Source: Bdellovibrionales bacterium
Lineage (GTDB): Bacteria; Pseudomonadota; Alphaproteobacteria; UBA9219
Direction of reading: 5' to 3'
NCBI GenBank assembly: GCA_041662785.1
Contig: JBAZRW010000003.1
Coordinates: forward strand, 142,531-206,530
Length of the DNA stretch: 64,000 nt
Shown here: one piece after another, positions 1 through 64,000 of the stretch
Position numbering within the stretch: position 1 is the stretch's first letter
How the letters are laid out: the number at the start of each line of letters is the position of its first letter
Notes under the pieces: model-generated
What the model saw: the letters and a program-made list of their open reading frames with translations, nothing else
What the model was told of the DNA's origin: nothing
Databases searched by the model: none
Program-made: the position numbers and the translations under genes

Positions 1-541
1 GATTGAAAAAGGTCATATCAAAATTAATGAGTGGAGCGCGACGGACGAAGCGGGCCTCTACGCTATTGGCGACGTAACCGCGCCGCCTTGGCTTGCGCAT
101 AAGGCCAGCCATGAGGGTGTGATCTGCGTTGAGAAAATTATGGGCGCGAAGGATGTTCATCCGCTTGATCTTGGGAACATTCCGGGCTGCACCTATTGCA
201 CGCCGCAGGTTGCCAGTGTCGGCATGAGCGAGGCGAAGGCCAAGGCCGCCGGGTATCAGGTTCGCGTTGGGCGTTTCAATTTTATGGGCAACGGCAAGGC
301 GATTGCGACGGGCGAGCCGGAAGGCATGGTCAAGACCGTGTTTGATGCCAAGACGGGCGCTTTGCTGGGCGCTCATATGGTCGGTGCGGAAGTGACCGAA
401 ATGATCCAAGGCTTTACGATTGGCCGCGCGCTTGAAACCACGGAAGCTGAGCTAATGCACACGGTCTTCCCGCATCCGACCATTTCGGAATCCATGCACG
501 AAGCGGTGCTGGATGCCTATGGCCGCGTGGTGCATATGTAA
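1..541 (+). CDS. lpdA: dihydrolipoyl dehydrogenase, C-terminal part (5' end outside window)
   Basis: Frame 2 is open from the window edge. The translated C-terminal dimerisation domain (HMVGAEVTEMIQGF...TVFPHPTISE) is typical of E3 lipoamide dehydrogenases. Stop at 539-541. Confidence 0.85.
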   Translation, partial: IEKGHIKINEWSATDEAGLYAIGDVTAPPWLAHKASHEGVICVEKIMGAKDVHPLDLGNIPGCTYCTPQVASVGMSEAKAKAAGYQVRVGRFNFMGNGKAIATGEPEGMVKTVFDAKTGALLGAHMVGAEVTEMIQGFTIGRALETTEAELMHTVFPHPTISESMHEAVLDAYGRVVHM

Positions 542-574
542 TACCAACAGCGATAAGAAAACTGACCCGCGAAG

Positions 575-690
575 AAAAAAAGAAAACGGGCCCCCCGCTT
601 ACGCGGGAATGATGGGGTTTGTGTTTAGTTTTCTCCCCATAACCGTCACCCCCGCGAAAGCGGGGGGCCCGTTTGTTTTTCTTCCTACGC
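575..690. repeat. MITE-like palindromic repeat, family A copy
   Basis: AGAAAACGGG-cccccgcttacgcggg-aatga ... gtcacccccgcgaaagcgggggg-CCCGTTTGTTTTTCT: inverted terminal arms, each holding a GNRA-loop hairpin. Same architecture as copies at 19535, 20413, 30466 and 44158. Confidence 0.7.
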
Positions 691-746
691 GAGTCATTTA
701 ATAGGCCCGTTTGTAAAAGCGTCCCCTTAAAAAAGGACACAAAAAA

Positions 747-768
747 GGGGGCCACGCGCCCCCTTTTT
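747..768. terminator. bidirectional rho-independent terminator between lpdA and the BI-1 gene
   Basis: GC hairpin GGGGGC-cacgc-GCCCCC flanked by an A6 run upstream and a T5 run downstream. Confidence 0.6.
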
Positions 769-788
769 CATAAGTTGTATCTCATCCG

Positions 789-1502
789 TTAGCGGCGATC
801 CCCTGTCAGGCTGAGAAGGAATTGGAACGCGTTGATGAAGTTAATGTACAGGCTCAGCGCGCCGATGACCGCGAGCTTGTTGTTCGCCTCATCGCCCCAG
901 CTGGCGTTATAGGTCTGCTTGATCCTTTGTGTGTCATAGGCGGTGAGGCCTGTGAAGATGACAACGCCCGCGACCGACACAATCCACTGCATCATGCTCG
1001 AGCCAATAAACAAATTGACCAGCATGGCGATGAACAGACCCATCACGCCCATCATCAAGAACGCGCCAAAGCTGGTGAGGTCTTTCTTAGACGTATAGCC
1101 CCACAAAGCCATACCACTAAAGGTCGCCCCTGTGATAAAGAAAGCCCGTGCGACACTGGCCCCCGTGAAGACCATGAAAATAGCGGCCATGGACAGGCCC
1201 ATCGTGGCGCAAAAGAGCCAGAAGAGCGTTTGGGCTCGCGCTGCGCTAATTGTGGCCATCTTGAAGTTTAGATAAAAAACAAAGCCGAGAGGCGCAAGCA
1301 TCGCTACCCATTTCAGCGGTGAGCCGAAAATGATCTGAGCTAGAGCCGTGTTGGCAACGATAAAGGCGACAAGACCTGTTAGGACAAGACCGCCCCCCAT
1401 ATAGTTAAACACACGCACCATATGCGCACGCAGCCCTTGATCAAACGTCATGGCGCGTGAAGGCGCAGAAGCGGTAGGATTACTGAAGAATGGATCGACC
1501 AT
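789..1502 (-). CDS. Bax-inhibitor-1/YccA family inner-membrane protein
   Basis: 237-aa ORF with about 7 predicted TM helices and the BI-1/TMBIM-like layout; conserved Q/D-rich C-terminal region (YDTQRIKQTY). Confidence 0.7.
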   Translation of the reverse strand: MVDPFFSNPTASAPSRAMTFDQGLRAHMVRVFNYMGGGLVLTGLVAFIVANTALAQIIFGSPLKWVAMLAPLGFVFYLNFKMATISAARAQTLFWLFCATMGLSMAAIFMVFTGASVARAFFITGATFSGMALWGYTSKKDLTSFGAFLMMGVMGLFIAMLVNLFIGSSMMQWIVSVAGVVIFTGLTAYDTQRIKQTYNASWGDEANNKLAVIGALSLYINFINAFQFLLSLTGDRR

Positions 1503-1726
1503 AGTGATCAGCCTTTCAAAAATAAGTTGGTGACAGTATTAATATGGGCGTATTTTTCAGTTTTTCAAGAGAAATCGAAAGGAATAAGGCGTATCAATAG
1601 GTTGCAAAAGAAATAAGGACGTTTTGCCTTTTTGGTGGCGCATTTTCGCCCACTTTGTATGATGGTTAGGAGCGGCCTCGCCGGATTCCGAATCCTTATA
1701 CCTAATACTATCGTTTTTAATACAGG

Positions 1727-3817
1727 ATGCTTGCTATGAAGATGTTATCACGCTTTTTTCTGATCGCGCTTATCGCGCTGACCCCCTTGCTGGCGCAGGC
1801 CATGCCTTACCGTGAGCCGCCGATTCCCGTACGGAAGGGCATTACCCCTATCGCCGCAGAAATCGGGCAGCAGTTGCAGGCTCTTGTGACGGGCGATCCT
1901 AATGCTGTCGATATTGAGCCAGAGGAAACCTTTGGCACGCGCGCGTTGGGACTTGTTCTTAATGCGTTCAAATTGGTGGGCAGCGAAGGCGCGACCTTCT
2001 TTGATAATTTTGCAGCGTTGCCACAATTAGCAACATGGCTTGCCCAGCAAGCTAATGACCCGATCCTGCAAGCGCGGTGGATCGATACGGGCGCTCTGTT
2101 GCTGCTTGTCATCGGCGCGTCTTTTGCTGCCGGATGGCTGGCCGATCTTGTCTTTCTGGCCCTGCGTCACAAGATATATCACGCGACCTTTAAATCGCCG
2201 TGGAGGCGCTTTGGCGCCATCATGGGCTGGCTGGGGATTTCGCTTATTCCCGTTGTTCTATTCATTGCTGTGGCGGTCTTTCTGATCGACGCGCAAGATC
2301 CCACCAAGCTTGCGCGCTATATCGTGATGACGGTTGTGTACGCGTTGGCCCTATTGCGCTTGGTGCGCGTTTTGTTGCGCTTTTTCCTTGCGCCGCACGC
2401 GATTTCCTTGCGCTTTTTGCCGATCACGACAGAAGTGGCCTTGACAGTTCAAAGCTGGATCACATGGCTGGCCTCGGTCATGGTCACGGGTTTCTTTACG
2501 GCTGAGATTGCCAAGACGGTCAAGGTTCCGATGGCCGCGATTTCCGGCTTCACAAACCTTGTTGCCCTTATCGTCGTGGCCATGACGGTAGCGGTGATCG
2601 TGCGCAAAAGGGTGGCGATCTCGGCCTTTATTCGCGGCGATTTGACGGCGACGGGGGCACGCCATTCCCTGACGGGTGGTATACGCCTGTGGTTGGCGCG
2701 AACGTGGCATGTTCTGGCTATCTTTTATCTTATTGTCGGTTACATTGTAACGATGCTTGGCGCTGGCGGCGGTTTTACACTGTTGCAAAAGGGAACAATT
2801 GGCACGCTTCTTTTCCTTCTGGCGATGCGTTTTGCTTTTTATTGGATAGCGAAGCTGAAGTACCGCAAGGCCAATTCTTCGATTAATGCTGGCCTTTATC
2901 GTCCCGTCATGGGCGTTTTGCTGAAGATTGTAACGTGGGCTTTGGGGATGGCGGGTATAGCAGCTTCATGGGGCGTGGATGTTCCCGCCCTAGTCGCTAG
3001 CCCGTGGGGGCAGCGCGTTTTAGGCTCGGTCTTTTCTATCACCTCGATGTTGCTAATTGTTGTCTTGGTCTATGAGCTGTTGCACGCAGCCATTGAGCGC
3101 AAGCTGAACAAGCGCGATGCGCATGGCCGTGCTGTTCAAGCCAACGCGCGTGCAAGAACAATTCTTCCCATGGTTAAAATAGCAGCGGTGATGGTTCTGG
3201 CTGTCATCGTCGGACTTGTGACGTTGTCCGAGCTTGGCATCAACATCGCGCCCCTTCTGGCGGGCGCTGGTATTCTTGGAGTCGCCATTGGTTTTGGCTC
3301 ACAAACGCTGGTGAAAGATTTTCTGACGGGTCTTTCGATTATTCTAGAGGACAATCTGGCCGTTGGCGATTGGGTGACCATTGGCGGGAACAGGGGCGTT
3401 GTCGAAAATCTGTCTATTCGTACGGTGCGGTTACGAGATATCAACGGATCGCTTCATATCATGCCTTTTAGTGCCATTTCGGTTATCACTAATGAATCGA
3501 AGATATTCTCCTATGCTATGATGGATGTCGGCGTTTCCTATGACAGCGATTTGGATAGAGTGATGGAAGTTATTCGGAAAACGGGCGATGTGTTGCAGGT
3601 TGATCCTGCTTTTCAAAGCATCATCTTAGAGTCAATAGAGGTGTTAGGCGTTGAGGCGCTAGGCGACTCCTCAATCGTGATCCGCAGCCGCATCAAGACG
3701 AAGGCGGGCAAGCATGCTGTTGTTCGCCGCGCATTCTTGCTGGCAATCAAAAAGGCCTTCGATGCCGAAAAGATTGAGATTCCGTTCCCGACAGTCAAGC
3801 ATGTGAATGCGGATTAG
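1727..3817 (+). CDS. mechanosensitive ion channel, MscS family (MscK/KefA-like large variant)
   Basis: 696 aa with an N-terminal signal peptide, multiple TM helices and a C-terminal MscS core (DFLTGLSIILED...GDWVTIGGNRGVVENLSIRTVRLRDINGSLHIMPFS). Confidence 0.8.
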   Translation: MLAMKMLSRFFLIALIALTPLLAQAMPYREPPIPVRKGITPIAAEIGQQLQALVTGDPNAVDIEPEETFGTRALGLVLNAFKLVGSEGATFFDNFAALPQLATWLAQQANDPILQARWIDTGALLLLVIGASFAAGWLADLVFLALRHKIYHATFKSPWRRFGAIMGWLGISLIPVVLFIAVAVFLIDAQDPTKLARYIVMTVVYALALLRLVRVLLRFFLAPHAISLRFLPITTEVALTVQSWITWLASVMVTGFFTAEIAKTVKVPMAAISGFTNLVALIVVAMTVAVIVRKRVAISAFIRGDLTATGARHSLTGGIRLWLARTWHVLAIFYLIVGYIVTMLGAGGGFTLLQKGTIGTLLFLLAMRFAFYWIAKLKYRKANSSINAGLYRPVMGVLLKIVTWALGMAGIAASWGVDVPALVASPWGQRVLGSVFSITSMLLIVVLVYELLHAAIERKLNKRDAHGRAVQANARARTILPMVKIAAVMVLAVIVGLVTLSELGINIAPLLAGAGILGVAIGFGSQTLVKDFLTGLSIILEDNLAVGDWVTIGGNRGVVENLSIRTVRLRDINGSLHIMPFSAISVITNESKIFSYAMMDVGVSYDSDLDRVMEVIRKTGDVLQVDPAFQSIILESIEVLGVEALGDSSIVIRSRIKTKAGKHAVVRRAFLLAIKKAFDAEKIEIPFPTVKHVNAD

Positions 3818-4644
3818 CAGCGCTTATGCGCGCCTTGGGCAAGGGCGGCGGTAAAGGACAGAACCTCGCGCACAAGACCTTCGCGGGGATTGCCTGCGCC
3901 GTCCAAGCGCTTGGCGATATGCGTCATGATGGCGCTGCCTACGATCACGGCATCGGCGGCGCTTGCCATTTCATGGGCTTGCTCTGGCGTGCTGACACCA
4001 AAACCAATTGCGATGGGGAGCGTAGATTTCTCGCGCACACGCCCGATCAGATTGCCAAGGGAGGCGGCGGTTGCGGTGGCCGCCCCCGTAATGCCCGCAA
4101 TAGAAACGCAGTATAAAAAGCCTTGAGCGTCTTTAAGAACTGTCGGTAAGCGTCCCGCGTCTGTCGTTGGCGTCACAAGACGGATCATCAACATATCGCG
4201 CTGAGCGGCGGGAAGGCGGAACTCCGCATCCTCTTCGGGAGGCAAATCGGGGATGATAAAAGCGTCCACGCCCGCTTTTCTGGCATCGTCCAGAAAGCGC
4301 ATGATGCCATAGCTGTAAATTGGGTTGTAATAGCCCATCAGGATGATCGGCGTTTCGTTATCCGTTTTACGGAAGTCACGCACCATGTTCAAAATCTTAG
4401 GAACCGTGATGCCCGCTTTAAAGGCTTGCAGGTTCGCGGTCTGAATCGCAGGGCCATCCGCCATCGGGTCGCTGAACGGCATGCCGATTTCGATGATATC
4501 CGCGCCAGCCTTGGGAAAGCCTGCGAGGATCTCAGGGTAAAGCTCAAGGTTCGGGTAGCCCGCCGTGGCAAAGGGGATAAAGGCCTTTTGCCCCGCTTTT
4601 TTCAAGGTGGCGAACCGTGCGTCGAGGCGATTGATTGTGTCCAT
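3814..4644 (-). CDS. trpA: tryptophan synthase alpha chain
   Basis: 276 aa; TrpA motifs (FIPFATAGYP, EIGMPFSDPMADGPAIQ). Start overlaps the trpB stop. Confidence 0.9.
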   Translation of the reverse strand: MDTINRLDARFATLKKAGQKAFIPFATAGYPNLELYPEILAGFPKAGADIIEIGMPFSDPMADGPAIQTANLQAFKAGITVPKILNMVRDFRKTDNETPIILMGYYNPIYSYGIMRFLDDARKAGVDAFIIPDLPPEEDAEFRLPAAQRDMLMIRLVTPTTDAGRLPTVLKDAQGFLYCVSIAGITGAATATAASLGNLIGRVREKSTLPIAIGFGVSTPEQAHEMASAADAVIVGSAIMTHIAKRLDGAGNPREGLVREVLSFTAALAQGAHKRC

Positions 4645-5885
4645 TAGATTATGACTCCAAGGCGGTCGGCGACAGTAAAGATATCCTTGTCCCCGCGTCC
4701 TGACAGGTTGATGACCATAAGATGATCTTTAGGGAGCGTCGGCGCGATCTTGGCGACATAGGCCAGCGCATGCGAAGGCTCTAGCGCTGGAATAATGCCC
4801 TCTAACTTGCTGCAAAGCTGGAAGGCCTCAACGGCTTCATCATCGGTGATCGAGACATAGGACACGCGACCATTATCGTGCAGCCACGCATGCTCTGGCC
4901 CTACGCCCGGATAATCGAGGCCTGCCGAGATGGAATGAGCCTCTTGAATCTGGCCGTCCTCGTTCTGCAAGAAATAGCTGCGCATGCCGTGAAGGATTCC
5001 AGCGCGACCCCCTGTTAGGGCGGCAGCGTGCATGCCCGTCGCAATGCCATGACCGGCGGCCTCAACCGCATGAATGGCGATGCTGGGTTCATTTAAAAAC
5101 TCGTGGAAGAGGCCCATGGCGTTCGATCCGCCGCCAACGCAGGCGACCAGCGAGTCCGGCAGGCGGCCTTCGGCCTCCATCATTTGCTCACGCACTTCGC
5201 GTCCGATGATGGATTGAAAATCGCGCACCATGGCGGGGTAGGGGTGAGGCCCGCCGACCGTGCCGATGATATAGAACGTGTCATCGACATGGCTGACCCA
5301 ATCACGCAAGGCTTCGTTCATCGCGTCCTTGAGCGAGCGTGAGCCACTTTTGACCGCGCGAACCTCTGCGCCCAGAAGGCGCATACGAAAGACGTTGGGG
5401 CGCTGACGCTCAATGTCCAGCTCGCCCATATACACAACGCAAGGCAGGTTGAAGAGCGCGGCGACGGTAGCCGTGGCCACGCCATGCTGACCCGCGCCTG
5501 TCTCGGCAATAATGCGGGTCTTGCCCATCCGCTTGGCCAGTAAGATTTGCCCCATGCAGTGATTGATCTTATGAGCGCCTGTATGGTTCAGCTCTTCGCG
5601 CTTCAAGTATATTTTCGCGCCGCCAAACTTTTCCGTCAGGCGCGGTGCGTAGTAAAGAGGCGAGGGACGGCCAACGTAATGCTTCAAGTAATAATCCAGC
5701 TCTTTTTGAAAGGCGGGATCGTCCTTGGTGGCGTTATAGGCTTTCTCAACCTCTAACACCAAAGGCATCAGAGTCTCGGCGACAAACCGCCCGCCATAGG
5801 GGCCGAAATGACCTTGCTCGTCAGGCACGCTGTGCAGTGTTTCCGTATCGGATAATATGTTTTTCATGGACGGCAGATTAGACAA
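4644..5885 (-). CDS. trpB: tryptophan synthase beta chain
   Basis: 413 aa; PLP-site motif [13 protein letters not shown] and GGGSNAMG. Confidence 0.95.
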
Positions 5886-5911
5886 AAGGAATGGAGAAAG
5901 AAAGGGTTAAA

Positions 5912-5949
5912 AAGAATAGGGGCGCTTGTGAAAAGCGCCCCTATTCTTT
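5912..5949. terminator. bidirectional hairpin terminator (14-bp stem) between the SBP gene and trpB
   Basis: AAGAATAGGGGCGC-ttgtgaaaa-GCGCCCCTATTCTT followed by TTTTT; an A/T run is present on the other side too. Confidence 0.6.
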
Positions 5950-5970
5950 TTCTGTCTGCTGTTGCGCTCT

Positions 5971-6031
5971 ATTGTCCGCTACCACCCGTTAGGCGTTTCC
6001 ACCAGCCGCCTTTGGGCTGATCGCCACCGGA
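5971..6031. repeat. 61-bp direct repeat, copy 1 (duplicate of the rne 3' end)
   Basis: Identical to 6917-6977; it would encode the last ~20 residues of RNase E (NPSGGDQPKGGWWKRLTGGSGQ*). Confidence 0.9.
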
Positions 6032-6035
6032 GGGG

Positions 6036-6893
6036 TTAATTATTGCTGTGTCGGTAGGGGGTGGAGACACGGGGAAAAGCATCTCGAACGGGCTCGTATT
6101 TCTTAAGAATACGATCCATCTGACCACTGTAGACAATCTCCTGCATTGCGTAATCAAGAAACTCCTTTGTTTCATAATCGCCTTTTTTGACGACCAAGGC
6201 GTTTCCAAAAATCCGTAATGGTTTGTCGATGCCGAGGGAGCGAACTGTCCCCGGATTCTTTTGCAAAAACTCGGCAGCCATGGAAGGTTCGGCAAAAATA
6301 ACATCAGCTTTCTTCGTCACAACATTCTCAAAGTTTTGTGAAAACTGAGCTGTGTCAGGTAATGAGACACGCTCTAGCTCTGAAAAATCCGCACGGGCGA
6401 TAGAATCCTCCATCGCGCCATCGACGACCGATAACCGCGCCTTTGCCGTTCTAAGATCATCAAGCGTGTGAAACCGATTATCATCTGAACGAACCCACGC
6501 TTGAATGGTGCTGTAAAAGGCTGGCTGAGAGAAGGAAGCAGCCAAAGCGCGGCTAGCATTCGGCCACAGTCCGCCGCAGAAAACATCAAAACGACCCGCA
6601 TCCAATCCGGGCATGATGTTCTGAAAACCGACTTCTTCGGCCCATCGAATGCGCAAATCGGCATTACGACCAATTTGCTCCATGATGTCATAGAAAATGC
6701 CTGACAACTTTCCTGTGTTGGGGTCGAGGCGAATATACGGGGAATAGACCAGATATCCGCAACTGATCTCATGTGATGCGCGGATATGGTGCAGCGTTGA
6801 GGCGTTTCCATTTGCGTTTTGCTCTTGCGGTTTGCATCCACCAAGGAGTGAGATGCAAACGATAACTGCAAGTGATGCTTTACGAAAACTCAT
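6036..6893 (-). CDS. solute-binding protein family 3 (amino-acid ABC-type periplasmic binding protein-like) lipoprotein, orphan
   Basis: 285 aa with signal peptide plus lipobox (LLGGC) and the SBP_bac_3 fold pattern. ~40% identical to the paralogue at 24392-25252. No permease or ATPase genes adjacent. Confidence 0.7.
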   Translation of the reverse strand: MSFRKASLAVIVCISLLGGCKPQEQNANGNASTLHHIRASHEISCGYLVYSPYIRLDPNTGKLSGIFYDIMEQIGRNADLRIRWAEEVGFQNIMPGLDAGRFDVFCGGLWPNASRALAASFSQPAFYSTIQAWVRSDDNRFHTLDDLRTAKARLSVVDGAMEDSIARADFSELERVSLPDTAQFSQNFENVVTKKADVIFAEPSMAAEFLQKNPGTVRSLGIDKPLRIFGNALVVKKGDYETKEFLDYAMQEIVYSGQMDRILKKYEPVRDAFPRVSTPYRHSNN

Positions 6894-6914
6894 GTCCCCT
6901 CCTGTTAAAGCATC

Positions 6915-9494
6915 TTATTGTCCGCTACCACCCGTTAGGCGTTTCCACCAGCCGCCTTTGGGCTGATCGCCACCGGATGGGTTAACAACTTCATAGGATG
7001 AAGAGCCTTGTCCGACGGGTCTTGGTGTTGTGTCAAGATCATGAATGCTGGTTGGAATGAACGGCTTTGGCGCAGCGGCGCGTTCATGAGAGGCGCGTGG
7101 AGGGCGGCCTCCGCCATTCCCATTCCCCGTTGCGGGTGCAGCAGCGGCTTCGCCTGCTTCACGAGGCTCCCCGCCATTGCGGCGGCGACCACCGCGACGA
7201 CCACGACGGCGACGGCTCTTGCCATCAGGATCAGTATCCTGCTCTTGCGCCGAGGGGCGAGGCGATGATTGCAAATCTTCGCCCAGATCAAGGGAGGACG
7301 TGTTCGCTTCAGGAGAAGCAAAAGGATCATCCGTGGATGCACGCGGCGTTTCACTGCCTCGCCCTCCACGACGGCTTGTGCTGGGGCGGCCCGCGCGATC
7401 ATGTTTGCGGAAACGGCTGCGGCCCCCGCGGCGGCCTGTTCCTTCGGTTGAGCCTTCCTCTTGCGAGGGTGAGGGCGAGGAGTCCCCCTCAGTCTCATCA
7501 CGGGACTCGTCATGCGAGAAGAGTGGCATATCGCGTTCGGTATCAGCAATGACCTGATCCGCGTTCACAGCCGGTTCGGCGCGGCGAGACGTGGGGCGAC
7601 CCTTGGCGCGTTCCAACTTATAACCCGGAGGCGGGATCGCGTCGTCGTTTTGAATGACGATGGTCAGACCGTAGCGCGATTCTAAGGAGCCAACTGCGTC
7701 GCGCTTGTGGTTAAGGATATAGACGGCGACGTTGGTCGGAATTTGAACCGTGATCTCATTCGTGCGTTGCTTGATGGCTTCTTCTTCAATAGCGCGAAGA
7801 ATGGATAGCGCCGCCGAGTCAGGCGAGCGAATATAGCCAGAGCCGGAGCAATGCGGGCATTTCTCAAAGTTGATTTCAATCAGGCTGGGGCGCAGACGTT
7901 GGCGCGACAGTTCCAGCAAACCGAAGGGTGAGATGCGGCCAATTTGCAAACGCGCACGGTCATTCTTCATCGATTCTTTGATGCGGCGTTCGACGGCGGC
8001 GTTATTGCGGCCATCTTCCATATCGATGAAATCGATAACGACTAGACCTGCCAGATCGCGAAGGCGCAGTTGGCGTGCGATTTCTTCGGCGGCCTCAAGA
8101 TTGGTTTTAACCGCCGTTTCCTCAATATGGCGTTCACGCGTGGCGCGGCCAGAGTTCACGTCGATGGACACCAGCGCTTCGGTCGGGTTGATGACCAAAT
8201 AGCCGCCAGAGCGTAGCTGCACAATCGGGCTGTTGAGCGTATCAATTTGGTTTTCCACTTGGAAGCGGATAAACAGCGGCGTCGGATCGTTATAGAGCTT
8301 AACCTTGTCGGCCTGATCGGGCATGACGGCGCGTATAAACTCGTGCGCTTTTTCAAAGCCCTCTTGGCCTGCAATCAAAATCTCGGCGATGTCTTGCGTG
8401 TACAAATCACGCACCGAGCGCTTGATTAGGTTCGCTTCCTCATAAATCAGCGTCGGTGCGCTGGAGGCCAGCGTTTGTTCGCGGATGCTGTCCCACATGG
8501 ACAAAAGATATTCCAAATCGCGCTGAATGTCGGGCGGATCCTGTTCCATGCCCGCCGTGCGCAAGATGACGGCCATGCCTTCGGGGATTTCCAGTTGATC
8601 CAGAATCTCCTTCATACGGCGACGGTCTTGGTGATTGGTAATTTTGCGTGAGACGCCGCCACCGTGATCTGTGTTGGGCATCAAAACACAATAGCGTCCG
8701 GCAAGTGACAGGAAGCTGGTCAAGGCTGCGCCTTTATTCCCGCGCTCTTCCTTCACAACCTGAATGAGCATGACTTGGCCGCGCTTTAGGACTTCTTGAA
8801 TCTTATAGCGGGGGCGATGCTGGCGCACGATGCGCTCGGTCACTTCGCCGCCAACGCTTTCGGGCGGCGCTTCGGGCATTGCGACCTCGGTCAGCGACCC
8901 CCCCCCGATAGCGGCGTTGCCAAAATCTGTGATCAGGCCGACGCTTGTGTCCTCATCGCCAAACGCATGAGCCAAGCTGCTAATAGGGGCAGACGACGGC
9001 TGGGCGGTTGGGGCTGCGGAAGACTCCTCCGCCAAAAGAGCTTCCTCAACGGGAGCTTCATCCTCGGTTGGAGACGTTGTGGCCTTATCTTGCGTGTAGT
9101 CTTTGTCGTCGTCATCGGCCTCATCAGGAGCGGAATCGTTCCCGTTAAGCTCAGAGTCGATATCCGTATCCTCTTGGTCTTCTTCGTCCATAGAGTCGTC
9201 GTCCGACTCTTCCTCATCATGGGGGCGATCCGCCATGGGGATGCGGAAGTAATCGGGATGGATTTCGCTGAAGGGCAAGAAGCCGTGGCGGTTGCCGCCG
9301 TACTCGACAAAAGCGGCCTGCAAGGACGGCTCAATGCGCATGACCTTGGCCAGATAGATATTGCCCCGCAAGATAGGCTTGCTGGCCAAACTAAAGTCAA
9401 GATCTTCTAATCTATTGTTATCTCTATAGCTTTCGACAATTGCTATACGAGTCTCTTCGGGATGCATGGCATCCACCAACATTCTTTTCGTCAT
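6915..9494 (-). CDS. rne: ribonuclease E
   Basis: 859 aa. N-terminal S1 domain interrupted by a long acidic insertion (DEEESDDDSMDEEDQED...), as in alphaproteobacterial RNase E. Catalytic core present (DFIDMED..., CPHCSGSGYIRS zinc-link). Arg-rich C-terminal scaffold. Confidence 0.9.
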   Translation of the reverse strand: MTKRMLVDAMHPEETRIAIVESYRDNNRLEDLDFSLASKPILRGNIYLAKVMRIEPSLQAAFVEYGGNRHGFLPFSEIHPDYFRIPMADRPHDEEESDDDSMDEEDQEDTDIDSELNGNDSAPDEADDDDKDYTQDKATTSPTEDEAPVEEALLAEESSAAPTAQPSSAPISSLAHAFGDEDTSVGLITDFGNAAIGGGSLTEVAMPEAPPESVGGEVTERIVRQHRPRYKIQEVLKRGQVMLIQVVKEERGNKGAALTSFLSLAGRYCVLMPNTDHGGGVSRKITNHQDRRRMKEILDQLEIPEGMAVILRTAGMEQDPPDIQRDLEYLLSMWDSIREQTLASSAPTLIYEEANLIKRSVRDLYTQDIAEILIAGQEGFEKAHEFIRAVMPDQADKVKLYNDPTPLFIRFQVENQIDTLNSPIVQLRSGGYLVINPTEALVSIDVNSGRATRERHIEETAVKTNLEAAEEIARQLRLRDLAGLVVIDFIDMEDGRNNAAVERRIKESMKNDRARLQIGRISPFGLLELSRQRLRPSLIEINFEKCPHCSGSGYIRSPDSAALSILRAIEEEAIKQRTNEITVQIPTNVAVYILNHKRDAVGSLESRYGLTIVIQNDDAIPPPGYKLERAKGRPTSRRAEPAVNADQVIADTERDMPLFSHDESRDETEGDSSPSPSQEEGSTEGTGRRGGRSRFRKHDRAGRPSTSRRGGRGSETPRASTDDPFASPEANTSSLDLGEDLQSSPRPSAQEQDTDPDGKSRRRRGRRGGRRRNGGEPREAGEAAAAPATGNGNGGGRPPRASHERAAAPKPFIPTSIHDLDTTPRPVGQGSSSYEVVNPSGGDQPKGGWWKRLTGGSGQ
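6917..6977. repeat. 61-bp direct repeat, copy 2 (native rne 3' end)
   Basis: Perfect match to 5971-6031. Confidence 0.9.
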
Positions 9495-10124
9495 TTATTT
9501 CTCCTACCGGCTTGTCGCGATAGAGCTTATAAAAGCATCTTACGCGCCAGCGTCCGGCAAATTCGTTACCCAAAAAACACAGGCGCCTTCTGACATCGGG
9601 GATTGGGAATACCCAAATCAGGGTTATAGGAGCGCCTATGAGCGCTTTGGCCACCGACATCTTGTTCATGCGCTTTGAGTTATTGTTTTGACTCTATTAA
9701 AGGGTCAACGCAGAAAAAGGTTCCGGCTTTCTTAAGCACTTTTTTGATCATAAACACAAAAGAGCCTTGACGCAATCGCTTATTGGGCTAATTTTTCCCG
9801 TTCCGCAAATAACGCTAATTCTTTGATTGTAAACGAAGAAATATCAAAGGCTTCATATATAGGAATATATGGCTATGTTTTTATGATAATATGACTATAT
9901 GCCTAAAAATAATTTTTTAAAGTCCTAAATAGGTTGAATTTTATAAAATAAATTCCTTGAAAAAGGCTTAAAAAGCCGCCATACCCCCTTGACAATATCC
10001 TATAGGGTAGGAGGACATCGCCACGCACTCTTATGAGAGTGGGGCAAGTGTCCTTTATTTTGTTTTTGTTTAAGGGCGCTCCCATTTAAGGCGACGCGCC
10101 CGTTCGATGAAGAAAGAGGATACC

Positions 10125-13100
10125 ATGGCGCAGAGCAATCCTGTCGTTTCCGCAAAAACCACCAGCGGCGGCATTAGAATTCGCAAAAGCTTCGGTCGCA
10201 TTCCCGAAGTGGCTGAGATGCCCAACCTTATTGAGGTTCAGCGCCGCTCTTATGAGTATTTCTTGCAGATGGATGTTCCTCCTGCAAAACGCGACCGCGT
10301 TGGTTTGCAAGAAGTCTTGCGTTCGGCTTTCCCGATCCGCGACTTTGCAGAACGCGCCGTTCTGGACTTTGTCTCCTATGAACTGGAGCAGCCCAAATAT
10401 GACGTTGAGGAATGCCAACAACGTGGCATGACTTTCGCCGCCCCCTTAAAGGTGACTTTGCGCCTGACGGTTTTTGATGTTGATGAGACTACGGGCGTCA
10501 AGTCCATCCGCGACATTAAAGAACAAGATGTTTACATGGGCGATATGCCTTTGATGACCGCCAACGGCACGTTCGTCGTGAACGGCACTGAGCGCGTGAT
10601 CGTCAGCCAAATGCATCGCAGTCCGGGCGTGTTCTTTGACCATGATAAGGGCAAGACGCATGCTTCCGGCAAGTATCTGTTCGCCGCCCGCGTCATTCCT
10701 TATCGCGGTTCGTGGCTGGATTTTGAGTTCGACGCCAAGGATATGGTCTATGTCCGTATCGATCGCCGTCGCAAGCTGCCCGTCACCACGCTTCTCTATG
10801 CTTTGTATGGCGACGAGACGGAAAAGCTGCGCGTTAAGCGCGAGAAGGCTGGCAAGCCTTTAGAGCTTCATGAGATTCAAGGTATGGGCAAGGAAGAGAT
10901 TTTAAGCTCTTTCTATGATCTCGTTCCTTATAAGAAGGTCAAGAATGGCTGGACGACTGCCTTTAATGCCGAGCGCGTCAAGGGTCAGAAGTTGGCCTCC
11001 AAGATTGTCGATGCCAAGAATGGCAAGACGGTTGCGGAAGAGGGGACTAAGATGACCCCGCGCCTAATCACCAAGCTGGTTGATGCGGGCCTGAAGGAAG
11101 TTTTGGTGCAGGCCGAGAACCTGATTGGTTCTTACCTTGCTACCGATATGATCGACGAGAAGACGGGCGTTGTCTTGTTTGAAGCGGGCAATGAGCTGAC
11201 CGCCGAGATCCTTGAGCAGATCGAAGCGACGGGCGTGAAGGAAATCCAGTTGCTGGGTATCGATCACGTCAATGTTGGCCCCTATATTCGCAACACGATG
11301 GCAGCGGATAAGAATGTCTCACGCGAAGACGCGTTGATCGACATTTACCGCGTTATGCGTCCGGGCGAGCCCCCCACCGTTGAATCGGCAGAGGCTTTGT
11401 TCCAAGGCTTGTTCTTTAACCTAGAGCGTTACGATCTGTCGCCTGTGGGCCGCGTGAAGATGAACTCGCGCCTTGGTTTCAAGACCGACGATCAGGTTCG
11501 CGTTTTGCGCAAGGAAGACATCCTCAAGATCGTCAAGATCATGTGCGAGCTGAAAGATGGTCGCGGCGAGATTGACGACATCGATCACCTTGGCAACCGC
11601 CGCGTTCGCTCAGTCGGCGAATTGATGGAAAACCAATATCGTCTTGGTCTGCTCCGTATGGAACGCGCGATCCGCGAGCGTATGAGCAGCATCGAGATTG
11701 ACACGGTCATGCCTCATGACTTGATCAACGCGAAGCCTGCCGCTGCCGCTGTGCGTGAGTTTTTTGGCTCCTCGCAGCTCTCGCAGTTTATGGATCAAAC
11801 GAACCCGCTGTCTGAAATCACGCATAAGCGTCGCGTTTCGGCCCTGGGGCCTGGTGGTTTGACGCGTGAACGTGCGGGCTTTGAAGTCCGCGACGTGCAT
11901 CCCACGCATTATGGCCGTATCTGCCCGATTGAAACACCGGAAGGTCCGAATATCGGTCTGATCAACTCGCTGGCCACCTATGCCCGTGTGAACCAATATG
12001 GCTTTATCGAAAGCCCCTATCGCCGCGTGAAGAGCGCCAAGGTCACGAACGACGTGGTCTATCTCTCCGCGATGGAAGAAGGCCAATATACGATTGCTCA
12101 GGCGAACTCAGAGCTTGATAAGAACGGCAAGTTTGTTTTGGAAATGATTGTTTGCCGTAAGAACGGCGAAGTCATTGTCGCCGCCGCCGAGGAAATCGAT
12201 TTCATCGACGTCTCGCCCAAGCAAATCGTGTCCGTCGCCGCCGCGCTCATCCCGTTCCTTGAGAACGATGACGCGAACCGCGCTCTTATGGGCTCGAACA
12301 TGCAACGTCAAGCCGTTCCCTTGTTGCGCAACGATGCGCCGCTGGTGGGTACGGGTATGGAAGGCGTTGTGGCACGCGATTCCGGCGTGGCCGTTGTGGC
12401 TCGCCGTTCGGGCATCGTGGATCAGGTTGACGCGACGCGCGTTGTTGTGCGTGCGACAGAAAATCCCGATCCAACCGCGCCGACGGTTGATATTTACAAC
12501 ATGTTGAAGTTCCAACGCTCGAACCAAAGCACCTGCATCACGCAGCGCCCGATTATCAAGGTCGGCGATCAGGTTCAGGCGGGGCAGATCATTGCCGATG
12601 GTCCTTCCACGCAGTATGGTGAGTTGGCCTTGGGCCGTAACGTGCTGGTCGCGTTTATGCCTTGGAACGGCTACAACTTCGAAGATTCGATCTTGATTTC
12701 CGAACGTATCGTCAGCGAAGACGTGTTCACCTCTATTCACATCGAAGAGTTCGAAGTGATGGCGCGTGACACCAAGCTGGGTCAGGAAGAAATCACACGC
12801 GACATTCCGAACGTCGGCGAAGAAGCCCTGAAGGCTCTTGACGAAGCGGGCATCGTGTATGTCGGCGCGGAAGTCAATCCGGGGGATATTCTGGTCGGTA
12901 AAGTGACGCCCAAGGGCGAAAGTCCCATGACGCCGGAAGAAAAACTCCTTCGCGCCATCTTTGGTGAAAAGGCTGCTGACGTGCGCGACACGTCGCTTCG
13001 TCTTCCGCCGGGTGTGACGGGAACCATCGTCGAAGTGCGCGTGTTCTCGCGTCGCGGCGTCGAGAAAGATCAACGTGCCATTGCGATTGAACGGAGCGAA

Positions 13101-14390
13101 ATCGAACGCCTCGCCAAGGATCGCGATGATGAGCGTCTGATCATCGAGCGCGGCTATTTTGAGCGTTTGCGCCATCATCTGGTTGGGCAAAAGGCTTCGG
13201 CGGGTCCCAAGAATTTCCCGACGGGCAAAGCCATCACGGAAGAAATGCTGGCCGAGTTCACCAAGGGTCAATGGCGTCAGGTTAGCGTCAAGGACGACAA
13301 GGCGATGGAAAAGGTTGAAGCCATCGGTAAGGTCTTTGATGAACAGTTGAACGCTTTGAAGAAACGCTTTGAAGACAAGGTTGGCAAGCTGCAACGCGGC
13401 GACGAATTGCCTCCCGGTGTCATGAAGCTGGTCAAGGTGTTTGTGGCCGTGAAGCGCAAGCTTCAACCGGGTGATAAGATGGCCGGTCGTCACGGGAACA
13501 AGGGTGTCGTTTCGCGCATCCTGCCTGTTGAAGATATGCCTTATCTGCCCGATGGTCGCCCTGTTGACATCGTCCTCAATCCTTTGGGCGTGCCTTCGCG
13601 TATGAACGTCGGACAAATCCTTGAAACGCATTTGGGGTGGGCGTCGGCCAACCTTGGCCGTCAAATCGGTCAAGCGCTGGATGCCTATCAGCTTCAAATC
13701 GAGCAAGAGAAAAAGGCGTCGCTGGGCGATGTTCGCACTAAGCTTAAGGCCGTTTATGGCGATGACCTTTACAAGGCCGAGATTGCTGGGCTTTCCGACG
13801 AAGATACGGCTGGCCTTGCCAACAATCTGCGCGGCGGCGTTCCCTTTGCCACGCCCGTCTTTGACGGCGCGCGCGAGGCGGATATCGAACGCATGCTAGA
13901 GATGGCGGGTCTTGCCACATCGGGTCAGGAAACGCTGATCGATGGCCGTACAGGCGAAGCCTTCGACCGCAAGGTGACGGTTGGGTATATCTATATGCTC
14001 AAGCTGCACCATTTGGTTGATGACAAGATCCATGCGCGTTCCATCGGGCCTTACAGCCTTGTGACGCAACAGCCTTTGGGCGGTAAGGCGCAGTTCGGCG
14101 GCCAACGCTTCGGTGAAATGGAAGTCTGGGCGCTGGAAGCTTACGGCGCGGCGTACACGTTGCAGGAAATGTTGACGGTCAAGTCGGATGACGTGACGGG
14201 TCGTGCGAAGGTCTATGAGGCCATCGTGCGCGGTGACGACAACTTTGAATCCGGCATTCCTGAATCCTTCAACGTGTTGGTCAAGGAATTGCGTTCCTTG
14301 GGTCTGAACGTTGATCTGGACCAAAAGAAGCTGTTGGAGCTGGCGCAGGCTGAAGAAGATGCGGATGCCGCAGAAGCAGCAGCGGAATAG
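10125..14390 (+). CDS. rpoB: DNA-directed RNA polymerase subunit beta
   Basis: Unmistakable RpoB sequence throughout. Start chosen at the ATG preceded by AGAGGA; the upstream in-frame ATG at 10107 lacks an RBS. Confidence 0.97.
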
Positions 14391-14402
14391 GACTATAATA
14401 CA

Positions 14403-14693
14403 ATGACTGGCGGATATTTTTATATTCTTGCCAGTCAGAGAAACGGGACACTTTATGTTGGCGTTACGAACGATTTAGCAAGACGCGTGGCGGAACATAA
14501 GGAAGGCAAGATAAAAGGGTTTTCGACGCGTTACGGGATTAAGACGCTGGTTTATTACGAAGTTTATGATCGCATTCTTGATGCGATTGCTCGTGAAAAA
14601 GGCGTCAAGGAATGGAAACGCGCTTGGAAGTTGGAATTGATCGAGAGCACGAATCCGGAATGGAGGGATTTGTATCTTGATCTAAACAAATAG
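14403..14693 (+). CDS. free-standing GIY-YIG nuclease (YhbQ/UPF0213-like)
   Basis: 96 aa, GYFYILASQRNGTLYVGVTNDLARRVAEH = GIY-(10)-YVG motif. Lies 12 nt after the rpoB stop with a TATAAT directly upstream of the ATG. Confidence 0.8.
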   Translation: MTGGYFYILASQRNGTLYVGVTNDLARRVAEHKEGKIKGFSTRYGIKTLVYYEVYDRILDAIAREKGVKEWKRAWKLELIESTNPEWRDLYLDLNK

Positions 14694-14694
14694 C

Positions 14695-14800
14695 GTCATT
14701 CCGGCGCAAGCCGGAATCCAGCGCCGAGTGTCCACGAGGCGTATGAGTCATAAGCGCCGCAGACGCGGCGCACTGGATCCCGACTTTCGTCGGGATGACG
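14695..14800. repeat. MITE-like palindromic repeat, family B copy (inverted relative to 39297)
   Basis: GTCATTCCGGCGCAAGCCGGAATCCAGC ... GCACTGGATCCCGACTTTCGTCGGGATGAC. The core is the reverse complement of the core at 39330-39380. Confidence 0.75.
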
Positions 14801-14877
14801 CAAGGGATGAGGTTTGGCGAAATAGAGCGAGAGTTGTTATAACGAATACGATGCAGAGGAATAGGAGAATAATCGCG

Positions 14878-19421
<4,544 letters not shown>

Positions 19422-19451
19422 GTTTGAATAGATAGACGTCGTTATCAAGAA

Positions 19452-19488
19452 GGCGGAAAAGGACAGGATTCTTTTTCCGCCTTTTTTG
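19452..19488 (+). terminator. rho-independent terminator after rpoC
   Basis: GGCGGAAAAGG...CTTTTTCCGCC hairpin followed by TTTTTTG. Confidence 0.7.
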
Positions 19489-19534
19489 TAGGCAAAATGA
19501 CTATTTATACCAATGAGCTTATGAACTGACGCGT

Positions 19535-19665
19535 AAAGAAAAAAGAAAACGGGATCCCCGCTTTCGCGGGGATGACGATAGCAGGATGAAATTAAACACA
19601 AAACCCGTCATTCCCGCGCAAGCGGGAATCCCGTTTGTTTTCTTTCTCAACGAGTCGTTTCATGA
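19535..19665. repeat. MITE-like palindromic repeat, family A copy
   Basis: AGAAAACGGGATCCCCGCTTTCGCGGGGATGACG - atagcaggatgaaattaaacacaaaac - CGTCATTCCCGCGCAAGCGGGAATCCCGTTTGTTTTCT. Arms are about 38 nt and inverted. Confidence 0.8.
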
Positions 19666-19794
19666 GCCGTTTGGTATTACTCACAAGCCTTAACGCTTGA
19701 AAGTAATAAAATTATGCCTCAAAAAGTCAGAAACAAGCTACAATGATTGAGCAATATGAGTGTTCAAACGATTTTGAAAGAGAGGAATTTTATC

Positions 19795-20409
19795 ATGAAC
19801 ATCATTCAAGAAGATAAGGCGCCAACCGCTTTTCAAAAAGCTGCCAACGCGGTCACCCGTGTGGTGGAAGTTATTGGTTGGGATTTTACAACTATTGCTG
19901 CCGCGACAGGAGCAACTGCTGCTCTGACGGGAAGCGCTGCTGCTTCATGCGTTGCTATGTGTGTCGCCTCATTTTTTACTGATACTGGGCCTTATAATGA
20001 TAGCTTTAGTCGGTATCTGATTAAAGCGAGTCTTTGTATTGGCGGTTTCATTTTTGCTGTGGGGGGAACACTCTTTAGTTCTTCCGCTGAAATGACTCGA
20101 AAAGCTGGAGAGGCGGCGCTTAATCAGGTTATTGAAACGGGCGCACCAAGCGTTTCTGTCCCCCTATCAACAAGAGATTTCATGACAGGCTTTGGTAAGA
20201 AGATTTCTGTGACGGGGACGGCTGAAACATTACGTCAAAATGACTCAGCGACATTTCTTCTGGCATCAGTCAACGGCAAACCGCACTATTATTTTATTCA
20301 CAGAAATGCTGATGGCTCTTTAGTAAGAGATTTCTCCGGCCGTCCCAAAAGAGAAGAAATCCCCTTGCGTGCGCACGATTACAAGTATTCGACCCACGAT
20401 CCAAGATAG
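19795..20409 (+). CDS. hypothetical membrane-associated protein (low GC, MITE-flanked)
   Basis: ORF 19747-20409 trimmed to the ATG with GAGAGGA RBS. Two hydrophobic segments; no recognisable domain. Confidence 0.45.
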   Translation: MNIIQEDKAPTAFQKAANAVTRVVEVIGWDFTTIAAATGATAALTGSAAASCVAMCVASFFTDTGPYNDSFSRYLIKASLCIGGFIFAVGGTLFSSSAEMTRKAGEAALNQVIETGAPSVSVPLSTRDFMTGFGKKISVTGTAETLRQNDSATFLLASVNGKPHYYFIHRNADGSLVRDFSGRPKREEIPLRAHDYKYSTHDPR

Positions 20410-20412
20410 ATG

Positions 20413-20580
20413 GAAAGAAACCAAACGGGATGCCCGCTTTCCCCCTACGCCCTTCGGGCTTCGGCGCGACAGGTCGCGGGCATGACGATAGAGGGTTAGA
20501 TTTAAACACATATCCTGTCATTCCCGCCCCGTATCAAGTACGGGGCAGGCTCCAGCGGGAATCCAGTTTGTTTTCTATCT
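20413..20580. repeat. MITE-like repeat, family A copy with nested inserts in both arm hairpins
   Basis: Arms AAACGGGATGCCCGC[37-nt insert]CGCGGGCATGACG and GTCATTCCCGC[insert]CGGGAATCCAGTTTGTTTTCT around the shared core atagagggttagatttaaacaca. Confidence 0.75.
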
Positions 20581-20622
20581 TAATGAGTCACGTCATCGTG
20601 CCATTTGTATAAAATAGGTGGT

Positions 20623-21090
20623 TTACCCCTGTGGTGGGTCAGAAAAACGAAGGCCAACGCCAAGGCGGTTCCAACTGTTGATTCCGCCGACGGCAAGCGT
20701 CAAAAAGACGATTTCTTTTTCGGAAAAGTTCTTTTTTAGATTTTCATAAAGGGAATCTGATGCTCCTTGCGTGGCGACGTTTGTTAGGGACTCTGTCCAA
20801 GCTAACGCGGCGCGTTCTCTTTCCGAGAAAACTTCGGCATCATGCCAAACCGCCGTTAAATCTATTTTTGTCGCGTCCACACCCAATTTGCGGGCCATCA
20901 TTAGGTGATGTTTGACGCAAAAAGTGCAGCCGTTGATTTGCGAAGCTCTCAGTTTGACAAGCTCCAAAAGGTCTTTGCCTAAAACACCGGATTCATCGAT
21001 AGCCTTGACAACGGACATCATGGCCCCCAGCGCCTCTGGCGCCAGTTTGCAAAAAACATCGAAATCAATGCGGGCATTGGGGGAGGACAT
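20623..21090 (-). CDS. carboxymuconolactone decarboxylase / AhpD-like family protein
   Basis: 155 aa; AhpD-core CxxC..H motif (NGCTFCVKHH). Confidence 0.7.
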   Translation of the reverse strand: MSSPNARIDFDVFCKLAPEALGAMMSVVKAIDESGVLGKDLLELVKLRASQINGCTFCVKHHLMMARKLGVDATKIDLTAVWHDAEVFSERERAALAWTESLTNVATQGASDSLYENLKKNFSEKEIVFLTLAVGGINSWNRLGVGLRFSDPPQG

Positions 21091-21185
21091 GGATATTTCC
21101 TTTCATAGGACATATTTTTTGCATCAAGATGACGAACAGGATAAGCTCTTTTTCTTAAAATGAAATTAATGAACAGGCAGGCTTT

Positions 21186-22115
21186 TTGATGAGTGATCGT
21201 TCGCTGCGCCATCCAGAGAAACAAAAGAATACGGACAGCTTTGGCCCGCCCAAGCCAGAGTGGCTGCACGTGCGTGCGCCAGCTGGGTTTAATTATGCCA
21301 AGACGCTGGAGCTTATGCAGGGGCAAAAGCTCACCACCGTGTGCCAAGAGGCGGCTTGCCCCAATATCGGTGAGTGTTGGAAGCGTAAACATGCGGCCTT
21401 TATGATCATGGGCGATATTTGCACGCGGGCGTGCGCATTTTGCAATGTTGCGACAGGCAAGCCCAAGCGCCTTGATAAGGGCGAGCCGGAAAGGCTGGCC
21501 GCCGCCGCCGCGCAGATGGGCTTGAAGTATGTCATCGTGACATCGGTGGATCGTGATGATTTGTCCGATGGCGGCGCGGCGCATTTCGCGAATGTGATCG
21601 CGGCGCTGCGCGCGGGCGTGCCGGACTGCGTGATTGAAGTATTGACTCCCGATTTCAAGAATAAGGAGGGCGGGGCGCAGACCCTCGCCGCCGCACGTCC
21701 CGATGTGTTCAATCATAACCTTGAAACCGTGCCGCGTTTGTATCCAGCGATCCGGCCCGGAGCGCGGTGTTTTACTTCGCTGCGGCTGTTGCAGCAGGTC
21801 AAGGAAATTGACGCTTCCATCTTTACCAAGTCGGGCTTGATGGTTGGCCTTGGCGAAACGAAGGAGGAAATAGGGCAGGTGATGGACGACCTTCGCGCCG
21901 CTGGCGTGGACTTCCTAACCATCGGCCAGTATTTGCAGCCAACGCCCAAGCATGCGCCGCTTGATCGCTATGTCACACCGGACGAGTTCGCCGCTTATGC
22001 CAAGATGGCCAAGGCCAAGGGCTTTTCGCTGGTGTCTAGCTCTCCGCTCACGCGATCCTCGTATTTTGCGGATGAGGATTTTAAGAAACTAAAGGCCTCC
22101 CGTGATGAACAGTAA
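21186..22115 (+). CDS. lipA: lipoyl synthase
   Basis: Two cysteine clusters CPNIGECW and [10 protein letters not shown] (radical-SAM CxxxCxxC). Confidence 0.95.
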
Positions 22116-22788
22116 TGCGATTAAACTCGATCCCTCATGGCTTGCCGTGATTGGCGGCGAGTTCGACCAACCCTATATGCAAAAGCTGAAGCAGTTTTTG
22201 CTGGAGGAGAAAACGGGGCGGCACATTGTCTATCCGCGCGGCGACCATATCTTTAACGCGCTGAACGCGATTCCGTTTGATCGCGTGCGTGTTGTTATCA
22301 TCGGACAAGACCCCTATCACGGCGAGGGGCAGGCGCATGGTCTTTGCTTTTCAGTGCAGGATGGCGTGGCGCTGCCGCCCAGCCTTATCAATATCTATAA
22401 GGAAATTGCGGCGGAGTATGGCTGCGCGATGCCCAAAAGCGGCGACCTTACGCGCTGGGCAAAGCAAGGCGTCTTGCTGCTTAATGCAACGCTGACCGTG
22501 CGGGCGGGGCAGGCGGGCTCTCATCAAAACAAAGGGTGGGAGACATTCACCGACGCCGTGATCCGCGCCGTGAATGACCAGCGCGAGCATGTCGTGTTTT
22601 TGCTGTGGGGGGCCTATGCCCAAAAGAAGGGCGCGATGATCGACCGCACGCGCCACAGCGTTCTAACCGCGCCGCATCCCTCGCCGCTTTCCGCGCACAG
22701 AGGGTTCCTAGGCTGCGGACACTTCCGCGCCGCCAACGAATACCTTGTCCGGCAGGGGCAAGAGCCGATTGATTGGGTGGGGGAGTAA
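22102..22788 (+). CDS. ung: uracil-DNA glycosylase, family 1
   Basis: [19 protein letters not shown] water-activating loop; HPSPLS motif near the C-terminus. Confidence 0.9.
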
Positions 22789-22811
22789 GGCGCAGTCGCG
22801 CCCAAAAGAAA

Positions 22812-22885
22812 TGGAGCGGGTGAAGGGAATCGAACCCTCATAGCCAGCTTGGAAGGCTGGTGCTTTACCACTAAGCTACACCCGC
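22812..22885 (-). tRNA. tRNA-Gly (anticodon TCC)
   Basis: Reverse complement GCGGGTGTAGCTTAGTGGTAAAGCACCAGCCTTCCAAGCTGGCTATGAGGGTTCGATTCCCTTCACCCGCTCCA folds as a cloverleaf with anticodon-loop UCC. Confidence 0.85.
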
Positions 22886-22935
22886 TCATGGGTGGTTGTT
22901 CTGTATCATGCCGTTTTTACGGCGGCAAGCCGCCG

Positions 22936-23040
22936 TGGGTGAAGGGAATGATCAAAAACAGGCGGAACGCGCCTGTTTTTGCCCCTTCGGGCGCCCCCGC
23001 TTCGCGGGATGCGTCCAAAATGCTTTCGCATTTTGTCGAT
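22936..23040. repeat. 105-bp segment B between 100-bp direct repeats: tRNA-Gly 3'-end fragment + GATCAAAAAC + palindromes
   Basis: TGGGTGAAGGGAAT (matches the tRNA-Gly 3' part) - GATCAAAAAC - CAGGCG/CGCCTG hairpin - TTTTTGCCC - cccgcTTCGgcggg and aaatgcTTTCgcattt hairpins. Confidence 0.6.
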
Positions 23041-23090
23041 CCTCATAGCCAGCTTGGAAGGCTGGTGCTTTACCACTAAGCTACACCCGC
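23041..23090 (-). pseudogene. truncated duplicate of tRNA-Gly (positions 1-50 only)
   Basis: 50 nt identical to the 5' half of the tRNA at 22836-22885, followed by an identical 50-bp upstream region (23091-23140 = 22886-22935); the T-arm and acceptor 3' strand are missing. Confidence 0.8.
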
Positions 23091-23152
23091 TCATGGGTGG
23101 TTGTTCTGTATCATGCCGTTTTTACGGCGGCAAGCCGCCGTTAATTCCTGCC

Positions 23153-23298
23153 GTCATCCCCGCGAAAGCGGGGATCCAGCTGCGAGCGATAGCGAGCGTG
23201 TGAGTCGAACAAGACAACAAACAGCACTTCCCTAGACCTTTTTTGAGTCACGTGGCCCGCAGACGCGGGCCGCTGGATCCCCGCTTTCGCGGGGATGA
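23153..23298. repeat. MITE-like palindromic repeat, family B copy
   Basis: GTCATCCCCGCGAAAGCGGGGATCCAGC ... GCTGGATCCCCGCTTTCGCGGGGATGAC perfect inverted termini around a ~90-bp core. Confidence 0.8.
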
Positions 23299-23512
23299 CT
23301 GGAATAGGTAACAATAAGGCATCATCCTCTATCACGAGCCTTTTATTACAGCAAGATAGAAGTGTAAGAAAGGTATAAAATCCTCTTTCTTTTTCTGTAC
23401 AAATGGGGTAAAAAGCACCGTTCCCAACAAATCAATAAGCTTTGTCCGACGTGATCGCCGGACGGGCGATTCTGGGTTCAAGGACAGTTCTTAATGATTG
23501 TATGAGGCTTTT

Positions 23513-23588
23513 AGGAGTGTAGCTCAATTGGTAGAGCGTCGGTCTCCAAAACCGAAGGCTGCGGGTTCGATCCCCTCCACTCCTGCCA
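23513..23588 (+). tRNA. tRNA-Trp (anticodon CCA)
   Basis: AGGAGTGTAGCTCAATTGGTAGAGCGTCGGTCTCCAAAACCGAAGGCTGCGGGTTCGATCCCCTCCACTCCTGCCA. It has the canonical position upstream of secE-nusG. One C-U mismatch in the T-stem. Confidence 0.85.
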
Positions 23589-23630
23589 CCTCATAATGGC
23601 CAAGAACTTGAAAAAAACAAGGAGCCTACA

Positions 23631-23828
23631 ATGGCAAAGTTAGTTGAGTTTTTTAATGAGACCAAGCGAGAGATCGGCAAGGTGACTTGGCCGACGCAAA
23701 AAGAAATCGTCATGACGACCGTGTTGATTGTGGCCATGGCCTTGGTCGCTGGGTTGTTTTTCTTTTTCGTCGATAACGTCTTGGGTTTCGCAATTAGCAA
23801 GATTTTGGGCATGAGAGCCGGTTCATAA
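23631..23828 (+). CDS. secE: preprotein translocase subunit SecE
   Basis: 65 aa with a single TM helix; conserved GKVTWPT motif; precedes nusG. Confidence 0.85.
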   Translation: MAKLVEFFNETKREIGKVTWPTQKEIVMTTVLIVAMALVAGLFFFFVDNVLGFAISKILGMRAGS

Positions 23829-23840
23829 GGAGCATTCACG

Positions 23841-24371
23841 ATGGCACTTCGTTGGTACGTTATTCACGTTTATTCGGGCTTTGAAAAAAAGGTCGCGCAG
23901 ACCATTCGCGAAACCGCGATGAAAAAAGGTCTTGAAGATTTCTTCTCGGAAATCCTTGTCCCCACTGAAGAGGTGATCGAGGTTCGTCGTGGCAAGAAAG
24001 TCGGGGCCGAGCGCAAGTTCCTTCCGGGCTATGTCCTGATTAAGATGGACCTGACGGACGAGAGCTGGCATCTGGTCAAGAACACGGCCAAGGTCACGGG
24101 CTTTTTGGGCGGCGGCGGCAAGCCTTCGCCTATCTCGGAAAAGGAAGCCCAGCGCATCCTTAACCAAGTCCAAGAAGGCTTTGAACATCCCAAACCCTCT
24201 ATCACCTTTGTGGTGGGTGAGCAGGTTCGCGTGGCCGAAGGGCCGTTTGCCTCATTTAATGGCGTTGTTGAGGACGTGGATGAGGGTAAATCGCGCTTGA
24301 AGGTTGCGGTGTCGATCTTTGGCCGCGCTACGCCAGTTGAGCTGGAATTCACGCAGGTGGAGAAGATTTAG
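23841..24371 (+). CDS. nusG: transcription termination/antitermination factor NusG
   Basis: 176 aa; NGN domain (WYVIHVYSGFEKKV) and KOW domain (VGEQVRVAEGPFASFNGVVEDVD). Confidence 0.95.
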   Translation: MALRWYVIHVYSGFEKKVAQTIRETAMKKGLEDFFSEILVPTEEVIEVRRGKKVGAERKFLPGYVLIKMDLTDESWHLVKNTAKVTGFLGGGGKPSPISEKEAQRILNQVQEGFEHPKPSITFVVGEQVRVAEGPFASFNGVVEDVDEGKSRLKVAVSIFGRATPVELEFTQVEKI

Positions 24372-24391
24372 ATCAACTAAGGAGTAGTTAC

Positions 24392-25252
24392 GTGAAAACT
24401 GTTGGTCTGTTCGTTGCCGCCATTCTAATCGCGTTATCGTCCGTTTGGCTTCACGATAAAAATGTGCACACTGTCAATGCAACGCAAGAGACAGCCTATG
24501 ATCGCGTGTTGCACACCAAGACTTTGCGGTGTGGATACGCTGATTGGCCTCCTCATGGACTTGTAAAAGATCCGAATACGGGAAAAATTTCCGGCGTCAT
24601 GTACGATATCCTTGAAGAGATTGGACGTCGTTTGAGTCTTAAGATTGACTGGAGCGAGAATACGGGGTGGAGCAATATTGTAAGCAGTCTTCAATCAAAG
24701 CGCATTGACGTTTTCTGCGCTGGTTTGTGGGTGAATGCCGAGCGTGGTCGTTCCTTGACATATTCTATGCCACTTTTTTTCAACGCATCGTTCCCCTTTG
24801 TCAGAATCGATGATCATCGGTTTGATAAGGACATCAAACGTGCCGATTCATCGGACATTCGTTTTTCTTCCATAGAGGGTGAGTTATCGGATGCCACAGC
24901 ACGCCTTCATTTCCCGAAAGCGCAGAAAATACCGGTGAGCCAGATGTTGCAGGCTTCCGAAGCCCTGAACAACATTGCAGTTAACAAAGCGGATATTATT
25001 ATTCTGGATTACAGCATGGGGAAAGGGTTCATAGATTCTAACCCTTCTACCTTGCGTAAATTAGGGGACAAACCTTTTCAGGTTTTCCAGAACTCCCTTG
25101 GCTTTGATATTCATGAAAACACGCTGCGCGATATGATTAACAATGCCCTTAATGAGATGCACAATCAGGGGGTTATTGCCAATATTGTTGCGAAACACAG
25201 TAACGATCCCAGTGAGTTTATTCCAGTCGCTCCGTCTTATTTGCAGCCGTAG
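24392..25252 (+). CDS. solute-binding protein family 3, orphan paralogue inserted between nusG and rplK
   Basis: 286 aa, GTG start with AAGGAG RBS, signal peptide. About 40% identical to the 6036-6893 product (shared CGY...DPNTGK.SG..YDI.E.IG......I.W.E..G......L.....DVFC.GLW). Confidence 0.7.
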   Translation: MKTVGLFVAAILIALSSVWLHDKNVHTVNATQETAYDRVLHTKTLRCGYADWPPHGLVKDPNTGKISGVMYDILEEIGRRLSLKIDWSENTGWSNIVSSLQSKRIDVFCAGLWVNAERGRSLTYSMPLFFNASFPFVRIDDHRFDKDIKRADSSDIRFSSIEGELSDATARLHFPKAQKIPVSQMLQASEALNNIAVNKADIIILDYSMGKGFIDSNPSTLRKLGDKPFQVFQNSLGFDIHENTLRDMINNALNEMHNQGVIANIVAKHSNDPSEFIPVAPSYLQP

Positions 25253-25441
25253 CTATAGTTTTTGTAATGGTCTTATTGGCCAGAAAAACACGTTGCTTTC
25301 CCTTCTGTTAACCTCTATAAAACCGCTTAAGCAAAAGGTGTGGGAGGTTCTCCCCGAAAAGTTCCCTTGGGGAGCCGGACCACGCCGCCGCTGTTTTTTG
25401 AAGGTGATTATCGACGGTTTTGGCCTGCTTTATCCTATAGC

Positions 25442-25523
25442 CGTCACTCCCGCGTAAGCGGGAGTCCCGTTTGTTTTAACAAGTAAACGGGATCCCCGCT
25501 TTCGCGGGGATGACGAAAATGGA
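25442..25523. repeat. family A arm-pair in outward (rearranged) orientation
   Basis: CGTCACTCCCGCGTAAGCGGGAGTCCCGTTTGTTTT-aacaagt-AAACGGGATCCCCGCTTTCGCGGGGATGACG. Confidence 0.6.
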
Positions 25524-25696
25524 AAAGATTGGAAACAATCGATAAGATTCTTCAAGAAGTTGTGGTTTAAGGGGGATGAAAATCCTTCGAATACAATGGT
25601 TGTCATGGATGGCTTTTGGCTTTGGCCAAAGGTTGTTTATGGCGTTGTGAAACGTTGGCGTTTAGTCGGTTCTTGTGTGCCCGTCTATACTTTAGC

Positions 25697-25850
25697 GTCA
25701 TTCCGGCGAAAGCCGGAATCCAGAACTTTTATGCCGCGCAGACGCGCGGCGCTGGATCCCGCTTTCCCGTCTACGCTGCTCCGCAGCTTCGCCGGGCTAA
25801 GCTTCAGCCCTGCGAAGCTCGTCAGAGCGAAGCAGGGTCAGCGGGATGAC
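25697..25850. repeat. MITE-like repeat, family B copy with internal insert
   Basis: GTCATTCCGGCGAAAGCCGGAATCCAG ... GCTGGATCCCGCTTTCCCGTCTACGCTGC ... CAGCGGGATGACG. Confidence 0.6.
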
Positions 25851-25932
25851 GTGATGGAATAAGGGCGCGTCCGATCTAACTAAACTCCAGAATCAAACAT
25901 CCAACCGATAGGGGTTGGAAGGAGAGAGCAAA

Positions 25933-26364
25933 ATGGCAAAGGAAATTGTCGGCTATATCAAGCTGCAAGTACCGGCTGGATCGGCGACACCGTCTCCGCC
26001 AATTGGCCCCGCTTTGGGTCAACGCGGCCTAAACATCATGGACTTCTGCAAGCAGTTCAACGCCAAGACGCAAGGCATGGAAAAGGGTATGCCCATTCCT
26101 GTCGTGATCTCAGCCTTTTCGGATCGCACGTTTACGTTCGTGACGAAGAAGCCCCCCAATACCTATTGGATCAAGAAGGCGATCAAGCTTGAGCATGGTT
26201 CCAAGACTCCGGGTACAGCGATGGTTGGCAAGATCACGATGACGCAAATTCGTGAAATTGCAAAAGAGAAAATCGTTGATATGAACGCGAACGATATCGA
26301 AGCGGCGGCCAAAATGCTCGTCGGTTCGGCTCGTTCGATGGGCCTTTTGGTAGTGGAGGAATAA
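25933..26364 (+). CDS. rplK: 50S ribosomal protein L11
   Basis: [43 protein letters not shown]. Start trimmed to the ATG after GGAGAG. Confidence 0.95.
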
Positions 26365-26367
26365 GCC

Positions 26368-27078
26368 ATGAAACAAGGAAAAAAACTCCGCAAGGTTCTC
26401 CCCGCTGTTGATCGCAAGAAGCTGTATGCTCTTGAAGATGGCGTGAAGCTTGTCAAGAAGAACGCGGGCGATCTATCGCGCAAGTTCACCGAGACTCTGG
26501 ACATTGCCATCAATCTTGGTATCGACACAAAGCAATCGGATCAGTCTGTGCGTGGCATGGTGCAATTGCCTCATGGTACGGGCAAAAGCGTCCGCGTGGC
26601 CGTGTTCGCCAAGGGCGAAAAAGCGGATGCCGCTTTGGCCGCTGGCGCGGATGTTGTCGGCGCTGACGATTTGGCTGAAAAGATTATGGGCGGTTTTTCT
26701 GCCTTTGATCGCGTCATTGCGACCCCTGACATGATGGGCGTTGTTGGCAAGTTGGGTAAGGTTCTGGGGCCTCGTGGCCTTATGCCTAACCCGAAGCTTG
26801 GCACTGTGACCCCGAACGTCGTGGAAGCGATCAAGTCGGCCAAGGCTGGCTCGATTGAGTTCCGCGCCGAAAAGGGCGGTATCATTCATGCTGGCATCGG
26901 CAAGATCAGCTTTACCGAAGAGCAGTTGATCGAGAATGCTCGCGCCTTTATCAGCGCGATCGCCAAGGCTCGTCCCGCTGGCGTGAAGGGCACTTACATC
27001 AACCGCGTGGCGTTGTCCTCAACCATGGGCCCCGGCCTGAAGGTTGATCTTTCGACAATGCTTGGCGAACAGGCCTAA
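26368..27078 (+). CDS. rplA: 50S ribosomal protein L1
   Basis: 236 aa; conserved L1 sequence; start 3 nt after the rplK stop. Confidence 0.95.
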
Positions 27079-27103
27079 CGCTTGATCGTTTAAAGACTAA
27101 AAA

Positions 27104-27138
27104 AGCCCCGCTTATTGCAAGGTCAGCGGGGTTTTTGT
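27104..27138 (+). terminator. rho-independent terminator after rplA
   Basis: CCCCGCT-tattgcaaggtc-AGCGGGG followed by TTTTTG. Confidence 0.7.
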
Positions 27139-27235
27139 TGCCACTTTTTTCATCATTATTGGCGCTGTAAATGGCTCTAAAATTGGGGTTCGGGATTTGT
27201 TTATTATCAAGGCGTTAGAAAAAAAACATCGATTT

Positions 27236-27530
27236 ACAGCCCTAAGAGCGTGGGATAGTGCCACTCAGTCGCCTTCCGCTCAAAGTTAATGCGGTAAGCC
27301 TTTGAAATATAATAAAACTGACTCGATTTTTTGGCATGGCTAACCAATTGATTTTACATGGTTTTATGAACTTCGTCCGATTTTGGATCGCCAAAAGCAA
27401 AAAAAACGCAGGATTGGGGGCGACTCTTTTCGTCATCCCGCACCCCTCTACGCCCTTTGGGCTTCGCGGGGCAGGCGAAGCCTTGCGCGAAGGCGGGACG
27501 ATGATGCGGGACCTAGGGGACTGGGCGACG
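27236..27530. repeat. ~300-bp repeat, family C copy 1
   Basis: Shares about 230 nt of interrupted similarity with 52133-52440 (AGCGTGGrATAGTGCCACTCAGT..CCTTCCGCTCAAAGTTAA ... GCTAACCAATTGATT ... CCGATTTTGGATyGCCAAAAGCAAAAAA ... CGTCATCCCsgaCCCCTCTrCGCCCTTyGGGCTTCGCGGGGCAGGCrAAGC). Confidence 0.7.
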
Positions 27531-27638
27531 AATGAATGATAGAGAGGGCGGAGAGAGCGGCTTGATCCCAGATCAACTTTCTTTCGTCTCACAACGGTGA
27601 GCCGAAAAGAAAGTTTTCTGGGATGGCGGCAGGTGGCC

Positions 27639-28385
27639 TTACACCATAATCATGCCGCCGTTGATATGTATCGTTTGGCCCGTGATATAACGTGCTTCCT
27701 CGCTGGCCAAAAAGACGATGCTGGCCGCGACATCTTTCGGCTCACCCAGATAACCCAACGGAATGTTGGCGAGCATTTTGTTCTTTTGCTCGTCATTCAG
27801 CTTGTCGGTCATGGCCGTGACGATAAAGCCCGGTGCGACGCAGTTGACGGTGACGCCGCGTGGCGCCATTTCCTGCGCCAGCGATTTGCTCATAGCGATC
27901 AGGCCGCCTTTGGACGCCGCATAGTTGGCTTGACCTGCGTTGCCCATCACGCCGACGACGGACGCCATGTTGATGATGCGGCCCCAGCGGCGTGTCATCA
28001 TGCCTTTCAGCGCGGCACGCGAGAGGCGAAACGCAGAGGACAAGTTCACGTTCATCACAAGATCCCAGTCTTCATCCTTCATGCGCATGGCAAGGCCATC
28101 GCGCGTCAGGCCAGCGTTGTTGATCAGAATATCCACGCCGCCGCCCAATTTCTCCTCGGCTTCCTTGATAAGGGTCGGGGGAACGGCGGGATCGGTCAGG
28201 TTGCCAACAATAGTCACCGCATGCGCCGCGCCGCCAAGTTCGGCTTGCAGCGCTTCGATGCCTTCGGGGCGAATGTCGGTCAGGGCAACGCGTGCGCCTT
28301 GCGCCACCAGCATCTTGGCGATAACCGTGCCTAGGCCGCCTGCCGCGCCCGTAACCAGAGCGTTCTTTCCATTCAGTGACAACAT
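27639..28385 (-). CDS. fabG: 3-oxoacyl-[ACP] reductase
   Basis: 248-aa SDR: TGAAGGLG cofactor motif, NAG, S...YAASK catalytic triad; adjacent to fabD. Confidence 0.9.
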   Translation of the reverse strand: MLSLNGKNALVTGAAGGLGTVIAKMLVAQGARVALTDIRPEGIEALQAELGGAAHAVTIVGNLTDPAVPPTLIKEAEEKLGGGVDILINNAGLTRDGLAMRMKDEDWDLVMNVNLSSAFRLSRAALKGMMTRRWGRIINMASVVGVMGNAGQANYAASKGGLIAMSKSLAQEMAPRGVTVNCVAPGFIVTAMTDKLNDEQKNKMLANIPLGYLGEPKDVAASIVFLASEEARYITGQTIHINGGMIMV

Positions 28386-28408
28386 GGTCTTTCCTTTCGT
28401 GTTTTTCT

Positions 28409-29353
28409 TTATAAGGATTGTTTGAGGTAAGCGTCGATATCTTCGGGAGTTTGCAAAGATACCGCCGTAATTTCTTTATCGATGCGTTTGGTCAGGCCCG
28501 CCAAAACAGCGCCAGAGCCGCATTCGACCAGCTGATCGACGCCATGCGCCTTCATAAACAAAACGGACTCGCGCCAACGGACAGAGCCAGTGATTTGCTG
28601 CACCAACAGATCGCGGATAACATCGGGGTCGCTTGTTGCCAACGCCGTGACGTTTGAGACGACAGGCACGCAAGGTGGCATCAGATGAACTTGTGCCAAG
28701 GCCTCCCTCATGACATCGGCGGCGGGCTGCATAAGGGGGCAATGAAACGGCGCGCTGACGGGCAGCTTGATGCAGCGTTTCAGGCCCTTTTCAGCGGCCA
28801 GCGCGATGGCGCGATCAATCGCGTGGTTGTTGCCGCTAATGACGACTTGGCCATCCGCGTTATCGTTGGCGGCCACGCAAATGTCGCCTTGTGATGCAGC
28901 AGCGGCAATCTCTTTGGCGAGATCGACATTCGCGCCCAGCAAAGCCGCCATGCCGCCGATCCCCGCAGGGACGGCCTTTTGCATAGCGCGGCCACGCTTG
29001 CGTAAGAGGGTCGCGGTGTTCGCCAGCGTCAGGCTTTCCGCCGCGCAAAGCGCCGCATATTCGCCAAGGCTATGCCCCGCTACAAAGGCGGCCATTTCGG
29101 GCAGTTTCAGTCCACTTTGCGACATTAAAACGCGCAAAACGGCGATGCTTACGGCCATCAAGGCGGGCTGCGTGTTTTCTGTCATTTTCAGCTCATCTTC
29201 CGAGCCGTCAAACATAAGGGTCGAGAGTTTCTGTTCCAAAACCTCATCAACCTCTTGAAAAACCATGCGAGCCTCAGGGAAGGCCTCAAAAAGAGCCTTG
29301 CCCATGCCGATCTTTTGGCTTCCCTGTCCGGGAAATACGAATGCTTTTGTCAT
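28409..29353 (-). CDS. fabD: malonyl-CoA:ACP transacylase
   Basis: FPGQGSQ and GHSLGEYAAL active-site motifs. Confidence 0.9.
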   Translation of the reverse strand: MTKAFVFPGQGSQKIGMGKALFEAFPEARMVFQEVDEVLEQKLSTLMFDGSEDELKMTENTQPALMAVSIAVLRVLMSQSGLKLPEMAAFVAGHSLGEYAALCAAESLTLANTATLLRKRGRAMQKAVPAGIGGMAALLGANVDLAKEIAAAASQGDICVAANDNADGQVVISGNNHAIDRAIALAAEKGLKRCIKLPVSAPFHCPLMQPAADVMREALAQVHLMPPCVPVVSNVTALATSDPDVIRDLLVQQITGSVRWRESVLFMKAHGVDQLVECGSGAVLAGLTKRIDKEITAVSLQTPEDIDAYLKQSL

Positions 29354-29465
29354 TTTTTCTCCTTAGAGCCCGAAACTGCCACGCTTGAAGCCGCTTGTCA
29401 AAGCCCCTCCAAGCCGCTTTAATGCGGCAAGTTAAAGCGGTTAACCAACTTTTTGTGGGCGTTTT

Positions 29466-30449
29466 ATGATTTTGATTACTGGCGGAGCGGGCTTTATCGG
29501 CTCTTACTTGGCGGCAGCGCTTGAGGCGCGGGGCGAGCGTGTGGTGATTTGTGACTGGCTTGGCACGGATGACAAGTGGCGCAACATTGCTAAGCGCGAC
29601 CTTGATAATCTGATCGCGCCCGAAAAGTTGTGCGATTATCTGAACGATCACAGTGGCGATATCGAGGCGATCTATCACATGGGCGCGATCTCGGCCACGA
29701 CCGAGGCTGACGCCGATTTGATTGCTGAGAGCAACTTTCGCCTGACCCGCACCTTATGGCTGTGGTGTCGCGATAATGGCTCGCGGCTTATTTACGCGTC
29801 ATCGGCGGCGACGTATGGCGATGGCAAGGCTGGCTTTGACGATGTCGAGAGCATCGAGGGGCTTAAGGCCTATCAGCCGCTTAATGCCTATGGCTGGAGC
29901 AAGCACCTAACTGACCGCTGGATTGCGCAGCAGAAAAAGAAGGGCGACCGTGGTCCCGCGCAGTGCGTCGGCCTGAAGTTTTTTAACGTCTATGGCCCCA
30001 ACGAGTACCATAAGGGTGGGATGCGCTCGGTCGCGCACCAGATTTTCCCATTTGCCAAACGTGGCGAGGCCTTTTCGCTCTTCAAGTCGCACCATCCCGA
30101 TTACAAGGACGGTGGGCAGCTGCGTGATTTCGTGTGGGTCGGCGATTGCGCCAACGTCATGCTGTGGCTTTTGGATCATCCTGCCGTCAACGGCTTGTTC
30201 AATATGGGGTCGGGGAAGGCTCGCAGCTTTGCAGATATGGCGGCGGCGGTTTATGTCGCTGCGGGCGCGACGCCCCAGATCACCTACCGCGATATGCCAG
30301 AGGTTTTGCGTGACAAATACCAGTACTTTACGCAAGCCAACATGGATAAGCTTCGCGCCGCAGGGTATGATGCGCCCATGACTCCGCTAGAGGAAGGTAT
30401 TCGCCTTTACGTCCAAAACCATTTGGAAAAAGAAGATCCGTATGTTTAG
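29466..30449 (+). CDS. hldD: ADP-L-glycero-D-manno-heptose 6-epimerase
   Basis: ILITGGAGFIGS Rossmann motif, YASSAATYG and extended-SDR YxxxK layout resembling HldD/RfaD; adjacent hldE. Confidence 0.8.
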   Translation: MILITGGAGFIGSYLAAALEARGERVVICDWLGTDDKWRNIAKRDLDNLIAPEKLCDYLNDHSGDIEAIYHMGAISATTEADADLIAESNFRLTRTLWLWCRDNGSRLIYASSAATYGDGKAGFDDVESIEGLKAYQPLNAYGWSKHLTDRWIAQQKKKGDRGPAQCVGLKFFNVYGPNEYHKGGMRSVAHQIFPFAKRGEAFSLFKSHHPDYKDGGQLRDFVWVGDCANVMLWLLDHPAVNGLFNMGSGKARSFADMAAAVYVAAGATPQITYRDMPEVLRDKYQYFTQANMDKLRAAGYDAPMTPLEEGIRLYVQNHLEKEDPYV

Positions 30450-30465
30450 CTTTAGGTTAAACGAA

Positions 30466-30585
30466 TAGAGAAAAAAGAAAATGGATGCCAGCCTTCGCTG
30501 GCATGACAAGGGGTAGGAGGTAAAGTTAATCCTAATCCGTCATCCCCGCGCAGGCGGGGATCCCATTTTTTAATTTTTCCACTGC
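30466..30585. repeat. MITE-like repeat, family A variant copy
   Basis: AGAAAATGGATGCCAGCCTTCGCTGGCATGACAA - core ggggtaggaggtaaagttaatcc - GTCATCCCCGCGCAGGCGGGGATCCCATTTTTTAATTTTT. Confidence 0.6.
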
Positions 30586-30604
30586 AATAGGGGAGGAGAT
30601 ATCT

Positions 30605-30781
30605 ATGCCAAATGAAGGAAACAAGACCAGCGCATCAAAATCACCTACAGGAAGTACATTCACGATTGATCTTGATACGATCCCCAATGGTCACCGCAAA
30701 CCTGTCGAGTGTTGTAAAAGAAGCCATCTAACGCGGCTGTGGCGGGAGAGATCAGCCTCCAGCCAACTTGTTTTTGATTAA
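30605..30781 (+). CDS. hypothetical small protein (58 aa), not in the ORF track
   Basis: ATG 7 nt after GGAGGAG; translation MPNEGNKTSASKSPTGSTFTIDLDTIPNGHRKPVECCKRSHLTRLWRERSASSQLVFD; ends 15 nt before hldE. Confidence 0.25.
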   Translation: MPNEGNKTSASKSPTGSTFTIDLDTIPNGHRKPVECCKRSHLTRLWRERSASSQLVFD

Positions 30782-30795
30782 GGAAAAACCATATC

Positions 30796-32253
30796 ATGTA
30801 TGCCCATCTTCATACGCAACTTGAAAAACTTATAGGTCACCGCGTTTTGTGCGTGGGTGACGTGATGCTGGATCGCTTTATCTATGGCGAGGTGGATCGT
30901 ATCTCGCCCGAAGCGCCCATTCCCGTCCTTCGCATTAAGCGCGAGCTTCTGGCCATGGGCGGCAGCGGCAACGTCGTGCGCAACCTTGCCACCATGGGGG
31001 GCAACGTCGATATGGTGGCCGTGATCGGGCATGATCAAGCGGGCCATGACCTTGCCGCGCAGATGGAGGCGATGAACAGGATTACGCCTCACTTGCTGAC
31101 CGATGCTTCGCGTCCCACGACGATCAAGACGCGCTATATCGCGGGCAGCCAGCAGCTGTTGCGTGCCGACAGAGAAGATGCCGCGCCGTTGTCCACCTTG
31201 ATGGAGGAGCAGCTTTTGGCGCGCGCGCAAAGCGTGATCGATGGATGCCAGATTGTGATCCTTTCGGACTACGCCAAGGGCGTCTTAACGAACCATGTGG
31301 TGCGCGAGATCATTACGCTGTGCCGTGAGCATGGTAAGCCAATTTTGATCGATCCCAAGGGGAGGGACTTTGGCCGCTATCACGGTGCGACGATGCTCAC
31401 TCCCAACCGTAAGGAACTCGCCGAGGCAACAGGTCTGCCCATTACGACGATTGATGAGGCCGAAGCCGCCGCGCGTAAGCTCATCATCGATTTTGATATT
31501 GGCGGCGTGCTGGCCAAACTGGGTGGCGACGGCGTTTGCCTTGTGATGAAGGATAAGCCCGCGCGTCATTTCCACACGGTCACCAAGGAAGTGTTCGATG
31601 TTTCCGGTGCGGGCGACACCGTGATTGCGACGATGGCGATGGCGATGGCGGGCGGGTTGTCTTTGGACGATTGCGCGGCTTTGGCCAACATCGCGGGATC
31701 GATTGTCGTAAGCAAAATTGGGACGGCGACGATCACGCTGGAGGAAATCGAAAAGGAAATTCTGCGCGATCAATCGCGCATGGGCGAAGACAAAATCATG
31801 ACGTCCGCCGAGGCGGCGGATAGAGCCGAGCGTTGGCGCGGGCAGGGGCTAAAGGTCGGTTTCACAAACGGTGTATTTGATTTGCTGCATCCCGGGCATT
31901 TGTCGTCGATCAACCAGTCCCGCGCTGCGTGCGATAAACTGATCATTGCGCTTAACAGCGATGCGTCGGTAAAAAGGCTGAAGGGTGAGGCGCGGCCTGT
32001 GCAGAACGAAAACGCCCGCGCTGCTGTTTTGGCAGCGCTAGAGGCCGTGGCGGGCGTAGTGATTTTCAGCGAGGACACGCCGCTGGACCTTATCAAAACC
32101 ATCCGCCCCGATACGCTGGTGAAGGGATCGGATTACACCATCGATCAAGTCGTCGGCGCGAAGGAAATGGAAAGCTGGGGTGGCCAAGTCATCTTGGCCG
32201 ACCTTGTGCAGGGCCACAGCACCACGGCGCTTATCGAGAAGCTGACACGATAA
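30796..32253 (+). CDS. hldE: bifunctional D-beta-D-heptose 7-phosphate kinase / D-beta-D-heptose 1-phosphate adenylyltransferase
   Basis: N-terminal ribokinase-like domain (VLCVGDVMLDRFIYG, GAGDT) plus C-terminal cytidylyltransferase domain (GFTNGVFDLLHPGHL). Confidence 0.85.
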   Translation: MYAHLHTQLEKLIGHRVLCVGDVMLDRFIYGEVDRISPEAPIPVLRIKRELLAMGGSGNVVRNLATMGGNVDMVAVIGHDQAGHDLAAQMEAMNRITPHLLTDASRPTTIKTRYIAGSQQLLRADREDAAPLSTLMEEQLLARAQSVIDGCQIVILSDYAKGVLTNHVVREIITLCREHGKPILIDPKGRDFGRYHGATMLTPNRKELAEATGLPITTIDEAEAAARKLIIDFDIGGVLAKLGGDGVCLVMKDKPARHFHTVTKEVFDVSGAGDTVIATMAMAMAGGLSLDDCAALANIAGSIVVSKIGTATITLEEIEKEILRDQSRMGEDKIMTSAEAADRAERWRGQGLKVGFTNGVFDLLHPGHLSSINQSRAACDKLIIALNSDASVKRLKGEARPVQNENARAAVLAALEAVAGVVIFSEDTPLDLIKTIRPDTLVKGSDYTIDQVVGAKEMESWGGQVILADLVQGHSTTALIEKLTR

Positions 32254-32263
32254 GGGGAGGACT

Positions 32264-32884
32264 CTAACGTCTCTCTAGCTTTGTCAGATCGGCGGCGGCT
32301 TGTTTCAAGCCTTGGGCGAGGTCTTCCTTTTCTTGGAAGGTGTACGCGCCGTAATTAATTTGCGGCTTCAGGTTTGGCCCCCAAAGGTTCGCCAGTGTAT
32401 CGTAAAGGACGGACGCGATATGCTCGCCCTTTTTCCAAGCCGAGGTGTTATCGCAACGCGGTAGCAAAATCCCGAACTCGTCGGGTGCAAGGCGGCCTAG
32501 AATATCGCTGCGGCGGATCAACCCCGCCAGCGTATCGCCAAGGCAACGCAGCGCGGAGTCCACCAGCGGCATGCCGTGGCGGATACGGATATTTTCCAGA
32601 TTCTCGATGTTGATATAAAGAACGCTGGAGACGCCGCCATAACGCTCATCAAAGGCCAGCATGCGGGCAACCTCGCGGTTAAACTCAGGCCGGTTAAGAA
32701 GCTGATGAGCGGCGCTATCCGCTTCTGGCTGGCGCTCAAGGGTCTTTAGGCGCGTTTCCAACTCTTGGATACGCACGCGCGCAAGCACAAGCTCAGCACA
32801 CAGATCGCGCCAAACCGTCCTTTGCGCGTCGGTCAGGGGCGCATCGGCCAGAAAATCGGTTAAAAGGTCAAGCGGTGCGCTCAA
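32264..32884 (-). CDS. GGDEF-domain protein with degenerate active site (A-P-D-E-F) and N-terminal coiled coil
   Basis: Core GGDEF-like pattern YGGVSSVLYINIENLENI..HG...D..L...LGRLAPDEFGILLP; the GG(D/E)EF motif is replaced by APDEF. Confidence 0.55.
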   Translation of the reverse strand: MSAPLDLLTDFLADAPLTDAQRTVWRDLCAELVLARVRIQELETRLKTLERQPEADSAAHQLLNRPEFNREVARMLAFDERYGGVSSVLYINIENLENIRIRHGMPLVDSALRCLGDTLAGLIRRSDILGRLAPDEFGILLPRCDNTSAWKKGEHIASVLYDTLANLWGPNLKPQINYGAYTFQEKEDLAQGLKQAAADLTKLERR

Positions 32885-32995
32885 AAGACGGTTTCTTTCA
32901 TAAAGGAAGTGATTCTAAACTTTCTCAACAAGACTCTAGGCTTTTTCTAAAAAAGTCATTAACTTGCTTTTTTTCCTTTCCAACAGGGGACTTTC

Positions 32996-33598
32996 ATGGC
33001 GCATTTGAGCAAGACAATGACAAAAAAGGTGACACCCAAGGCAAAAGCCGCTGCGCCGCAGCCTTTGGTCGGTATCATCATGGGCAGCCAATCCGATTGG
33101 GCGACGATGGAAAACGCGGCCAACGTGCTGGATAGCTTTGGCGTGACTTATGAAAGCGCGGTCGTTTCCGCCCATCGCACGCCTCGTCGTTTGTTTGAAT
33201 ACGCGACCAGCGCGGCCGAACGCGGCCTGAAGGTCATTATTGCGGGCGCAGGCGGCGCGGCGCATTTACCGGGTATGACGGCCTCGCTCACGCCGCTACC
33301 TGTTTTGGGAGTCCCCGTGATGAGCCGCTCCCTAGAGGGACTGGACAGCCTTCTGTCTATTGCGCAGATGCCTGCGGGCGTGCCCGTTGGTACGCTGGCC
33401 ATCGGCAACGCGGGCGCGATTAACGCCGCGCTTTTGGCTACGTCCATTCTGGCTTTGCAGGATAAGGCTTTGGCTAAAGCGTTTGCGCAGTGGCGCGACG
33501 TGCAAACGACCTCGGTCGCGATAGAGCCGGAAATGCCAGTCAAGAAGAAGGCCGCGAAGAAACCCGCCGCCAAGAAAATCGTGAAGAAAACGAAGTAA
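32996..33598 (+). CDS. purE: N5-carboxyaminoimidazole ribonucleotide mutase with Lys-rich N- and C-terminal tails
   Basis: PurE core ([19 protein letters not shown]). C-terminal tail [20 protein letters not shown]. purK follows 1 nt later. Confidence 0.85.
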
Positions 33599-33599
33599 G

Positions 33600-34688
33600 A
33601 TGAGAACCCTGACAGCTGGATCGACGATAGGCATTTTAGGCGGGGGGCAGCTGGGGCGCATGACGGCCATGGCCGCCGCGCGGCTTGGGTTTCCTTGTCA
33701 CGTTTTTTGCCAAAATGAGGACGAGCCTGCGGTTGCTGTTTGCGCCGCCCATACGCTTGGCGCGTGGGACGATGCGGACGCCCTGACGCGCTTTGCCAAG
33801 GCCACCGATGTTGTGACGCTGGAGTGGGAGAACGTGCCTCTCGCCGCGCTGGATGTAGTAGCGCAGCATACGCCTTTGTTTCCCAGTGCGACGGTTCTGC
33901 GTATCGCACAGGACAGGGGGCTGGAAAAACGCTTCACCCGCGAGATTGGTGTGGGCACGGCAGAATTTGTGATTGTGCGCTCGGCTGCCGAGCTAGAGAA
34001 GGCTTTGGAGTCGTTTTCCCGTCCGGCCATTTTGAAATCCACGCGCATGGGCTATGACGGGCGTGGGCAGGTTAAAATCGTGGATGGTATGGCGGCGCAG
34101 GATGCATGGGCGCAAATGGGCAGCGAGGAAGGAATCCTTGAGGCCTTTGTCGCTTTTGAGAAGGAAGTGTCCGTGATCGTCGCGCGGGGCGAGGACGGCG
34201 CAAGCGTCGCCTTTCCCGTTATGGAAAACACGCACCGCAACCATATTTTGTTTGAAACGCAAGCGCCCGCGCTGGTCGATCCCGCAGTTGCCAAAGAAGC
34301 GATAGACATCGCGCAGCGTATGGCCACGCACCTGCATGTGGTGGGCTTGCTGACGGTTGAGCTGTTTGTCTTGAAAGAGCCAAACGAAAAAGGCCAAAGC
34401 GTTTTGGTGAACGAGATCGCGCCGCGTCCCCACAATTCTGGCCACTGGACGATTGATGCTTGCCTTTGCAGCCAGTTCGAAATGCTGGTGAGGGCTGTTG
34501 CGGGCTTGCCGTTGGTTGAGGCCACACCGCATAGCAAGGTCGTGATGCGCAATATCCTTGGCGAGGATTTAGATCGTTGCCCTGCCTATGTCGCCGATCC
34601 GACAGCCGCCTTGCACCTGTACGGAAAGAAGGATCCTCGCGAGGGCCGCAAGATGGGCCACGTCACGTTCTTGAAAGGCGCGTGGTGA
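33600..34688 (+). CDS. purK: N5-carboxyaminoimidazole ribonucleotide synthase
   Basis: ATP-grasp; IGILGGGQLGRM N-terminus, typical PurK length. Confidence 0.9.
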   Translation: MRTLTAGSTIGILGGGQLGRMTAMAAARLGFPCHVFCQNEDEPAVAVCAAHTLGAWDDADALTRFAKATDVVTLEWENVPLAALDVVAQHTPLFPSATVLRIAQDRGLEKRFTREIGVGTAEFVIVRSAAELEKALESFSRPAILKSTRMGYDGRGQVKIVDGMAAQDAWAQMGSEEGILEAFVAFEKEVSVIVARGEDGASVAFPVMENTHRNHILFETQAPALVDPAVAKEAIDIAQRMATHLHVVGLLTVELFVLKEPNEKGQSVLVNEIAPRPHNSGHWTIDACLCSQFEMLVRAVAGLPLVEATPHSKVVMRNILGEDLDRCPAYVADPTAALHLYGKKDPREGRKMGHVTFLKGAW

Positions 34689-34744
34689 GCCTTTATACCA
34701 ACGGCCTCATGAAATGATTCATAAAACCTTGACGGGATTTCCTC

Positions 34745-34855
34745 CTGTCCCATTCTTCGTCATCCCGCACCCCTCTACGCCCTTCGGGCTTCGCGGGGCA
34801 GGCGAAGCGACGCGTGAACATCGCGTAGATGCGGGATGACGAAATAGTGAATGGC
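34745..34855. repeat. hairpin module shared with family C repeats
   Basis: CGTCATCCCGC-acccctctacgcccttcgggcttcgcggggcaggcgaagc...-GCGGGATGACG; the same inner sequence is present at 27432 and 52336. Confidence 0.65.
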
Positions 34856-34902
34856 CGTCCATGGTAAAAACCAACGTGATAATTCACGGGGTGATTGATC
34901 TT

Positions 34903-37900
34903 TTACCCCCCCATTAACCACTTGATATCGTCTTGGGTAAGGGAAGCGGCAGCAGCGGGTTTATCACCAAACAGCGCGGCGGCAAGGCCAGCCTTGCGGC
35001 CTTGAAGCTCCACTATACGCTCCTCCACAGTGCCTTCCGCGATCATCTTGTATACAAAGACGTGCTTCGTCTGGCCGATGCGATGGGCGCGATCCGTAGC
35101 CTGATTTTCCACGGAAGGGTTCCACCATGGATCATAATGAATGACAGTATCCGCCGCCGTCAGGTTGAGTCCCGTGCCGCCAGCCTTAAGGCTGATAAGG
35201 AACAAGGGAACCTCTCCAGCTTGAAAACGTTTGACGGGCGTGGCGCGATCTTTGGTCGTGCCGCGAAGCTCAACATAGGGAATGTCCAGCTTCTCGACCT
35301 CTAGCTTGATCAGATCGAGCATCGAGGTGAATTGCGAAAAAAGGAGAATCTTGCGGCCTTCTTCGATAAGGGTAGGTATCATCTCCATCAGCTCATCCAG
35401 CTTGGCGGAGGATTTCACCTTCCGCGCAGCCTCTAGCTTGACAAGGCGCGGATCGCAGCACGTCTGGCGAAGCTTTAGCAGCGCGTCCAAAATAACAATC
35501 TGGCTTCGCGCAAGGCCTTTGGCTGCGATTTCATCGCGCACCTTGTCGTTCATGACGTGACGCACGGCTTCGTACAGGTCGCGCTGATCGTCGGCCAGCG
35601 TGACGTGACGGATAATCTCTGTCTTGGGCGGCAGGTCTTTTTCAACTTCGGATTTCAGGCGGCGCAGAACGAAAGGCCGCAAGCGCCGCGCGAAAAGATT
35701 CTTGCGATCATTATCACCGTCTTTTTCAATCGGTGCGCGATAATGCTTGGTGAACTTTTTATGATCGCCCAAAAGACCCGGCATCAGGAAGGTGAAGATA
35801 GACCACGCCTCGCCCAAATGGTTTTCGACAGGCGTACCCGTCAGGCAAATCCTTTGCTTGGCTTTCAGGGAACAAGCCGCCTGAGTCATCTTAGCCGCTG
35901 GGTTCTTGATGGCCTGCGCCTCGTCAAGGATCAGAAGACTCCATTTCTGCCCCGCCAGCTTTTCGCTGTCACGCGGCAGCAAAGGATAAGTTGTCAGAAC
36001 AACATCATAGTGTTCGGTCTTACTAAATCGGGTGAAGCGCTCTTTGCCATGAAGGGTCAGGACTTTAAGGGAGGGCGTGAACTTGGCCGCCTCCGCCTGC
36101 CAGTTGGCAATTAGGCTGGTCGGCATGACAATCAGGCAAGGATCTTCAAGCTTTTTGGATTCTTTAAGCGACTGGATATAGGCGAGGGTCTGGATGGTTT
36201 TACCCAGTCCCATATCGTCGGCCAGAATGCCGGACAGCCCGTATTCGCCAAGAAAGTGCAGCCAGTTGTAGCCATCGATTTGATAGGGCCGCAGCGTGGC
36301 ATCCAGCTTTTTAGGTAACGCGCGTTTTTTGATGCCTTCAAAGTTGCCCAGTTTTTCAATCAACTTGCGAAGGCCGCCTTCGCCAAGCCAACGCTTGCTG
36401 GTGATTGCCTCTAACTTCAAGAACGCAGCGGTCAGATCCATCGACACGCGCAGCGTGCCGTCTTTGTTCAGCGCTTTGTCGTCGAACAGCTCAACCAGTG
36501 TTTTCAAAATCGTGCGGATACGATCCGCAGGCAGCGCGATCATGCGACCATCGGGCAGTGGCGCATAGCATTTGCCGCCTTCGGTCAGACGATCAATATC
36601 GGCGTGCGCGTTCAGCTTCTTGATCATGGCGACAAGGATGGGCAAAAGGGGGATGCGCTCCCCCCCTATTGTAATGCCCAGATCCATCGAAAACCACCAA
36701 TCGCCCGTTTGCTCAAACGACGCGTCGATGTCCTCGCTATCCGGCTCAAGGATGATGGCGGGCTGCGGCGCGTTGTCGCTGATCACAAAGCCTTCGGCCT
36801 CAAGCAATGCGCGACCCGTGTGACGTATATCCAGCCAAAACCAAGGTGAGGCCGTTTCATCGGGCAAGAGAAGGGAAGGCTGCGCGGAGGCAAAATCGCC
36901 CAACGGATGGGGGGCGGGCATCAGATGATGCTGCTCAAGCTTCTTTAGAAGTTTTTTCTCTGCCGCCCCATTACGTTTATAGAGGCGAATTTCATCGTCC
37001 TTGACCGCTGTATAATGTGTTGGCGTAAGGGTAGAGGCCGTCCCTTCCTCACCATAGGTAAAGGAAAGCCTAGCCGTTTGCTCACCCTTGGGTGTTTGCA
37101 CTAGGTTCAGATGCGCGGACGGAGTCTCAAGCTTGTCTTTCATGTCGCGGATTTTAAAGGGCGCGGGTAAAGGCGCGTCAATTTCCTTCATGGCCTTGCG
37201 TACCGCGGGCGTTTCATTTTGTGTGATGGGCGGCGCTTTAAGAAAACGCGCTACGATCTGCGCTTCTTCACGGCAGACAAGCCGACCCATCGCGCCATTG
37301 GCCACGTTGACATACCACGGGCTAGGCAGGAAAAGGGGCGTCAAATCACGCCCAGCAGGGGCGATGGTCGGGCGTTGCCGCATGTCGGGCAAAAGCGTCC
37401 ATGACAGATGACCTTCTTCGTCTTTGCCCCTTATAAGCGGCGAGGTGTTTTCATGATCCAGAAAGGCGCGACCCGTGCTTAAAATACGGGTTACGATAAA
37501 ATCAACATAATCGCCATCGGTATCAAACGACCACGCTATATGGGGCAACTGACTCCCATAATGGTCTTTTAAAAGAAGAAAGATGCCCTTGTCTTGCTCA
37601 TGATAAAGGCTGCCTTGCTGACGCATCATCGTGGCTTGTCCATAACCAACATTTTTCTTACCGCTCCACCCACCGTCGCGCAGCTTGTGCTGAGAGTAAG
37701 GTGTTACGATAAGGCTACCGCCCCCTTTTTCGTCCTGTGCAAGAATATAGATGAGGCGGCTGTCTTGAAGGGAGGCGTTGTTTTCACCTGCCTTCAGATT
37801 TTTAAGCCAGCCAAGCGTTTGCGTTGATAGCGCAGCGGCCGCGCCCTTGCGACCGGCCAAGGTAAAATCGCCGATGCGTTCGTGCTTGCGACTATCCTGC

Positions 37901-38175
37901 GCAATGGCTTCAAAAAGCGTCGCCGCGCCGTGCTTGCACATATAACCGACAGGGCACGAGCAATAGCTTTGGATTGTTGCGCGGCCACCCCGTTTGCCGA
38001 TTTCGATATCGACGCGATAGGGCGAGTTCGCCGTGCCTTGAACAAGGGCACTGAGCCGCGCGCCTTGAGTGTCAAGCTGAACGTCTTTGACGTGGCCTTG
38101 GGTTTGATAGGTGTGACCGCGCACGCGATCACGTGCATCAAACAGCCTTGCAATATCCTGCGCATTAAAAAGCAC
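34903..38175 (-). CDS. SNF2-family helicase with N-terminal SWIM zinc finger
   Basis: 1090 aa; SWIM (CSCPVGYMCKHGAA), DEAD-like ATPase motifs (LADDMGLGKT, DEAQAIKN) and HelicC motifs (QATDRAHRIGQ). Confidence 0.8.
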   Translation of the reverse strand: MLFNAQDIARLFDARDRVRGHTYQTQGHVKDVQLDTQGARLSALVQGTANSPYRVDIEIGKRGGRATIQSYCSCPVGYMCKHGAATLFEAIAQDSRKHERIGDFTLAGRKGAAAALSTQTLGWLKNLKAGENNASLQDSRLIYILAQDEKGGGSLIVTPYSQHKLRDGGWSGKKNVGYGQATMMRQQGSLYHEQDKGIFLLLKDHYGSQLPHIAWSFDTDGDYVDFIVTRILSTGRAFLDHENTSPLIRGKDEEGHLSWTLLPDMRQRPTIAPAGRDLTPLFLPSPWYVNVANGAMGRLVCREEAQIVARFLKAPPITQNETPAVRKAMKEIDAPLPAPFKIRDMKDKLETPSAHLNLVQTPKGEQTARLSFTYGEEGTASTLTPTHYTAVKDDEIRLYKRNGAAEKKLLKKLEQHHLMPAPHPLGDFASAQPSLLLPDETASPWFWLDIRHTGRALLEAEGFVISDNAPQPAIILEPDSEDIDASFEQTGDWWFSMDLGITIGGERIPLLPILVAMIKKLNAHADIDRLTEGGKCYAPLPDGRMIALPADRIRTILKTLVELFDDKALNKDGTLRVSMDLTAAFLKLEAITSKRWLGEGGLRKLIEKLGNFEGIKKRALPKKLDATLRPYQIDGYNWLHFLGEYGLSGILADDMGLGKTIQTLAYIQSLKESKKLEDPCLIVMPTSLIANWQAEAAKFTPSLKVLTLHGKERFTRFSKTEHYDVVLTTYPLLPRDSEKLAGQKWSLLILDEAQAIKNPAAKMTQAACSLKAKQRICLTGTPVENHLGEAWSIFTFLMPGLLGDHKKFTKHYRAPIEKDGDNDRKNLFARRLRPFVLRRLKSEVEKDLPPKTEIIRHVTLADDQRDLYEAVRHVMNDKVRDEIAAKGLARSQIVILDALLKLRQTCCDPRLVKLEAARKVKSSAKLDELMEMIPTLIEEGRKILLFSQFTSMLDLIKLEVEKLDIPYVELRGTTKDRATPVKRFQAGEVPLFLISLKAGGTGLNLTAADTVIHYDPWWNPSVENQATDRAHRIGQTKHVFVYKMIAEGTVEERIVELQGRKAGLAAALFGDKPAAAASLTQDDIKWLMGG

Positions 38176-38193
38176 TGTGTTTCTCTATTCCTG

Positions 38194-38237
38194 AAAAGGG
38201 TGAACGGCGCAGAATACAGCCCCGTTCACCTTTTTTC
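38194..38237. terminator. bidirectional hairpin terminator downstream of trpS
   Basis: GGGTGAACGG-14 nt-CCGTTCACC flanked by AAAA and TTTTTT. Confidence 0.55.
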
Positions 38238-38254
38238 AAGAGAAGAGAAGTGCT

Positions 38255-39244
38255 TTACAAAAATCCGACCCGATCTTTGACATCGCGCAGGTGCTTTTGG
38301 GTGAGGTCATTGGCTTTGTCCGCCCCTTTGGCAAGAATCGCGTCGATTTCAGCTTGATCGGCCATCAGCTCACGCATGCGGTTTGTGATGGGAACTAGCT
38401 TAGAGATCGCCAGATCAGCCAAATCTTTCTTAAAGGTCGAAAACTGTGCCCCCGCGTGGGTTTTTAGAACCTCGGCCACTGTTGTGTCCGCCAATGAGGC
38501 ATAAATGGTCACAAGGTTATTGGCCTCTGGCCTTTCCGCCATCTCCTTGGCCGTTTCCGGCAGAGGTTCAGGGTCGGTCTTCGCCTTGCGGATTTTCAGC
38601 ATGATCGTGTCGGCATCGTCCGTCATGTTGATGCGCGAGTAATCGGATTCGTCCGACTTGCTCATCTTCATCTTGCCATCGCGTAGCGACATGATGCGCG
38701 TCGCCTCGCCCATGATCAACGGTTCAGGAATGGGGAAGGTGTCGCCATAGGTGTTGTTAAAGGCAATCGCGATATCGCGCGTTAGCTCAACATGCTGCTT
38801 TTGATCCTCGCCGACAGGGACGTGCGTCGCCTTATAGGCCAGAATGTCAGCCGCCATCAAAACCGGATAGCTGTAAAGGCCCAACAGTTGCTTGCCTTGA
38901 TCCTTGCCCGCCTTGTCCTTGAATTGCGTCATGCGGTTCAACCAGCCAAGCGGAACCTTCGTGCCCAAAATCCATGCCAGCTCAGTATGCGCGGGCATCA
39001 TGCTTTGGACGATCAGTGAGCTTTTGTTTGTGTCGATGCCCGATGCCATATAGGCACACGCGACTTCACGCGTTGCTTTGCGTAAAGCTTCAGGGTCTTG
39101 CGGTAGCGTGATCGCGTGCAAATCGACGACGCAGTAAAAACACTCATAGTCGTCTTGTAGCTTGACCCAGTTTTTCAAAGCGCCAAGATAGTTGCCAAGG
39201 TGAAGATTGCCCGTAGGCTGCATGCCAGAGAAAATGCGTTTCAT
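38255..39244 (-). CDS. trpS: tryptophan--tRNA ligase
   Basis: Class-I HIGH-type motif ([14 protein letters not shown]) and KMSKS (KMSKSDES). Start trimmed from the 39301 ORF to MKRIFSG. Confidence 0.9.
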
Positions 39245-39296
39245 TGTGGGACTCCTGATTGATGTTTGCAAAGCTAATTCGTCTGTTTTAACTTGT

Positions 39297-39401
39297 GTCA
39301 TCCCCGCGAAGGCGGGGATCCAGCTGCGCGGCGTCTGCCGCGCCTAAGACTCATACGCCTCGCGGACGCTCGGCGCTGGATTCCCGCCTTCGCGGGAATG
39401 A
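39297..39401. repeat. MITE-like palindromic repeat, family B copy
   Basis: GTCATCCCCGCGAAGGCGGGGATCCAGC-49 nt core-GCTGGATTCCCGCCTTCGCGGGAATGAC. Confidence 0.8.
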
Positions 39402-39465
39402 CAAAACGGGTAAGGACTAACGCCATCGCCCGTCTTGGCAGAAAATCGATCTTAATGAAATAATC

Positions 39466-41040
39466 CTAAACATCGCTCTTGCCTTTTTGTGCTGGCGCGC
39501 CTTTGAAACGCGTCAGGATCTCTCCTAGTTGCATTGCGCCCGTTATATGTAATAGCACAGCATAGAAGACGGACGAAAGCCCCATTATAAGGAGAAGCCC
39601 CCCCATTTTGCTTAAAAGAGGCGTGGAATCGAATAAAAACGCCGTCCAGCGGCAGGTTAAAAAGGTCAGGACACTCATGCCGCCTGCGCTTATGAAAAGG
39701 CGCGGTAGGCGCTTTTTCAGCGTTTCATCGGCAAGGCTCTCACCGCGCTTTTGCAGCTTTCTGTAAAGGAGGATGACGTTAAGCCACGTGGCGGCGCTTG
39801 TCGCCAATGCCATGCCAACATGCTCAAGCCAGTTCATCAGAAGAACCGCGAGGGTGACATTCGCCACCATGCACACAATGGCGATTTGAACGGGGGTCTT
39901 TGTGTCTTGGTAGGAGAAAAAGCGCGAGGCGAAAATCTTAGCCAGCAGAAAGGCGGGAATGCAAAGGCTATAGGCCGAAAGGGTCGCCGCCGTCTCAACC
40001 GTGTCTAGATGCGTAAACGCGCCATGCTCAAAGAGCGTCTGGACAATTGGCCCCGCAGCAAGGCCAAGGCCAACAGCCGAAGGAAGGCCAAGAACAAAGC
40101 TAAATTCAATCGCGCGGCTGATGGTGTGGCGGATCGCGCCGCTATCGCCGTTCGTTTCATGCTTTGACAGGATGGGCAAAAGGGTTGTGGCGACGGCCAC
40201 ACCAATGATGCCAAGCGGCAATTGGTTGAGCCGATCCGCATAATAGAGGTACGACACCGCGCCCGTCGGCAGCATGGAAGCCAAAATGGTGGTCAGCAGC
40301 AAATTGATCTGCGTTGCGCCTGCACCTACCGCTCCTGGGCCGATGTTCTTGAACAATTTGCGACCCGCCTCAGACAGATGCGGCCACATAAGGGGAATGT
40401 TAATCCGTGCATTACGGCAACTGATCGCAAGCCAGAGCGCCTGCGCCGCGCCAGAAATCACCATGCCCCAAGATAAAGCCTCGGCCACGTTCCAGCTAAA
40501 AAAACTGCTGAAAAGGAGGGCGGAAATCATCACGATGTTGAGCATAATGGGCGCGGCGGCTCCGGGGCCAAAACGGCCATGCGCGTTCAAAACGCCGCTT
40601 TGCAAGGCGGTAATGGAGATCAAAAGCAGATAGGGAAAAGTGATGGTGCTGTATTTCACGGCTAGCGCGAATTTAATCGGCTCATCATGAAAGCCCGGCG
40701 CGATCAAGCGGAGCGCCCATGGCATCAACAGCATGATGAGGATCGTAAAGGGAACCAGCAGCGCGATCATAAGCGCCAGAGCCTCACCTGCAAAAAGCTT
40801 GGCAGCTTCATCGCCGTGACGCTCTTTCTCTGCCGTGTAAAGCGGGACAAAGGCGGCCGAGAAAGCGCCCTCAGCAAACAGGCTGCGGAACAGGTTGGGG
40901 ATACGCTGCGCAACAAAGAACGCGTCGGCCTCTGTCCCTGCCCCTAAAAACATGGCTGTCAGCGTATCACGAACAAAGCCCGCGACGCGGCTTAGCATCG
41001 TAAAACCACTGACAGTGACAAGGGCGCGGGCAAAGCTCAT
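39466..41040 (-). CDS. murJ: lipid II flippase MurJ (MviN)
   Basis: 524 aa, 14 TM; N-terminal MSFARALVTVSGFTMLSRVAGFVRD signature. Confidence 0.9.
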   Translation of the reverse strand: MSFARALVTVSGFTMLSRVAGFVRDTLTAMFLGAGTEADAFFVAQRIPNLFRSLFAEGAFSAAFVPLYTAEKERHGDEAAKLFAGEALALMIALLVPFTILIMLLMPWALRLIAPGFHDEPIKFALAVKYSTITFPYLLLISITALQSGVLNAHGRFGPGAAAPIMLNIVMISALLFSSFFSWNVAEALSWGMVISGAAQALWLAISCRNARINIPLMWPHLSEAGRKLFKNIGPGAVGAGATQINLLLTTILASMLPTGAVSYLYYADRLNQLPLGIIGVAVATTLLPILSKHETNGDSGAIRHTISRAIEFSFVLGLPSAVGLGLAAGPIVQTLFEHGAFTHLDTVETAATLSAYSLCIPAFLLAKIFASRFFSYQDTKTPVQIAIVCMVANVTLAVLLMNWLEHVGMALATSAATWLNVILLYRKLQKRGESLADETLKKRLPRLFISAGGMSVLTFLTCRWTAFLFDSTPLLSKMGGLLLIMGLSSVFYAVLLHITGAMQLGEILTRFKGAPAQKGKSDV

Positions 41041-41049
41041 GAAGGCTCG

Positions 41050-41826
41050 TTATAAGTAAGCGTAGACAAACAACTGATAATACAGACATCCGGCCAAAGC
41101 CAGACACAAAGCAGGGGCAAAGGGAAACTCTTTCGCGCCGCTGATATGCTTCCAAAGAAGCCCCATCACCGCGCCTAAAAGGCCTGATATGACTAAAAAC
41201 CAAGGGATCATGACGACGGGAAGCCACAGACCTGTGGCCGCGAAGAATTTGACGTCGCCCAAGCCTAACATCTCACGCCCGCGCCACTTGCTGTAAACGA
41301 TAGCGAGTAAAAGCCCCATGCCCAAAAGGCCTGCTGACCCGACAAGCCCCATAAACAGGTCGCCTTGTCCGACAATAAGCCCCATCACGCCTAAGAAGCC
41401 GAGCGTTATATTCAGGCCATCGGGGATAATGCCAAAGGCCAAATCAATCATCGCAATGGCGGGGAGCAGTCCTAGCGCCAGACAAAGCGGGATAAGAATG
41501 GGCGACCAGCCCGCGATGGCGACGGCGATCACACCCAGCAAAAAGCCCGCCACTTCAACAACAGGTTGCATCCACTGCCCTGTTTTTTTACCGCAAGGGC
41601 AGGGGAATGTTTTGAAGGCAGGCCTTAAGAGCCACCCGAATAGAGGAAAGTATTCATGCAGTTGAAGGGGCTTTAAGCAAAAGAAGCAATGGGGTCTGCG
41701 GCTTTCTCCCGGCAATCTATCGGCTGAGCGATAGCCAAAATGCGCCGCGAGAGAAGCCGAGACGAGGCCAAGCCCGCCTCCGGCCAGCAGATTGAAAAGA
41801 ATTGTAAAAAAGTTGTTTTCTTCCAT
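41050..41826 (-). CDS. prepilin peptidase (A24 family) with N-terminal Cys-rich zinc-binding region
   Basis: CFFCLKPLQ...CPCGK tetracysteine motif then a polytopic membrane domain with conserved Asp residues (IDLAFGIIPD). Confidence 0.65.
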   Translation of the reverse strand: MEENNFFTILFNLLAGGGLGLVSASLAAHFGYRSADRLPGESRRPHCFFCLKPLQLHEYFPLFGWLLRPAFKTFPCPCGKKTGQWMQPVVEVAGFLLGVIAVAIAGWSPILIPLCLALGLLPAIAMIDLAFGIIPDGLNITLGFLGVMGLIVGQGDLFMGLVGSAGLLGMGLLLAIVYSKWRGREMLGLGDVKFFAATGLWLPVVMIPWFLVISGLLGAVMGLLWKHISGAKEFPFAPALCLALAGCLYYQLFVYAYL

Positions 41827-41934
41827 TGTGAATCACCTGATTGACCATTGGCGCGAATACATATAAATCTAAAAAGAGCAAATGCCTATCAAAATGCCCG
41901 ATTCTGGGACTTCCGCGATAACTGGAGAGAAAAC

Positions 41935-42684
41935 ATGAACAAGACTCGTACCTTTGCCTTCTTGTCTTCACTGCTTCTTGGTTTTTCACTTTCATTTTCG
42001 GCTCTTGCAGCGACGCCACCCGCCAAGCCGGAAAACGTCATGAAGATTCTGAAAGAGAATAAAGACCTTAGCAAATTTGCCGATCTTGTGGAAAAAGCGG
42101 GCCTTGAAAGCGAACTCACCAGCAAAGATGCGCGGCTTACCATTTTCGCGCCTAATAACGCTGCGATGGATAAGCTTTCGTCTGATGTTCTGGATCGTGC
42201 CAAAGAAACCAAGGACGGTCTTAAAAACCTTGTTCATTATCATATGATCAACGGCAGCGTCGTGTTTGCTACGAATATCAAGGGCCGCCGCGCTTCGCCT
42301 AGCTCGGCCAGCGGCGAGATGATTGGTTTTGACGGCATGGGCAAAACACTCAAGGTTGGCGAGGCGACCATTACGACTGAAGATTTAGGTTCTAATAATG
42401 GCGTTGTTCAGGTTATCAGCGCTGTGCTTGTTCCTGACTCGCTCAAAGATCCCAAGATTAAAGAAGCTCAAAAGGAAAAAGAAGAAGCTGCGATGAAGAA
42501 AGAGATGGAGGAACGCGAAAAGGAGACCGCCAAGAAAATGGAAAGTTCGGCTCCCGCTGCCGTTGCTCCTGTGAAAGGGGAAACGCCAGCTACTGCCCCT
42601 AGCGTTGCTGGATCCGCGCCCGTGGCCGCTCCTGCCCCCAAAGAGGAAAAGAAAAGTTTCCTGAAGGGCTTGTTCGGACGTTAA
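41935..42684 (+). CDS. secreted fasciclin (FAS1) domain protein with Lys/Glu-rich and Pro/Ala-rich C-terminus
   Basis: Signal peptide then a FAS1 core (TIFAPNNAAM...NGVVQVISAVLVP). Start trimmed to the ATG after GGAGAG. Confidence 0.7.
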   Translation: MNKTRTFAFLSSLLLGFSLSFSALAATPPAKPENVMKILKENKDLSKFADLVEKAGLESELTSKDARLTIFAPNNAAMDKLSSDVLDRAKETKDGLKNLVHYHMINGSVVFATNIKGRRASPSSASGEMIGFDGMGKTLKVGEATITTEDLGSNNGVVQVISAVLVPDSLKDPKIKEAQKEKEEAAMKKEMEEREKETAKKMESSAPAAVAPVKGETPATAPSVAGSAPVAAPAPKEEKKSFLKGLFGR

Positions 42685-42705
42685 GTGAGGTTCTTAGTTA
42701 TCAAT

Positions 42706-42735
42706 AAAAAGCGGGGCTTATGCCCCGCTTTTTGT
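42706..42735 (+). terminator. rho-independent terminator after the fasciclin gene
   Basis: GCGGGGC-ttat-GCCCCGC followed by TTTTTG. Confidence 0.7.
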
Positions 42736-42737
42736 TT

Positions 42738-42787
42738 GGTCGGAGAGAGAGGATTGATCAAAAACGCTCGCTTCTCGCGTTTTTGCC
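42738..42787. repeat. 19-nt direct copy of the tRNA-Pro 3' end + GATCAAAAAC + palindrome + TTTTTGCCC
   Basis: TGGTCGGAGAGAGAGGATT is identical to 42941-42959. The junction motif is the same as next to tRNA-Gly at 22936-22984. Confidence 0.75.
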
Positions 42788-42940
42788 CGTCAAGCGGCGC
42801 CTCGTCAGCCTCCGTTCTTTCAGAACTACGGCGTGACTGCGGCGTCCAAAACCGCCTTCGCAGTTTTGTCGAACCTCCTTCTTCGGTTCGAAATGCTAAT
42901 CTTTGACCATTAAAAAAGCCCCCCTATGGGGCTTTTTTAA

Positions 42941-43017
42941 TGGTCGGAGAGAGAGGATTCGAACCTCCGGCCCCTGCCTCCCGAAGGCAGTGCTCTACCG
43001 GGCTGAGCTACTCTCCG
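42941..43017 (-). tRNA. tRNA-Pro (anticodon CGG)
   Basis: Reverse complement CGGAGAGTAGCTCAGCCCGGTAGAGCACTGCCTTCGGGAGGCAGGGGCCGGAGGTTCGAATCCTCTCTCTCCGACCA; terminator hairpin immediately downstream (42912-42938). Confidence 0.85.
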
Positions 43018-43067
43018 AACATGTACTAAAAGCTTAGGCGCGTGGTTATAGCGCTGTACGCCCTAGT

Positions 43068-44117
43068 GTGCAACGGTTCTTAAGCTCTATCGCGCCCGTA
43101 AAGCAAGAGCGCATGAAACCATTAACTATAATGATATGTTTCCTTATTCCTATGGTGTTGTTAAAAGCAGTCAAAGATCAACACGAGGAGCATATTCATA
43201 TGGGTAAAAACAAGAAAGTCAGCCCGAAAGCGATTGCCAAGCTTAAAGAGCAAGGAGAAATTTTAGGCGCATTTGTCGACAACGCCCATGCTCTTTTAAG
43301 TAAAGTGGCGAAGACGAAGGATTTTGCCGCGCTTAAAAAAATTATCCCCATCCTAAGCCAAGCCATTAGGGCAAGCGGTCAAATGGGCGCGTTTAAAGAG
43401 CTCCCTTCTGCCCTAAACCAAAGGGGCTTCATCCATGAATCATTGGCTTTAGATAATGCGTACATCAGCACGCTCCCGCGTGACAGCGCCCTTTGGAGTG
43501 GGATTGTTTTGCGCTACGCGACGGGCGCTGTAAATCTACTGCCAAAGGGTGAAAGCCCTCTTCCTTATCTTTTTAGCATAGCCCCTTATCTTAGACGAAG
43601 TGCGTTGTTATCTCAAACAAAACCTCTCGTGGCTCAATGCTTTTTGCAGGCGGCGCGTCAGGCGACAGAAAATGGTCGCGTTTGTATGGAAGAAGTCGCG
43701 CATAGGTTATATAGGGGGGACACGAAGAGACAGAACAGAATGGCAAGAAGGTTGGCGTGCGACACGATCAAATTTGCCGCTGATAATTCTGTTGCCTATA
43801 AGGCTTATCATGTGTCCTTATCGTCTGTTGTGAACGAAAGAAAAAAACTACGTGATGCCATGAAAACAAAGGAGCAATTGGGCCTTGTTTGTTCTGGTCG
43901 CGAAAAACGCCGAGAGAATCTCTTGCTGGATATTCAGAAAAAAGCGGGCGAAGATTTGATGAGGCGCATGGCCAAGGATCCCGCCGTCCACACGGAACAT
44001 CACTCTGTCCTTATCGCTGATGATGTCTCACGCGACATTCCCATCTTGCGGAAACGATTCAATCAGATGATGAATAAAATACAGCAATATGATGTCCAAG
44101 ACTTAGACTGGGGTTAA
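43068..44117 (+). CDS. hypothetical protein (349 aa), lower-GC, next to the tRNA-Pro repeat
   Basis: Long ORF with a hydrophobic N-terminal segment and no recognisable domain. Start uncertain (alternative ATGs at 43113, 43200). Confidence 0.4.
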   Translation: MQRFLSSIAPVKQERMKPLTIMICFLIPMVLLKAVKDQHEEHIHMGKNKKVSPKAIAKLKEQGEILGAFVDNAHALLSKVAKTKDFAALKKIIPILSQAIRASGQMGAFKELPSALNQRGFIHESLALDNAYISTLPRDSALWSGIVLRYATGAVNLLPKGESPLPYLFSIAPYLRRSALLSQTKPLVAQCFLQAARQATENGRVCMEEVAHRLYRGDTKRQNRMARRLACDTIKFAADNSVAYKAYHVSLSSVVNERKKLRDAMKTKEQLGLVCSGREKRRENLLLDIQKKAGEDLMRRMAKDPAVHTEHHSVLIADDVSRDIPILRKRFNQMMNKIQQYDVQDLDWG

Positions 44118-44157
44118 ACCTACGGCAACGAACGTATAGCCTGCGTCAGATAAACTG

Positions 44158-44300
44158 AATAAAAAAAACGGGATCCCCGCTTTGCCCTTTCGCCCGCCGC
44201 AAGAGCGGCGGGACGAGGGCGCGGGGATGACGATAGAGGGTAAAACTTAAACAAAAACCCGTCATGCCCGTGAAAACGGGCATCCCGTTTGTTTTCTTTT
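44158..44300. repeat. MITE-like repeat, family A copy with nested insert in left arm
   Basis: AAAACGGGATCCCCGC[tttgccctttcgcccgccgcaagagcggcgggacgagggc]GCGGGGATGACG - atagagggtaaaacttaaacaaaaaccc - GTCATGCCCGTGAAAACGGGCATCCCGTTTGTTTTCT. Confidence 0.75.
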
Positions 44301-44397
44301 TACATGATCGCTTTATCGGAGTTAGGCTATAGGTTGACGGACTCTATAAAAACACACTCGGCTTGCGGCAGGTGATTTAACCAATTCGGATTTTGTT

Positions 44398-45417
44398 CTA
44401 AAACCCGCGTTGGATTGTAAAATCAACGACGTTCAGCAACGCCGCCTTTATCGCACCATCGGGGAAAAGCCCCAAGGAATCGTGGGCAATTGCGCCGTAA
44501 TGATTGGCGCGGTCCACGCTGTCCCGCAAAGTCCCATGGCGGCGCATGATGTCAAGAGCATGGTCAAAGTCGCCGTCTCGTTGGATTTGATCCCCCATCG
44601 TGCGTTTGAAGAAAGCGCGTTCAGCCTCGCTGCCGCGATGGATCGCTAGTATGACGGGCAGGGTGATCTTGCCCTCGCGGAAATCGTCGCCTAGGGTTTT
44701 GCCCAAATCCTCTTGCGCTGCATCGTAATCCAGCACGTCGTCAATAATCTGAAACGCAATGCCAAGGTTCAGGCCAAAGGTGCGCAAGGCTTCCTTTTCC
44801 GCTGCGGGCCTTGCCGCGATCACCGCGCCAATTCGGCAGGCGGAGGCGAACAACTCGGCGGTCTTGGCGCGCACGATTTCAAGATAGGCTTGCTCACTGG
44901 TCGCACTGTCGTTCTTGGCCGTAAGTTGAAGAACCTCGCCTTCCGCAATCACGGCTGTTGCCGAAGCCAGAATCCGCAGCACGTCAATTGAGCCGTCCTC
45001 AACCATCAATTGAAAGGCGCGACTGAACAGGAAGTCGCCGACCAGAATGCTGGGCTGGTTACCAAACAGAGCGTTGGCCGAGGGCAGGCCGCGTCGCAGA
45101 TCGCTGGCGTCCACAACATCATCATGCAGCAGCGTCGCGGTGTGAAGAAGCTCAACCGCTGCCGCCAGTTTACGCTGACGCTGGCCTTGATAGCCGCACA
45201 GCTTGGCCGCCGCGAGCGCCAGAACAGGCCTTAGCCGTTTTCCGCCCGCCGCAATGATATGGCTGGCCAGTTGGGGGATAAGGGGAACCTGACTTTCCAT
45301 GCGCTGCACGATAATCTGATTTGTCGCGGCCAAATCATCGGCAACCAGCGCCGTCAAATCGGCCAGCGCATCACGGCGCGGCTCGTGGGGCGTTTTAAGA
45401 GGAATAATGGTAGCCAT
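44398..45417 (-). CDS. ispB: polyprenyl (octaprenyl) diphosphate synthase
   Basis: Two Asp-rich motifs (LLHDDVVD and a second DD motif); trans-IPPS family length. Confidence 0.85.
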   Translation of the reverse strand: MATIIPLKTPHEPRRDALADLTALVADDLAATNQIIVQRMESQVPLIPQLASHIIAAGGKRLRPVLALAAAKLCGYQGQRQRKLAAAVELLHTATLLHDDVVDASDLRRGLPSANALFGNQPSILVGDFLFSRAFQLMVEDGSIDVLRILASATAVIAEGEVLQLTAKNDSATSEQAYLEIVRAKTAELFASACRIGAVIAARPAAEKEALRTFGLNLGIAFQIIDDVLDYDAAQEDLGKTLGDDFREGKITLPVILAIHRGSEAERAFFKRTMGDQIQRDGDFDHALDIMRRHGTLRDSVDRANHYGAIAHDSLGLFPDGAIKAALLNVVDFTIQRGF

Positions 45418-45477
45418 AAGGAACCCTGTTGTCGTAGCGTGGCCAAAGAAAAACGGTCAGGAAAAGACTATCAGCGA

Positions 45478-46248
45478 ATGATGGATACGACAACAGACAA
45501 GCTCCTTAACAGTCGCATAACGGTGCAGCAGCCTGCGAGCGGCTATCGCATTGCCGTGGATACACTGCTGCTCGCCAGCGCCGTTCCGGTGCAGGCAGGG
45601 CAGGGCGAGAAGGTGCTAGAGCTTGGCTGCGGTGTTGGCGGCGCTATGCTGGCTTTGGCGGCTAGGGTTGGCGATGTTTCCATTACGGGGCTGGAGCTGC
45701 AAGAGCCAATGGCCGCGTTGTGCGCCTCGAACATAGCGCTTAATGGCTTTGAAGATCGACTTAAGGTCGAGCACGGCGACGTTGCTGCGCCCGCGCATGA
45801 AGGCGCCGGACAATTTGATCACGTCATGATGAATCCGCCTTTTCACCACGGCAAGACCCACAGCGCCTCGGCCAATCCGTCCAAAAGGATGGCCAACACG
45901 GAAAGCGAGGAGGCGGATTTGTCTGTGTGGCTGATGCGTGCGGCGCAGGCCTTAAAGCAAGGCGGGTGCATGACCATGATCCACCGTGCCGACAGACAGG
46001 ACGAGATTATCATGCTGGCCAGCACGTCCTTTTCCACAATTATCATCAAGCCCATCTGGTCAAAAAAAGAGGGCGGAACGTGCAAACGCATCATCATCTG
46101 TGCTCTAAAAGGGGAGGGGAAGGACGGAACCTCCGTGACAATTGCGCAACCCTTCATCCTCTATGGCAACGACGGACTCTACACCTCTGATGCTAATGGG
46201 ATATTGCGCGAATCGGGTGGGATGCAGGTTAAGGCAGAAAATCGATGA
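45478..46248 (+). CDS. N6-adenine-specific methyltransferase (tRNA1Val m6A37 MTase YfiC/TrmN6-like)
   Basis: SAM motif LELGCGVGG and NPPF catalytic motif. Start trimmed from ORF 45259 to MMDTTT to avoid overlap with ispB. Confidence 0.65.
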   Translation: MMDTTTDKLLNSRITVQQPASGYRIAVDTLLLASAVPVQAGQGEKVLELGCGVGGAMLALAARVGDVSITGLELQEPMAALCASNIALNGFEDRLKVEHGDVAAPAHEGAGQFDHVMMNPPFHHGKTHSASANPSKRMANTESEEADLSVWLMRAAQALKQGGCMTMIHRADRQDEIIMLASTSFSTIIIKPIWSKKEGGTCKRIIICALKGEGKDGTSVTIAQPFILYGNDGLYTSDANGILRESGGMQVKAENR

Positions 46249-46318
46249 TTTAACGCTCTAGCCCGTGTATAAGCTCGTTGTACGTCGTTCTGGTTACCAA
46301 TATAGGATCTTACTCTCT

Positions 46319-47863
46319 ATGGACAAAATTCTTATTCTCGATTTCGGATCGCAAGTCACGCAGCTGATTGCGCGGCGCGTGCGCGAAGCGGGGGCGTACT
46401 GCGAGATTCACCCCTTTAACCGGACGGATGAGCAGATCAAGGCCTTTGCGCCCAAGGGGATTATCCTCTCCGGCTCGCCCGCCTCGACCACGGAAGACGG
46501 CAGCCCGCGCGCGCCTCAAGCCGTGTGGGATTTGGGCGTTCCCGTTCTGGCCATCTGCTATGGCCAGCAAACGCTTTGCATGCAGCTGGGCGGCCTTGTG
46601 GAAAGCGGCCATACCCGCGAGTTTGGCAAAGCGGAATTGCAAATCACCGAAAGCTGCGCGTTGTTTGAGGGGCTGTGGCCCACCGGCTCAACGCAGCAAG
46701 TCTGGATGAGCCACGGCGACCGCGTGACCAAGATCCCCGAAGGCTTCAAGGTTGTGGCAACCAGCACAGGCGCACCGTTCGCCTTCATTGCGAATGACGA
46801 GCGCAAGATTTACGCAACGCAATTCCATCCTGAAGTCGTTCATACGCTGGACGGTGCGAAGCTTTTGGGCACCTTTGTGCATAAAATATGTGGAATCGGT
46901 GCGGATTGGAGCATGAAGGCCTTTCGCGAGACGGAAATCGCCAAAATCCGCGCTCAAGTCGGCACTGGCAAGGTTATTTGCGGTCTTTCGGGCGGCGTGG
47001 ACAGCTCCGTCGCGGCGGTGTTGATTCACGAGGCGATTGGTGAGCAGCTGACCTGCATCTTTGTCGATACGGGCCTGATGCGCGAAGGCGAGGGCGAGGA
47101 AGTCGTCACGCTGTTCCGGAAACATTACAACATCCCGCTTGTCCATGTACAGGCACAGGATATGTTTTTAAAGGCTTTGGCGGGCGTCAGCGATCCGGAG
47201 ACCAAGCGCAAGACCATCGGCAAATTATTTATCGATGTGTTCGAGGCCGAGGCGCGCAAGATCGGCGGCGCAGGTTTCCTAGCACAGGGGACTTTGTATC
47301 CCGATGTGATCGAAAGCGTGTCCTTTACGGGCGGGCCGAGCGTCACGATCAAGTCGCATCACAATGTCGGCGGCCTGCCAGAGCGCATGAACATGAAGCT
47401 GGTTGAACCTTTGCGCGAACTCTTCAAGGATGAGGTGAGGAAACTTGGCAAAGAGCTTGGTTTACCTGAAACTTTTGTCTCTCGGCATCCTTTTCCGGGG
47501 CCGGGTCTCGCAATTCGTGTCTTAAGCGATATAACCGAGGAAAAACTGGCTATTTTGCGCAAAGCAGACGTGGTTTACCTCGATGAGATCCGAAAAGCGG
47601 GTCTTTATGACGAAATTTGGCAGGCTTTTGCCGTTTTGTTGCCCGTTCGCACCGTGGGCGTCATGGGTGATGGCCGTTCGTACGATTATGTGCTAGGTTT
47701 ACGCGCTGTCACGTCCGTTGACGGGATGACGGCAGAGTCCTACGCTTTCGATCATGCGTTTCTGGCCAAGGTGGCGACTCGTATCATCAATGAGGTGCGC
47801 GGCGTCAATCGCGTCGTCTATGACGTGACCAGCAAACCGCCCGGCACAATTGAATGGGAATAA
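46319..47863 (+). CDS. guaA: GMP synthase (glutamine-hydrolysing)
   Basis: Class-I GATase N-terminal domain ([20 protein letters not shown]) and ATP-PPase motif SGGVDSSV. Start trimmed to MDKIL. Confidence 0.95.
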
Positions 47864-47864
47864 G

Positions 47865-48470
47865 ATGAAGCATTCAGGATTCAGGATTCGGCATTCAGGG
47901 AAAATCCTGCTTGTCCTGATAGCGTGTTTTCTTCCCCAAGCCGCTGCTCATGCCGCGAACCACTGCTATGCGCCGGAAGAGTTAAAGGCGGAGCAGCTCT
48001 TGCGCCTGCATTCCGAGCTTATGGTCATCACGGTAACGTGCAAACAGGGATCAACAGGCCGTGATTTGGTTCGACCTTATGTAGGTTTCACAAAACGTCA
48101 CACCAAGGCTATCCAAGAGGCGGAAGCGACCCTTATCAACTATTATGCGAAAGCCTTTGGGGGCGATGGAATCCCTAAGCTGGATAAGCTTCGCACCAAG
48201 CTGGCCAATGAGTTTGGGCAAACAATCGCTGACGAATCAGCTCCTGCCTTTTGCGCCCGCGCCCGCGACAAGGTGTTGAAAATGTATGACGACCTCTCGC
48301 CAACGATTCTTGAGGACAACATACGATTATATCGTAGCTCTTTGAGCTATGTGCCTCAGTGCGCCCATAATGAGATTCAGACCGCCTCTGCGGATACTGA
48401 AATCGGAGACGAATCCCCCAGAAAGAAAGAGAAACGGGCCGAAAAGGCCACGAACAAAGAAAACCGTTAA
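47865..48470 (+). CDS. hypothetical secreted protein with Lys-rich C-terminus
   Basis: Start 1 nt after the guaA stop. Signal peptide (ILLVLIACFLPQAAAHA), four Cys; no recognisable domain. Confidence 0.4.
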   Translation: MKHSGFRIRHSGKILLVLIACFLPQAAAHAANHCYAPEELKAEQLLRLHSELMVITVTCKQGSTGRDLVRPYVGFTKRHTKAIQEAEATLINYYAKAFGGDGIPKLDKLRTKLANEFGQTIADESAPAFCARARDKVLKMYDDLSPTILEDNIRLYRSSLSYVPQCAHNEIQTASADTEIGDESPRKKEKRAEKATNKENR

Positions 48471-48540
48471 TTCTTCTTGACCGATGGCTCGTAATCGGCC
48501 AAAAACCACACCAAATCATGTCGCATGAAGTGTGTAGGTT

Positions 48541-49425
48541 ATGCCCAGTTTAAAAGACCTCAAAAACCGTATCGCCAGCGTGAAGTCCACGCGCAAAATC
48601 ACGTCCGCTATGAAGATGGTGGCGGCCAGCAAGCTGCGCCGTGCTCAGGACCAAGCGGAATCGTCGCGGCCTTACGCCAAGTTTATTTTGCGCATGACGC
48701 AGGACTTGGCGCGGACGATTGAAATCAGCCCCGAATCGTCCCCTCTTTTGGTTGGACGTGAAAAACAACAAACCGTGTTGCTTGTCGTTCTCACTTCGGA
48801 TCGCGGCTTGTGCGGCGCTTTTAACGGCTCCATCATTCGCGAGGCGCGCCGCCGCATTGTGGCGCTAGAGAAAGAGGGCAAAACCGTTCGTTTGATTTGC
48901 GTCGGGCGTAGGGCTTACAACCTTTTGCACCGTGAGCATGAGGCCAAGATTTTGCACAAAGTCGAAAGCGCCGCGAAGAAGCAGATTGATCTTGCGGATG
49001 CCCAAGAATTAAGTGATCGCCTGATCGCGTTGTTTGAAGAGGGCGCGTTTGATGTCGCCCACATCATTTTCAACCGCTTTAAATCTGCTATCTCACAAAT
49101 TGTGTCGGTAGAACAGCTGATCCCGTTCGGCGTACCTGAGGCCAATGACAACGATGCCGAGGGTCGTTTAGCCTGCGAGATTTTTGAGCCAGAGCAGAAT
49201 ACCTTGATGGCCGCGCTCTTGCGCCGCAATCTGACCGCGCAGCTCTTCGCCGATTTGATGGAAAGCTCGGCGGGCGAGCAGGGCGCACGTATGACAGCCA
49301 TGGATAACGCGACCCGCAACGCGGGCGATATGATCGACCGCTTGACTCTCAACTATAACCGCTCACGCCAAGCCTATATCACCAAGGAGCTGATCGAAAT
49401 CATCTCTGGCGCGGAGGCTGTGTAA
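48541..49425 (+). CDS. atpG: F0F1 ATP synthase subunit gamma
   Basis: MPSLKDLKNRIASVKSTRKITSAMKMVAASKLRRAQ N-terminus; conserved C-terminal helix. Confidence 0.9.
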   Translation: MPSLKDLKNRIASVKSTRKITSAMKMVAASKLRRAQDQAESSRPYAKFILRMTQDLARTIEISPESSPLLVGREKQQTVLLVVLTSDRGLCGAFNGSIIREARRRIVALEKEGKTVRLICVGRRAYNLLHREHEAKILHKVESAAKKQIDLADAQELSDRLIALFEEGAFDVAHIIFNRFKSAISQIVSVEQLIPFGVPEANDNDAEGRLACEIFEPEQNTLMAALLRRNLTAQLFADLMESSAGEQGARMTAMDNATRNAGDMIDRLTLNYNRSRQAYITKELIEIISGAEAV

Positions 49426-49427
49426 GA

Positions 49428-49931
49428 ATGTTTACGTCAGCAAAACTGTCCCGTGACGAATTGATCGGTATGTATGAAATTGCCGAAGGTACTATTTGTG
49501 TTCATCTACAGGAGTTGGAACGGGCAGAAAAACAAGGTCTGATGTCTTTCCCAACAAACGCTGTCACGATTGATCAGACAGATTGTGACAAGGTGTTTGA
49601 GGCTGAATGCAGAGTGCAACGTGTCCTTACGCAGCATGCTACGGTTCTTGGAAGCTCATGTTTTGTCTTTAAAGACTTGCTGCTTGATGGAGGGAAACCA
49701 AGAGAACAACAGGATTTTCCGTTTAATGCTTATCAAAACACAGAGTGGTTGGGCGACTTGTTGTCCATAACACCGAAGGTAGAAGATTTGGCGGTTAGAT
49801 GGGGATTCCATAAAGAGTTGGCCGCCATCAAAGGGGCGCGGATAGGACTGGAAGAAATGTTGGATGCCTGCCGACCTTTGCAAGTTGAGGAGCGGGGTAT
49901 CCCAAAACTAGAAACGCTTAGAGCCGCTTAA
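49428..49931 (+). CDS. hypothetical protein (167 aa) inserted between atpG and atpD
   Basis: ATG 2 nt after the atpG stop; ends 41 nt before atpD; lower GC than flanks; no recognisable domain. Confidence 0.5.
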   Translation: MFTSAKLSRDELIGMYEIAEGTICVHLQELERAEKQGLMSFPTNAVTIDQTDCDKVFEAECRVQRVLTQHATVLGSSCFVFKDLLLDGGKPREQQDFPFNAYQNTEWLGDLLSITPKVEDLAVRWGFHKELAAIKGARIGLEEMLDACRPLQVEERGIPKLETLRAA

Positions 49932-49951
49932 TTTTTTTGAGAACACACTGA

Positions 49952-51406
<1,455 letters not shown>

Positions 51407-51420
51407 AGGCGGGTATCATC

Positions 51421-51810
51421 ATGGCTAACCAACTGCAATTCGAATTGGCCTCACCGCAAAAGCTGGCGTGCAGCAAGCCTGTCGTGATGGTGACGGTTCC
51501 GGGCGGCGAGGGCGACTTTGGCGTCATGCTTGGACATGCGCCTATGGCCACGACTGTGGCGATGGGCGTTGTTGAAGCCTATGAGCATGACCAAACGACT
51601 GTGACAGAGCGCTGGTTCGTTGCAGGCGGCTTTTGTGAGGTTGTGGGCGACCGCTGCACCGTGATGGCCGATCAAGTCATCGCGATAAAAGATTTGAAGA
51701 AAGATATTCTTGAAGAGGAAATCGCCAGCTTAGCCAAAGAAGCCGCCAACGATTCTGACGCGGCACAGAAAATGGCCATCGCTCAAGCGAAGTTGCAGGT
51801 GATTGGCTAG
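51421..51810 (+). CDS. atpC: F0F1 ATP synthase subunit epsilon
   Basis: 129 aa directly after atpD; beta-sandwich N-terminus and helical C-terminus typical of AtpC. Confidence 0.85.
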   Translation: MANQLQFELASPQKLACSKPVVMVTVPGGEGDFGVMLGHAPMATTVAMGVVEAYEHDQTTVTERWFVAGGFCEVVGDRCTVMADQVIAIKDLKKDILEEEIASLAKEAANDSDAAQKMAIAQAKLQVIG

Positions 51811-52132
51811 AGCCGAACCGTTTAGTTTCCTCATTTCCCCCACCGTCATCGCGAGGGGGCGTCTTGTCCGGCGTAGCTGCGAAGCAGCGAAGACGGAAGC
51901 CCCCGTGGCGATCCATCTCCTGAATTTAGCGAAGAGCAATTCTAGTGGAAGGTTGAGGAGATGGATTGCCGCGCTCCCGTTGGTCGCTCGCAATGACGTG
52001 GGATATCATGAGAACCATCCAGAATAGCTATAGTCCTTTTTTCTGGTCAATTAGCTCTGTTTTTTGCCCCCGAAAAGTCGGCCATCGACATGCTTTGTTA
52101 TCAAATACTTAGCGCAAAAACATTCGCCACGG

Positions 52133-52440
52133 TCGAGCAGAGCGTGGAATAGTGCCACTCAGTATCCTTCCGCTCAAAGTTAACGTCGTAAGTCTTTGAT
52201 ATACAACGAAACTGACTCGAATTTGGGTCTATGCTAACCAATTGATTCTAAAGGGCTTTGTCAACTTCGCCCGATTTTGGATTGCCAAAAGCAAAAAATC
52301 AGGAGTCAGGGGGTGAGGTTCAGAGTTGGTCTCTCCTCTTTCGTCATCCCCGACCCCTCTGCGCCCTTCGGGCTTCGCGGGGCAGGCAAAGCGACGCAGC
52401 AGCGGAGCGGAGATACAGGATACATCTTCTGAAATGACCA
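52133..52440. repeat. ~300-bp repeat, family C copy 2
   Basis: Matches 27236-27530 in several blocks; ends in a CGTCATCCC...GCAGGCAAAGC hairpin module. Confidence 0.7.
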
Positions 52441-52763
52441 AGAGCGACTCAGGTAGAAATTTCAGGTGATGGATCCCGCCTTCCGGCGGGATGACGGGAG
52501 GGGGGCTGGCATCCCTTTTTTTTGAATCATTTTATCTGACGTAGGTTATAATGGGTTACGCAAGAGGTCTATTTCACAAGATCGCTAATCTCTCTAAAAT
52601 TTTCAATTTTCAAATTGACTTCCATTTTCATTCATTCTATGCCACGGCAGCGTTGCACACCGCGTTCAAGGTGGGCCTCGTCGTGAATCCTTCTTAACGT
52701 ATGCAATGAAGGTATTCGCTTCGCAAAACCAACTTGCTCGTCTACATAACGATGGATCCTTTC

Positions 52764-54773
52764 ATGTCTTTGACAATGGCTCAGCTGGCGGTACTTTTAA
52801 CCCTCATGTCTTCGGTTGCGGCGCTCGTTTTCGCGAGACAGCCCCGTTTTATGATCAGCTTGTCGTTCTTCTTGCTTGGCCTATCCGGCCTTGTAGCCGT
52901 TGCAGCGGGCGGCATGGCCTTGCTAGGCAATCAGGTTGAGCAAACCATTCTCCCCATCGGCCTTCCTTGGCTGCATGTTTGCCTTCATATCGATGCTCTT
53001 GCGGCTTTCTTTCTCTTCATTGTCGGGTTCGTCACTTTCGTCGCATCCTGCTATGGACCATCCTATATAAGTCGTCACGCCGATGATGGCGTGCATGCTG
53101 TTGGCACGCTAACCTTTTTCACGGGTCTTTTTGTCGGCGGTATGTACCTTGTGCTTTTGGCGGCGGACGCTTTTTCCTTTATGATTGCTTGGGAATTGAT
53201 GTCGGTCGCAAGCTATTTTCTTGTGGCCTATCAGCATGACAGAGCGGAAAATCGCAGCGCCGCCTTTATCTATCTTCTTATGGCCGTTGTTGGTGGGGCG
53301 TTTATCCTTCTTTCCTATGGCGTCCTAGCTGGCTTTAGCGATGGGTTTAGCTTTGCTTCTATGGCAAAAGCGAACCTTACCCCCGCATGGGCCACCATCG
53401 CCTTTTCGCTCGCCTTTGTCGGGTTTGGGCTTAAAGCCGGTATCGTTCCGTTGCATGTTTGGTTGCCTCAGGCGCATCCTGTCGCACCTTCCCACATCTC
53501 AGCCTTGATGTCTGGCGTCATGCTTAAAGTCGCCGTCTATGGTTTTATCCGTTTTGTCTTTGACCTATTAGGGGGCATCCACTGGCAGTGGGGTGTTCTG
53601 GTTCTTCTGGTCGGCGCGATTTCGGCTCTTATGGGCGTTTTGTATGCCCTTATGCAGCACGATCTTAAACGCCTTCTCGCCTACCACAGCGTCGAAAACA
53701 TCGGGATCATCTATATCGGCCTTGGCCTCTCCATGATTTTCACGGCAACCAACCATAAGGAAGTTGCCGCTATTGCCTTGGTCGCCGCTCTTTATCACTG
53801 TCTCAATCACGCCTTGTTCAAGAGCTTGCTCTTTTTGGGGGCGGGCGCGGTTTTAGAACAAAGCGGCCAACACAATATGGAGCATATGGGCGGTCTCATC
53901 AAAAAGATGCCCGTCACAGCGGCTTGCTTTTTGGTCGGATGCGTCAGTATTTGCGCCCTTCCTCCCTTTAACGGCTTTGTCTCAGAATGGCTGATTTACC
54001 AAGCCGCTTTGCAAGGCACGGTTTTAAAGAGTGGCATTTTGGGAACGGCTCTTCCCATCACGTCCGCCATGCTGGCGTTGACAGGGGCTTTGGCTATTGC
54101 CTGCTTTGTCAAGGTCTACGGGGTCGTTTTCTTAGGGCTTCCCCGCACCGAGAAAATCCATGAAGCGCATGAAGTTCCTCGCGGCATGCAATTTTCCCAA
54201 ATCATCCTGTCCATCAGCTGCTTGGTTTTTGGTATCTTCCCAACATGGACAGCAAACGTCCTTAACGTCATCCCGCAAAAACTTCTGGGCACAGGGTTTG
54301 CGGGAGCCAATGGCGACAGCTGGTTGTGGTTGACCCCCATCAGCAAAGAGACAGCCTCGTATGGTGCGCTTCCTGTCCTGATCGGTCTTTTGATCAGCTG
54401 GGTCGTCGTTTACTTCTTCCTTCACCCGCCCACACGCGACAACAGCATCCGTATTGCTCCGGCATGGGATTGCGGGTTTGGGCCTTTGAACGCACGCATG
54501 CAATACACAGCCACGTCCTTTGCCATGCCCATTCGTCGGATTTTCTCCTTCGCTTGGCATGTTTCGGAGAAAGTCGAGCCCGCGCATATGGGCAAGGGGC
54601 CTCACTATTTCCTTCATGTTAGTGACTGGGTTTGGATGTACGCGTATGCGCCTATTGGCAAAATTATCCATAAGGTTGCCGAAAGAACGGCGCGCATTCA
54701 AGGGGGCGATCTTCGTATTTACCTCTGCTATTCCTTCTTTACCTTACTCTTTTTGCTCTGGGTGATCGTATGA
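52764..54773 (+). CDS. hyfB: hydrogenase-4 component B-like membrane subunit (HyfB/HycC, NuoL-type antiporter-like)
   Basis: Aligns along its length with E. coli HyfB (LPQAHPVAPSHISALMSGVMLKVAVYG...). Start uncertain (TTG 52734, ATG 52752/52764/52776). Confidence 0.85.
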   Translation: MSLTMAQLAVLLTLMSSVAALVFARQPRFMISLSFFLLGLSGLVAVAAGGMALLGNQVEQTILPIGLPWLHVCLHIDALAAFFLFIVGFVTFVASCYGPSYISRHADDGVHAVGTLTFFTGLFVGGMYLVLLAADAFSFMIAWELMSVASYFLVAYQHDRAENRSAAFIYLLMAVVGGAFILLSYGVLAGFSDGFSFASMAKANLTPAWATIAFSLAFVGFGLKAGIVPLHVWLPQAHPVAPSHISALMSGVMLKVAVYGFIRFVFDLLGGIHWQWGVLVLLVGAISALMGVLYALMQHDLKRLLAYHSVENIGIIYIGLGLSMIFTATNHKEVAAIALVAALYHCLNHALFKSLLFLGAGAVLEQSGQHNMEHMGGLIKKMPVTAACFLVGCVSICALPPFNGFVSEWLIYQAALQGTVLKSGILGTALPITSAMLALTGALAIACFVKVYGVVFLGLPRTEKIHEAHEVPRGMQFSQIILSISCLVFGIFPTWTANVLNVIPQKLLGTGFAGANGDSWLWLTPISKETASYGALPVLIGLLISWVVVYFFLHPPTRDNSIRIAPAWDCGFGPLNARMQYTATSFAMPIRRIFSFAWHVSEKVEPAHMGKGPHYFLHVSDWVWMYAYAPIGKIIHKVAERTARIQGGDLRIYLCYSFFTLLFLLWVIV

Positions 54774-55714
54774 CGGGCTGGATCTTTGCGCTTGTTCAAA
54801 CGCTTTGCGTTGTCCTTTTTGCTCCCTTTTTGGCCGGTTGGGTCAAATGGGTAAAATGTAAGTTGCAGAACAGGCAGGGGCCTGCTCCATGGCAACCCTA
54901 TCGTGATCTGCTGCGCCTTTCCAGAAAGCAGGTTGTGCTGGCGGATGTGGCTTCGCCCATTTTCCGTGCTGCGCCTTATATTGTTTTCGGCGCCACTGTC
55001 GTCGCCGCCTCTGTTTTGCCCATCGTCTCGACGCAGCTGCCCACAGCGGCTTTGGCGGATGTTATCGTTTTGGTTGGGATTTTCGCTCTTACGCGCTTCT
55101 TCCTCGCCTTGGCGGGCATGGATGTCGGCACGTCCTTTGGCGGTATGGGTTCTTCGCGTGAGGTGACTCTATCCTCTCTTGCCGAGCCTGCGCTTTTGAT
55201 GACCTTCTTCACGTTGGCGATGAACGTATCCAGCACCAACCTGTCCTCTGCCGTGTCCCATCTTGCTCAGGCTAACTTTACCTTAGCGCCGTCGCTCATC
55301 TTTTCTTTTATGGCGCTGCTTCTTGTCGCCGTGGCAGAAACAGGGCGCATTCCTATTGATAATCCTGCCACGCATCTTGAGCTTACCATGATTCATGAAG
55401 CCATGATTCTGGAGTACAGTGGCCGCCACCTCCTTTTGATGGAGTGGGCTTCCATGCTCAAGCTCACGCTCTATTCGATTTTGATCGTCAACCTGATCGT
55501 TCCATGGGGCGTGGCAATGACGATGGAGCCGAAGGATGTTGCGTTTGCCGCTATCACCGTGTTGGGCAAGTTAATGGCGCTTGGCATTTTGCTGGCGGTT
55601 TCAGAAACGTCTCAAGCCAAAATGCGTTTGTTCCGCGCCCCCCAATATCTTGGCATGGCCTTTATTCTGTCCCTTCTTGGGATGATGAGCCATATTATCC
55701 TAGAGGTTCGATAA
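54770..55714 (+). CDS. hyfC: formate hydrogenlyase subunit 4-like (HyfC/HycD, NuoH-type)
   Basis: 314 aa; start overlaps the hyfB stop; resembles HycD throughout (RQGPAPWQPYRDLLRL...). Confidence 0.85.
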   Translation: MTGWIFALVQTLCVVLFAPFLAGWVKWVKCKLQNRQGPAPWQPYRDLLRLSRKQVVLADVASPIFRAAPYIVFGATVVAASVLPIVSTQLPTAALADVIVLVGIFALTRFFLALAGMDVGTSFGGMGSSREVTLSSLAEPALLMTFFTLAMNVSSTNLSSAVSHLAQANFTLAPSLIFSFMALLLVAVAETGRIPIDNPATHLELTMIHEAMILEYSGRHLLLMEWASMLKLTLYSILIVNLIVPWGVAMTMEPKDVAFAAITVLGKLMALGILLAVSETSQAKMRLFRAPQYLGMAFILSLLGMMSHIILEVR

Positions 55715-55715
55715 C

Positions 55716-56393
55716 ATGCTTATAGCTTCTCTCTCGATGCCTGAACAGGTAACGCTGACGCTGTCAGCGCTGATCTTGCTTTCCTCTTTTCTTCTGCTGG
55801 CTCAGGTGCGTGTCGACAGCTTGATCAACACCTTTGCGCTGCAAGGCCTGCTGTTGTTTTCCGCAACGCTTGCCATTGCGTTTATATCAGGGAAGTATGA
55901 CCTCCTGATCTCGGCGGCTCTGACCCTTGGCCTCAAGGTTATTTTTATCCCCTCGCTGTTACGCAGACTTATTATTCGGTTGGATATCCATCGCGAGATT
56001 GAGGTTCTCGTTAAGCCTTCCTTGGTCATGCTTTTTGGCGGGGGTCTTGTTCTTTTCAGCTATTATGTCTCGCTGCCCATTACCGAGTTGTCTCTGTTGT
56101 CCACGCGAAACACGATTGCCATTTCCTTGGCCGTTGTTCTGATCGGCATGCTGATGATCATCTCTAGGCGCAAGGCCATCTCGCAAGTTATCGGCTTTAT
56201 GTCGATGGAAAACGGCCTTTTCTTTGCCGCTGTCGTTTCCACGTTCGGTATGCCCATGGTCGTCGAGCTTGGGATTGCCTTTGACGTGCTGGTAGCCGTT
56301 ATTCTGTTTGGCGTCTTCTTCTTCCACATTCGTGCCGAAATCGGCAGCCTAGATACGGACCGCCTAAATCGTTTGAATGAGGTCGATAAATGA
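55716..56393 (+). CDS. hyfE: hydrogenase-4 component E-like small membrane subunit (HyfE)
   Basis: 225-aa polytopic membrane protein in the HyfE position and size. Confidence 0.7.
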   Translation: MLIASLSMPEQVTLTLSALILLSSFLLLAQVRVDSLINTFALQGLLLFSATLAIAFISGKYDLLISAALTLGLKVIFIPSLLRRLIIRLDIHREIEVLVKPSLVMLFGGGLVLFSYYVSLPITELSLLSTRNTIAISLAVVLIGMLMIISRRKAISQVIGFMSMENGLFFAAVVSTFGMPMVVELGIAFDVLVAVILFGVFFFHIRAEIGSLDTDRLNRLNEVDK

Positions 56394-57856
56394 TTGCTCT
56401 TTACTTTACCCTTTTGTTTCCTTTTTCAGGCGCACTTCTCTTGGGATTAATAGGCCATTGGAAGTCGGCCAAATATGTGAACATGACCATCTGCTGGGGG
56501 ACGCTTATCGCCGCCTTCTTGTTGGCCCTAGATGTTTTTGAAAAAGGCCCCATCTTGTCCTCTGGCAAGCTCTTTTATATCGATGCCTTCAACGTCTATC
56601 TTATCTTGCTCAATGCCTTTGTCGGCCTGACAACCTCTATTTTTTCTGGCCCCTACATGAGCCATGAAAGGGATATTGGACGCGTTGGTGATAAGCGGAT
56701 GAGGCTCTATCACTCGATGTTTCAAGGCTTCCTTTTCACGATGCTAGCCGCGCTATCGACCAATAACCTTGGCATCCTTTGGGTGTCTATCGAGGCCGCC
56801 ACCTTGACGACTGTCCTGTTGGTTAGCCTTTACCGCACCCATGAATCGATTGAGGCGGGCTGGAAGTACTTTATCATTTGCGGCGTCGGCATTTCGCAAG
56901 CCTTGTTCGGCACGATCCTCGTCTATTTCGCTTCGGCAAAGGTTATTCCGGGGCATGAAGACGGCCTGCTCTGGACAGTATTGCAAACCTACGCCGCTCA
57001 TATGGACAAAGGCGTGATGGCCTTGGCTTTTGTTTTCCTCCTTGTCGGTTACGGAACAAAGGTTGGTTTGGTTCCTTTGCACAATTGGCTTCCTGACGCG
57101 CATTCCGAAGGCCCGACTCCTATGTCGGCCATTCTCTCCGGCCTTCTTCTGAACGTTGCTCTATACGCGCTTGTTCGCTTTAAAATGCTGGCGGATCCGT
57201 CCCTCGGCAACCATCTGGCGGGTAATTTGATGATGGGCTTTGGCATGCTGTCGTTCTCTGTCGCAGGCATTCTGCTTCATCGCCAATACGACATCAAACG
57301 GATGTTCAGCTATTCCTCGATTGAGCATATGGGACTAATGACCTTTGCCTTTGGTATTGGCGGACCCTTGGCCACGTTTGGGGCGCTTTTGCATATGATC
57401 GTTCACTCCCTGACGAAATCGGCTATTTTCGTCACGGTAGGGCACGCCTCTCAAATTGCGGGCACGCAGGTGATCAGCAAAATACGCGGCCTTGTTCGCT
57501 CTAACCCTGCTGTGGGGTGGAGTCTTTTGCTGGGAACCTGCGCTATTGCGGGCTTCCCACCCTTCGGCGTCTTTACCAGCGAGTTTCTTCTCTTTACGGC
57601 CACGATCAAAAGTTATCCATGGCTTGTCTTGCCGCTTCTTGTTGGCTTGGCGGTCGCTTTTGCCGGACTGTTTCGGAACATTCAGCCCATGGTCTTTGGC
57701 GAGCCGCCAGAGAACCAGCGCAAAGTGCCCGTTAATATGTGGCCTGTATTCATTCATCTGGCCTTGGTGCTGTGGCTCGGTCTTGCTATTCCGACCGTCT
57801 TGGCTCAATGGCTTAATCAAGCAACCATCATGATCGTTGGACAGGGCGTGCTATGA
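56390..57856 (+). CDS. hyfF: hydrogenase-4 component F-like (HyfF, NuoN/M-type antiporter-like)
   Basis: 488 aa; Mrp/Nuo antiporter motifs (LVPLHNWLPDAHSEGPTPMSAILSG). Overlaps both neighbours by 4 nt. Confidence 0.8.
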   Translation: MIALYFTLLFPFSGALLLGLIGHWKSAKYVNMTICWGTLIAAFLLALDVFEKGPILSSGKLFYIDAFNVYLILLNAFVGLTTSIFSGPYMSHERDIGRVGDKRMRLYHSMFQGFLFTMLAALSTNNLGILWVSIEAATLTTVLLVSLYRTHESIEAGWKYFIICGVGISQALFGTILVYFASAKVIPGHEDGLLWTVLQTYAAHMDKGVMALAFVFLLVGYGTKVGLVPLHNWLPDAHSEGPTPMSAILSGLLLNVALYALVRFKMLADPSLGNHLAGNLMMGFGMLSFSVAGILLHRQYDIKRMFSYSSIEHMGLMTFAFGIGGPLATFGALLHMIVHSLTKSAIFVTVGHASQIAGTQVISKIRGLVRSNPAVGWSLLLGTCAIAGFPPFGVFTSEFLLFTATIKSYPWLVLPLLVGLAVAFAGLFRNIQPMVFGEPPENQRKVPVNMWPVFIHLALVLWLGLAIPTVLAQWLNQATIMIVGQGVL

Positions 57857-59460
57857 CAAAATCAGTACATAAAGGGCAACTTGAATCCCCCGTTGTGGCT
57901 TCCCTTCCGACATTGCTGAACGAAGCAGGCATTCCGACGACAGAAATGCCCGCCGTCAAGGGCGCTGCCCGCGCGCTGTCCATCGACTCCCGTTTCTGGG
58001 CCAAAGCCGCTTCCGTTATGGCTGAAAACTATGTGCGTTGGTCAGCCGTATGGGGTGAGCATGACTCTCCCAACATTTTGATCAAGGCCGTTTTCGCCGC
58101 TCGTGATGGGCATGTCTTGCTTTGCACAAGCGTTCAAGAAACAGGCGGCGTGCTTCCGTCTCAAACACCATTCTTTCCGGCTGCCAATCGGCCAGAACGC
58201 ACACTTCAGGATATGTTCGGTATTCGTTTTTCCGATCATCCCGATCAGCGGCGCTGGCTGCGCCATTTGGCGTGGGGCGAAGATCAGTTTCCTCTCCGCA
58301 AGGAGTTTCCGCTGGCGGGAACACCGCAACAGGAAACGCCGCCTGATTGCCAATACGCGTTTATTCCGGCTGAAGGGGAGGGGCTCTATGAAATTCCTGT
58401 TGGCCCCGTCCATGCTGGCATTATCGAGCCTGGGCATTTCCGCTTTTCGGCAATGGGCGAGGATATCCTCAACTTGGAACAGCATCTAGGCTATGTCCAC
58501 AAAGGCATAGAAAAATGCGCCGAAGGCCGTGATGTGCAGGGGCTTCTTCGCCTTGCTGCGCGCGTCTCTGGAGACAGCACCGTCACCCATTCATGGGCCG
58601 CCTGTCAGGCTTGCGAAAATGCTGTTGGCCTTAAAGTTCCCGACCGCGCCCTTGTCATCCGCGCCATCCTTTCTGAAAGAGAGCGCATTGCCAATCATCT
58701 GGGTGACATTGGCGCTTGCTGTAATGATGTTGGCTTTGCCTTTGCTCTCGTGCAATTTGGCCGCCTGCGTGAGCTTTGGCAGCGTGATAACGCAACCGTT
58801 TTCGGTCATCGCTTTATGATGGATGTTGTAACGGCGGGCGGCGTAACCCGTGACATCTCGCCAGAGCACGTTGCCTTGCTGCAAAAATCCATCGTTCAGT
58901 TACGCAAAGAACTGAAAGAGCTTATCCCCATGCTGTGCGAATATCCTTCGTTGCAAGACCGCTTCCGCACGACGGGTATCCTATCGCCCCATGTTGCAAG
59001 AACCATTGGCGCTCTGGGCTATGTGGCTCGTGCCAGCGATGAGTGTTGGGACATGCGTCGCGATGCCCCCTATGCTCCGTATCAAAATGTTACAGTCGCC
59101 GTGCCTAACTGTAAAGAGGGCGATACGGCAGGACGCGTGCGCGTGCGTGGCGAGGAGCTTTTCATTTCTCTCGATCTGTTGGATAGCTTCCTATCAAACA
59201 TGCCGTCAGGCAAAATCAGCGCGGACTTCCACGCCCCCCAAACAGACTGCTTCGGCGTAGGCTTGGTTGAAGGGTGGAGGGGCGAAACCATCGCCTACGT
59301 TCACTTGGATAGCAACGGAACCGTGGCTCGTTATTTCCCGCGCGATGCAAGCTGGCTCAACTGGCCTGCTCTTGAGGCCCTGATTGGAGGTGTGATCGTT
59401 CCCGATTTCCCTCTTTGTAACAAATCCGTCAACGGCTCGTACTCAGGCCATGATGTTTAA
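57853..59460 (+). CDS. hyfG: [NiFe]-hydrogenase group-4 large subunit-like (HyfG/HycE, fused NuoC-NuoD type)
   Basis: N-terminal NuoC-like plus NuoD-like parts (GPVHAGIIEPGHFRFS...). N-terminal CxxC present (AACQAC); the C-terminal region has only one Cys (DFPLCNKS). Confidence 0.85.
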   Translation: MTKSVHKGQLESPVVASLPTLLNEAGIPTTEMPAVKGAARALSIDSRFWAKAASVMAENYVRWSAVWGEHDSPNILIKAVFAARDGHVLLCTSVQETGGVLPSQTPFFPAANRPERTLQDMFGIRFSDHPDQRRWLRHLAWGEDQFPLRKEFPLAGTPQQETPPDCQYAFIPAEGEGLYEIPVGPVHAGIIEPGHFRFSAMGEDILNLEQHLGYVHKGIEKCAEGRDVQGLLRLAARVSGDSTVTHSWAACQACENAVGLKVPDRALVIRAILSERERIANHLGDIGACCNDVGFAFALVQFGRLRELWQRDNATVFGHRFMMDVVTAGGVTRDISPEHVALLQKSIVQLRKELKELIPMLCEYPSLQDRFRTTGILSPHVARTIGALGYVARASDECWDMRRDAPYAPYQNVTVAVPNCKEGDTAGRVRVRGEELFISLDLLDSFLSNMPSGKISADFHAPQTDCFGVGLVEGWRGETIAYVHLDSNGTVARYFPRDASWLNWPALEALIGGVIVPDFPLCNKSVNGSYSGHDV

Positions 59461-59515
59461 GACAGGGTCGTTTCACCTTTTCGCAGTTTAACTCTTAGCT
59501 CATCGGATTGCTTCC

Positions 59516-60025
59516 ATGTTTCACGTTCTTTTCAAAAGCTTCAAAACGGGCTGTTTAACAGAAAAACTGCCCCCCCGTGATGAGTCTCTCGATCAAGTCG
59601 GTGAGGCTTGCCGCGAAGAGATTGCGCGTCTCTTCGGCAAAAGCATGGCCGTTCGCATGGTTGATGCGGGATCCTGCAATGGATGCGAGCTTGAAATGCA
59701 CGCGGTCAACAACGGTTTTTACGATATTGAGCGTTTTGGTATTCACTTCGTCGCCTCCCCCCGTCATGCCGATCTTTTGTTGGTAACGGGGCCTGTGTCG
59801 CGTCACATGCAAGCTGCGCTGAAACGCACCTATGACGCAACCCCTTCGCCCAAGGTCGTAATCGCGATGGGGGATTGCGCCGCATGCGGCGGCGAGTTTG
59901 GCGTGTCCTATGCTAGTTGTGGGGCTGTCTCGAACGTCATCCCCGTGGATGCCGTTATTCGCGGCTGTCCTCCGACCCCTCTACAACTCCTTCAGGGAAT
60001 TTTGGAAGTTCTTAAGGCTCGTTGA
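59516..60025 (+). CDS. hyfI: hydrogenase-4 small subunit-like (HyfI/HycG, NuoB-type, [4Fe-4S])
   Basis: Cluster ligands GSCNGCE, GDCAACGG, GCPPTP; strong match to HycG (RFGIHFVASPRHADLLLVTGPVSR). Confidence 0.8.
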   Translation: MFHVLFKSFKTGCLTEKLPPRDESLDQVGEACREEIARLFGKSMAVRMVDAGSCNGCELEMHAVNNGFYDIERFGIHFVASPRHADLLLVTGPVSRHMQAALKRTYDATPSPKVVIAMGDCAACGGEFGVSYASCGAVSNVIPVDAVIRGCPPTPLQLLQGILEVLKAR

Positions 60026-60297
60026 TAGCTTTTTGAGTCGGCTTTTCAGAATCCCACCCCGGTGGACACCTCTTGTTGCATAAAGGCAAAAAAAGGGGGG
60101 GGCAAAAAATTCGTTTACACTTATTTTACTTGTAATCGAATAAGGTTTGAATACTAATCATTAACCATGATTTCTTCCTCCGTTTTCGTCGTGGATGCCT
60201 GTAATCTTGTGGTTTTCCTGAATGAATCCAGCCCCCTTGATTCTGTTTAATGTGTCAAATCCTTGTCTCACTTCTTAAGCTTTTGCAGGAGTTCCCA

Positions 60298-60840
60298 ATG
60301 AAAAGAGTTTTCCTTACACGCGTTCTTGTTTGTGCTGGTTTCTTTGCCCTTGTTTGTGGCATGGCGGCTCCAGCACAAGCTGTTGATCAAGCGGATTTGA
60401 TGGTTGCGCTTAAAACCACACCGCTTCTAACGAATAAACTATCGGGCAGTGCCGTTATGGCGGTTGTGTTTGATCCCGCTGATGCAGCATCAAAAGCAGA
60501 GGCTGATTCGCTTAAAGCACTTCTCGATGCAGGGATCGACGCACCAGGTGGTGTTAAAATCACGGGGATGATGGTTCCTGTCGCCGAGGTTGGCAGTAAG
60601 CTTTCTTCCGCCAAGCTGGCCTTCATTACAAAGGGGGCTTGTACGGCTCCAGTGAGCACAGCGGCAAACGCGGCGGGTGTGTTGTCGATGTCAACCGATC
60701 TTGACTGCGTAAAAGGCAATAAGTGCATTCTAGGTATCGTCACGAAGCCAAGCGTTGAAATCTACTACAGCAAAACGGCAGCCGATGCAGCCAAAGTTGG
60801 CTTTGCGCAGGCGTTCACCATGCTCGTCAAACAAATCTAA
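60298..60840 (+). CDS. hypothetical periplasmic protein upstream of the TonB-dependent receptor gene
   Basis: Start trimmed to the ATG after AGGAG. Signal peptide (VLVCAGFFALVCGMAAPAQA); Ala-rich mature part with 3 Cys. Confidence 0.4.
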   Translation: MKRVFLTRVLVCAGFFALVCGMAAPAQAVDQADLMVALKTTPLLTNKLSGSAVMAVVFDPADAASKAEADSLKALLDAGIDAPGGVKITGMMVPVAEVGSKLSSAKLAFITKGACTAPVSTAANAAGVLSMSTDLDCVKGNKCILGIVTKPSVEIYYSKTAADAAKVGFAQAFTMLVKQI

Positions 60841-60887
60841 TATCTTTATCTGACAACGATCCAGAAAATACCCAAAGGAGTTACACT

Positions 60888-62915
60888 ATGAAAAAATCAT
60901 CTCTTTTCCTCTGCTCCATGTGCGCTTTTGCTGTAGCCATGTCATGCGGGACCTCAAGTCGTGCGAACGCTATGGACTATGGTTCATTAGAGGCGTTGTT
61001 CGGTGAACCGGTTACCACAAACGCCACGGGCACACCCCAACGCGCTAGTGAAGTTGCAGCGAACATGACCATCATTACGGCCGATCAAATCCGTCAATCG
61101 GGAAACCGCAGCATTCCTGAAATTATTGGTCAATATGTTACTGGTGTCGATGTTTTAAGAACCTCTTTAGGTGATTATGATGTTGGCGTTCGTGGACATC
61201 AGATGGTTTTCCAATCACGCCTTCTCGTTCTCGTTGATGGCCGTCAGGTTTTTATTGATGACTATTCCCGCACGGTCTGGAACAATCTCCCCGTCAACAT
61301 TGACGATGTGCGTCAAATTGAGGTTGTGAAGGGGCCCGCTTCGGCTCTCTTTGGCTCAAACGCCGCCAGTGGTGTTGTCAACATCATCACCTATAGCCCC
61401 GTCAGCGATAAAAACAACGTTGCGGCTGTAAGCTTGGGGACGCAGAATTCGCTAACAGGCGATGCAACGGTTACCAAGAATGGGACGTGGGGTGGCACTA
61501 AATTCTCGGCGGGTGGGTTAAGCGCCGATGAGTTTAAGACCGGCCATGCGGCAAACGACTCTTCCATCATTTATTCGCCAGAACGTCGTTTTGCCTCCAA
61601 CAGCTCTGTGTTTAATTTAACGCCTGATCTGACAGCCAACATGGAAGTGACGGCATCGGAGAGTAAGCAGAATGTGGCTTTGTCTGCTTTCAACTCCGTA
61701 GGTGCGGAGGATACGGCGACGTATTCGGCGCGTGGTGGGTTCAATTGGCAGACAGATTACGGCATGATCACGTCCGACACCTACTTCAATCACGCCTATG
61801 ACACCATCTACTCATCGATATCGACCACCATTCCTTTTGGTCTGACAACCGACTTAGTTGTTAGCAGCTTGAACGACCAGTTCAAGGTTGGCTCTGATCA
61901 CACGTTCCGTACTGGCCTTGAATATCGTCATAAAGACTTTAGGCTGACAGCCTACCAGATCGCACCCGGATCGCCCGCGTATCATGAGGACAACTATGCG
62001 GCAAGCGGAACATGGTTATGGCAGATCGCTAACAACTTATCGCTGACCAATGCGGTTCGGTTTGACCATCTGGACATGAACATGACGGGACAAATCCCGA
62101 CTGTGACTATGTTCTCGGACTCTGACTATAGCCATGCCATCAATACATGGAGTGCGAATTCCGCTCTGGCTTATAAGATGACGGATCTTGATACCTTCCG
62201 TTTGTCCTATGGGCGTGGCGTGCAAATGCCCAGCTTGCTGCAAAGCGGCTCTAACTTCCATACTTTGAACGGGGCCACCCCTGTTTCTCTGGAAGGGAGC
62301 GGGGATCTTAAACCAACGATTACGCAAAGCTATGAGGTTGCCTATGATCGTAAGATTGCCCCCATCTACTCGACAGCAAAACTGGCGACCTTCTATGTTA
62401 TGTCGCAGGATGTAGCCTCTTTCGTCAACAACGGCATGCAAAATGTCAACGGTTCTGTGGTTGATTTAATCAAGGCCGAAAACATTGGCGAGAGTCAGTC
62501 TTACGGTGGCGAAATTGCTTTAACGGGTAATCACAACGGGTTCCGTTGGGATGCCAGCTATAGCTTAGCTAAGGTGATCGATTCAGCCAGTGTTCTTGCT
62601 AATCAGGATTACCAAGGCTCTTCGCCAGAGCATCACTTCCGCTTTGGTCTCGGTTATACCTATAAGGATTGGGAGTTTGACGCGAATAGTCAGGTTATGT
62701 CCTCAACAAAAATCTTGCGTGACGCAACGGGTGCTGGTGCTATCCCCATTCCTGTTTCGGAATACATGACGGTTGGGGCGCGGGTTGGCTACAACCTGAT
62801 GGACAACCTGAATGTCGCGGTTTCTGGAACCAACCTTAATCGTCACACAATTGGAACAAGCCCGTATCCAGCTGTTGAGCGTCAGGCTTTTGTCACGCTT
62901 ACGGGTAAGTTCTAA
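60888..62915 (+). CDS. TonB-dependent outer-membrane receptor
   Basis: Signal peptide, plug domain (IEVVKGPASALFGSNAASGVVNIIT), 22-strand barrel length, C-terminal aromatic residue (…TLTGKF). Confidence 0.85.
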   Translation: MKKSSLFLCSMCAFAVAMSCGTSSRANAMDYGSLEALFGEPVTTNATGTPQRASEVAANMTIITADQIRQSGNRSIPEIIGQYVTGVDVLRTSLGDYDVGVRGHQMVFQSRLLVLVDGRQVFIDDYSRTVWNNLPVNIDDVRQIEVVKGPASALFGSNAASGVVNIITYSPVSDKNNVAAVSLGTQNSLTGDATVTKNGTWGGTKFSAGGLSADEFKTGHAANDSSIIYSPERRFASNSSVFNLTPDLTANMEVTASESKQNVALSAFNSVGAEDTATYSARGGFNWQTDYGMITSDTYFNHAYDTIYSSISTTIPFGLTTDLVVSSLNDQFKVGSDHTFRTGLEYRHKDFRLTAYQIAPGSPAYHEDNYAASGTWLWQIANNLSLTNAVRFDHLDMNMTGQIPTVTMFSDSDYSHAINTWSANSALAYKMTDLDTFRLSYGRGVQMPSLLQSGSNFHTLNGATPVSLEGSGDLKPTITQSYEVAYDRKIAPIYSTAKLATFYVMSQDVASFVNNGMQNVNGSVVDLIKAENIGESQSYGGEIALTGNHNGFRWDASYSLAKVIDSASVLANQDYQGSSPEHHFRFGLGYTYKDWEFDANSQVMSSTKILRDATGAGAIPIPVSEYMTVGARVGYNLMDNLNVAVSGTNLNRHTIGTSPYPAVERQAFVTLTGKF

Positions 62916-62948
62916 ACTAACGGACGTACAATAAATAAGGGGGTAGGG

Positions 62949-64000
62949 ATGGCATCGAACAGGTTCTCAACGGTCAATTGGCCTTTTGCGGTTAAGTTTG
63001 CCATCCCCGCTCTTCTTGTTTTTGCACTACTTATTTTTGTCGAGTTTCTTGGCCTTAACACCATTGGGCTCCTCAAAAATAGTATGGAAGACATTACGGA
63101 GCATAAATTTTCTTCAAATGTTCTTTTGTCGGATGTTGTTCAACAGTTCAGAGATGCCAATGGTCAGCTGCAGCAGATGCAACTGAACCAAGCCGCTGAA
63201 ATTAAGCAGGATGTTACAAAATCAGCAAAAGATATCGGTGATAAACTTGATGGCGTTGTCGCATCGCTTGAGCTTTACAAAAATCAGTATGCAGCCAAAG
63301 AAAATATCGCAAAAATAGATGACGCCATCGTCAACGTCAAAACGTACAAAGATGCCGTTGCTTTTGTCGCCAGCATGCTGGACGTTGATTTTAAAACGAC
63401 GGTCAATTTTCTCGTCCCTATCTCAAAAGCCTACAATAAAACGCTTGAGGACATTAACGTCATCGCCGCCACGTGCCTTAAAGATTCACAGGTTGTTTCT
63501 AAAGAGGCTATTCTGACCGTGTCAGAAGAAAAACAAACAATGTTTCTAACAAGCGTTATAGCTGTTATTTTTGTTCTCCTCGTTACATTATTGATTGTTC
63601 TTTCAACCGTTCGCTCAATTCAGCGTTTATCCAAGGCAACGCGACAGCTTGCTGATGGGGAAATGAACATTGATATTAATGGGCTTAAACGTAAGGACGA
63701 ACTTGGACAATTGGTCGATGCCTTATCCATATTCCGCGACAATATGGAGCGGGTTAATGCGCTGAAAGGCGAACAAGAACGCGCCGAAGAGAAAGCGCGC
63801 GAAGCTAAAAAACAAGCGCTCATGTCCTTGGCCCAAGATTTGGAACATGATGTAGGCGGCCTTGTTAGCGAAGTCGCCGCGACGACAAAGACGATGATGG
63901 ATGAAGCTATTTTGTTGGCCAAGTCAGCGGAGGCCATGTCTGCACAGGCCAATGAAGCATCCTTGATTTCAGGTCAAACCATGGAGGAGGCTCGTCACAC
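62949..64000 (+). CDS. methyl-accepting chemotaxis protein (3' end outside window)
   Basis: Open to the window edge; not in the ORF track. TM1 - periplasmic domain - TM2 - HAMP (LSKATRQLADGEMNID...LGQLVDALSIFRDNM) - start of MCP signalling domain. GGGGG RBS. Confidence 0.7.
   Translation, partial: MASNRFSTVNWPFAVKFAIPALLVFALLIFVEFLGLNTIGLLKNSMEDITEHKFSSNVLLSDVVQQFRDANGQLQQMQLNQAAEIKQDVTKSAKDIGDKLDGVVASLELYKNQYAAKENIAKIDDAIVNVKTYKDAVAFVASMLDVDFKTTVNFLVPISKAYNKTLEDINVIAATCLKDSQVVSKEAILTVSEEKQTMFLTSVIAVIFVLLVTLLIVLSTVRSIQRLSKATRQLADGEMNIDINGLKRKDELGQLVDALSIFRDNMERVNALKGEQERAEEKAREAKKQALMSLAQDLEHDVGGLVSEVAATTKTMMDEAILLAKSAEAMSAQANEASLISGQTMEEARH

What the first reader, a model, noticed from the sequence alone, without database searches (positions are those of the whole stretch)
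42738..43017. tRNA-Pro is followed 185 bp downstream by a 19-nt direct copy of its own 3' end joined to the same GATCAAAAAC-palindrome-TTTTTGCCC motif seen at tRNA-Gly
TGGTCGGAGAGAGAGGATT at 42738-42756 equals the tRNA-Pro 3' end at 42941-42959. It is followed by GATCAAAAAC, a palindrome (AAAAACGC...GCGTTTTT) and TTTTTGCCC. At tRNA-Gly the fragment TGGGTGAAGGGAAT is followed by GATCAAAAAC, a palindrome and TTTTTGCCC in the same order. Two different tRNAs carrying 3'-end direct repeats with an identical junction motif is the classic signature of site-specific integration into tRNA genes (attL/attR). The conserved GATC-palindrome may be an element terminus or recombinase site. Next to it lies a 349-aa low-GC orphan gene (43068-44117) and then a family-A MITE, consistent with a small degraded genomic islet.
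Basis: partly seen in the sequence, partly recalled or inferred. Interest (0 to 1): 0.65.

Follow-up and report, generated by a model that had tools for sequence, protein, structure and literature searches.

The report
Tiny mobile element inside tRNA-gene copies
The repeat next to tRNA-Pro marks a roughly 115-bp non-coding, hairpin-rich mobile element that, in Micavibrio-like predatory bacteria, always sits at one exact spot in the T-loop of spare tRNA-gene fragments while the working tRNA stays intact; this kind of tRNA homing did not turn up in four full-text literature searches.

Summary
TGGTCGGAGAGAGAGGATT occurs at 42737-42755 and at the tRNA-Pro(CGG) 3' end (42941-42959). The GATCAAAAAC-palindrome-GTTTTTGCCC motif occurs exactly twice in the window.

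The motif is the left end of an 87-114 bp four-hairpin element, "E" (42756-42869 and 22950-23036). E is inserted without target duplication between T-loop positions 58 and 59 of a dispensable tRNA fragment.
- At Pro the host is a 28-nt T-arm-to-CCA fragment. It lies behind a palindromic terminator and an inverted tRNA-end-like arm.
- At Gly the host is a 119-bp tandem partial copy of the gene.

Pattern scans found about 40 distinct E copies, only in Micavibrio-like alphaproteobacterial MAGs and metagenome contigs. They involve at least 12 tRNA species and always have the same orientation. Stacked insertions (E-E, E'-E) and unrelated cargo occur at the same T-loop position. Copies at different tRNA types reach 90% identity.

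No recombinase gene is linked. The 349-aa orphan is a conserved lineage gene, not island cargo.

The "tRNA-targeted mobile DNA" reading is right. The "degraded islet with attL/attR" reading is not. The mobilising enzyme and the origin of the host fragments remain unresolved.

The parts
42706..42733 (.). T2: palindromic terminator-like hairpin (AAAAAGCGGGGC-TTAT-GCCCCGCTTTTT) between the fasciclin gene stop (42684) and the displaced tRNA fragment
   Evidence: Read directly from the sequence. Forms the 3'-most hairpin in the fold.
42737..42755 (-). Displaced 19-nt copy of tRNA-Pro positions 58-76 (AATCCTCTCTCTCCGACCA on the minus strand)
   Evidence: Exact duplicate of 42941-42959. Chance expectation 0.02.
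42756..42869 (.). Element E, Pro copy (114 bp): GATC, hairpin H1 (AAAAAC..GTTTTT), GCCC, central GC-rich hairpins, GTCC, hairpin H4 (CAAAAC..GTTTTG), T
   Evidence: nhmmer hit of 50.7 bits to the family profile. Fold z-score of -9.5 for the 246-nt region containing it.
42870..42878 (-). The other T-loop half plus the T-stem 5' strand (CGAACCTCC). Joined to 42737-42755 it restores the last 28 nt of tRNA-Pro exactly.
   Evidence: Compared with 42960-42968 of the real gene.
42879..42909 (+). 6-nt loop (TTCTTC) plus an inverted, diverged tRNA-3'-end-like arm (GGTTCGAAATGCTAATCTTTGACCA). Its GGTTCGA pairs with 42869-42875.
   Evidence: The same ACCTCCTTCTTCGGTTCGAA string occurs in an unrelated MAG, L059.
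42910..42940 (.). T1: palindromic terminator (TTAAAAAAGCCCC..GGGGCTTTTTTAA). The palindrome runs on into GACCA/TGGTC, i.e. into the tRNA 3' end.
   Evidence: Inverted repeat 42905-42945. The same AAAGCCCCC-N4-GGGGGCTTT type is seen in most canonical units elsewhere.
42941..43017 (-). Intact tRNA-Pro(CGG)
   Evidence: ARAGORN. Rfam tRNA 65.3 bits.
22812..22885 (-). Intact tRNA-Gly(TCC)
   Evidence: ARAGORN. Rfam 75.9 bits.
22886..22936 (-). Upstream region of tRNA-Gly, first copy of the tandem duplication
   Evidence: 22836-22936 = 23041-23141, 101/101 identical.
22937..22949 (-). 13-nt fragment of tRNA-Gly (positions ~58-70, GGGTGAAGGGAAT). It lacks the last 6 nt of the gene.
   Evidence: Equals 22818-22830.
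22950..23036 (.). Element E, Gly copy (87 bp)
   Evidence: nhmmer 62.1 bits. 98-99% identical to the copies at the same locus in Micavibrio sp. IMS_BF.
23037..23141 (-). Remainder of the split pseudo-tRNA-Gly (T-loop CGA, 5' two-thirds of the gene) plus the second copy of the 51-bp upstream region
   Evidence: Borderline Rfam tRNA hit of 29.1 bits at 23021-23090.

Best explanation
The GATC-palindrome motif is the end of a small (85-117 bp), non-coding, non-autonomous mobile element, here called E.

Structure of E. It consists of four hairpins. The two terminal hairpins are A-run/GC-stem/T-run palindromes.

Insertion site. E inserts in one fixed orientation and without target-site duplication at one phosphodiester of the tRNA T-loop. 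In the tRNA sense this is GGTTCG(A)|(A)ATCC, between positions 58 and 59.

Why only fragments carry it. An insertion into a working single-copy tRNA gene would be lethal. The copies that persist therefore sit in dispensable tRNA-gene fragments.
- At tRNA-Pro the host is a 28-nt T-arm-to-CCA fragment downstream of the gene. It lies behind a ~70-bp module made of palindromic terminator T1 and an inverted tRNA-end-like arm.
- At tRNA-Gly the host is a 119-bp tandem partial duplicate upstream of the gene.

Shown versus inferred.
- Shown: the anatomy, the exact and orientation-specific T-loop position, the family's distribution, stacked insertions, and near-identical copies at different tRNA types.
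- Inferred: E is moved in trans by an enzyme encoded elsewhere that recognises the T-arm. The hairpin ends, the lack of duplication, the fixed orientation and the re-use of a half-site point to a single-strand/hairpin-specific (HUH, IS200/IS605- or RAYT-like) enzyme or a site-specific recombinase. The host fragments are inferred either to pre-exist, left by other tRNA-end events, or to be generated when the tRNA is repaired after insertion.
For: Anatomy in the window. At Pro the joined flanks restore the tRNA T-arm exactly, 28/28. The first L054 copy does the same.

Family:
- An exact 20-nt end pattern found 97 stretches in 185,579 species genomes. About 20 of these are true E copies, all in Micavibrio-like alphaproteobacterial MAGs.
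- The same pattern found 112 stretches in metagenomes, 18 of them true by an automated flank test (19 matches; a few more partial or variant copies by profile search).
- It found none in IMG/VR.
- A profile search gives 40 distinct copies.

Flanks: about 32 of 40 abut a tRNA 3' fragment ending ..G(A/G)(A/T)T. 35 of 36 are followed by CGA(A)C or TGAAC plus a T-stem strand. Orientation is invariant.

Hosts: Pro-CGG, Gly-TCC, Gly-CCC, Ser-TGA/GGA/CGA, Thr-CGT, Glu-TTC/CTC, Leu-TAG, Met-CAT and Arg-CCG.

Evidence that E is an independent insert:
- It splits near-full-length pseudo-tRNAs that have no T1 or inverted arm: Gly in the window, L054, L097 and L184; Thr in L031; Ser in L029.
- E-E tandem (L184) and E'-E stacks (L021, L118, L171, L201) occur at the same position.
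- A different 86-nt cargo sits at the same T-loop position in L031, and another in L174.
- E copies at different tRNA types are up to 90-91% identical (Glu vs Gly, Ser vs Arg) while their flanks are tRNA-specific. The two copies in the window are only about 60% alike.
- In L098 the flank has decayed (13/19) while E is 87% identical to a copy elsewhere.

Hairpins are kept through many different stem sequences, with 511 Watson-Crick and only 3 G-T pairs. This points to a DNA-level or both-strand constraint.

No linked protein gene.
Against: - No mobilising enzyme was identified and no autonomous copy was found.
- No empty/filled pair of alleles was obtained for any E site. Synteny next to tRNA-Pro and tRNA-Gly breaks in the relatives that could be fetched.
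- Every terminator-plus-inverted-arm module seen carries a cargo in its T-loop. This fits a composite unit that moves as a whole at least as well as survivorship does.
- T1 is of one conserved type across loci, so it looks like part of a family rather than local DNA.
- The distances from element end to hairpin foot (about 4 nt and 1 nt) are unlike characterised IS200/IS605 ends.
- In TTCAA-type T-loops the flank next to E reads AATT instead of the local sequence. That is more like a recombinase crossover than a clean cut-and-paste.
- All copies were found with an exact 20-nt pattern, so the sample is biased towards intact ends.
Confidence: 0.5

Rival explanations
1. Composite mini integrative element. 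The whole ~180-205 bp repeat-bounded unit is the mobile entity: a new tRNA 3' end, terminator T1, inverted arm, T-arm half and E. It would be an attP-only, CIME-like passenger of tRNA-specific tyrosine integrases encoded by islands elsewhere in the genome. It would integrate into the T-loop-to-CCA segment, give the tRNA a replacement 3' end and push the old 3' end downstream. E would be its conserved core carrying recombinase or accessory-protein binding palindromes.
For: - A 19-nt direct repeat of the tRNA 3' end with an intact tRNA regenerated.
- Whole units occur in tandem (L084 x2, L221 x2, L054 x2; successive units in L174), as expected for integrase accretion.
- T1 is of one conserved type and the inverted arm carries a recurrent T(C/T)TTCA motif across loci.
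- All such modules seen carry a cargo.
- Junction bases differ from the local tRNA in TTCAA-loop hosts.
- Related tRNA-end mini-repeats without E exist in relatives (L223, 4 x 88 bp with a 25-nt tRNA repeat).
- M. aeruginosavorus carries several lambda-type integrases on tRNA-flanked islands (PMC3189940).
Against: - E is flanked by both halves of the T-loop with no shared overlap sequence, which a crossover junction does not produce.
- E also occurs without T1 or the arm, inside long pseudo-tRNAs.
- E-E and E'-E stacks and foreign cargo occupy the same position.
- E copies 90% identical sit at different tRNA types whose unit-borne tRNA parts differ. A composite unit would have to re-tailor its tRNA-specific parts at each jump.
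- No integrase is linked.
Confidence: 0.25
2. Non-mobile functional module. E, with or without the tRNA-like arms, would be a selected small-RNA gene or a bidirectional terminator/insulator cassette linked to tRNA genes, inherited vertically and duplicated locally.
For: - Hairpins are conserved through compensatory changes.
- Terminal hairpins look like bidirectional intrinsic terminators.
- Some hairpin loops are conserved (TCGTTCCTC, TCCT..GTC).
- The Gly arrangement is shared by several species, and the two 101-bp copies in the window are still 100% identical.
- The two copies in the window are not each other's closest relatives.
Against: - No Rfam family matches.
- Almost no G-U pairs (3 of 514), unlike one-strand structured RNAs.
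- No promoter-like site was found.
- Position inside a T-loop of at least 12 different tRNA species, stacked copies, and 90% identity between copies at unrelated tRNAs all require movement.
Confidence: 0.12
3. One reading: remnants (attL/attR) of a classical tRNA-integrated genomic islet that included the 349-aa orphan gene and the neighbouring MITE.
For: - A direct repeat of the tRNA 3' end.
- The orphan has no Pfam domain and only two relatives in 5.8 billion proteins.
Against: - The orphan lies 5' of the tRNA, outside the repeats.
- It is conserved at 61% identity in the same tRNA-Pro/polyprenyl-synthase context in a relative that lacks the REP repeat.
- The repeat-bounded segment is 204 bp and non-coding.
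- The same ~200-bp architecture recurs in about 25 unrelated loci, which random island decay would not give.
- There is no integrase among 40 of the window's ~52 larger ORFs scanned with Pfam.
Confidence: 0.03
4. Replication error only: a tandem-inversion duplication or template switch at the terminator and T-arm quasi-palindromes made the direct-inverted-direct triplet of tRNA ends, with no mobile element involved.
For: - The direct/inverted/direct order of three tRNA-end copies has palindromic junctions at T1 and at TCGAACC..GGTTCGA.
- The palindrome runs a variable 3-11 nt into the tRNA end.
Against: - It does not account for E itself, for its conserved sequence across genomes, or for T1 differing from T2.
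- The middle copy matches the local tRNA in only 3 of 12 variable positions at Pro while the outer copies are 19/19.
- The predicted single shared T-loop at the second junction is not what is seen.
Confidence: 0.07

Closest known systems
tRNA-gene-integrating genomic islands/prophages and their integrase-less derivatives (CIMEs); T-loop sublocation class of Williams 2002 (cited via PMC9897764; Ms6 T-loop attB, PMC1762012)
   Same: Homes to tRNA genes. Leaves a direct repeat of the tRNA 3' segment running from the T-loop to CCA. The working tRNA stays intact. Tandem accretion of units occurs.
   Different: The unit is about 200 bp and non-coding. The conserved element is bracketed by both halves of the T-loop with no overlap sequence. 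One element family serves at least 12 different tRNA species. No integrase is linked.
REP/REPIN-RAYT systems and IS200/IS605-derived palindrome-associated elements (own knowledge; REP families in Micavibrio: PMC3733652)
   Same: Short, non-coding and multi-copy. Terminal tetranucleotide-tagged hairpins (GATC+hairpin, TCGA+hairpin). No inverted terminal repeats in the DDE sense. No target duplication. Fixed orientation relative to a short target. New copies insert next to resident ones. The presumed enzyme is encoded elsewhere.
   Different: The two end hairpins are not copies of each other. The end-to-hairpin distances are much shorter than in IS608 or ISDra2. The target is a specific position inside a structured RNA gene. 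No RAYT or TnpA gene was identified.
Dada DNA transposons of eukaryotes, which insert at fixed positions in tRNA and snRNA genes (PMC3706591)
   Same: DNA elements with strict sequence-specific insertion inside small-RNA genes. They survive because redundant gene copies exist.
   Different: Dada elements are eukaryotic, protein-coding, have terminal inverted repeats and target duplications, and exploit multicopy gene families. Here the bacterium has single-copy tRNAs and only fragments are hit.
CTX-phi-type IMEX elements and integron attC sites (own knowledge)
   Same: Imperfect palindromes that can fold, in single-stranded form, into a mimic of the duplex target. Integration restores a functional target site. 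Tandem arrays form next to a fixed site.
   Different: No dif or attI site, no XerCD or IntI evidence, and a different sequence. This is an analogy only and was not tested.
Rickettsia palindromic elements and other MITEs found inside genes (own knowledge; mentioned in PMC3733652)
   Same: Short palindromic repeats in alphaproteobacteria that can sit inside genes, including RNA-related ones.
   Different: RPEs insert at many unrelated sites and in frame in proteins. E is confined to one nucleotide position of the tRNA T-loop.

Membership tests
tRNA-integrating island / CIME (tyrosine integrase) | Direct repeats made of the tRNA 3' segment at both ends, with an intact tRNA at one end | tested here: met
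   19/19 repeat at 42737-42755 and 42941-42959 with an intact tRNA-Pro. The same holds in L084, L086, L129, L185 and L192.
tRNA-integrating island / CIME (tyrosine integrase) | An integrase gene inside the element (island), or element ends that are plain att sites sharing an overlap sequence (CIME) | tested here: not met
   The segment is 204 bp and non-coding. No integrase among 40 of the window's ~52 larger ORFs (Pfam) or near other copies. The two E junctions read ..GGATT|GATC.. and ..TTTTGT|CGAACC.., with no common overlap.
tRNA-integrating island / CIME (tyrosine integrase) | Excision/integration polymorphism (empty site in relatives) | tested here: inconclusive
   Relatives fetched through the fasciclin, NusG and orphan genes have rearranged loci or contigs that end in the tRNA.
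MITE (deletion derivative of a DDE transposon) | Terminal inverted repeats | tested here: inconclusive
   The ends GATCAAAAAC and TCGACAAAAC (reverse complement of the right end) share only the CAAAA(A)C run, which is part of each end's own hairpin.
MITE (deletion derivative of a DDE transposon) | Target-site duplication of fixed length | tested here: not met
   The flanks join to the uninterrupted T-arm. At most one ambiguous A/T is present.
MITE (deletion derivative of a DDE transposon) | Small, non-coding, multi-copy, found in several genomes | tested here: met
   40 distinct copies of 85-117 bp in about 20 MAGs or contigs.
IS200/IS605-type or REPIN-type single-strand hairpin elements | Subterminal hairpins, no duplication, orientation-specific insertion next to a short conserved target, tandem re-insertion | tested here: met
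   H1 and H4 hairpins are kept with 511 Watson-Crick and 3 G-T pairs. The position after GGTTCG(A) and the orientation are invariant. E-E and E'-E stacks occur.
IS200/IS605-type or REPIN-type single-strand hairpin elements | A Y1 HUH transposase (TnpA or RAYT) in the same genome; guide/cleavage-site geometry | not testable with these tools
   Only 64 kb of the genome is available. No such gene was seen in it. The end-to-hairpin spacing (4 nt and 1 nt) differs from IS608, as recalled from the literature.
   All true matches to the motif are parts of E. All but about 3 of 40 have T-loop flanks. The other pattern hits, about 170, are unrelated chance matches in coding DNA.
Known RNA families (Rfam 15) | A match at or above the gathering score | tested here: not met
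   Only tRNAs were found in the window region and in 16 E-bearing loci.

The most novel reading that the evidence does not exclude
E and the terminator-plus-inverted-arm module together form a new class of self-repairing, tRNA-homing micro-elements. On this reading a non-coding hairpin element integrates, as folded single-stranded DNA or guided by its own tRNA-like arm, exactly at position 58/59 of the T-loop of any tRNA gene. The integration reaction itself rebuilds a working tRNA 3' end and terminator. A roughly 200-bp parasite could then use essential single-copy tRNA genes as safe harbours without any gene of its own.
Probability: 0.22. Interest if true: 0.82.

Novelty: new variant of a known kind. 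Interest (0 to 1): 0.62.

Why it matters
tRNA genes are the classic landing sites for large islands and phages, which bring their own integrase and a spare tRNA end. Here the same niche is used by a ~100-bp non-coding element family with single-nucleotide precision inside the T-loop, across at least a dozen tRNA species, in a lineage whose type genome was described as free of mobile elements.

If the mechanism is worked out, it could reveal a recombinase or HUH enzyme that reads the universally conserved T-arm. Such an enzyme would be a natural tool for insertion at a site present in every genome.

It could also explain how tRNA-end fragments and tandem mini-repeats arise.

On the practical side, these elements create tRNA pseudo-fragments and assembly breaks that confuse annotation.

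Tried and rejected
- **Rfam** on the window region and on 16 loci found only tRNAs.
- **IMG/VR scans** with both end patterns gave only chance hits. There is no evidence that E is a phage or island end.
- **Shared neighbouring proteins.** All-against-all BLAST of ORFs around 16 loci found no shared family. Pfam on 40 of the window's ~52 larger ORFs found housekeeping genes only.
- **Empty-site search.**
  - Fasciclin homologues: synteny breaks and no tRNA-Pro follows.
  - NusG homologues: the tRNA-Gly locus is rearranged or carries other repeats.
  - Orphan homologue: the contig ends inside the tRNA.
  - Exact-protein look-ups failed for several window ORFs because of start-codon choice.
- **Promoter/terminator scanner** was uninformative because the A/T runs are counted into the stems.
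- **Strand test by folding energy** was ambiguous. The tRNA-sense strand folds about 3.9 kcal/mol better, but the G-U pairs lie on the other strand. It was replaced by the Watson-Crick versus wobble count.
- **tRNA-primed reverse transcription.** The 18/19-nt boundary at A58 resembles a retroviral primer-binding site. This was rejected because the other T-loop half lies at the far end of E and no reverse transcriptase was seen.
- **IS91-type insertion after GTTC.** Rejected because the junction is one to two bases further on and the target would be on the wrong side of the element.
- **Serine or tyrosine recombinase crossover with a shared overlap.** The two junctions share at most one base.
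- **Casposon or Cas1-like long target duplication.** This would explain a 28-bp duplication around the T1/arm module but not E, and was not testable.
- **Literature searches** found no description of a prokaryotic T-loop-specific insertion element. The library does not cover subscription journals.
Full report
**1. The observation**

ARAGORN and Rfam place tRNA-Pro(CGG) on the minus strand at 42941-43017. The 19-mer TGGTCGGAGAGAGAGGATT occurs at 42941-42959, which is tRNA positions 58-76, and again at 42737-42755. With up to three mismatches there are no other matches, and 0.02 are expected by chance. GATCAAAAAC occurs exactly only at 42756 and 22950. Both sites continue with an AAAAAC…GTTTTT palindrome and GCCC.

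**2.

Aligning the two sites shows that the far end of the shared segment is conserved too: GCGTCCAAAA, a hairpin, then TTTTGT. This defines a discrete element, which I call E, at 42756-42869 (114 bp) and 22950-23036 (87 bp).

E lies inside a T-loop.
- At Pro the left flank is …GGATT and the right flank is CGAACCTCC. Joined, they give the last 28 nt of tRNA-Pro exactly.
- At Gly the left flank is 13 nt of tRNA-Gly (22937-22949 = 22818-22830). The right flank is the rest of the gene plus 51 bp of upstream DNA (23041-23141 = 22836-22936, 101/101 identical).

So the Gly site is a 119-bp tandem partial copy of the gene split by E. It is not a 3'-end repeat.

At Pro, the split 28-nt fragment is followed by a 6-nt loop and an inverted, diverged tRNA-3'-end-like arm (42885-42909). 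Next comes a palindromic terminator, T1 (42910-42940), whose symmetry runs into GACCA/TGGTC. The intact gene follows. The whole 246-nt stretch folds far better than shuffles (z = -9.5).

**3. The organism**

The fasciclin protein beside the site and the orphan protein are both 100% identical to NCBI proteins of a MAG labelled 'Bdellovibrionales bacterium', on a 207,865-bp contig. The closest species representative is Micavibrio sp. IMS_BF. Its tRNA-Gly locus (L054) carries two E-split pseudo-copies in tandem. The window is otherwise housekeeping DNA: rpoBC, ATP synthase, nuo, purine and tryptophan genes. No integrase, transposase or reverse transcriptase was found among the 40 of ~52 larger ORFs scanned with Pfam.

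**4. The family**

Scanning one genome for each of 185,579 species with the exact left-end pattern gave 97 stretches. About 20 of them are true E copies, and all lie in Micavibrio-like alphaproteobacterial MAGs. NCBI labels these Micavibrio, Bdellovibrionales, Rhodospirillaceae, Rhodospirillales, Alphaproteobacteria, and in one case Rickettsiaceae. The rest are chance hits in coding DNA.

The same pattern in JGI metagenomes gave 112 stretches. An automated flank test flagged 18 of them as true; a profile search added a few partial or variant copies. IMG/VR gave none. A profile search over everything fetched finds 40 distinct copies and almost no degenerate extras.

The flanks are consistent.
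- About 32 of 40 copies directly abut a tRNA 3' fragment.
- Four more abut a companion 85-nt insert (E') that is itself preceded by a tRNA fragment in three of the four.
- One abuts another E.
- 35 of 36 are followed by CGA(A)C or TGAAC plus T-stem bases.

The orientation relative to the tRNA never varies.

Host tRNAs include Pro-CGG, Gly-TCC, Gly-CCC, Ser-TGA/GGA/CGA, Thr-CGT, Glu-TTC/CTC, Leu-TAG, Met-CAT and Arg-CCG. The motif is not a terminator variant scattered over non-tRNA sites.

**5. Two architectures recur**

- 'Canonical', about 25 loci including Pro here. In the tRNA sense the order is: intact tRNA, T1, inverted tRNA-end-like arm, short loop, T-stem 5' strand plus TTCGA, E, then positions 58/59-76 of the tRNA. 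T1 is mostly AAAGCCCCC-N4-GGGGGCTTT, with its palindrome extending 3-11 nt into the tRNA end.
- 'Upstream'. A near-complete pseudo-tRNA split by E lies just upstream of the real gene. Examples are Gly-TCC in the window, L054, L097, L112 and L184; Thr in L031; and Ser in L029.

Whole units can be tandemly repeated (L084, L221, L054).

Some units have only 6-14 nt of tRNA-like sequence on the gene side. In L092 this is followed by a HigB-like toxin ORF. In L096 the matching tRNA-Glu lies 3.6 kb away. Both suggest that larger elements later entered the same tRNA. This last point is inference.

**6. Is E an insert of its own or just part of a larger unit?**

For an independent insert:
- The upstream-type sites have no T1 or arm.
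- E-E (L184) and E'-E stacks sit at the same phosphodiester.
- Unrelated cargo sits at the same T-loop position inside canonical-type modules: an 86-nt insert downstream of tRNA-Thr in L031, and another in L174.
- E copies at different tRNA types reach 90-91% identity (Glu vs Gly, Ser vs Arg) while their flanks are tRNA-specific.
- The two copies in this window are only about 60% alike. Their closest relatives are the orthologous Gly copies in IMS_BF (98-99%) and a copy in MAG UBA8914 (85%).

For a composite unit:
- Every T1/arm module I saw carries a cargo.
- Every perfect CCA…TGG palindrome (arms of at least 13 bp) in about 1.7 Mb of fetched DNA lies next to an E.
- T1 and the arm have family-like conserved features.
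- Whole units duplicate.
- In TTCAA-type T-loops the junction reads AATT rather than the local bases.

I rank the independent-insert reading first (0.5) and the composite integrative unit second (0.25). They are not exclusive.

**7. Mechanistic clues**

The stems of the two terminal hairpins vary widely in sequence but stay complementary. Across 32 copies there are 511 Watson-Crick pairs and 3 G-T pairs (compensatory pairs also). Structured RNAs read from one strand normally tolerate G-U. Strict Watson-Crick pairing points to a constraint at the DNA level or on both strands, such as hairpins or cruciforms bound by a protein, or bidirectional terminators.

The following features together resemble single-strand hairpin elements (IS200/IS605 derivatives, REPINs) more than DDE-type MITEs or integrase att sites:
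- tagged hairpin ends (GATC+hairpin, TCGA+hairpin);
- no target duplication;
- fixed orientation;
- re-use of a half-site.

However, the end-to-hairpin spacing differs from characterised members, and no enzyme was identified. This is therefore a statement about what E works like, not a membership claim.

The survival of E only in spare fragments is most simply explained by lethality of hits in single-copy tRNA genes. This is inferred. Whether the spare fragments pre-exist or are made during repair is open. Relatives do carry E-free tRNA-end mini-repeats. L223 has four 88-bp units each starting with 25 nt of tRNA-Gly, and L167 has a ~210-bp duplication at tRNA-His. tRNA-end fragments therefore arise in this clade without E.

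**8.

The 349-aa ORF is annotated as 305 aa and has no Pfam domain. It lies 5' of tRNA-Pro, outside the repeats. A 61%-identical homologue sits in the same tRNA-Pro / orphan / polyprenyl-synthase context in a relative (L229). There the orphan gene is followed directly by the polyprenyl-synthase gene, so the repeat at 44.15-44.3 kb is absent.

That repeat belongs to a CGTC-tagged REP family with at least 8 sites in the window. It fits the REP family reported for M. aeruginosavorus (PMC3733652). Neither feature belongs to the tRNA-Pro unit.

**9. Comparison with what is known, and novelty**

The closest known systems are:
- tRNA-integrating islands and their integrase-less derivatives;
- REPIN or IS200/IS605-type hairpin elements;
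- eukaryotic Dada transposons, which target fixed positions in tRNA genes (PMC3706591);
- by analogy only, CTX-type folded attP sites.

None combines a ~100-bp non-coding body, single-nucleotide T-loop specificity across many tRNA species, no duplication, and exclusive residence in tRNA fragments. Four full-text searches found no description of such an element in prokaryotes. The M. aeruginosavorus genome paper reports no mobile elements at all (PMC3189940). The literature held here is incomplete, so I rate this as a new variant of a known kind rather than categorically new.

**10. Limits**

- All copies were found with an exact 20-nt pattern.
- Only 8-14 kb around each hit and 64 kb of the source genome could be read.
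- No empty site and no enzyme were found.
- Expression was not tested.

Noticed in passing
It fits the CGTC REP family reported for Micavibrio aeruginosavorus. The copy after the orphan gene is absent in relative L229, which gives an empty site for that repeat.
   Followed up: partly
L223 1450-1890 and L224 1-75: In a relative (NusG 92% identical), tRNA-Gly(TCC) is followed by four tandem 88-bp units. Each begins with 25 nt of the tRNA 3' end with an uninterrupted T-loop. No E is present.
   Followed up: partly
L031 1850-2060: Downstream of tRNA-Thr(CGT) there is a terminator, an inverted arm and a T-arm half, as in the canonical unit. The insert at the T-loop position is an unrelated 86-nt sequence (CAACCGAGCC…GCGACACC). 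The same tRNA also has an E-split pseudo-copy upstream.
   Followed up: partly
L031 1445-1615: A different MITE with ~30-bp terminal inverted repeats (TATAGCCTATGTCAGGTAAAATGATC…) is nested inside the E copy.
   Followed up: no
L021, L118/L122, L171/L213, L201 (about 85 nt left of E): A companion insert, E' (GTGCTCGC…GCTAAGCTCTTTGT), has two internal CTTACGGC…GCTAAGCT sub-repeats. It lies between the tRNA fragment and E in five loci. Its right end (…TTTGT) resembles E's right end.
   Followed up: partly
L167 6780-7090: tRNA-His(GTG) has a ~210-bp direct duplication covering the T-arm to CCA plus 50 nt downstream. It includes an inverted tRNA-end-like piece (TGGTGGTAAAAAACGAACCCAC) but no E.
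   Followed up: no
L059 ~1580-1650 and L096 ~1680-1720: Two MAGs share a 33-nt sequence after T1 (TGGCGTGCCGGACAGGATG[A/G]ATC[T/G]GGGCACTGG). It could fold as a mini acceptor/T-arm helix ending in GCCA. It is not a tRNA by ARAGORN or Rfam, and its nature is unknown.
   Followed up: no
L092/L170, right of the unit: Only 11 nt of tRNA-like sequence follow T1. Then comes an ORF starting MKIRSFTHKGLKRLYEG…, which resembles HigB-type toxins (from memory, not scanned). This suggests a larger island entered the same tRNA later.
   Followed up: no
L001 1-25 and L229 1-50: Short-read contigs of the source organism and of a relative end inside E hairpin H1 and inside the tRNA-Pro body just past the T-arm, respectively. 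Assembly breaks there are expected if these sequences are repeated in the genome.
   Followed up: no
window 41848-42684 versus L099, L102, L103: The genes downstream of the fasciclin gene differ in every relative fetched, and none of them has tRNA-Pro there. A synteny breakpoint therefore coincides with the tRNA-Pro 3' end and E unit.
   Followed up: partly
L184 2158-2332: The two tandem E copies are identical over their first ~66 nt but have different, internally complementary H4 hairpins (CAAAACGCC/GGCGTTT vs CAAATTGC/GCAATTTG). This suggests modular exchange of the end hairpin.
   Followed up: no

Follow-up and report, generated by a model that had tools for sequence, protein, structure and literature searches.

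We have found that the F1 operon of an apparently Micavibrio-like alphaproteobacterium carries an extra gene, here called orfX, between atpG and atpD, and that this gene is an insertion relative to its close relatives. orfX is dispensable and is not a conserved part of the operon. It is a real gene, and probably a recently acquired, fast-evolving accessory passenger of the atpG-atpD slot and not a component of ATP synthase. Its family has two known members among roughly 15 billion sequences, both at this same slot. Conserved operons with an inserted accessory ORFan are already known; the orfX family itself is new. In annotation, orfX should not be taken for an additional subunit of ATP synthase; the closest relatives have the same operon but lack orfX. 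In these Micavibrio-like alphaproteobacteria with a split operon, the intercistronic junctions of the F1 genes admit foreign genes, apparently on repeated occasions. Judging from the sequences, the newcomers seem to be plugged into the upstream stop codon, in this clade with a putative ribosome-binding site in the last atpG codons, and the junction may offer a compact example of how orphan genes gain free, strong and constitutive expression.

Organization of the locus

The window is the whole 64,000-nt stretch of DNA that was analyzed, and the features surrounding orfX are listed in Table 1. ORF coordinates confirmed the layout described in the earlier note, in which the orfX ATG lies 2 nt past the atpG stop codon and the frame ends 41 nt before atpD. 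The product is entered at NCBI as hypothetical protein WC612_04320, from a metagenome-assembled genome labeled 'Bdellovibrionales bacterium'. The same note had reported atpA and atpH to be missing upstream of atpG, and neither gene is present in the window, since tblastn with both queries returned only a weak paralogous match of atpA to atpD. Instead, guaA takes the place of atpH/atpA as the upstream neighbor of atpGDC, and it is followed by the gene for a 206-aa protein (hyp206) whose N-terminus resembles a signal peptide, and then by atpG. The true start of guaA is probably near position 46319. hyp206 is lineage-specific, being found at 42-70% identity in L001, L081, L082, L085, L086, L088, L090 and L091, and it had no match in Pfam, NCBIfam or PADLOC. 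The 3' half of the atpD leader is conserved among relatives with or without orfX in spacer alignments. Rfam and tRNA scans of positions 47000-53000 were empty.

Table 1. Features of the atpGDC locus, in coordinates of the window
Feature	Position	Strand	Basis and remarks
guaA (GMP synthase)	46265..47863	+	ORF; 83-87% identical to clade-locus guaA carrying Pfam GATase/GMP_synt_C
hyp206	47850..48470	+	206 aa; signal-peptide-like N-terminus; between guaA and atpG throughout the clade
atpG (F1 gamma subunit)	48541..49425 (TAA 49423-49425)	+	Pfam ATP-synt PF00231, E 6e-95
GGAGG Shine-Dalgarno-like motif	49413..49417	+	From atpG codons GCG GAG GCT; 10 nt 5' of the orfX ATG
orfX	49428..49931	+	ORF; 167 aa
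528-nt block replacing 22 nt of sister L088	49426..49953	+	blastn breakpoints; orfX plus the first ~22 nt of the spacer
atpD leader	49932..49972	+	Spacer alignments; 41-nt spacer with its own Shine-Dalgarno AGGGGA at 49959-49964
atpD (F1 beta subunit)	49973..51406	+	Pfam ATP-synt_ab, ATP-synt_ab_N, ATP-synt_VA_C
atpC (F1 epsilon subunit)	51421..51810	+	Pfam ATP-synt_DE_N

An independent Logan assembly of SRR18595301 matches window positions 47350-50459 base for base, and the junction is therefore not an artefact of the metagenome-assembled genome. The atp relatives of the window are all alphaproteobacterial, and Micavibrio is filed under Bdellovibrionales in the NCBI taxonomy; from these two observations we infer that the source organism is a Micavibrio-like alphaproteobacterium. 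Micavibrio-like hosts are probably predatory.

Coding status and homologs of orfX

The lower GC content remarked on in the earlier note was borne out, as orfX has a GC content of 0.462 and a GC3 of 0.435, compared with a GC3 of 0.664 in atpG and 0.669 in atpD. Among 50 non-overlapping ORFs of the window (mean GC3 0.603, sd 0.079), its GC3 ranks second-lowest. By our own arithmetic, an open frame of 167 codons is expected by chance at about 1e-4 per frame at this composition. The frame displays codon periodicity, with GC1 higher than GC2. The reported lack of a recognizable domain also held, with no Pfam or NCBIfam family matching at E<=1.

A word-indexed search of 5.8 billion clusters with orfX returned nothing beyond the orfX protein itself. 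An exhaustive phmmer scan of 1.84 billion cluster representatives yielded two further matches, P0002 and P0003. Despite a phmmer E-value of 6e-66, P0002 was rejected as a homolog; it is a repeat-rich, eukaryote-like protein of 7361 aa whose score sums 43 weak matches to residues 12-50. P0003 is the sole true homolog of orfX among approximately 15 billion proteins. It has 166 aa and is 31% identical to orfX over 148 residues in a BLASTP comparison, with an E-value of 2e-15. Its gene lies between atpG and atpD on a metagenomic JGI contig (L081) in the order hyp206-atpG-P0003-atpD, and its ATG overlaps the atpG stop codon as ATGA. Between the window and L081, identity is 69% for atpG, 94% for atpD and 52% for hyp206. 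P0003 matched no Pfam-A or NCBIfam family at E<=0.01. A profile built from the two members found no third member in the 5.8-billion-cluster database or in metagenome contigs, and tblastn of phage and plasmid collections found no homolog of the family. Both members have about 166 aa, their genes occupy the atpG-atpD junction in coupling to atpG, and they share a conserved core (VL..H.T..GS.C ... EW.G.LL..TP...DLA; alignment A1). The definition of the family by these features is provisional because there are only two members.

Comparison of orfX with P0003 gave a pN of 0.48, below the pS of 0.73, with synonymous sites saturated. By these sequence comparisons, orfX is a genuine protein-coding gene. 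A non-coding or decayed frame is very unlikely because of the equal length of the two members, their significant alignment, the conserved coupled start and the codon periodicity. The earlier note had considered a neutral insertion as one outcome, but a homolog that has kept its length and position at 31% identity argues that orfX is not neutral junk.

Predicted properties of the orfX protein

The orfX protein is acidic (pI 4.95) and hydrophilic (GRAVY -0.21), and a reading of its sequence disclosed no signal peptide or transmembrane segment. The product is predicted to be a soluble cytoplasmic protein of approximately 19 kDa that would fold as a four-helix bundle. AlphaFold2 with a two-sequence alignment placed helices at residues 9-35, 50-85, 106-125 and 128-153 with modest confidence (pLDDT 64, pTM 0.61), and the model from the single orfX sequence was poor (pLDDT 48). 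Foldseek against the PDB retrieved generic bundles only, including designed proteins, STAT coiled-coil domains and ferritins, at E >= 0.25, and no function was drawn from these matches. A sequence profile search of the PDB gave only noise (E ~0.8), PADLOC gave no match at E<=1, and the best match in PHROGs had an E-value of 0.064.

Positions conserved between orfX and P0003 cluster in residues ~58-122 and include H70, C24, C78, E106, W107 and D120, and the N-terminal ~10 residues are not conserved. Two candidate activities were considered and rejected. A HEPN ribonuclease would have a conserved R-x(4-6)-H motif in a four-helix bundle; orfX has R65-x4-H70, but P0003 has no equivalent Arg and only H70 is invariant, and the Foldseek match of orfX to a HEPN toxin had an E-value of ~0.9. 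The motifs of a ferritin-like active site are absent or not conserved.

Distribution in the clade

Loci of the clade were gathered in two ways, through the neighboring gene hyp206 and through the closest gamma proteins and their contigs. Wherever a clade locus extends far enough upstream, its order is guaA-hyp-atpG-atpD-atpC. Outside the clade, atpG is preceded by atpA in 76 of 82 alphaproteobacterial loci, and we conclude that the split is old and shared by the whole lineage. The picture of an operon both fragmented and carrying an extra gene, as the earlier note had put it, thus holds on both counts, the split being a property of the lineage and the extra gene an insertion relative to the relatives of the window.

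The analysis covered 13 distinct loci of the clade, and two of them, the window and L081, carry a member of the orfX family. In the other 11 (L088, L089, L090, L091, L082/L083, L092, L093 and L094-L097; L082 and L083 are the same sequence and were counted once), atpG leads straight to atpD across gaps of roughly 30-46 nt. L088 is the sister of the window, with a gamma subunit 95% identical and a pairing at 100% bootstrap, and it has 41 nt between atpG and atpD. Alignment of L088 to the window by blastn breaks at window positions 49425 and 49954, where 528 nt replace 22 nt. Identity of atpG to the window is 83% in L089, 79% in L090, 75% in L091 and 73% in L082/L083. L092 and L093, the nearest relatives of L081 and from the same JGI sample, are both without orfX. 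On the atpG tree, the window and L081 are tips of different subclades. The earlier note had proposed absence from close relatives with intact operons as a test, and the absence of orfX from L088 and 10 further distinct clade loci counts against a conserved role in ATP synthase.

The atpG tail and expression signals

Both carriers end atpG with GCG GAG GC., which places GGAGG 5' of the start codon of the orfX family member. Apart from L091, the 10 clade loci with an empty junction all share the tail GCx GAA GCx GTx. L085 and L086 carry another family of orphan ORFs at the junction, 41% identical to each other, and their junction reads GCG GAG GCT TTG TAA G ATG. GGAGG is thus present in all four loci with an atpG-coupled ORF (the window, L081, L085 and L086). 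Among 12 loci from the clade or close to it that have no such ORF, one has GGAGG and the remaining 11 read GCx GAA or CAA. By our own calculation this association has a Fisher's exact p of ~0.003, drawn from three independent lineages only. GGAGG could be a ribosome-binding site kept by selection for the passenger, or the cassette could bring its atpG tail along with it; in both cases the ORF would seem intended for translation.

No promoter-like or terminator-like site was found between atpG and atpD, and the 3' region of orfX (49860-49990) is not unusually structured (z = -0.86). Most likely, orfX is transcribed with atpGDC and translated through coupling to atpG. It would have no promoter or terminator of its own and would ride on the atpGDC transcript, with the ATG next to the atpG stop and the GGAGG of the last atpG codons providing for its translation.

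The atpG-atpD junction in other alphaproteobacteria

Across alphaproteobacterial loci the median gap between atpG and atpD is 37 nt, and it exceeds 250 nt in 10 of 83. The longer junctions carry cargo of mutually unrelated content. L073 has a Rap1a immunity protein and an NTP_transf_2 (MNT)/HepT toxin-antitoxin pair, L062 and L068 a retropepsin-like aspartyl protease, L049 a PAP2 protein and L027 a Rieske/VanA_C oxygenase, and orphan ORFs occupy the junctions of L038, L057, L085 and L086. Most of these ORFs begin 0-5 nt from the atpG stop codon. In some of these loci the atpA-atpG and atpD-atpC junctions are occupied by additional ORFs as well. orfX has in common with all of this accessory cargo the slot and the usual start close to the stop codon, and like orfX the cargo is often below the GC content of its locus and absent from tree neighbors. 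The protein families are different, however, and no relation between orfX and the other junction ORFs was found by BLASTP, phmmer or hhalign. Because the contents of the junction are unrelated and most start near the atpG stop, an expression slot that accepts passengers is a better description of the junction than a site reserved for ATP-synthase factors.

The other occupants of this slot include immunity proteins, toxin-antitoxin pairs and assorted enzymes. By analogy with this cargo, and not from a property of orfX itself, we think that a strain-specific role outside ATP synthesis would be more likely than a role within it. As a guess by analogy, orfX may be a binding or immunity-type protein.

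Gain or loss of orfX

Under the preferred reading of orfX as an accessory passenger, the window lineage probably gained the gene after its split from the sister lineage. It would likely have entered by homologous recombination, with the conserved 3' end of atpG and the atpD leader as the flanks, and the donor may have been an unsampled related lineage with orfX at the same junction. Two separate gains are favored over a single ancestral gene by the atpG tail, by the foreign composition of the window copy and by the indel, which is clean and has not disturbed the conserved atpD leader. The last four atpG codons before the stop (49411-49422) differ from L088 at every third position, and in both carrier-sister pairs third positions differ in a run over the final 4-5 codons of atpG, which is suggestive. 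Seven such runs at least four long are spread across atpG, so the cluster in the tail is not unique. Sliding nucleotide identity between the window and L088 gave no clear foreign tract in the flanks, and no donor outside the clade was found in the profile search of metagenome contigs or by tblastn of phages and plasmids. We have moderate confidence, and only that, in two separate gains by recombination through the conserved flanks, since no donor is known, the flanks hold no clear foreign tract and the cluster of differences in the atpG tail is not unique.

The opposite history, in which the clade ancestor already had orfX at this junction and passed it on vertically, most lineages then losing it independently as a decaying accessory gene, is unlikely. 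The family is known from this clade alone and at this site alone, without a known donor elsewhere, and 31% identity would suit a fast-evolving gene diverging since the subclades split, considering that hyp206 retains 52% in the same comparison. The L081 copy also matches its surroundings in composition (GC3 0.545, flanks 0.557). The window copy, on the other hand, is compositionally foreign, with a GC3 of 0.435 against 0.66, and at least seven clean losses would be required on the atpG tree. As the atpG tail differs according to carrier status, ancestral presence needs many parallel losses, each with the same synonymous changes, namely a reversion of the tail to GCx GAA in all of the losing lineages.

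Relationship to ATP synthase and to selfish elements

The position of orfX invites a link to ATP synthase. It might be a lineage-specific F1 accessory factor (an inhibitor, regulator or assembly helper) that binds gamma/beta at about 1:1 with gamma through coupling, and the earlier note had likewise raised a regulatory or inhibitor-like subunit. Both family members are coupled to atpG at its junction with atpD, and the Shine-Dalgarno sequence is embedded in the atpG tail. The protein is small and, as modeled, helical like known supernumerary inhibitors, and the zeta subunit of alphaproteobacteria provides a precedent in the class for supernumerary, fast-diverging regulators (PMC9317440). Other observations speak against a link. 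orfX is missing from the sister lineages of both carriers and from the rest of the 11 distinct non-carrier loci of the clade, all of which have intact operons, and clearly unrelated genes occupy the same slot elsewhere. orfX matched no ATP-synthase-related Pfam family at E<=1 and no profile of the ATP-synthase subunits (alpha, beta, gamma, delta/OSCP, epsilon, a, b and c), AtpI, Atp11 or Atp12. No gamma residues are exclusive to the two carriers; two conservative candidate columns (A/T and I/V) are polymorphic among non-carriers. The zeta gene, moreover, itself lies outside the atp operons (PMC9317440). With no similarity to an ATP-synthase family, no covariation in gamma and unrelated genes in the slot elsewhere, the suggestion of a regulatory or inhibitor-like subunit found no positive support, and we regard an F1 factor of this kind as quite unlikely. 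More specifically, orfX, and perhaps other small atpG-coupled ORFs, could be lineage-specific F1 regulators that are stoichiometric with gamma, sit on the central stalk/beta C-terminal region and tune ATP hydrolysis, a proposal that we consider distinctly doubtful. If it were true, the operon itself would encode a counterpart of zeta, IF1 or AtpTheta that had evolved independently of them, and orfX would be a new regulator for a machine that has been studied in great depth. A divergent delta/OSCP subunit replacing the missing atpH was also considered and rejected; orfX has no OSCP match, and relatives without orfX have the same split operon.

It is improbable that orfX is, or is part of, a selfish site-targeting element, such as a solitary toxin, antitoxin or immunity gene, a homing-endonuclease-like gene or a mobile-element cassette. 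Patchy, tip-only occurrence at an identical site between two highly conserved genes and an atypical composition are what such an element might leave, and toxin-antitoxin and immunity genes are found at the same junction in L073, L062 and L068. The inserted block, however, holds orfX alone, with no partner gene. It has no nuclease, transposase or integrase domain in Pfam or NCBIfam, no PADLOC or PHROGs family, and no phage or plasmid homolog; flanking direct or inverted repeats are limited to chance-level matches of 9-15 nt, and no structured attC-like element is present. The R-x4-H of the window copy is not conserved in P0003. Of the selfish insertion proposed in the earlier note, the insertion relative to relatives stands, and its selfish character lacks the transposase, repeats, toxin-antitoxin partner and phage or plasmid homolog.

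A non-functional open frame, either intergenic filler or a dying pseudogene, would suit the orphan status, low GC3 and absence from close relatives, but it is highly improbable against a significantly aligned homolog of 166 aa for 167, a pN below pS, the GC1 > GC2 periodicity and the coupled start codon and Shine-Dalgarno sequence conserved in both carriers.

Comparison with known systems

Among supernumerary regulators, the zeta subunit is the functional analogue that could most readily be invoked for orfX. Zeta is restricted to Alphaproteobacteria, where it is conserved widely across the class, and its gene lies outside both atp operons (PMC9317440). orfX, in contrast, lies inside the operon and is carried by few loci of its clade. 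Zeta (DUF1476), mitochondrial IF1 and the C-terminal helices of epsilon resemble orfX in being small, soluble, largely helical and fast-diverging, but orfX has no sequence match to any of them (Pfam, none at E<=1). With respect to DUF1476 in particular, orfX differs also in having no conserved N-terminal inhibitory segment, its conserved core being at residues ~58-122.

A parallel in position is said to have been described by Tybulewicz, Falk and Walker in 1984, who reportedly found a 'gene X' between the gamma and beta genes in the atp operon of Rhodopseudomonas (Rhodobacter) blastica. Gene X reportedly is, like orfX, an extra frame of unassigned function at the same gamma-beta junction and absent from related species. 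A literature search on atpG-atpD insertions and R. blastica gene X found nothing usable. The two genes are probably unrelated, since the exhaustive protein search gave no orfX homolog outside the clade of the window.

In bacterial genomes, strain-variable genes that are swapped between conserved core genes by flanking homologous recombination are known as genome islets. orfX differs from these in that no recombination tract is demonstrable in its flanks, and in that its slot lies in an essential, tightly packed operon with a ribosome-binding site apparently taken from the tail of the upstream gene. Like the islets, it is a clean indel between highly conserved genes, with a tip-only distribution and an atypical composition.

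Genomic surroundings of the window atpGDC cluster

The 206-aa protein gene between guaA and atpG (hyp206) is kept in this position throughout the clade of relatives sharing the guaA-hyp-atpG-atpD-atpC order, at 42-70% identity. Its product has a signal-peptide-like N-terminus and could not be assigned to a family. The first 14 nt of the gene, as annotated, lie within the 3' end of guaA. In a single clade-related metagenomic locus (L084), the 7 kb of available sequence show no atpG following guaA and an hyp206 homologue; therefore, either the atpGDC cluster has been relocated again or this locus has a different gene order.

In many clade relatives (L090, L091, L092, L095 and L096), a SnoaL/DUF4440 gene lies directly 3' of atpC. 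No remnant of this gene was detected in the window using tblastn, and the ~0.9-kb gap following the window atpC contains no ORF of at least 90 aa and no Rfam or tRNA match. A terminator-like hairpin is located within this gap. Elsewhere in the window, seven ORFs other than the 167-aa orphan at the atpG-atpD junction have a GC3 of 0.39-0.50 vs. a window mean of 0.60; they may be additional lineage-specific or recently acquired genes.

Additional genes in other F1 operons

In a neighbouring lineage (L085 and L086), the atpG-atpD junction holds a second orphan family; the 77-aa ORF of L085 is 41% identical to the L086 ORF (E 5e-16). In both loci, the atpG tail carries GGAGG and the ATG of the first junction ORF lies 1 nt past the atpG TAA. 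L085 has two additional small ORFs at this junction, and its atpD-atpC interval holds two further ORFs (141 and 159 aa). None of the extra ORFs of either locus has a Pfam match.

Conflict-type genes occur in F1 operons of MAGs labelled 'Rickettsiales'/Alphaproteobacteria. In L073, two small ORFs occupy the atpA-atpG interval, and Rap1a, NTP_transf_2 and HepT the atpG-atpD interval. L062 and L068 carry a pair of ORFs (80 and 156 aa) between atpA and atpG, with a retropepsin-like protease 3' of atpG. In two Dongiaceae/Rhodospirillaceae MAGs (L010 and L032), atpD is separated from atpC by a conserved ORF of ~135-145 aa, with 68% identity between L010 and L032. Judged by eye, this ORF resembles NUDIX proteins; it is a further case of cargo within the F1 operon.

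Coordinates of features in the window and comparison loci
Feature	Coordinates	Location
hyp206	window 47850-48470	between guaA and atpG
hyp206 homologue	L084:7001-7453	
Gap	window 51811-52733	after atpC
Terminator-like hairpin	window 52495-52524	gap 3' of atpC
Low-GC3 ORFs	window 19747-20409, 6036-6893, 24392-25252, 41848-42684, 43068-44117, 60250-60840, 62949-64000	
Junction ORFs	L085:9249-9986	between atpG and atpD
Junction ORF	L086:8475-8744	between atpG and atpD
Further ORFs	L085:11582-12543	between atpD and atpC
Extra genes	L073:5494-7922	inside F1 operon
Extra genes	L062 and L068: 5354-7307	inside F1 operon
NUDIX-like ORF (by eye)	L010:8347-8754; L032:8375-8812	between atpD and atpC

Follow-up and report, generated by a model that had tools for sequence, protein, structure and literature searches.

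An intact Ehr/Hyq-type operon encoding a hydrogenase look-alike without a [NiFe] site in an alphaproteobacterium

Here, we describe an Ehr/Hyq-type complex, a known and widespread kind of hydrogenase look-alike that lacks a [NiFe] site, encoded by six genes within a 64,000-nucleotide stretch of alphaproteobacterial DNA (hereafter the window). The complex is not a conventional hydrogenase. It retains one [4Fe-4S] cluster, ND1- and ND3-type coupling loops, the E-channel carboxylates, and the lysine and glutamate residues of two antiporter-like subunits. Judging from the sequence, we consider it fairly likely that this intact operon is a group 4 [NiFe]-hydrogenase descendant without a [NiFe] site, and that its product acts as a minimal complex I-like, ion-translocating redox module.

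Results

The host is an uncultured alphaproteobacterium known as a MAG; its RpoB is ~79% identical to that of Azospirillaceae, which bears out the alphaproteobacterial placement in the first-pass annotation of this DNA. The ORF list and family searches identify six intact, co-directional genes on the + strand at 52764-60025: ehrA (hyqB-like, 52764-54773), ehrB (hyqC-like, 54770-55714), ehrC (hyqE-like, 55716-56393), ehrD (hyqF-like, 56390-57856), ehrL (hyqG-like, 57853-59460) and ehrS (hyqI-like, 59516-60025). Their products are, in order, HyfB-, HyfC-, HyfE-, HyfF-, HycE/NuoCD- and HycG/NuoB-like; the hyfB-C-E-F-G-I order first assigned to these positions is thus present, and the family assignments agree. 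The overlapping start and stop codons that had been noted take the form of 4-nt overlaps at three of the five junctions (at 54770, 56390 and 57853), with gaps of 1 nt (at 55715) and 55 nt (ahead of 59516) at the others. The longest ORF for the first gene begins with a TTG at 52734, but we place the start of ehrA at ATG 52764, since the NF005086 alignment begins only at residue 11 and a separate gene call yields a 669-aa product. The cassette joins antiporter-like subunits to a NuoH-like one and a small subunit of the NuoB type, the combination that characterizes Ehr.

Among the ORFs covered, a scan of the 64-kb window finds no gene for HyfA, HyfD, HyfH, HyfJ, FdhF, FocA, Hyp, HycI or nickel transport, in line with the earlier remark that accessory, formate dehydrogenase, formate channel and hyp genes are missing. 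This partner-gene scan covered greedy, non-overlapping ORFs: nearly all those of at least 150 aa, and 10 of 18 between 60 and 149 aa. Outside this coverage fall an rpoC-size ORF (15234-19421), a 349-aa ORF (43068-44117) that has no Pfam match, and eight short ORFs (60-104 aa).

Between atpC and the cassette lies a terminator-like hairpin with a T-run (52495-52524, + strand; a consensus match only), which sits inside a repeat element with 16-nt inverted arms at 52335-52350 and 52488-52503. A candidate sigma-70-like promoter, TTCACA-16-TAAAAT (52573-52600, + strand), matches the consensus at 10 of 12 positions ~165 nt 5' of the first gene. No sigma-54/NifA-type site is found in 51811-52763, where TGT-N10-ACA is absent and no sigma-54 match exceeds 7 of 11. 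The search for an upstream regulator, suggested in the first-pass annotation, returned no hyqR-like or other HTH gene 5' of the cassette, and the sole small ORF there (52551-52697) appears spurious.

The large subunit, EhrL (535 aa), is a fused NuoC-NuoD/HycE-like protein with PF00329, PF00346 and PF00374 matches and clear homology to group 4 [NiFe]-hydrogenase large subunits and NuoD (7z0s_E, E 1e-68). Its AF2 model (pTM 0.85) has 7z0s_E as its best fold match, with a TM score of 0.77. When aligned with E. coli HycE, EhrL has RVSGDSTVTHS in place of RVCGICGFAHS and NGSYSG in place of DPCYSC: the L1 motif (RxCGxCxxxH) has become RVSGDSTVTH, the L2 motif (DPCxxCxxH/R) has become NGSYSGHDV, and all four [NiFe] cysteine ligands are missing, their positions occupied by S239, S242, S529 and G532. 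This loss is shared by 120 close homologues and 78 locus sequences, and by most representatives at 50% identity. EhrL ends 3 residues past the former L2 motif and has no C-terminal maturation peptide, while HycE-type representatives run on for 29-32 residues. The missing ligands and maturation peptide indicate that the cassette is not a hydrogenase-4 or formate hydrogenlyase. A neighbor-joining tree of large subunits, an analysis the first-pass annotation had proposed, places EhrL within a large Cys-less radiation apart from HycE-type sequences.

That annotation had preferred a minimal Ehr-type complex over an ordinary hydrogenase-4 and had named the canonical [NiFe] ligands beforehand as the test, and on this test we reject hydrogenase-4. 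The best NCBIfam matches of two membrane subunits are nonetheless "hydrogenase 4 subunit B/F", above cutoff, as would be expected of a hydrogenase-4 or formate hydrogenlyase-2 whose HyfA, HyfD, HyfH, HyfJ, FdhF and Hyp proteins are encoded elsewhere. Set against the absent ligands and C-terminal peptide, the tree, and a small subunit with no extra Fe-S domain, this possibility is negligible.

Much of the surrounding machinery is kept. Functional residues described in the FHL structure paper (PMC9474812) were mapped onto the window subunits, and HycE H188, E193, S283/H284, R395, E437 and R478 align with conserved EhrL H187, E192, N281/H282, R393, E435 and R476. EhrL thus keeps the Glu of the beta1-beta2 loop, the canopy Arg and a substrate-proton path of His, Glu and Arg residues, and has Asn527 at the canopy position that is strictly Asp elsewhere. 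Among the residues invariant in the family are H187, E192, H282, E435 and R476, and also D241 and N527.

The small subunit, EhrS (169 aa), is NuoB/HycG-like (PF01058) and has one CxxC...C...C [4Fe-4S] site, whose ligands C54, C57, C121 and C151 are at least 97% conserved among 73 sequences. Its best structure match is P. furiosus MbhJ, marginally over HycG (6cfw_J, E 7e-34; 7z0s_G, E 1e-32). In alignment, EhrS lacks an ~80-aa insert with two CxxCxxCxxxCP motifs that is found at loci L083, L085, L088 and L089; the clade of the window cassette has deleted the 2x[4Fe-4S] ferredoxin domain of its nearest Cys-bearing relatives and of other Ehr clades. The sequence, which provides a single cluster and lacks a ferredoxin module, does not make a complete electron path in the complex evident.

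The membrane subunits are complete. EhrA, an antiporter-like subunit of the HyfB/HycC/NuoL type, scores 817 bits against NF005086, above cutoff (7z0s_C, E 1e-68), and its C-terminus is an ND3-like extension with a WxCG loop. Across 60 family members, conservation is at least 95% at its residues E144, K224, K255, H345, H349, K353, E408, W568 and C570, and HycC E135, K239, H328, H332, K336, E391 and C537 align with E144, K255, H345, H349, K353, E408 and C570; the canonical TM7 lysine is K224 in EhrA, whereas HycC has Leu208. EhrB (314 aa) is a NuoH/ND1/HycD-like membrane anchor (PF00146; 7z0s_D, E 3e-43) in which the E-channel equivalents R109, E131, E139 and E190, aligned with HycD R108, E130, E138 and E189, and the ND1-loop residues D197, E204, E210 and E215 are at least 97% conserved. 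EhrC (225 aa) is HyfE-like with a NuoK-like C-terminal half; it matches NF008556 below cutoff (E 1e-25, 207 of 216 profile positions) and PF00420 weakly, has no PDB match by sequence or profile, and conserves E165 and E184. EhrD (488 aa), the second antiporter-like subunit, is of the HyfF/NuoM-N type (NF005045, 739 bits, above cutoff), with invariant E135, K224, K343 and E398 and an invariant Asn255 in place of the TM8 lysine.

From at least 593 confirmed hits in species-representative genomes of several phyla, we retained 80 loci. Essentially all complete cassettes among them keep the strict six-gene order. The nearest named homologues (EhrL 58-70% identical) are from Desulfobulbales, Geopsychrobacter, Geothermobacter and Desulfuromusa. 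Relatives 72-77% identical have these six genes in quite dissimilar surroundings, and no neighbor or redox partner gene is conserved across the 80 loci. Adjacency to the ATP synthase operon, which had been singled out as notable, is therefore incidental.

These data bear on whether the operon is what remains of a decaying hydrogenase operon that no longer functions, as was assumed for Geobacter Ehr (PMC13194489). A relic would be expected to have lost its catalytic site and its electron-input domain, and both are gone here. Yet all six ORFs are full-length with translationally coupled junctions, EhrL is 58-79% identical to sequences from distant taxa with 71% mean column identity, dozens of functional residues are invariant, the replacement residues included, and gene order is kept across phyla. 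Further, Ehr subunits have been detected as abundant proteins in Geobacter (PMC7894505). We regard decay as very improbable.

Gene neighborhoods also raise the question of whether the complex is a transporter of ions or inorganic carbon whose Fe-S cluster has a structural or regulatory role, acting as a redox-gated cation or proton transporter or in NDH-1/CupA- or DAB-like CO2 hydration and bicarbonate transport. One or two SulP-family transporter genes lie directly 5' on the same strand in 13 loci, mainly from Methylobacter, Methylococcaceae and other Methylococcales, and a beta-carbonic anhydrase gene abuts the Ehr cassette at locus L087; two complete antiporter-like subunits and a lost ferredoxin module would also suit a transporter. 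These neighbors are, however, restricted to particular clades and do not occur in the window or its closest relatives, and no CupA/DabA-like gene was seen. Moreover, there is almost no variation in the cluster ligands or in the substrate-proton path leading to the pocket, a pattern that favors redox chemistry. We consider such a transporter unlikely.

Discussion

Our preferred reading, an ion-translocating redox module, suggests a working mechanism. The single cluster would be reduced and oxidized as protons enter a remodeled polar pocket (Ser239-Gly-Asp241-Ser242 / Asn527-x-Ser529-Tyr-Ser-Gly532), and the conserved loops would link these events to movement of H+ (or Na+) through EhrB, EhrC, EhrA and EhrD. 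One electron partner might be ferredoxin or flavodoxin, a soluble one-electron carrier that docks at the former ferredoxin-module site, and the other a membrane or pocket-bound acceptor, for which quinone is our leading guess. The complex could run forward, conserving energy, or in reverse, with pmf driving formation of a low-potential reductant. No purified Ehr/Hyq complex is known to have biochemical activity. Against this explanation also stand the absent complex I quinone ligands, a CxxC in place of tandem cysteines, Asn527, an electron path that is not evidently complete, and the H2 genetics of Azorhizobium caulinodans.

The pocket itself invites a bolder proposal. In the family its sequence is near-invariant (Ser239-Gly-Asp241-Ser/Thr242, Asn527-x-Ser529-Tyr-Ser-Gly532), and it adjoins the [4Fe-4S] cluster, the proton-donor Glu192 and the canopy Arg476. 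We speculate, with low confidence, that it is not a dead site but a new catalytic one, performing either H2 chemistry without a Cys4 [NiFe] center or proton-coupled reduction of a small molecule or quinone that powers ion translocation or is powered by it. If true, the latter would be ion-coupled reduction at a replacement pocket in the smallest known complex I-type machine, with six subunits and one cluster. The former, H2 activation or evolution without a Cys4 [NiFe] center, is what the Azorhizobium genetics would require.

Comparison with known systems

"Ehr" is an umbrella term. In the M. tuberculosis Rv0082-Rv0087 operon, the small-subunit gene presumably comes first rather than last. The likeness drawn earlier between that operon and the window cassette otherwise holds, as Rv0082-Rv0087 is a six-gene hyc-like operon described as Ehr-like (PMC6728331, PMC6901956). 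In the Ehr literature (PMC6349859, PMC10284858, PMC7894505), the definition is traced to Coppi 2005 and Marreiros et al. 2013, and an example is Geobacter sulfurreducens GSU0739-0745 (EhrA-1, A-2, B, C, D, L, S). Like the window complex, Ehr combines group 4-like large and small subunits lacking the [NiFe] cysteines with NuoH-like and antiporter-like membrane subunits. The Geobacter cluster has seven genes according to the literature and the window six; other Ehr clades have either a small subunit with a fused 2x[4Fe-4S] domain or a different gene placement, neither of which is seen here.

The closest named relative with the B-C-E-F-G-I order, missed in the first-pass annotation, is Hyq, the "endo-hydrogenase" operon hyqRBCEFGI of A. 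caulinodans and other alphaproteobacterial diazotrophs, described as a "core six-subunit version of complex I" (PMC2650096, PMC2930871, PMC3357923). Since the hyq operon has the same order in these alphaproteobacteria (PMC2650096, PMC3357923), the cassette is not in itself unusual for this class, as had been thought. HyqG joins NuoC and NuoD in one protein (NuoC::NuoD) and has neither CxxC motif, and HyqI is a small NuoB homologue with four cysteines for one N2-type cluster (PMC3357923), features that the window shares. EhrL is, however, 44-45% identical to the Azospirillum/Rhodopseudomonas Hyq clade and clusters with the Desulfobacterota and gammaproteobacterial type. Hyq is controlled by the upstream activator gene hyqR and a NifA-box/sigma-54 promoter, with nif-linked expression (PMC2650096, PMC2930871, PMC3357923), whereas the window has neither, nor a visible nif context, and has the sigma-70-like candidate instead.

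This kinship raises the possibility that the window complex is, as proposed for Azorhizobium Hyq, a non-canonical H2 enzyme: an inward-facing H2:quinone oxidoreductase without a Cys4 [NiFe] site. Besides the shared gene order, the hydrogenase-type beta1-beta2-loop Glu, canopy Arg and Gly240 are kept, and genetics in A. caulinodans tie the homologous operon to H2 fluxes, as hyq deletion alters both H2 uptake and evolution in N2-fixing cells (PMC2650096, PMC3357923). These phenotypes were, however, seen in vivo, in cells where nitrogenase makes H2 too, and even in the view of the Hyq authors a [NiFe] site is "uncertain, if not unlikely" (PMC2650096, PMC3357923). Three HyqG cysteines, C258, C491 and C497, are conserved in alphaproteobacteria (PMC2650096, PMC3357923), where the loci in our set carry PLCNKSFNCSYSGHDL, agreeing with the published numbering; they correspond to C290, C522 and Gly528 in EhrL, and in the betaproteobacterial clade Ile and Leu take the place of the second and third. 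These cysteines are not kept across clades and thus do not form a family-wide alternative thiolate site. Together with the missing ligands, maturation peptide and hyp genes in the window, the modest identity to the Hyq clade, and a control region of another type, this makes H2 chemistry by the window complex unlikely.

The closest relatives that still have the cysteines, 33-41% identical, are probably group 4f [NiFe] hydrogenases; we use this label because they have the INKSFELCYxCxDR motif and no C-terminal tail, and because Ehr has been placed closest to group 4f (PMC10284858). They share with the window the HyfB-HyfC-HyfE-HyfF-large-small backbone (at L083), the NKS motif and the same C-terminal end position. 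Unlike the window, they retain the full set of four Cys ligands and encode a ferredoxin-like 2x[4Fe-4S] module, as a separate 114-aa gene at L082 and as a domain fused within a 240-aa small subunit at L083.

Among solved structures, E. coli FHL (Hyd-3, PDB 7Z0S) best matches the large, HyfB-like and NuoH-like window subunits, and proton-path and E-channel residues are common to the window and E. coli FHL/Hyf. The window cassette differs from FHL/Hyf in having no [NiFe] ligands, HycB, HycF, HyfA, HyfH or FdhF, and from FHL-1 in having a second antiporter-like subunit and a HyfE-like subunit.

Finally, compared with complex I, the window cassette has no NuoI, NuoEFG or separate NuoA/J/K. Complex I ligates quinone through a Tyr (Nqo4 Y87) and a His (H38) in NuoD and has a tandem-Cys N2 site in NuoB (PMC9474812). 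In EhrL, the Tyr is replaced by Gly240 (RMDYIS in Aquifex NuoCD, RVSGDS here) and the loop His by Ile191/Glu192, and the small-subunit cluster motif is the hydrogenase-type C54-x-x-C57. The ND3-like loop is fused to the EhrA C-terminus, and a NuoK-like region lies within EhrC. What the window cassette shares with the complex I core (NuoB, C, D, H, K, L, M and N) is the logic of a Q-module plus a P-module with four coupling loops, and its fused NuoC-NuoD large subunit is like those of E. coli and Aquifex.

The Ehr cassette and its surroundings

Six head-to-tail open reading frames (ORFs) occupy positions 52764-60025 on the + strand of the window, and their family assignments bear out the first-pass annotation, which had described a Hyf/Hyc-like membrane complex here. 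Four membrane subunits come first: HyfB-like EhrA (52764-54773; NF005086, 817 bits, above cutoff), NuoH/HycD-like EhrB (54770-55714; PF00146, and PDB chain 7z0s_D at E 3e-43), HyfE-like EhrC (55716-56393; NF008556, E 1e-25, with a weak NuoK match) and HyfF-like EhrD (56390-57856; NF005045, 739 bits). They are followed by the large subunit, a fused NuoC-NuoD/HycE protein (57853-59460; PF00329, PF00346 and PF00374; 7z0s_E, E 1e-68), and the NuoB/HycG-type small subunit (59516-60025; PF01058). EhrC matched no PDB chain, either as a single sequence or as an 18-sequence profile. The overlapping start and stop codons reported at first pass are present as 4-nt overlaps at three of the five junctions, the other two being a 1-nt gap and a 55-nt spacer. 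The first ORF is also open from TTG 52734, but its alignment to the hydrogenase-4 subunit B profile begins at residue 11, and the protein called independently on an identical contig is 669 aa long; we therefore place the start at ATG 52764.

Our scan covered nearly all non-overlapping window ORFs of at least 150 aa, together with 10 of the 18 that measure 60-149 aa. Outside the cassette these are housekeeping genes; none is a hyp, hycI, fdhF, focA, nickel-transport or extra Fe-S subunit gene, in agreement with the earlier remark that HyfA/HyfH-type accessory, formate dehydrogenase, formate channel and hyp genes are absent.

We reject a link between the cassette and the neighboring ATP synthase genes, previously singled out as notable. 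Between atpC and the first cassette gene there is a terminator-like hairpin (52495-52524), followed by a sigma-70-like promoter candidate (52573-52600; 10/12 matches). Relatives 77% and 72% identical carry all six genes in unrelated flanks, with lengths unchanged in five and a large subunit of 535 or 540 aa, and we therefore consider the adjacency incidental.

Several other features of the window are recorded here. The F1 ATP synthase genes (46265-51810) are unusually arranged, in the order guaA, a 206-aa ORF (47850-48470), atpG, a 167-aa ORF (49428-49931) inserted before atpD, and atpC; neither ORF has a Pfam match, and no atpH or atpA lies upstream. The 950-bp intergenic region that follows (51810-52764) contains two inverted-repeat elements, with 21-nt arms (51904-51924 and 51953-51973) and 16-nt arms (52335-52350 and 52488-52503), which are probably copies of repeats dispersed in the genome. 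Within 10107-27078, rpoB and a 1395-aa ORF of rpoC size lie upstream, not downstream, of nusG, rplK and rplA, with a solute-binding-protein gene (24392-25252) between nusG and rplK. Downstream of the cassette (60250-62915 and beyond; also locus L081, 10981-12687) are genes for a secreted 180-196-aa protein lacking Pfam matches, a TonB-dependent receptor and a methyl-accepting chemotaxis protein; a gene of the last type likewise directly follows the small-subunit gene in the 77%-identical relative (L090, 12394-14088).

The host is an uncultured alphaproteobacterium. Its RpoB is ~79% identical to that of Azospirillaceae and 82-90% identical to those of metagenome-assembled genomes (MAGs) labelled Alphaproteobacteria or Bdellovibrionales, the latter label being probably wrong. 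The window large subunit shares 61-69% identity with Desulfobacterota versions and only 44-45% with those of Azospirillum and Rhodopseudomonas, which suggests a clade other than the usual alphaproteobacterial one; horizontal acquisition would account for this most simply.

The former NiFe site

Aligned with HycE from the solved structure of E. coli formate hydrogenlyase (FHL), the large subunit has RVSGDSTVTHS opposite RVCGICGFAHS and NGSYSG opposite DPCYSC. The four NiFe ligand positions are thus S239, S242, S529 and G532, none of them cysteine, and the protein ends three residues after NGSYSG, lacking the protease-cleaved C-terminal peptide. The small subunit retains the four proximal-cluster cysteines (C54, C57, C121 and C151). 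Since all four ligands and the C-terminal peptide are missing, the complex is, as judged from its sequence, not a hydrogenase-4 or formate hydrogenlyase. We accordingly give virtually no credence to an ordinary hydrogenase-4, the name under which such ligand-less genes are misleadingly annotated, and the first-pass proposal of a minimal Ehr-type complex stands.

Near-identical replacement motifs, RVSGDS(T)VxH[AS] and NKSVNGSYSGHDL, recur in the 120 closest homologues (58-100% identity), and the NiFe ligands are absent from every large subunit of the 80 related loci that we compared. Of 150 representatives at 50% identity, 22 have the complete set of four cysteines, and most others have S/A-x-S-G patterns. 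The first-pass annotation had called for a large-subunit phylogeny. In a quick neighbor-joining tree without support values, rooted on HycE-type sequences, Cys-bearing sequences form a basal grade and the window protein lies deep within a large Cys-less radiation; we use the tree solely to show that this protein groups with Cys-less sequences and away from the HycE type.

A relic or pseudogene would offer another explanation for a missing metal site, and we reject it as highly improbable given the strong conservation of the sequences, their functional residues and even the replacement residues. The cluster-ligand cysteines of the small subunit are at least 97% conserved in the family. In the large subunit H187, E192, N281, H282, E435, R476, D241 and N527 are 97-100% conserved, and position 393 is Arg (as in the window) or Lys in 76 of 78 sequences. 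At the ex-ligand positions S239 and S529 are 96% and G532 99% conserved, with Ser or Thr at position 242 in 74/78, a level of conservation that argues for constraint on the replacement residues. Ligand loss in these proteins is, on this comparative evidence, a family trait and not decay.

Ferredoxin-domain loss and retained coupling residues

Small subunits differ across the family in their ferredoxin domain. The Cys-bearing relative L082 has a separate 114-aa 2x[4Fe-4S] gene between its large- and small-subunit genes; in another, L083, the domain is fused to a 240-aa small subunit, and such fusions recur in three other Cys-less clades (L085, L088 and L089), whose small subunits are 247-269 aa long. 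In the fused forms an ~80-aa insert with two CxxCxxCxxxCP motifs separates the NuoB domain from a conserved N-terminal peptide (ML..L....VTE). In the alignment, the window protein and its clade have this insert cleanly deleted and the peptide kept, and all 73 small subunits of the clade measure 142-191 aa. We infer that the fused proteins are NuoI/HycF-NuoB fusions and that the kept peptide corresponds to the amphipathic N-terminal element found in all solved structures of the superfamily (PMC9474812). The window complex would therefore be left with one Fe-S cluster and would lack a built-in wire for electron input.

FHL residues named in PMC9474812 were transferred to the window proteins through alignments, with the deposited chain numbering shifted by a His-tag insertion. 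In the large subunit, the beta1-beta2 loop proton donor (HycE E193) corresponds to E192, the loop His (H188) to H187, canopy residues R478 and S283 to R476 and N281, and the substrate-proton path (H284, E437 and R395) to H282, E435 and R393. The 'strictly conserved' canopy Asp (D529) is changed to Asn527, and an invariant Asp241 that lacks an FHL counterpart appears within the former L1 motif. The E-channel of HycD (R108, E130, E138 and E189) is preserved in EhrB as R109, E131, E139 and E190, and its ND1 loop is highly conserved (D197-N-P-x-T-H-x-E204-x-T-x-x-H-E210-x-x-x-x-E215-Y-S). EhrA retains the TM5 Glu (E144), TM8 Lys (K255), H345/H349/K353, TM12 Glu (E408) and an ND3-like WxCG loop (C570); at the TM7 position, which is Leu in HycC, it has the canonical Lys (K224). 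EhrD retains E135, K224, K343 and E398, with an invariant Asn255 across 75 family members at the TM8 Lys position, which stays Lys in the HyfB-like subunit; EhrC retains two membrane glutamates, E165 and E184. Modelled with AF2 (pTM 0.85, with low confidence at the interface elements, the beta1-beta2 loop and C-terminus), the large subunit is closest in fold to HycE (TM 0.77), followed by the fused NuoCD proteins from Aquifex and E. coli. By these alignments the proteobacterial clade is the most reduced version of Ehr, with one predicted Fe-S cluster, the ferredoxin domain excised and all coupling elements of complex I and membrane-bound hydrogenases retained.

Distribution and neighboring genes

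Ehr/Hyq complexes are common, with at least 593 confirmed matches in one species-representative genome scan. The 80 loci kept come from Desulfobacterota, Methylococcales, Chromatiales, Thiotrichales, Zetaproteobacteria, Nitrospirota, Gallionellales, Acidithiobacillus, Burkholderiales, Azospirillum, Rhodopseudomonas and others, and bearers include methanotrophs, sulfur and iron oxidizers, nitrifiers, metal reducers, diazotrophs and M. tuberculosis. The six-gene order is retained wherever the cassette is complete on its contig. Three loci, in zetaproteobacterial, Nitrospirota and Methylibium MAGs (L043, L045 and L048), have two Ehr-type cassettes in tandem (in L045, 23-4425 and 4486-12152), the second copy being 26-40% identical to the window proteins, or 48-58% in the small subunit.

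Clustering all flanking ORFs of the 80 loci revealed no universal neighbor, and we reject a conserved redox partner beside the cassette. The recurrent neighbors are clade-specific: SulP transporters, a DUF2490 outer-membrane protein, a sigma-54 response regulator with a histidine kinase, and a small HTH protein, none of them encoded in the window. One or two SulP-family genes lie directly upstream on the same strand in 13 loci (including L006, at 2730-4415, L007, L011, L013 and L042), mainly of Methylococcales, and a beta-carbonic anhydrase gene (L087, 7139-7771) abuts a different Ehr cassette. In some clades these neighbors hint at a connection with anions or inorganic carbon; as an account of the complex itself, a transport or inorganic-carbon role seems unlikely.

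Proposed mechanism

We propose instead that the window complex is probably a minimal complex-I-type machine. A soluble carrier, docking at the place vacated by the lost ferredoxin module, would pass electrons to its only [4Fe-4S] cluster or take them from it. The polar ex-NiFe pocket, supplied by the conserved proton path, would change in charge and protonation, and the beta1-beta2, ND1 and ND3 loops may relay these changes so that they power H+ or Na+ movement via EhrB, EhrC, EhrA and EhrD, or are powered by it. Quinone is our leading guess for the acceptor. Complex-I-type quinone ligands are absent in the alignment (Gly240 stands in place of the Tyr and Ile191/Glu192 in place of the His), so 'quinone reductase' stays a guess; the small-subunit cluster motif is CxxC, as against the tandem Cys of complex I N2. 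Run in reverse by the proton motive force, such a machine could supply low-potential reductant, which would fit its frequent presence in diazotrophs and chemolithoautotrophs.

Comparison with known Ehr and Hyq systems

To our knowledge, no activity has been demonstrated for a purified Ehr/Hyq complex, and we know of no genetic work beyond that on Azorhizobium Hyq, where H2 turnover is claimed for a protein without NiFe ligands. The family goes by the name Ehr (Coppi 2005; Marreiros et al. 2013). Papers up to 2023 state its function as unknown (PMC4378227, PMC6349859, PMC10284858), M. tuberculosis Rv0082-0087 has been classed as Ehr-like (PMC6728331), and Geobacter Ehr subunits are plentiful in formate-grown cells (PMC7894505).

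In Azorhizobium caulinodans, hyqRBCEFGI is a NifA-dependent operon whose deletion changes H2 recycling and evolution; its authors describe a six-subunit core complex I, an 'endo-hydrogenase' acting as H2:quinone oxidoreductase, and note that HyqG lacks both CxxC motifs, making a NiFe site 'uncertain, if not unlikely' (PMC2650096, PMC3357923). Those H2 phenotypes could point to a non-canonical hydrogenase, which we consider improbable, and may find an indirect explanation in the reverse mode of a complex-I-type machine. Of the three conserved cysteines of HyqG, two have window counterparts in C290 and C522 and the third is Gly528. Their conservation thus does not extend to the whole family; with two of the positions varying across it, we reject an alternative metal site built from these cysteines. 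The window cassette has no hyqR, and we found no NifA box or good sigma-54 site upstream of it, which argues against nif-type control as in hyq.

The six structural genes of the window cassette and of hyq share the same order, and the cassette belongs to a known, functionally uncharacterized kind to which it adds little as a discovery. The comparison sharpens the family question, worthwhile beyond this one instance, in two ways: the most reduced clade keeps its coupling elements, and the residues at the former ligand positions are under strong constraint.

Follow-up and report, generated by a model that had tools for sequence, protein, structure and literature searches.

The window (the whole stretch of DNA analyzed here, 64 kb in length) belongs to an uncultured MAG labelled Bdellovibrionales and carries, at 52734-60025, a cluster of six genes in the order ehrA-B-C-D-L-S, whose fifth member, ehrL, is the focus of this work. 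By Pfam and NCBIfam assignments, the six genes supply the full EhrA, B, C, D, L, and S composition of the Ehr complexes, also termed "Ech-" or "energy-converting hydrogenase-related" complexes, which two publications describe as lacking the Ni/Fe ligands, close to group 4f, and of unknown function (PMC6349859; PMC10284858). The names EhrA-1, EhrC, EhrL, and EhrS follow PMC7894505, and the descriptions of EhrB and EhrD rest on Pfam/NCBIfam matches. The cluster comprises:

52573..52600, + strand: sigma-70-like promoter candidate upstream of ehrA (TTCACA-16-TAAAAT, 10/12 matches), a consensus match only
52734..54773, + strand: ehrA, HyfB/NuoL-like antiporter-type membrane subunit
54770..55714, + strand: ehrB, NuoH/HycD-like membrane subunit that joins membrane arm and peripheral module
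55716..56393, + strand: ehrC, HyfE-like membrane subunit whose C-terminal part is NuoK-like
56390..57856, + strand: ehrD, HyfF/NuoM-N-like antiporter-type membrane subunit
57853..59460, + strand: ehrL, the gene of the finding, a large subunit in which a NuoC-like and a NuoD/HycE-like part are fused and which is devoid of Ni-Fe ligands
59516..60025, + strand: ehrS, NuoB/HycG/MbhJ-like small subunit carrying a single [4Fe-4S] site
59675-59677, 59684-59686, 59876-59878, and 59966-59968, + strand: codons of the EhrS ligands C54, C57, C121, and C151, respectively

The longest open reading frame of ehrA encodes 679 aa from a TTG codon; its true start is likely the ATG at 52764, which yields the 669-aa protein called in other assemblies. 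A terminator-like hairpin (52495-52524) precedes the promoter candidate, and Rfam and ARAGORN scans returned nothing near the ehr operon.

The membrane subunits are readily recognizable. EhrA scores 817 bits against NCBIfam NF005086 ("hydrogenase 4 subunit B"), above the cut-off, also matches PF00361, and finds HycC of Escherichia coli formate hydrogenlyase (FHL) as its top PDB match; alignment to HycC and MbhH reveals the TM5 Glu (WELMS), TM7 Lys (GFGLKAG), TM8 Lys (MLKVA), and TM12 Lys (ALFKS), all present. EhrD (NF005045, "hydrogenase 4 subunit F," 739 bits, above the cut-off), when aligned to EhrA, keeps the TM5 Glu (SIEAA), TM7 Lys (GTKVG), and TM12 Lys (SLTKS) and carries an Asn at the TM8 Lys position. 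These key glutamates and lysines of EhrA and EhrD, characteristic of Mrp and complex I antiporter subunits, are at least 95% conserved across loci. EhrB matches PF00146 (1e-33) and is closest in the PDB to another FHL subunit, HycD (7z0s_D, 2.6e-43); most positions of its loop "AETGRIPIDNPATHLELTMIHEAMILEYSGRHL" are conserved to at least 95% among the loci. EhrC is assigned by a match to NF008556 ("hydrogenase 4 membrane subunit," 9.6e-26, below the cut-off) and a weak PF00420 match over residues 135-221, and has conserved glutamates in "ENGL" and "VVE." The small subunit EhrS (PF01058, 4.8e-31) is most similar to MbhJ (6.7e-34) and then to HycG of FHL (9.9e-33). As the preliminary description of this locus held, it retains all four ligands of a NuoB-type [4Fe-4S] cluster: C54, C57, C121, and C151 fall on the ligand positions of MbhJ and HycG and are conserved in every homologue covering them (78-80/78-80), and the remaining four cysteines are not conserved.

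EhrL is a 535-aa protein with three Pfam domains, PF00329, PF00346, and PF00374 (the last over its N-terminal 67 profile positions only), and reaches none of the NCBIfam equivalog cut-offs, NuoD and NuoCD included. Escherichia coli HycE (7z0s_E) is its top PDB match by sequence (1.2e-68) as well as by fold (TM 0.84). Its AlphaFold2 model has a pLDDT of 84.9, with low confidence at residues 156-214 and in the final five residues. The preliminary description rightly reported an AACQACENAVG segment in this reading frame (residues 249-259) and a C-terminus, ending in "GGVIVPDFPLCNKSVNGSYSGHDV" before the stop codon, with a single cysteine (C522). It took these for three of the four cysteines that hold the Ni-Fe centre, AACQAC as the pair of the N-terminal L1 motif and the lone C-terminal cysteine as a remnant of L2. 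The motif register was established by two methods, HMMER alignment against HycE and MbhL, and a profile-profile alignment in which hhalign compared 29 Ehr sequences with 21 Cys-containing relatives. The relevant features are:

58561..58590, + strand: L1-equivalent, R237-V-S239-G-D241-S242-T-V-T-H246 in place of RxCGxCxxxH
58597..58614, + strand: AACQAC (residues 249-254), a CxxC 9-12 residues downstream of L1 that is not a ligand motif
59416..59418, + strand: codon of Cys522, the lone C-terminal cysteine, which precedes the first L2 ligand position by 7 residues
59431..59454, + strand: L2-equivalent, N527-G-S529-Y-S-G532-H-D534 in place of (D/E)xCxxCxD, followed by V535 and the stop codon

The two methods agree on a single register, with hhalign giving a probability of 100%, an E-value of 6e-150, and gap-free alignment through both motifs. 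At L1, RVSGDSTVTHS (237-247) lies opposite HycE RVCGICGFAHS, and likewise aligns with MbhL RMCGICSFSH and with the consensus of the Cys-containing relatives. At L2, HMMER places SVNGSYSG (525-532) opposite HycE SLDPCYSC, so that S529-Y-S-G532 stands for the CxxC, and hhalign places the same segment opposite ELCYaCxD of the Cys-containing relatives. EhrL thus keeps 0/4 ligand cysteines and has Ser239, Ser242, Ser529, and Gly532 in their places. The AACQAC segment instead falls opposite AYTTSV in a non-ligand region of HycE, and its CxxC is not homologous to L1, the outcome that the preliminary description itself had named as decisive against its reading; C522 falls opposite an Ile, both in HycE (PLIIGS) and in the FPLINKS consensus (HMMER, hhalign). 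A MAFFT alignment that included a truncated HycE fragment pushed the last HycE cysteine to the end of the alignment, an end-gap artefact, and the HMMER and hhalign registers were preferred. EhrL therefore has neither the RxCGxCxxxH nor the (D/E)(P/L)CxxCxx(H/R) pattern of a competent group-4 [NiFe]-hydrogenase, reading N-G-S529-Y-S-G532-H-D-V at the latter. With all four Ni-Fe-binding cysteines gone, EhrL, as judged from its sequence, has no means of holding a Ni-Fe centre or of producing or consuming H2, and hence cannot be a hydrogenase.

The substitutions are a property of the family. We followed them in two samples, the 120 closest EhrL homologues and 87 EhrL-homologous copies in loci from other genomes. 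Among the former, S239 and D241 (120/120 each) and S242 (115/120) are retained at L1, as are N527, G528, Y530, G532, and D534 (120/120 each) and S529 (119/120) at L2. In the other genomes, Ser occupies position 239 in 82/87 copies, Asp position 241 in 86/87, and Ser or Thr position 242 in 86/87; 78 of the 85 copies that cover all four ligand positions read SSSG or STSG, and none (0/85) has a cysteine there. Across 150 cluster representatives, CCCC occurs in 22, and SSSG (the pattern of the window EhrL and of representative P0053), STSG, SESG, and SNSG together account for 62. Greedy ORF calling fragmented the gene strings of high-GC genomes, and the loci were mapped by tblastn instead; 64 of the 84 show an unbroken A-B-C-D-L-S order, the others being cut by contig ends or representing tandem duplicates. 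The ehr genes are equal in size in Desulfobulbus, Geopsychrobacter, and Burkholderia. At least 588 stretches of the species-genome collection encode a relative, in lineages that include Burkholderia, Bradyrhizobium, Azospirillum, methanotrophs, and sulfur- and iron-oxidisers; the nearest homologue of the window protein is labelled Alphaproteobacteria.

Could the three cysteines nevertheless build a metal site? C251, C254, and C522 do exist, and within the close clade two of them are well kept (C251 in 113/120, C522 in 117/120), which speaks for a noncanonical Cys-based site with an unusual or crippled [NiFe]-type centre. C254, however, is a cysteine in just 55/120 of the close homologues; among the copies from other genomes the counts are 4/87 for C254, 46/87 for C251, and 51/87 for C522, with Ile as the alternative to the last. 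None of the three occupies a ligand position in either the HMMER or the hhalign register, and the cysteine at 251 is best regarded as a background residue because true, Cys-containing hydrogenases of the same clade often have one there ("AFCQAVE"). Pfam searches of the 64-kb window identified no hyp, nickel-transport, or fdh genes, and hyp maturation and nickel supply genes are also missing from the flanks of relatives, although they may lie elsewhere in the genome. A three-cysteine centre is accordingly very improbable. Still harder to credit, to the point of being negligible, is the notion that a sequencing error, a frameshift, or pseudogene decay at the 3′ end masks a normal DPCxxC, an alternative whose sequencing and frameshift forms were raised in the preliminary description and for which the missing motif itself is the only support. 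Over 59341-59560, stop codons abound in the other two frames (+1, +2), and neither has a CxxC; the C-terminus follows the family-wide SYSGHD[LV] form, with "NKSVNGSYSGHD[LV]" and the same stop position common to the 120 homologues; a protein identical to EhrL is encoded on a separately assembled contig; and the N-terminal ligands are absent as well. What survives of the earlier assessment is the suggestion of an Ehr-like, non-hydrogenase protein, which rested on a premise of three retained cysteines that did not hold, all four ligands being replaced throughout the family.

As a group-4 homologue devoid of the Ni-Fe-coordinating residues, the window EhrL is an ordinary member of the already described, widespread Ehr family, and its cluster has the same six subunit types and names as that of Geobacter sulfurreducens (PMC7894505; PMC6349859). 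There, EhrA, B, C, D, L, and S (GSU0739-45) have been detected as proteins, with peak abundance on formate (PMC7894505). The likeness to the G. sulfurreducens complex is one of composition and of Desulfuromonadales relatives (58-62% identity): EhrL shares 58-61% identity with homologues from Geopsychrobacter, Geothermobacter, and Desulfuromusa, and 62% with that of a Geobacteraceae MAG locus. The closest true-hydrogenase relatives found are the Cys-containing proteins, probably group 4f (Ehf), at 33-42% identity; the literature places Ehr beside group 4f (PMC10284858). They share with EhrL the fused NuoC domain, the "HAGIIEPGHFRF" loop, and a C-terminal IVPDFPL(I/C)NKSF, and differ from it in keeping RxCGxC and ELCYxCxDR where EhrL has S-G-D-S and N-G-S-Y-S-G-H-D-V. 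The loss of cysteines is accompanied by further substitutions relative to these relatives, namely, a near-invariant Asp241, Asn527 for Glu, and a final Leu/Val for Arg.

Three further systems frame the comparison. FHL provides the best PDB matches for several subunits, yet HycE, unlike EhrL, has all four cysteines and a C-terminal extension, which is cut off during maturation; and of HycB, HycF, and FdhF, through which FHL receives its electrons, none is present in the window. NuoCD/Nqo4 of complex I has the same fold as EhrL, likewise lacks a Ni-Fe site, and is paired with a NuoB-type [4Fe-4S] subunit and a NuoH-type subunit. The β1-β2 loop of EhrL, in contrast, is hydrogenase-like, the NuoI and NuoEFG module is absent here, and an ungapped HMMER alignment to Thermus thermophilus Nqo4 (2fug_4) pairs His38 with Ile191 and Tyr87 with Gly240 of EhrL, so that the two residues which we take to be the quinone head-group ligands (T. 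thermophilus numbering) are not found. Mbx/MBS of Pyrococcus furiosus offers a parallel in being a group-4 hydrogenase descendant that has lost H2 chemistry and kept its Fe-S chain and ion-translocating membrane arm; its chains are weaker PDB matches of EhrL (6u8y_L, 1.7e-18). This membrane-bound sulfane reductase differs from the Ehr complex: it has many more subunits, among them a ferredoxin subunit of the NuoI type, its membrane arm is composed differently, and its substrate is known.

Taken together, it is probable, on the strength of the encoded proteins, that the window genes specify a six-subunit Ehr complex without a Ni-Fe centre or H2 chemistry, for which redox-linked ion translocation is the most likely role. 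The single [4Fe-4S] cluster of EhrS would sit beside the former active-site pocket, which would be lined by the strictly conserved polar residues S239, D241, S242, N527, S529, and D534 and by the hydrogenase-type "HAGIIEPGHFRF" loop. Redox cycling of the cluster by a donor/acceptor pair could alter the charge or protonation of the pocket, and this change may be relayed through the NuoH-like EhrB and NuoK-like EhrC to the antiporter-like EhrD and EhrA, moving H+ (or Na+) across the membrane. This coupling route is modelled on complex I, Mbh, and FHL, and the reaction may run backwards; its redox activity, its translocation of ions, and the direction in which it runs are points we infer. Our guess as to its substrates would be a donor of low potential, perhaps ferredoxin or else a carrier derived from formate dehydrogenase, and a membrane quinone-type acceptor, the latter guess being weakened because the quinone ligands of complex I are absent from EhrL. 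Against the proposed mechanism stands the question of electron input. To our knowledge, in all characterized relatives the electrons reach the NuoB-type cluster by way of a NuoI-type 2x[4Fe-4S] subunit. No such NuoI/HycF/EchF-type ferredoxin subunit exists here, a regular-expression search for CxxCxxCxxxC in all six frames of the 64-kb window having returned none, and its gene is also absent from the conserved six-gene cluster of relatives. Nor did all-against-all clustering of the loci yield a nameable conserved partner in the flanks; the recurrent flanking genes encode an XRE-type HTH protein (14 loci), a SulP/STAS transporter (10), and a DUF2490 protein (5), none of which occurs in this window.

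The lack of an electron-input subunit and of a conserved redox partner is what one would expect were the complex an Mrp-type cation/proton antiporter or ion-homeostasis device, whose EhrL/EhrS cap and Fe-S cluster serve as structural elements or as a redox/pH sensor with no net electron transfer. A regulator with HTH_17 and PTS_EIIA_2 domains that adjoins the ehr cluster in two genomes points the same way, as does the 16- to 20-fold upregulation at pH 5 of a Methylocystis complex filed as "group 4f," the catalytic subunit of which carries an AARVS motif (bioRxiv 10.1101/2025.08.29.672306). However, the acid induction in Methylocystis is joined by that of two formate dehydrogenases and terminal oxidases and fits a redox role too (bioRxiv 10.1101/2025.08.29.672306), and the Fe-S cysteines and pocket residues are invariant over a very wide divergence, beyond the usual need of a scaffold. 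We therefore hold an antiporter or sensor without electron transfer to be improbable. Two independent omics studies of relatives, for their part, suggest a link of Ehr to formate oxidation and acid stress. A further proposal, which we regard as unlikely, is that the pocket (S239, D241, S/T242, N527, S529, G532, and D534, together with E192, H187, H195, and K524) is a new catalytic or ion-binding site and not a dead remnant, and that Ehr, having a single Fe-S cluster and lacking an input module of the ferredoxin type, is a minimal complex-I-type machine that couples a redox or protonation reaction to ion translocation.

The Ehr locus of this window is nothing new in kind. For the window itself, the analysis amounts to a correction: ehrL encodes neither a three-cysteine hydrogenase nor an assembly artefact, but a typical Ehr large subunit without a Ni-Fe ligand. 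The names that EhrL bears in public annotation, "NADH-quinone oxidoreductase subunit C" or "Ni,Fe-hydrogenase III large subunit," would mislead metabolic reconstruction, for example by predicting H2 metabolism for this MAG. Ehr complexes occur very widely; their signature S-G-D-S ... N-x-S-Y-S-G-x-D, which is invariant, and the absence of a ferredoxin-type subunit offer handles for mutagenesis and structural work; and were the pocket indeed a new site, Ehr would represent a minimal complex-I-type machine operating with a single Fe-S cluster.

EhrL, the 535-aa protein encoded by the forward-strand ORF at 57853-59460, is the product of the fifth of six tightly packed genes that all run in the same direction:

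ehrA, 52734/52764-54773, forward strand: HyfB/NuoL-like (NF005086, 817 bits)
ehrB, 54770-55714, forward strand: NuoH/HycD-like (HycD 2.6e-43)
ehrC, 55716-56393, forward strand: HyfE-like, with a NuoK-like C-terminus (NF008556, PF00420)
ehrD, 56390-57856, forward strand: HyfF-like (NF005045, 739 bits)
ehrL, 57853-59460, forward strand: large subunit (PF00329, PF00374, PF00346; HycE 1.2e-68)
ehrS, 59516-60025, forward strand: NuoB/MbhJ/HycG-like (MbhJ 6.7e-34)

Pfam places a NuoC-like domain at residues 85-157 of EhrL (PF00329), matches residues 217-283 to the initial 67 positions only of its model for Ni-dependent hydrogenases (PF00374), and recognizes the 49-kDa/NuoD domain (PF00346); the NCBIfam equivalogs for NuoD, NuoCD, and the hydrogenase large subunit all fall below cut-off. 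The closest solved structure by sequence is HycE, the large subunit of Escherichia coli formate hydrogenlyase (FHL; 7z0s_E, E 1.2e-68), followed by MbhL of Mbh and NuoD/NuoCD proteins, and an AlphaFold2 model (pLDDT 84.9) returns 7z0s_E as its top fold match (TM 0.84). No Ehr-type structure appears among the PDB sequence and fold matches (fold library through April 2026). For the public record MFA6280007.1, NCBI uses the name "NADH-quinone oxidoreductase subunit C" and JGI the name "Ni,Fe-hydrogenase III large subunit"; either one misleads. The MAG is labeled Bdellovibrionales, whereas the closest named homologue (75% identity) is labeled Alphaproteobacteria.

Group-4 [NiFe]-hydrogenase large subunits hold their four Ni-Fe ligands in two cysteine motifs, the N-terminal L1 and the C-terminal L2. 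The preliminary description took AACQACENAVG (residues 249-259) for L1 and saw a lone L2 cysteine at the C-terminal end, ...PDFPLCNKSVNGSYSGHDV*. Both strings are present, although the three-of-four-ligand premise drawn from them is wrong, as HMMER and hhalign place a cysteine at 0/4 ligand positions. In the HMMER alignments, EhrL RVSGDSTVTHS (237-247) stands opposite RVCGICGFAHS of HycE and RMCGICSFSHN of MbhL, and AACQAC, 9-12 residues beyond the L1 position and opposite HycE AYTTSV, is not homologous to L1, an outcome that the preliminary description itself had named as refuting its reading. Toward the C-terminus, SVNGSYSG (525-532) is paired with HycE SLDPCYSC, and Cys522 lies opposite an Ile in HycE PLIIGS, outside any ligand position. 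Profile–profile comparison (hhalign) of 29 family members with 21 relatives bearing all four cysteines aligned both motifs without gaps (probability 100%, E 6e-150), setting RiCGxCxxSH of the cysteine-bearing profile against RVSGDStVaH of the family, and iVpDfPLINKSFeLCYaCxD against IVPDFPlcNKSxNxSYSGhD. From these two registers, the ligand positions of EhrL are assigned, at the level of sequence, to Ser239, Ser242, Ser529, and Gly532, with none of the four cysteines retained.

The replacement residues are themselves strongly conserved. Among the 120 nearest homologues, which share 58-100% identity and come from Desulfobulbus, Desulfuromusa, Geopsychrobacter, Geothermobacter, and many MAGs, Ser239, Gly240, Asp241, Asn527, Gly528, Tyr530, Gly532, and Asp534 each occur in 120/120, Ser529 in 119/120, and Ser242 in 115/120; Cys254 is found in 55/120. 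The β1-β2 loop of EhrL, HAGIIEPGHFRF, is invariant and hydrogenase-type. When representatives were drawn by 50% clustering, 22 of 150 had cysteine at all four ligand positions; these, with RxCGxC ... FPLINKSFELCYxCxDR, are true hydrogenases. The remainder read mainly SSSG, STSG, SESG, or SNSG. Large-subunit copies from loci in other genomes have no cysteine at any ligand position, and among the 85 spanning all four, 61 read SSSG and 17 STSG.

The preliminary description, noting the single C-terminal cysteine, had raised a sequencing or frameshift problem at the 3′ end. A frameshift hiding a normal C-terminal motif is effectively excluded: the two alternative frames over 59341-59560 are packed with stops, the stop codon immediately follows the family-wide C-terminus, the L2-equivalent codons are free of homopolymer runs, and the identical protein recurs on a contig that was assembled separately from run SRR18595301. 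A cysteine-based alternative metal site could draw on the stray cysteines, which in 87 copies from other genomes recur at position 251 in 46, at 254 in 4, and at 522 in 51; a cysteine at position 251 is also seen in Cys-containing hydrogenases (AFCQAVE). This too is effectively excluded. By these counts, the CxxC of EhrL is a clade-specific coincidence.

EhrS retains the four [4Fe-4S] ligands, as first described: C54, C57, C121, and C151 line up with the residues that bind the cluster in MbhJ and HycG and do not vary across 78-80 homologues, and its four further cysteines lack conservation. The membrane arm is complete and of complex I type, with two antiporter-like subunits; EhrA has retained the Glu of TM5 and the Lys residues of TM7, TM8, and TM12; EhrD has retained the Glu and the Lys residues of TM7 and TM12 but carries Asn at the TM8 site. 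A ferredoxin-type input subunit is absent from the complex, and all frames of the entire 64-kb window are free of the ferredoxin-type motif CxxCxxCxxxC.

By Pfam, the other large ORFs of the window are housekeeping only (rpoBC, nusG, rplKA, trpAB, purEK, guaA, atpGDC, murJ, and others), with no hyp, nickel-transport, or formate-dehydrogenase genes among them. The ATP synthase genes (46265-51810) are unusually arranged: after guaA come a 206-aa ORF whose product looks secreted (47850-48470, no family match), atpG, a 167-aa ORF without Pfam or NCBIfam match (49428-49931), atpD, and atpC, with neither atpH nor atpA upstream. The 924-nt atpC-ehrA gap (51810-52734) holds an inverted repeat (51904-51924/51953-51973), a hairpin resembling a terminator (52495-52524), and a site resembling a promoter (52573-52600). 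The stretch downstream of ehrS (60250-64000) encodes a 196-aa secreted protein that matches no family and a TonB-dependent receptor; a methyl-accepting chemotaxis protein gene follows past the window end, and a gene of this type stands directly 3′ of ehrS in the nearest relative. Elsewhere, the usual rplKAJL-rpoBC order is rearranged (10107-27078), with 844 nt between rpoB and rpoC that include a 188-aa reverse ORF without Pfam match (14605-15171), and with a solute-binding protein gene (24392-25252) between nusG and rplK. A reverse-strand match at 23021-23090, between tRNA-Gly and tRNA-Trp, sits exactly at the Rfam tRNA gathering threshold (29.1 bits), has no ARAGORN call, and may be a degenerate tRNA.

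The ehr cluster is a self-contained, widespread module. Its A-B-C-D-L-S order is complete in 64 of 84 loci, the others being broken by contig ends or carrying tandem duplicates, and gene sizes are near-identical in an alphaproteobacterial-type MAG, Desulfobulbus, Geopsychrobacter, and Burkholderia. A genome scan confirmed at least 588 relatives, those listed including Methylobacter, Thiogranum, Nitrospirota, Gallionella, Thiobacillus, Acidithiobacillus, Mariprofundus, Paraburkholderia, Azospirillum, and Bradyrhizobium. Tandem pairs of Ehr-like clusters occur in Geopsychrobacter electrodiphilus (where they adjoin the nuo operon), a Nitrospirota MAG, and a Methylibium MAG; such paralogous duplication suggests functional specialization. 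Flanks vary between genomes, and their all-against-all clustering yielded no nameable conserved redox partner; it recovered as recurrent only an XRE-type HTH (14 loci) and a SulP/STAS transporter (10 loci) upstream and DUF2490 (5 loci) downstream. None of the three is present in the window, including the gene for the XRE-type regulator that precedes ehrA in 14 other genomes. An HTH_17 + PTS_EIIA_2 regulator adjoins the cluster in two genomes. These neighbors in other genomes (at loci L066 1900-3717, L077 3508-3753, L008 4460-5170, L004 12260-12940, and L086 4036-4740) may point to a role in regulation or in ion homeostasis.

In subunit types and in subunit names alike, the six genes correspond to the Ech-hydrogenase-related (Ehr) cluster GSU0739-45 of Geobacter sulfurreducens, whose subunits have been found as proteins, highest in formate-grown cells, and whose role "has never been investigated" (PMC7894505). 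"Energy-converting hydrogenase-related complexes" denote group 4 [NiFe]-hydrogenase relatives without the Ni- and Fe-coordinating residues, in which charge translocation is suspected to be coupled to redox chemistry in the cytoplasm (PMC6349859); Ehr adjoins group 4f, its function given as unknown (PMC10284858). With cysteine missing from all four ligand positions and all six subunit types in place, the preliminary reading of EhrL as Ehr-like and not a hydrogenase proves right. A lead comes from a Methylocystis preprint (2025-26) describing a six-gene "group 4f [NiFe]-hydrogenase" complex, induced at pH 5 (log2 fold change +4.2 to +4.5) with two formate dehydrogenases, whose catalytic-subunit motif "...AARVS" is the same as the Cys-to-Ser L1 of EhrL (10.1101/2025.08.29.672306); what was filed there as a hydrogenase is probably a Cys-less Ehr.

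EhrL has the fold of a hydrogenase subunit but no thiolate that could bind the metal; a conserved polar pocket, adjoined by one Fe-S cluster, occupies the former metal site. Most likely, by analogy with complex I, Mbh, and FHL, translocation of H+ or Na+ would be driven by, or would itself drive, changes in the redox state of the EhrS cluster and the pocket. We tentatively prefer a low-potential electron donor and a quinone-type acceptor. EhrL lacks the quinone ligands of complex I: in alignment, it has Ile191 opposite His38 and Gly240 opposite Tyr87 of Thermus thermophilus Nqo4, the two residues established as quinone ligands in that structure. The main rival to such redox coupling is an Mrp-like ion-homeostasis device with a structural or regulatory cap. 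The EhrL complex is an ordinary new member of the known, functionally uncharacterized Ehr family.
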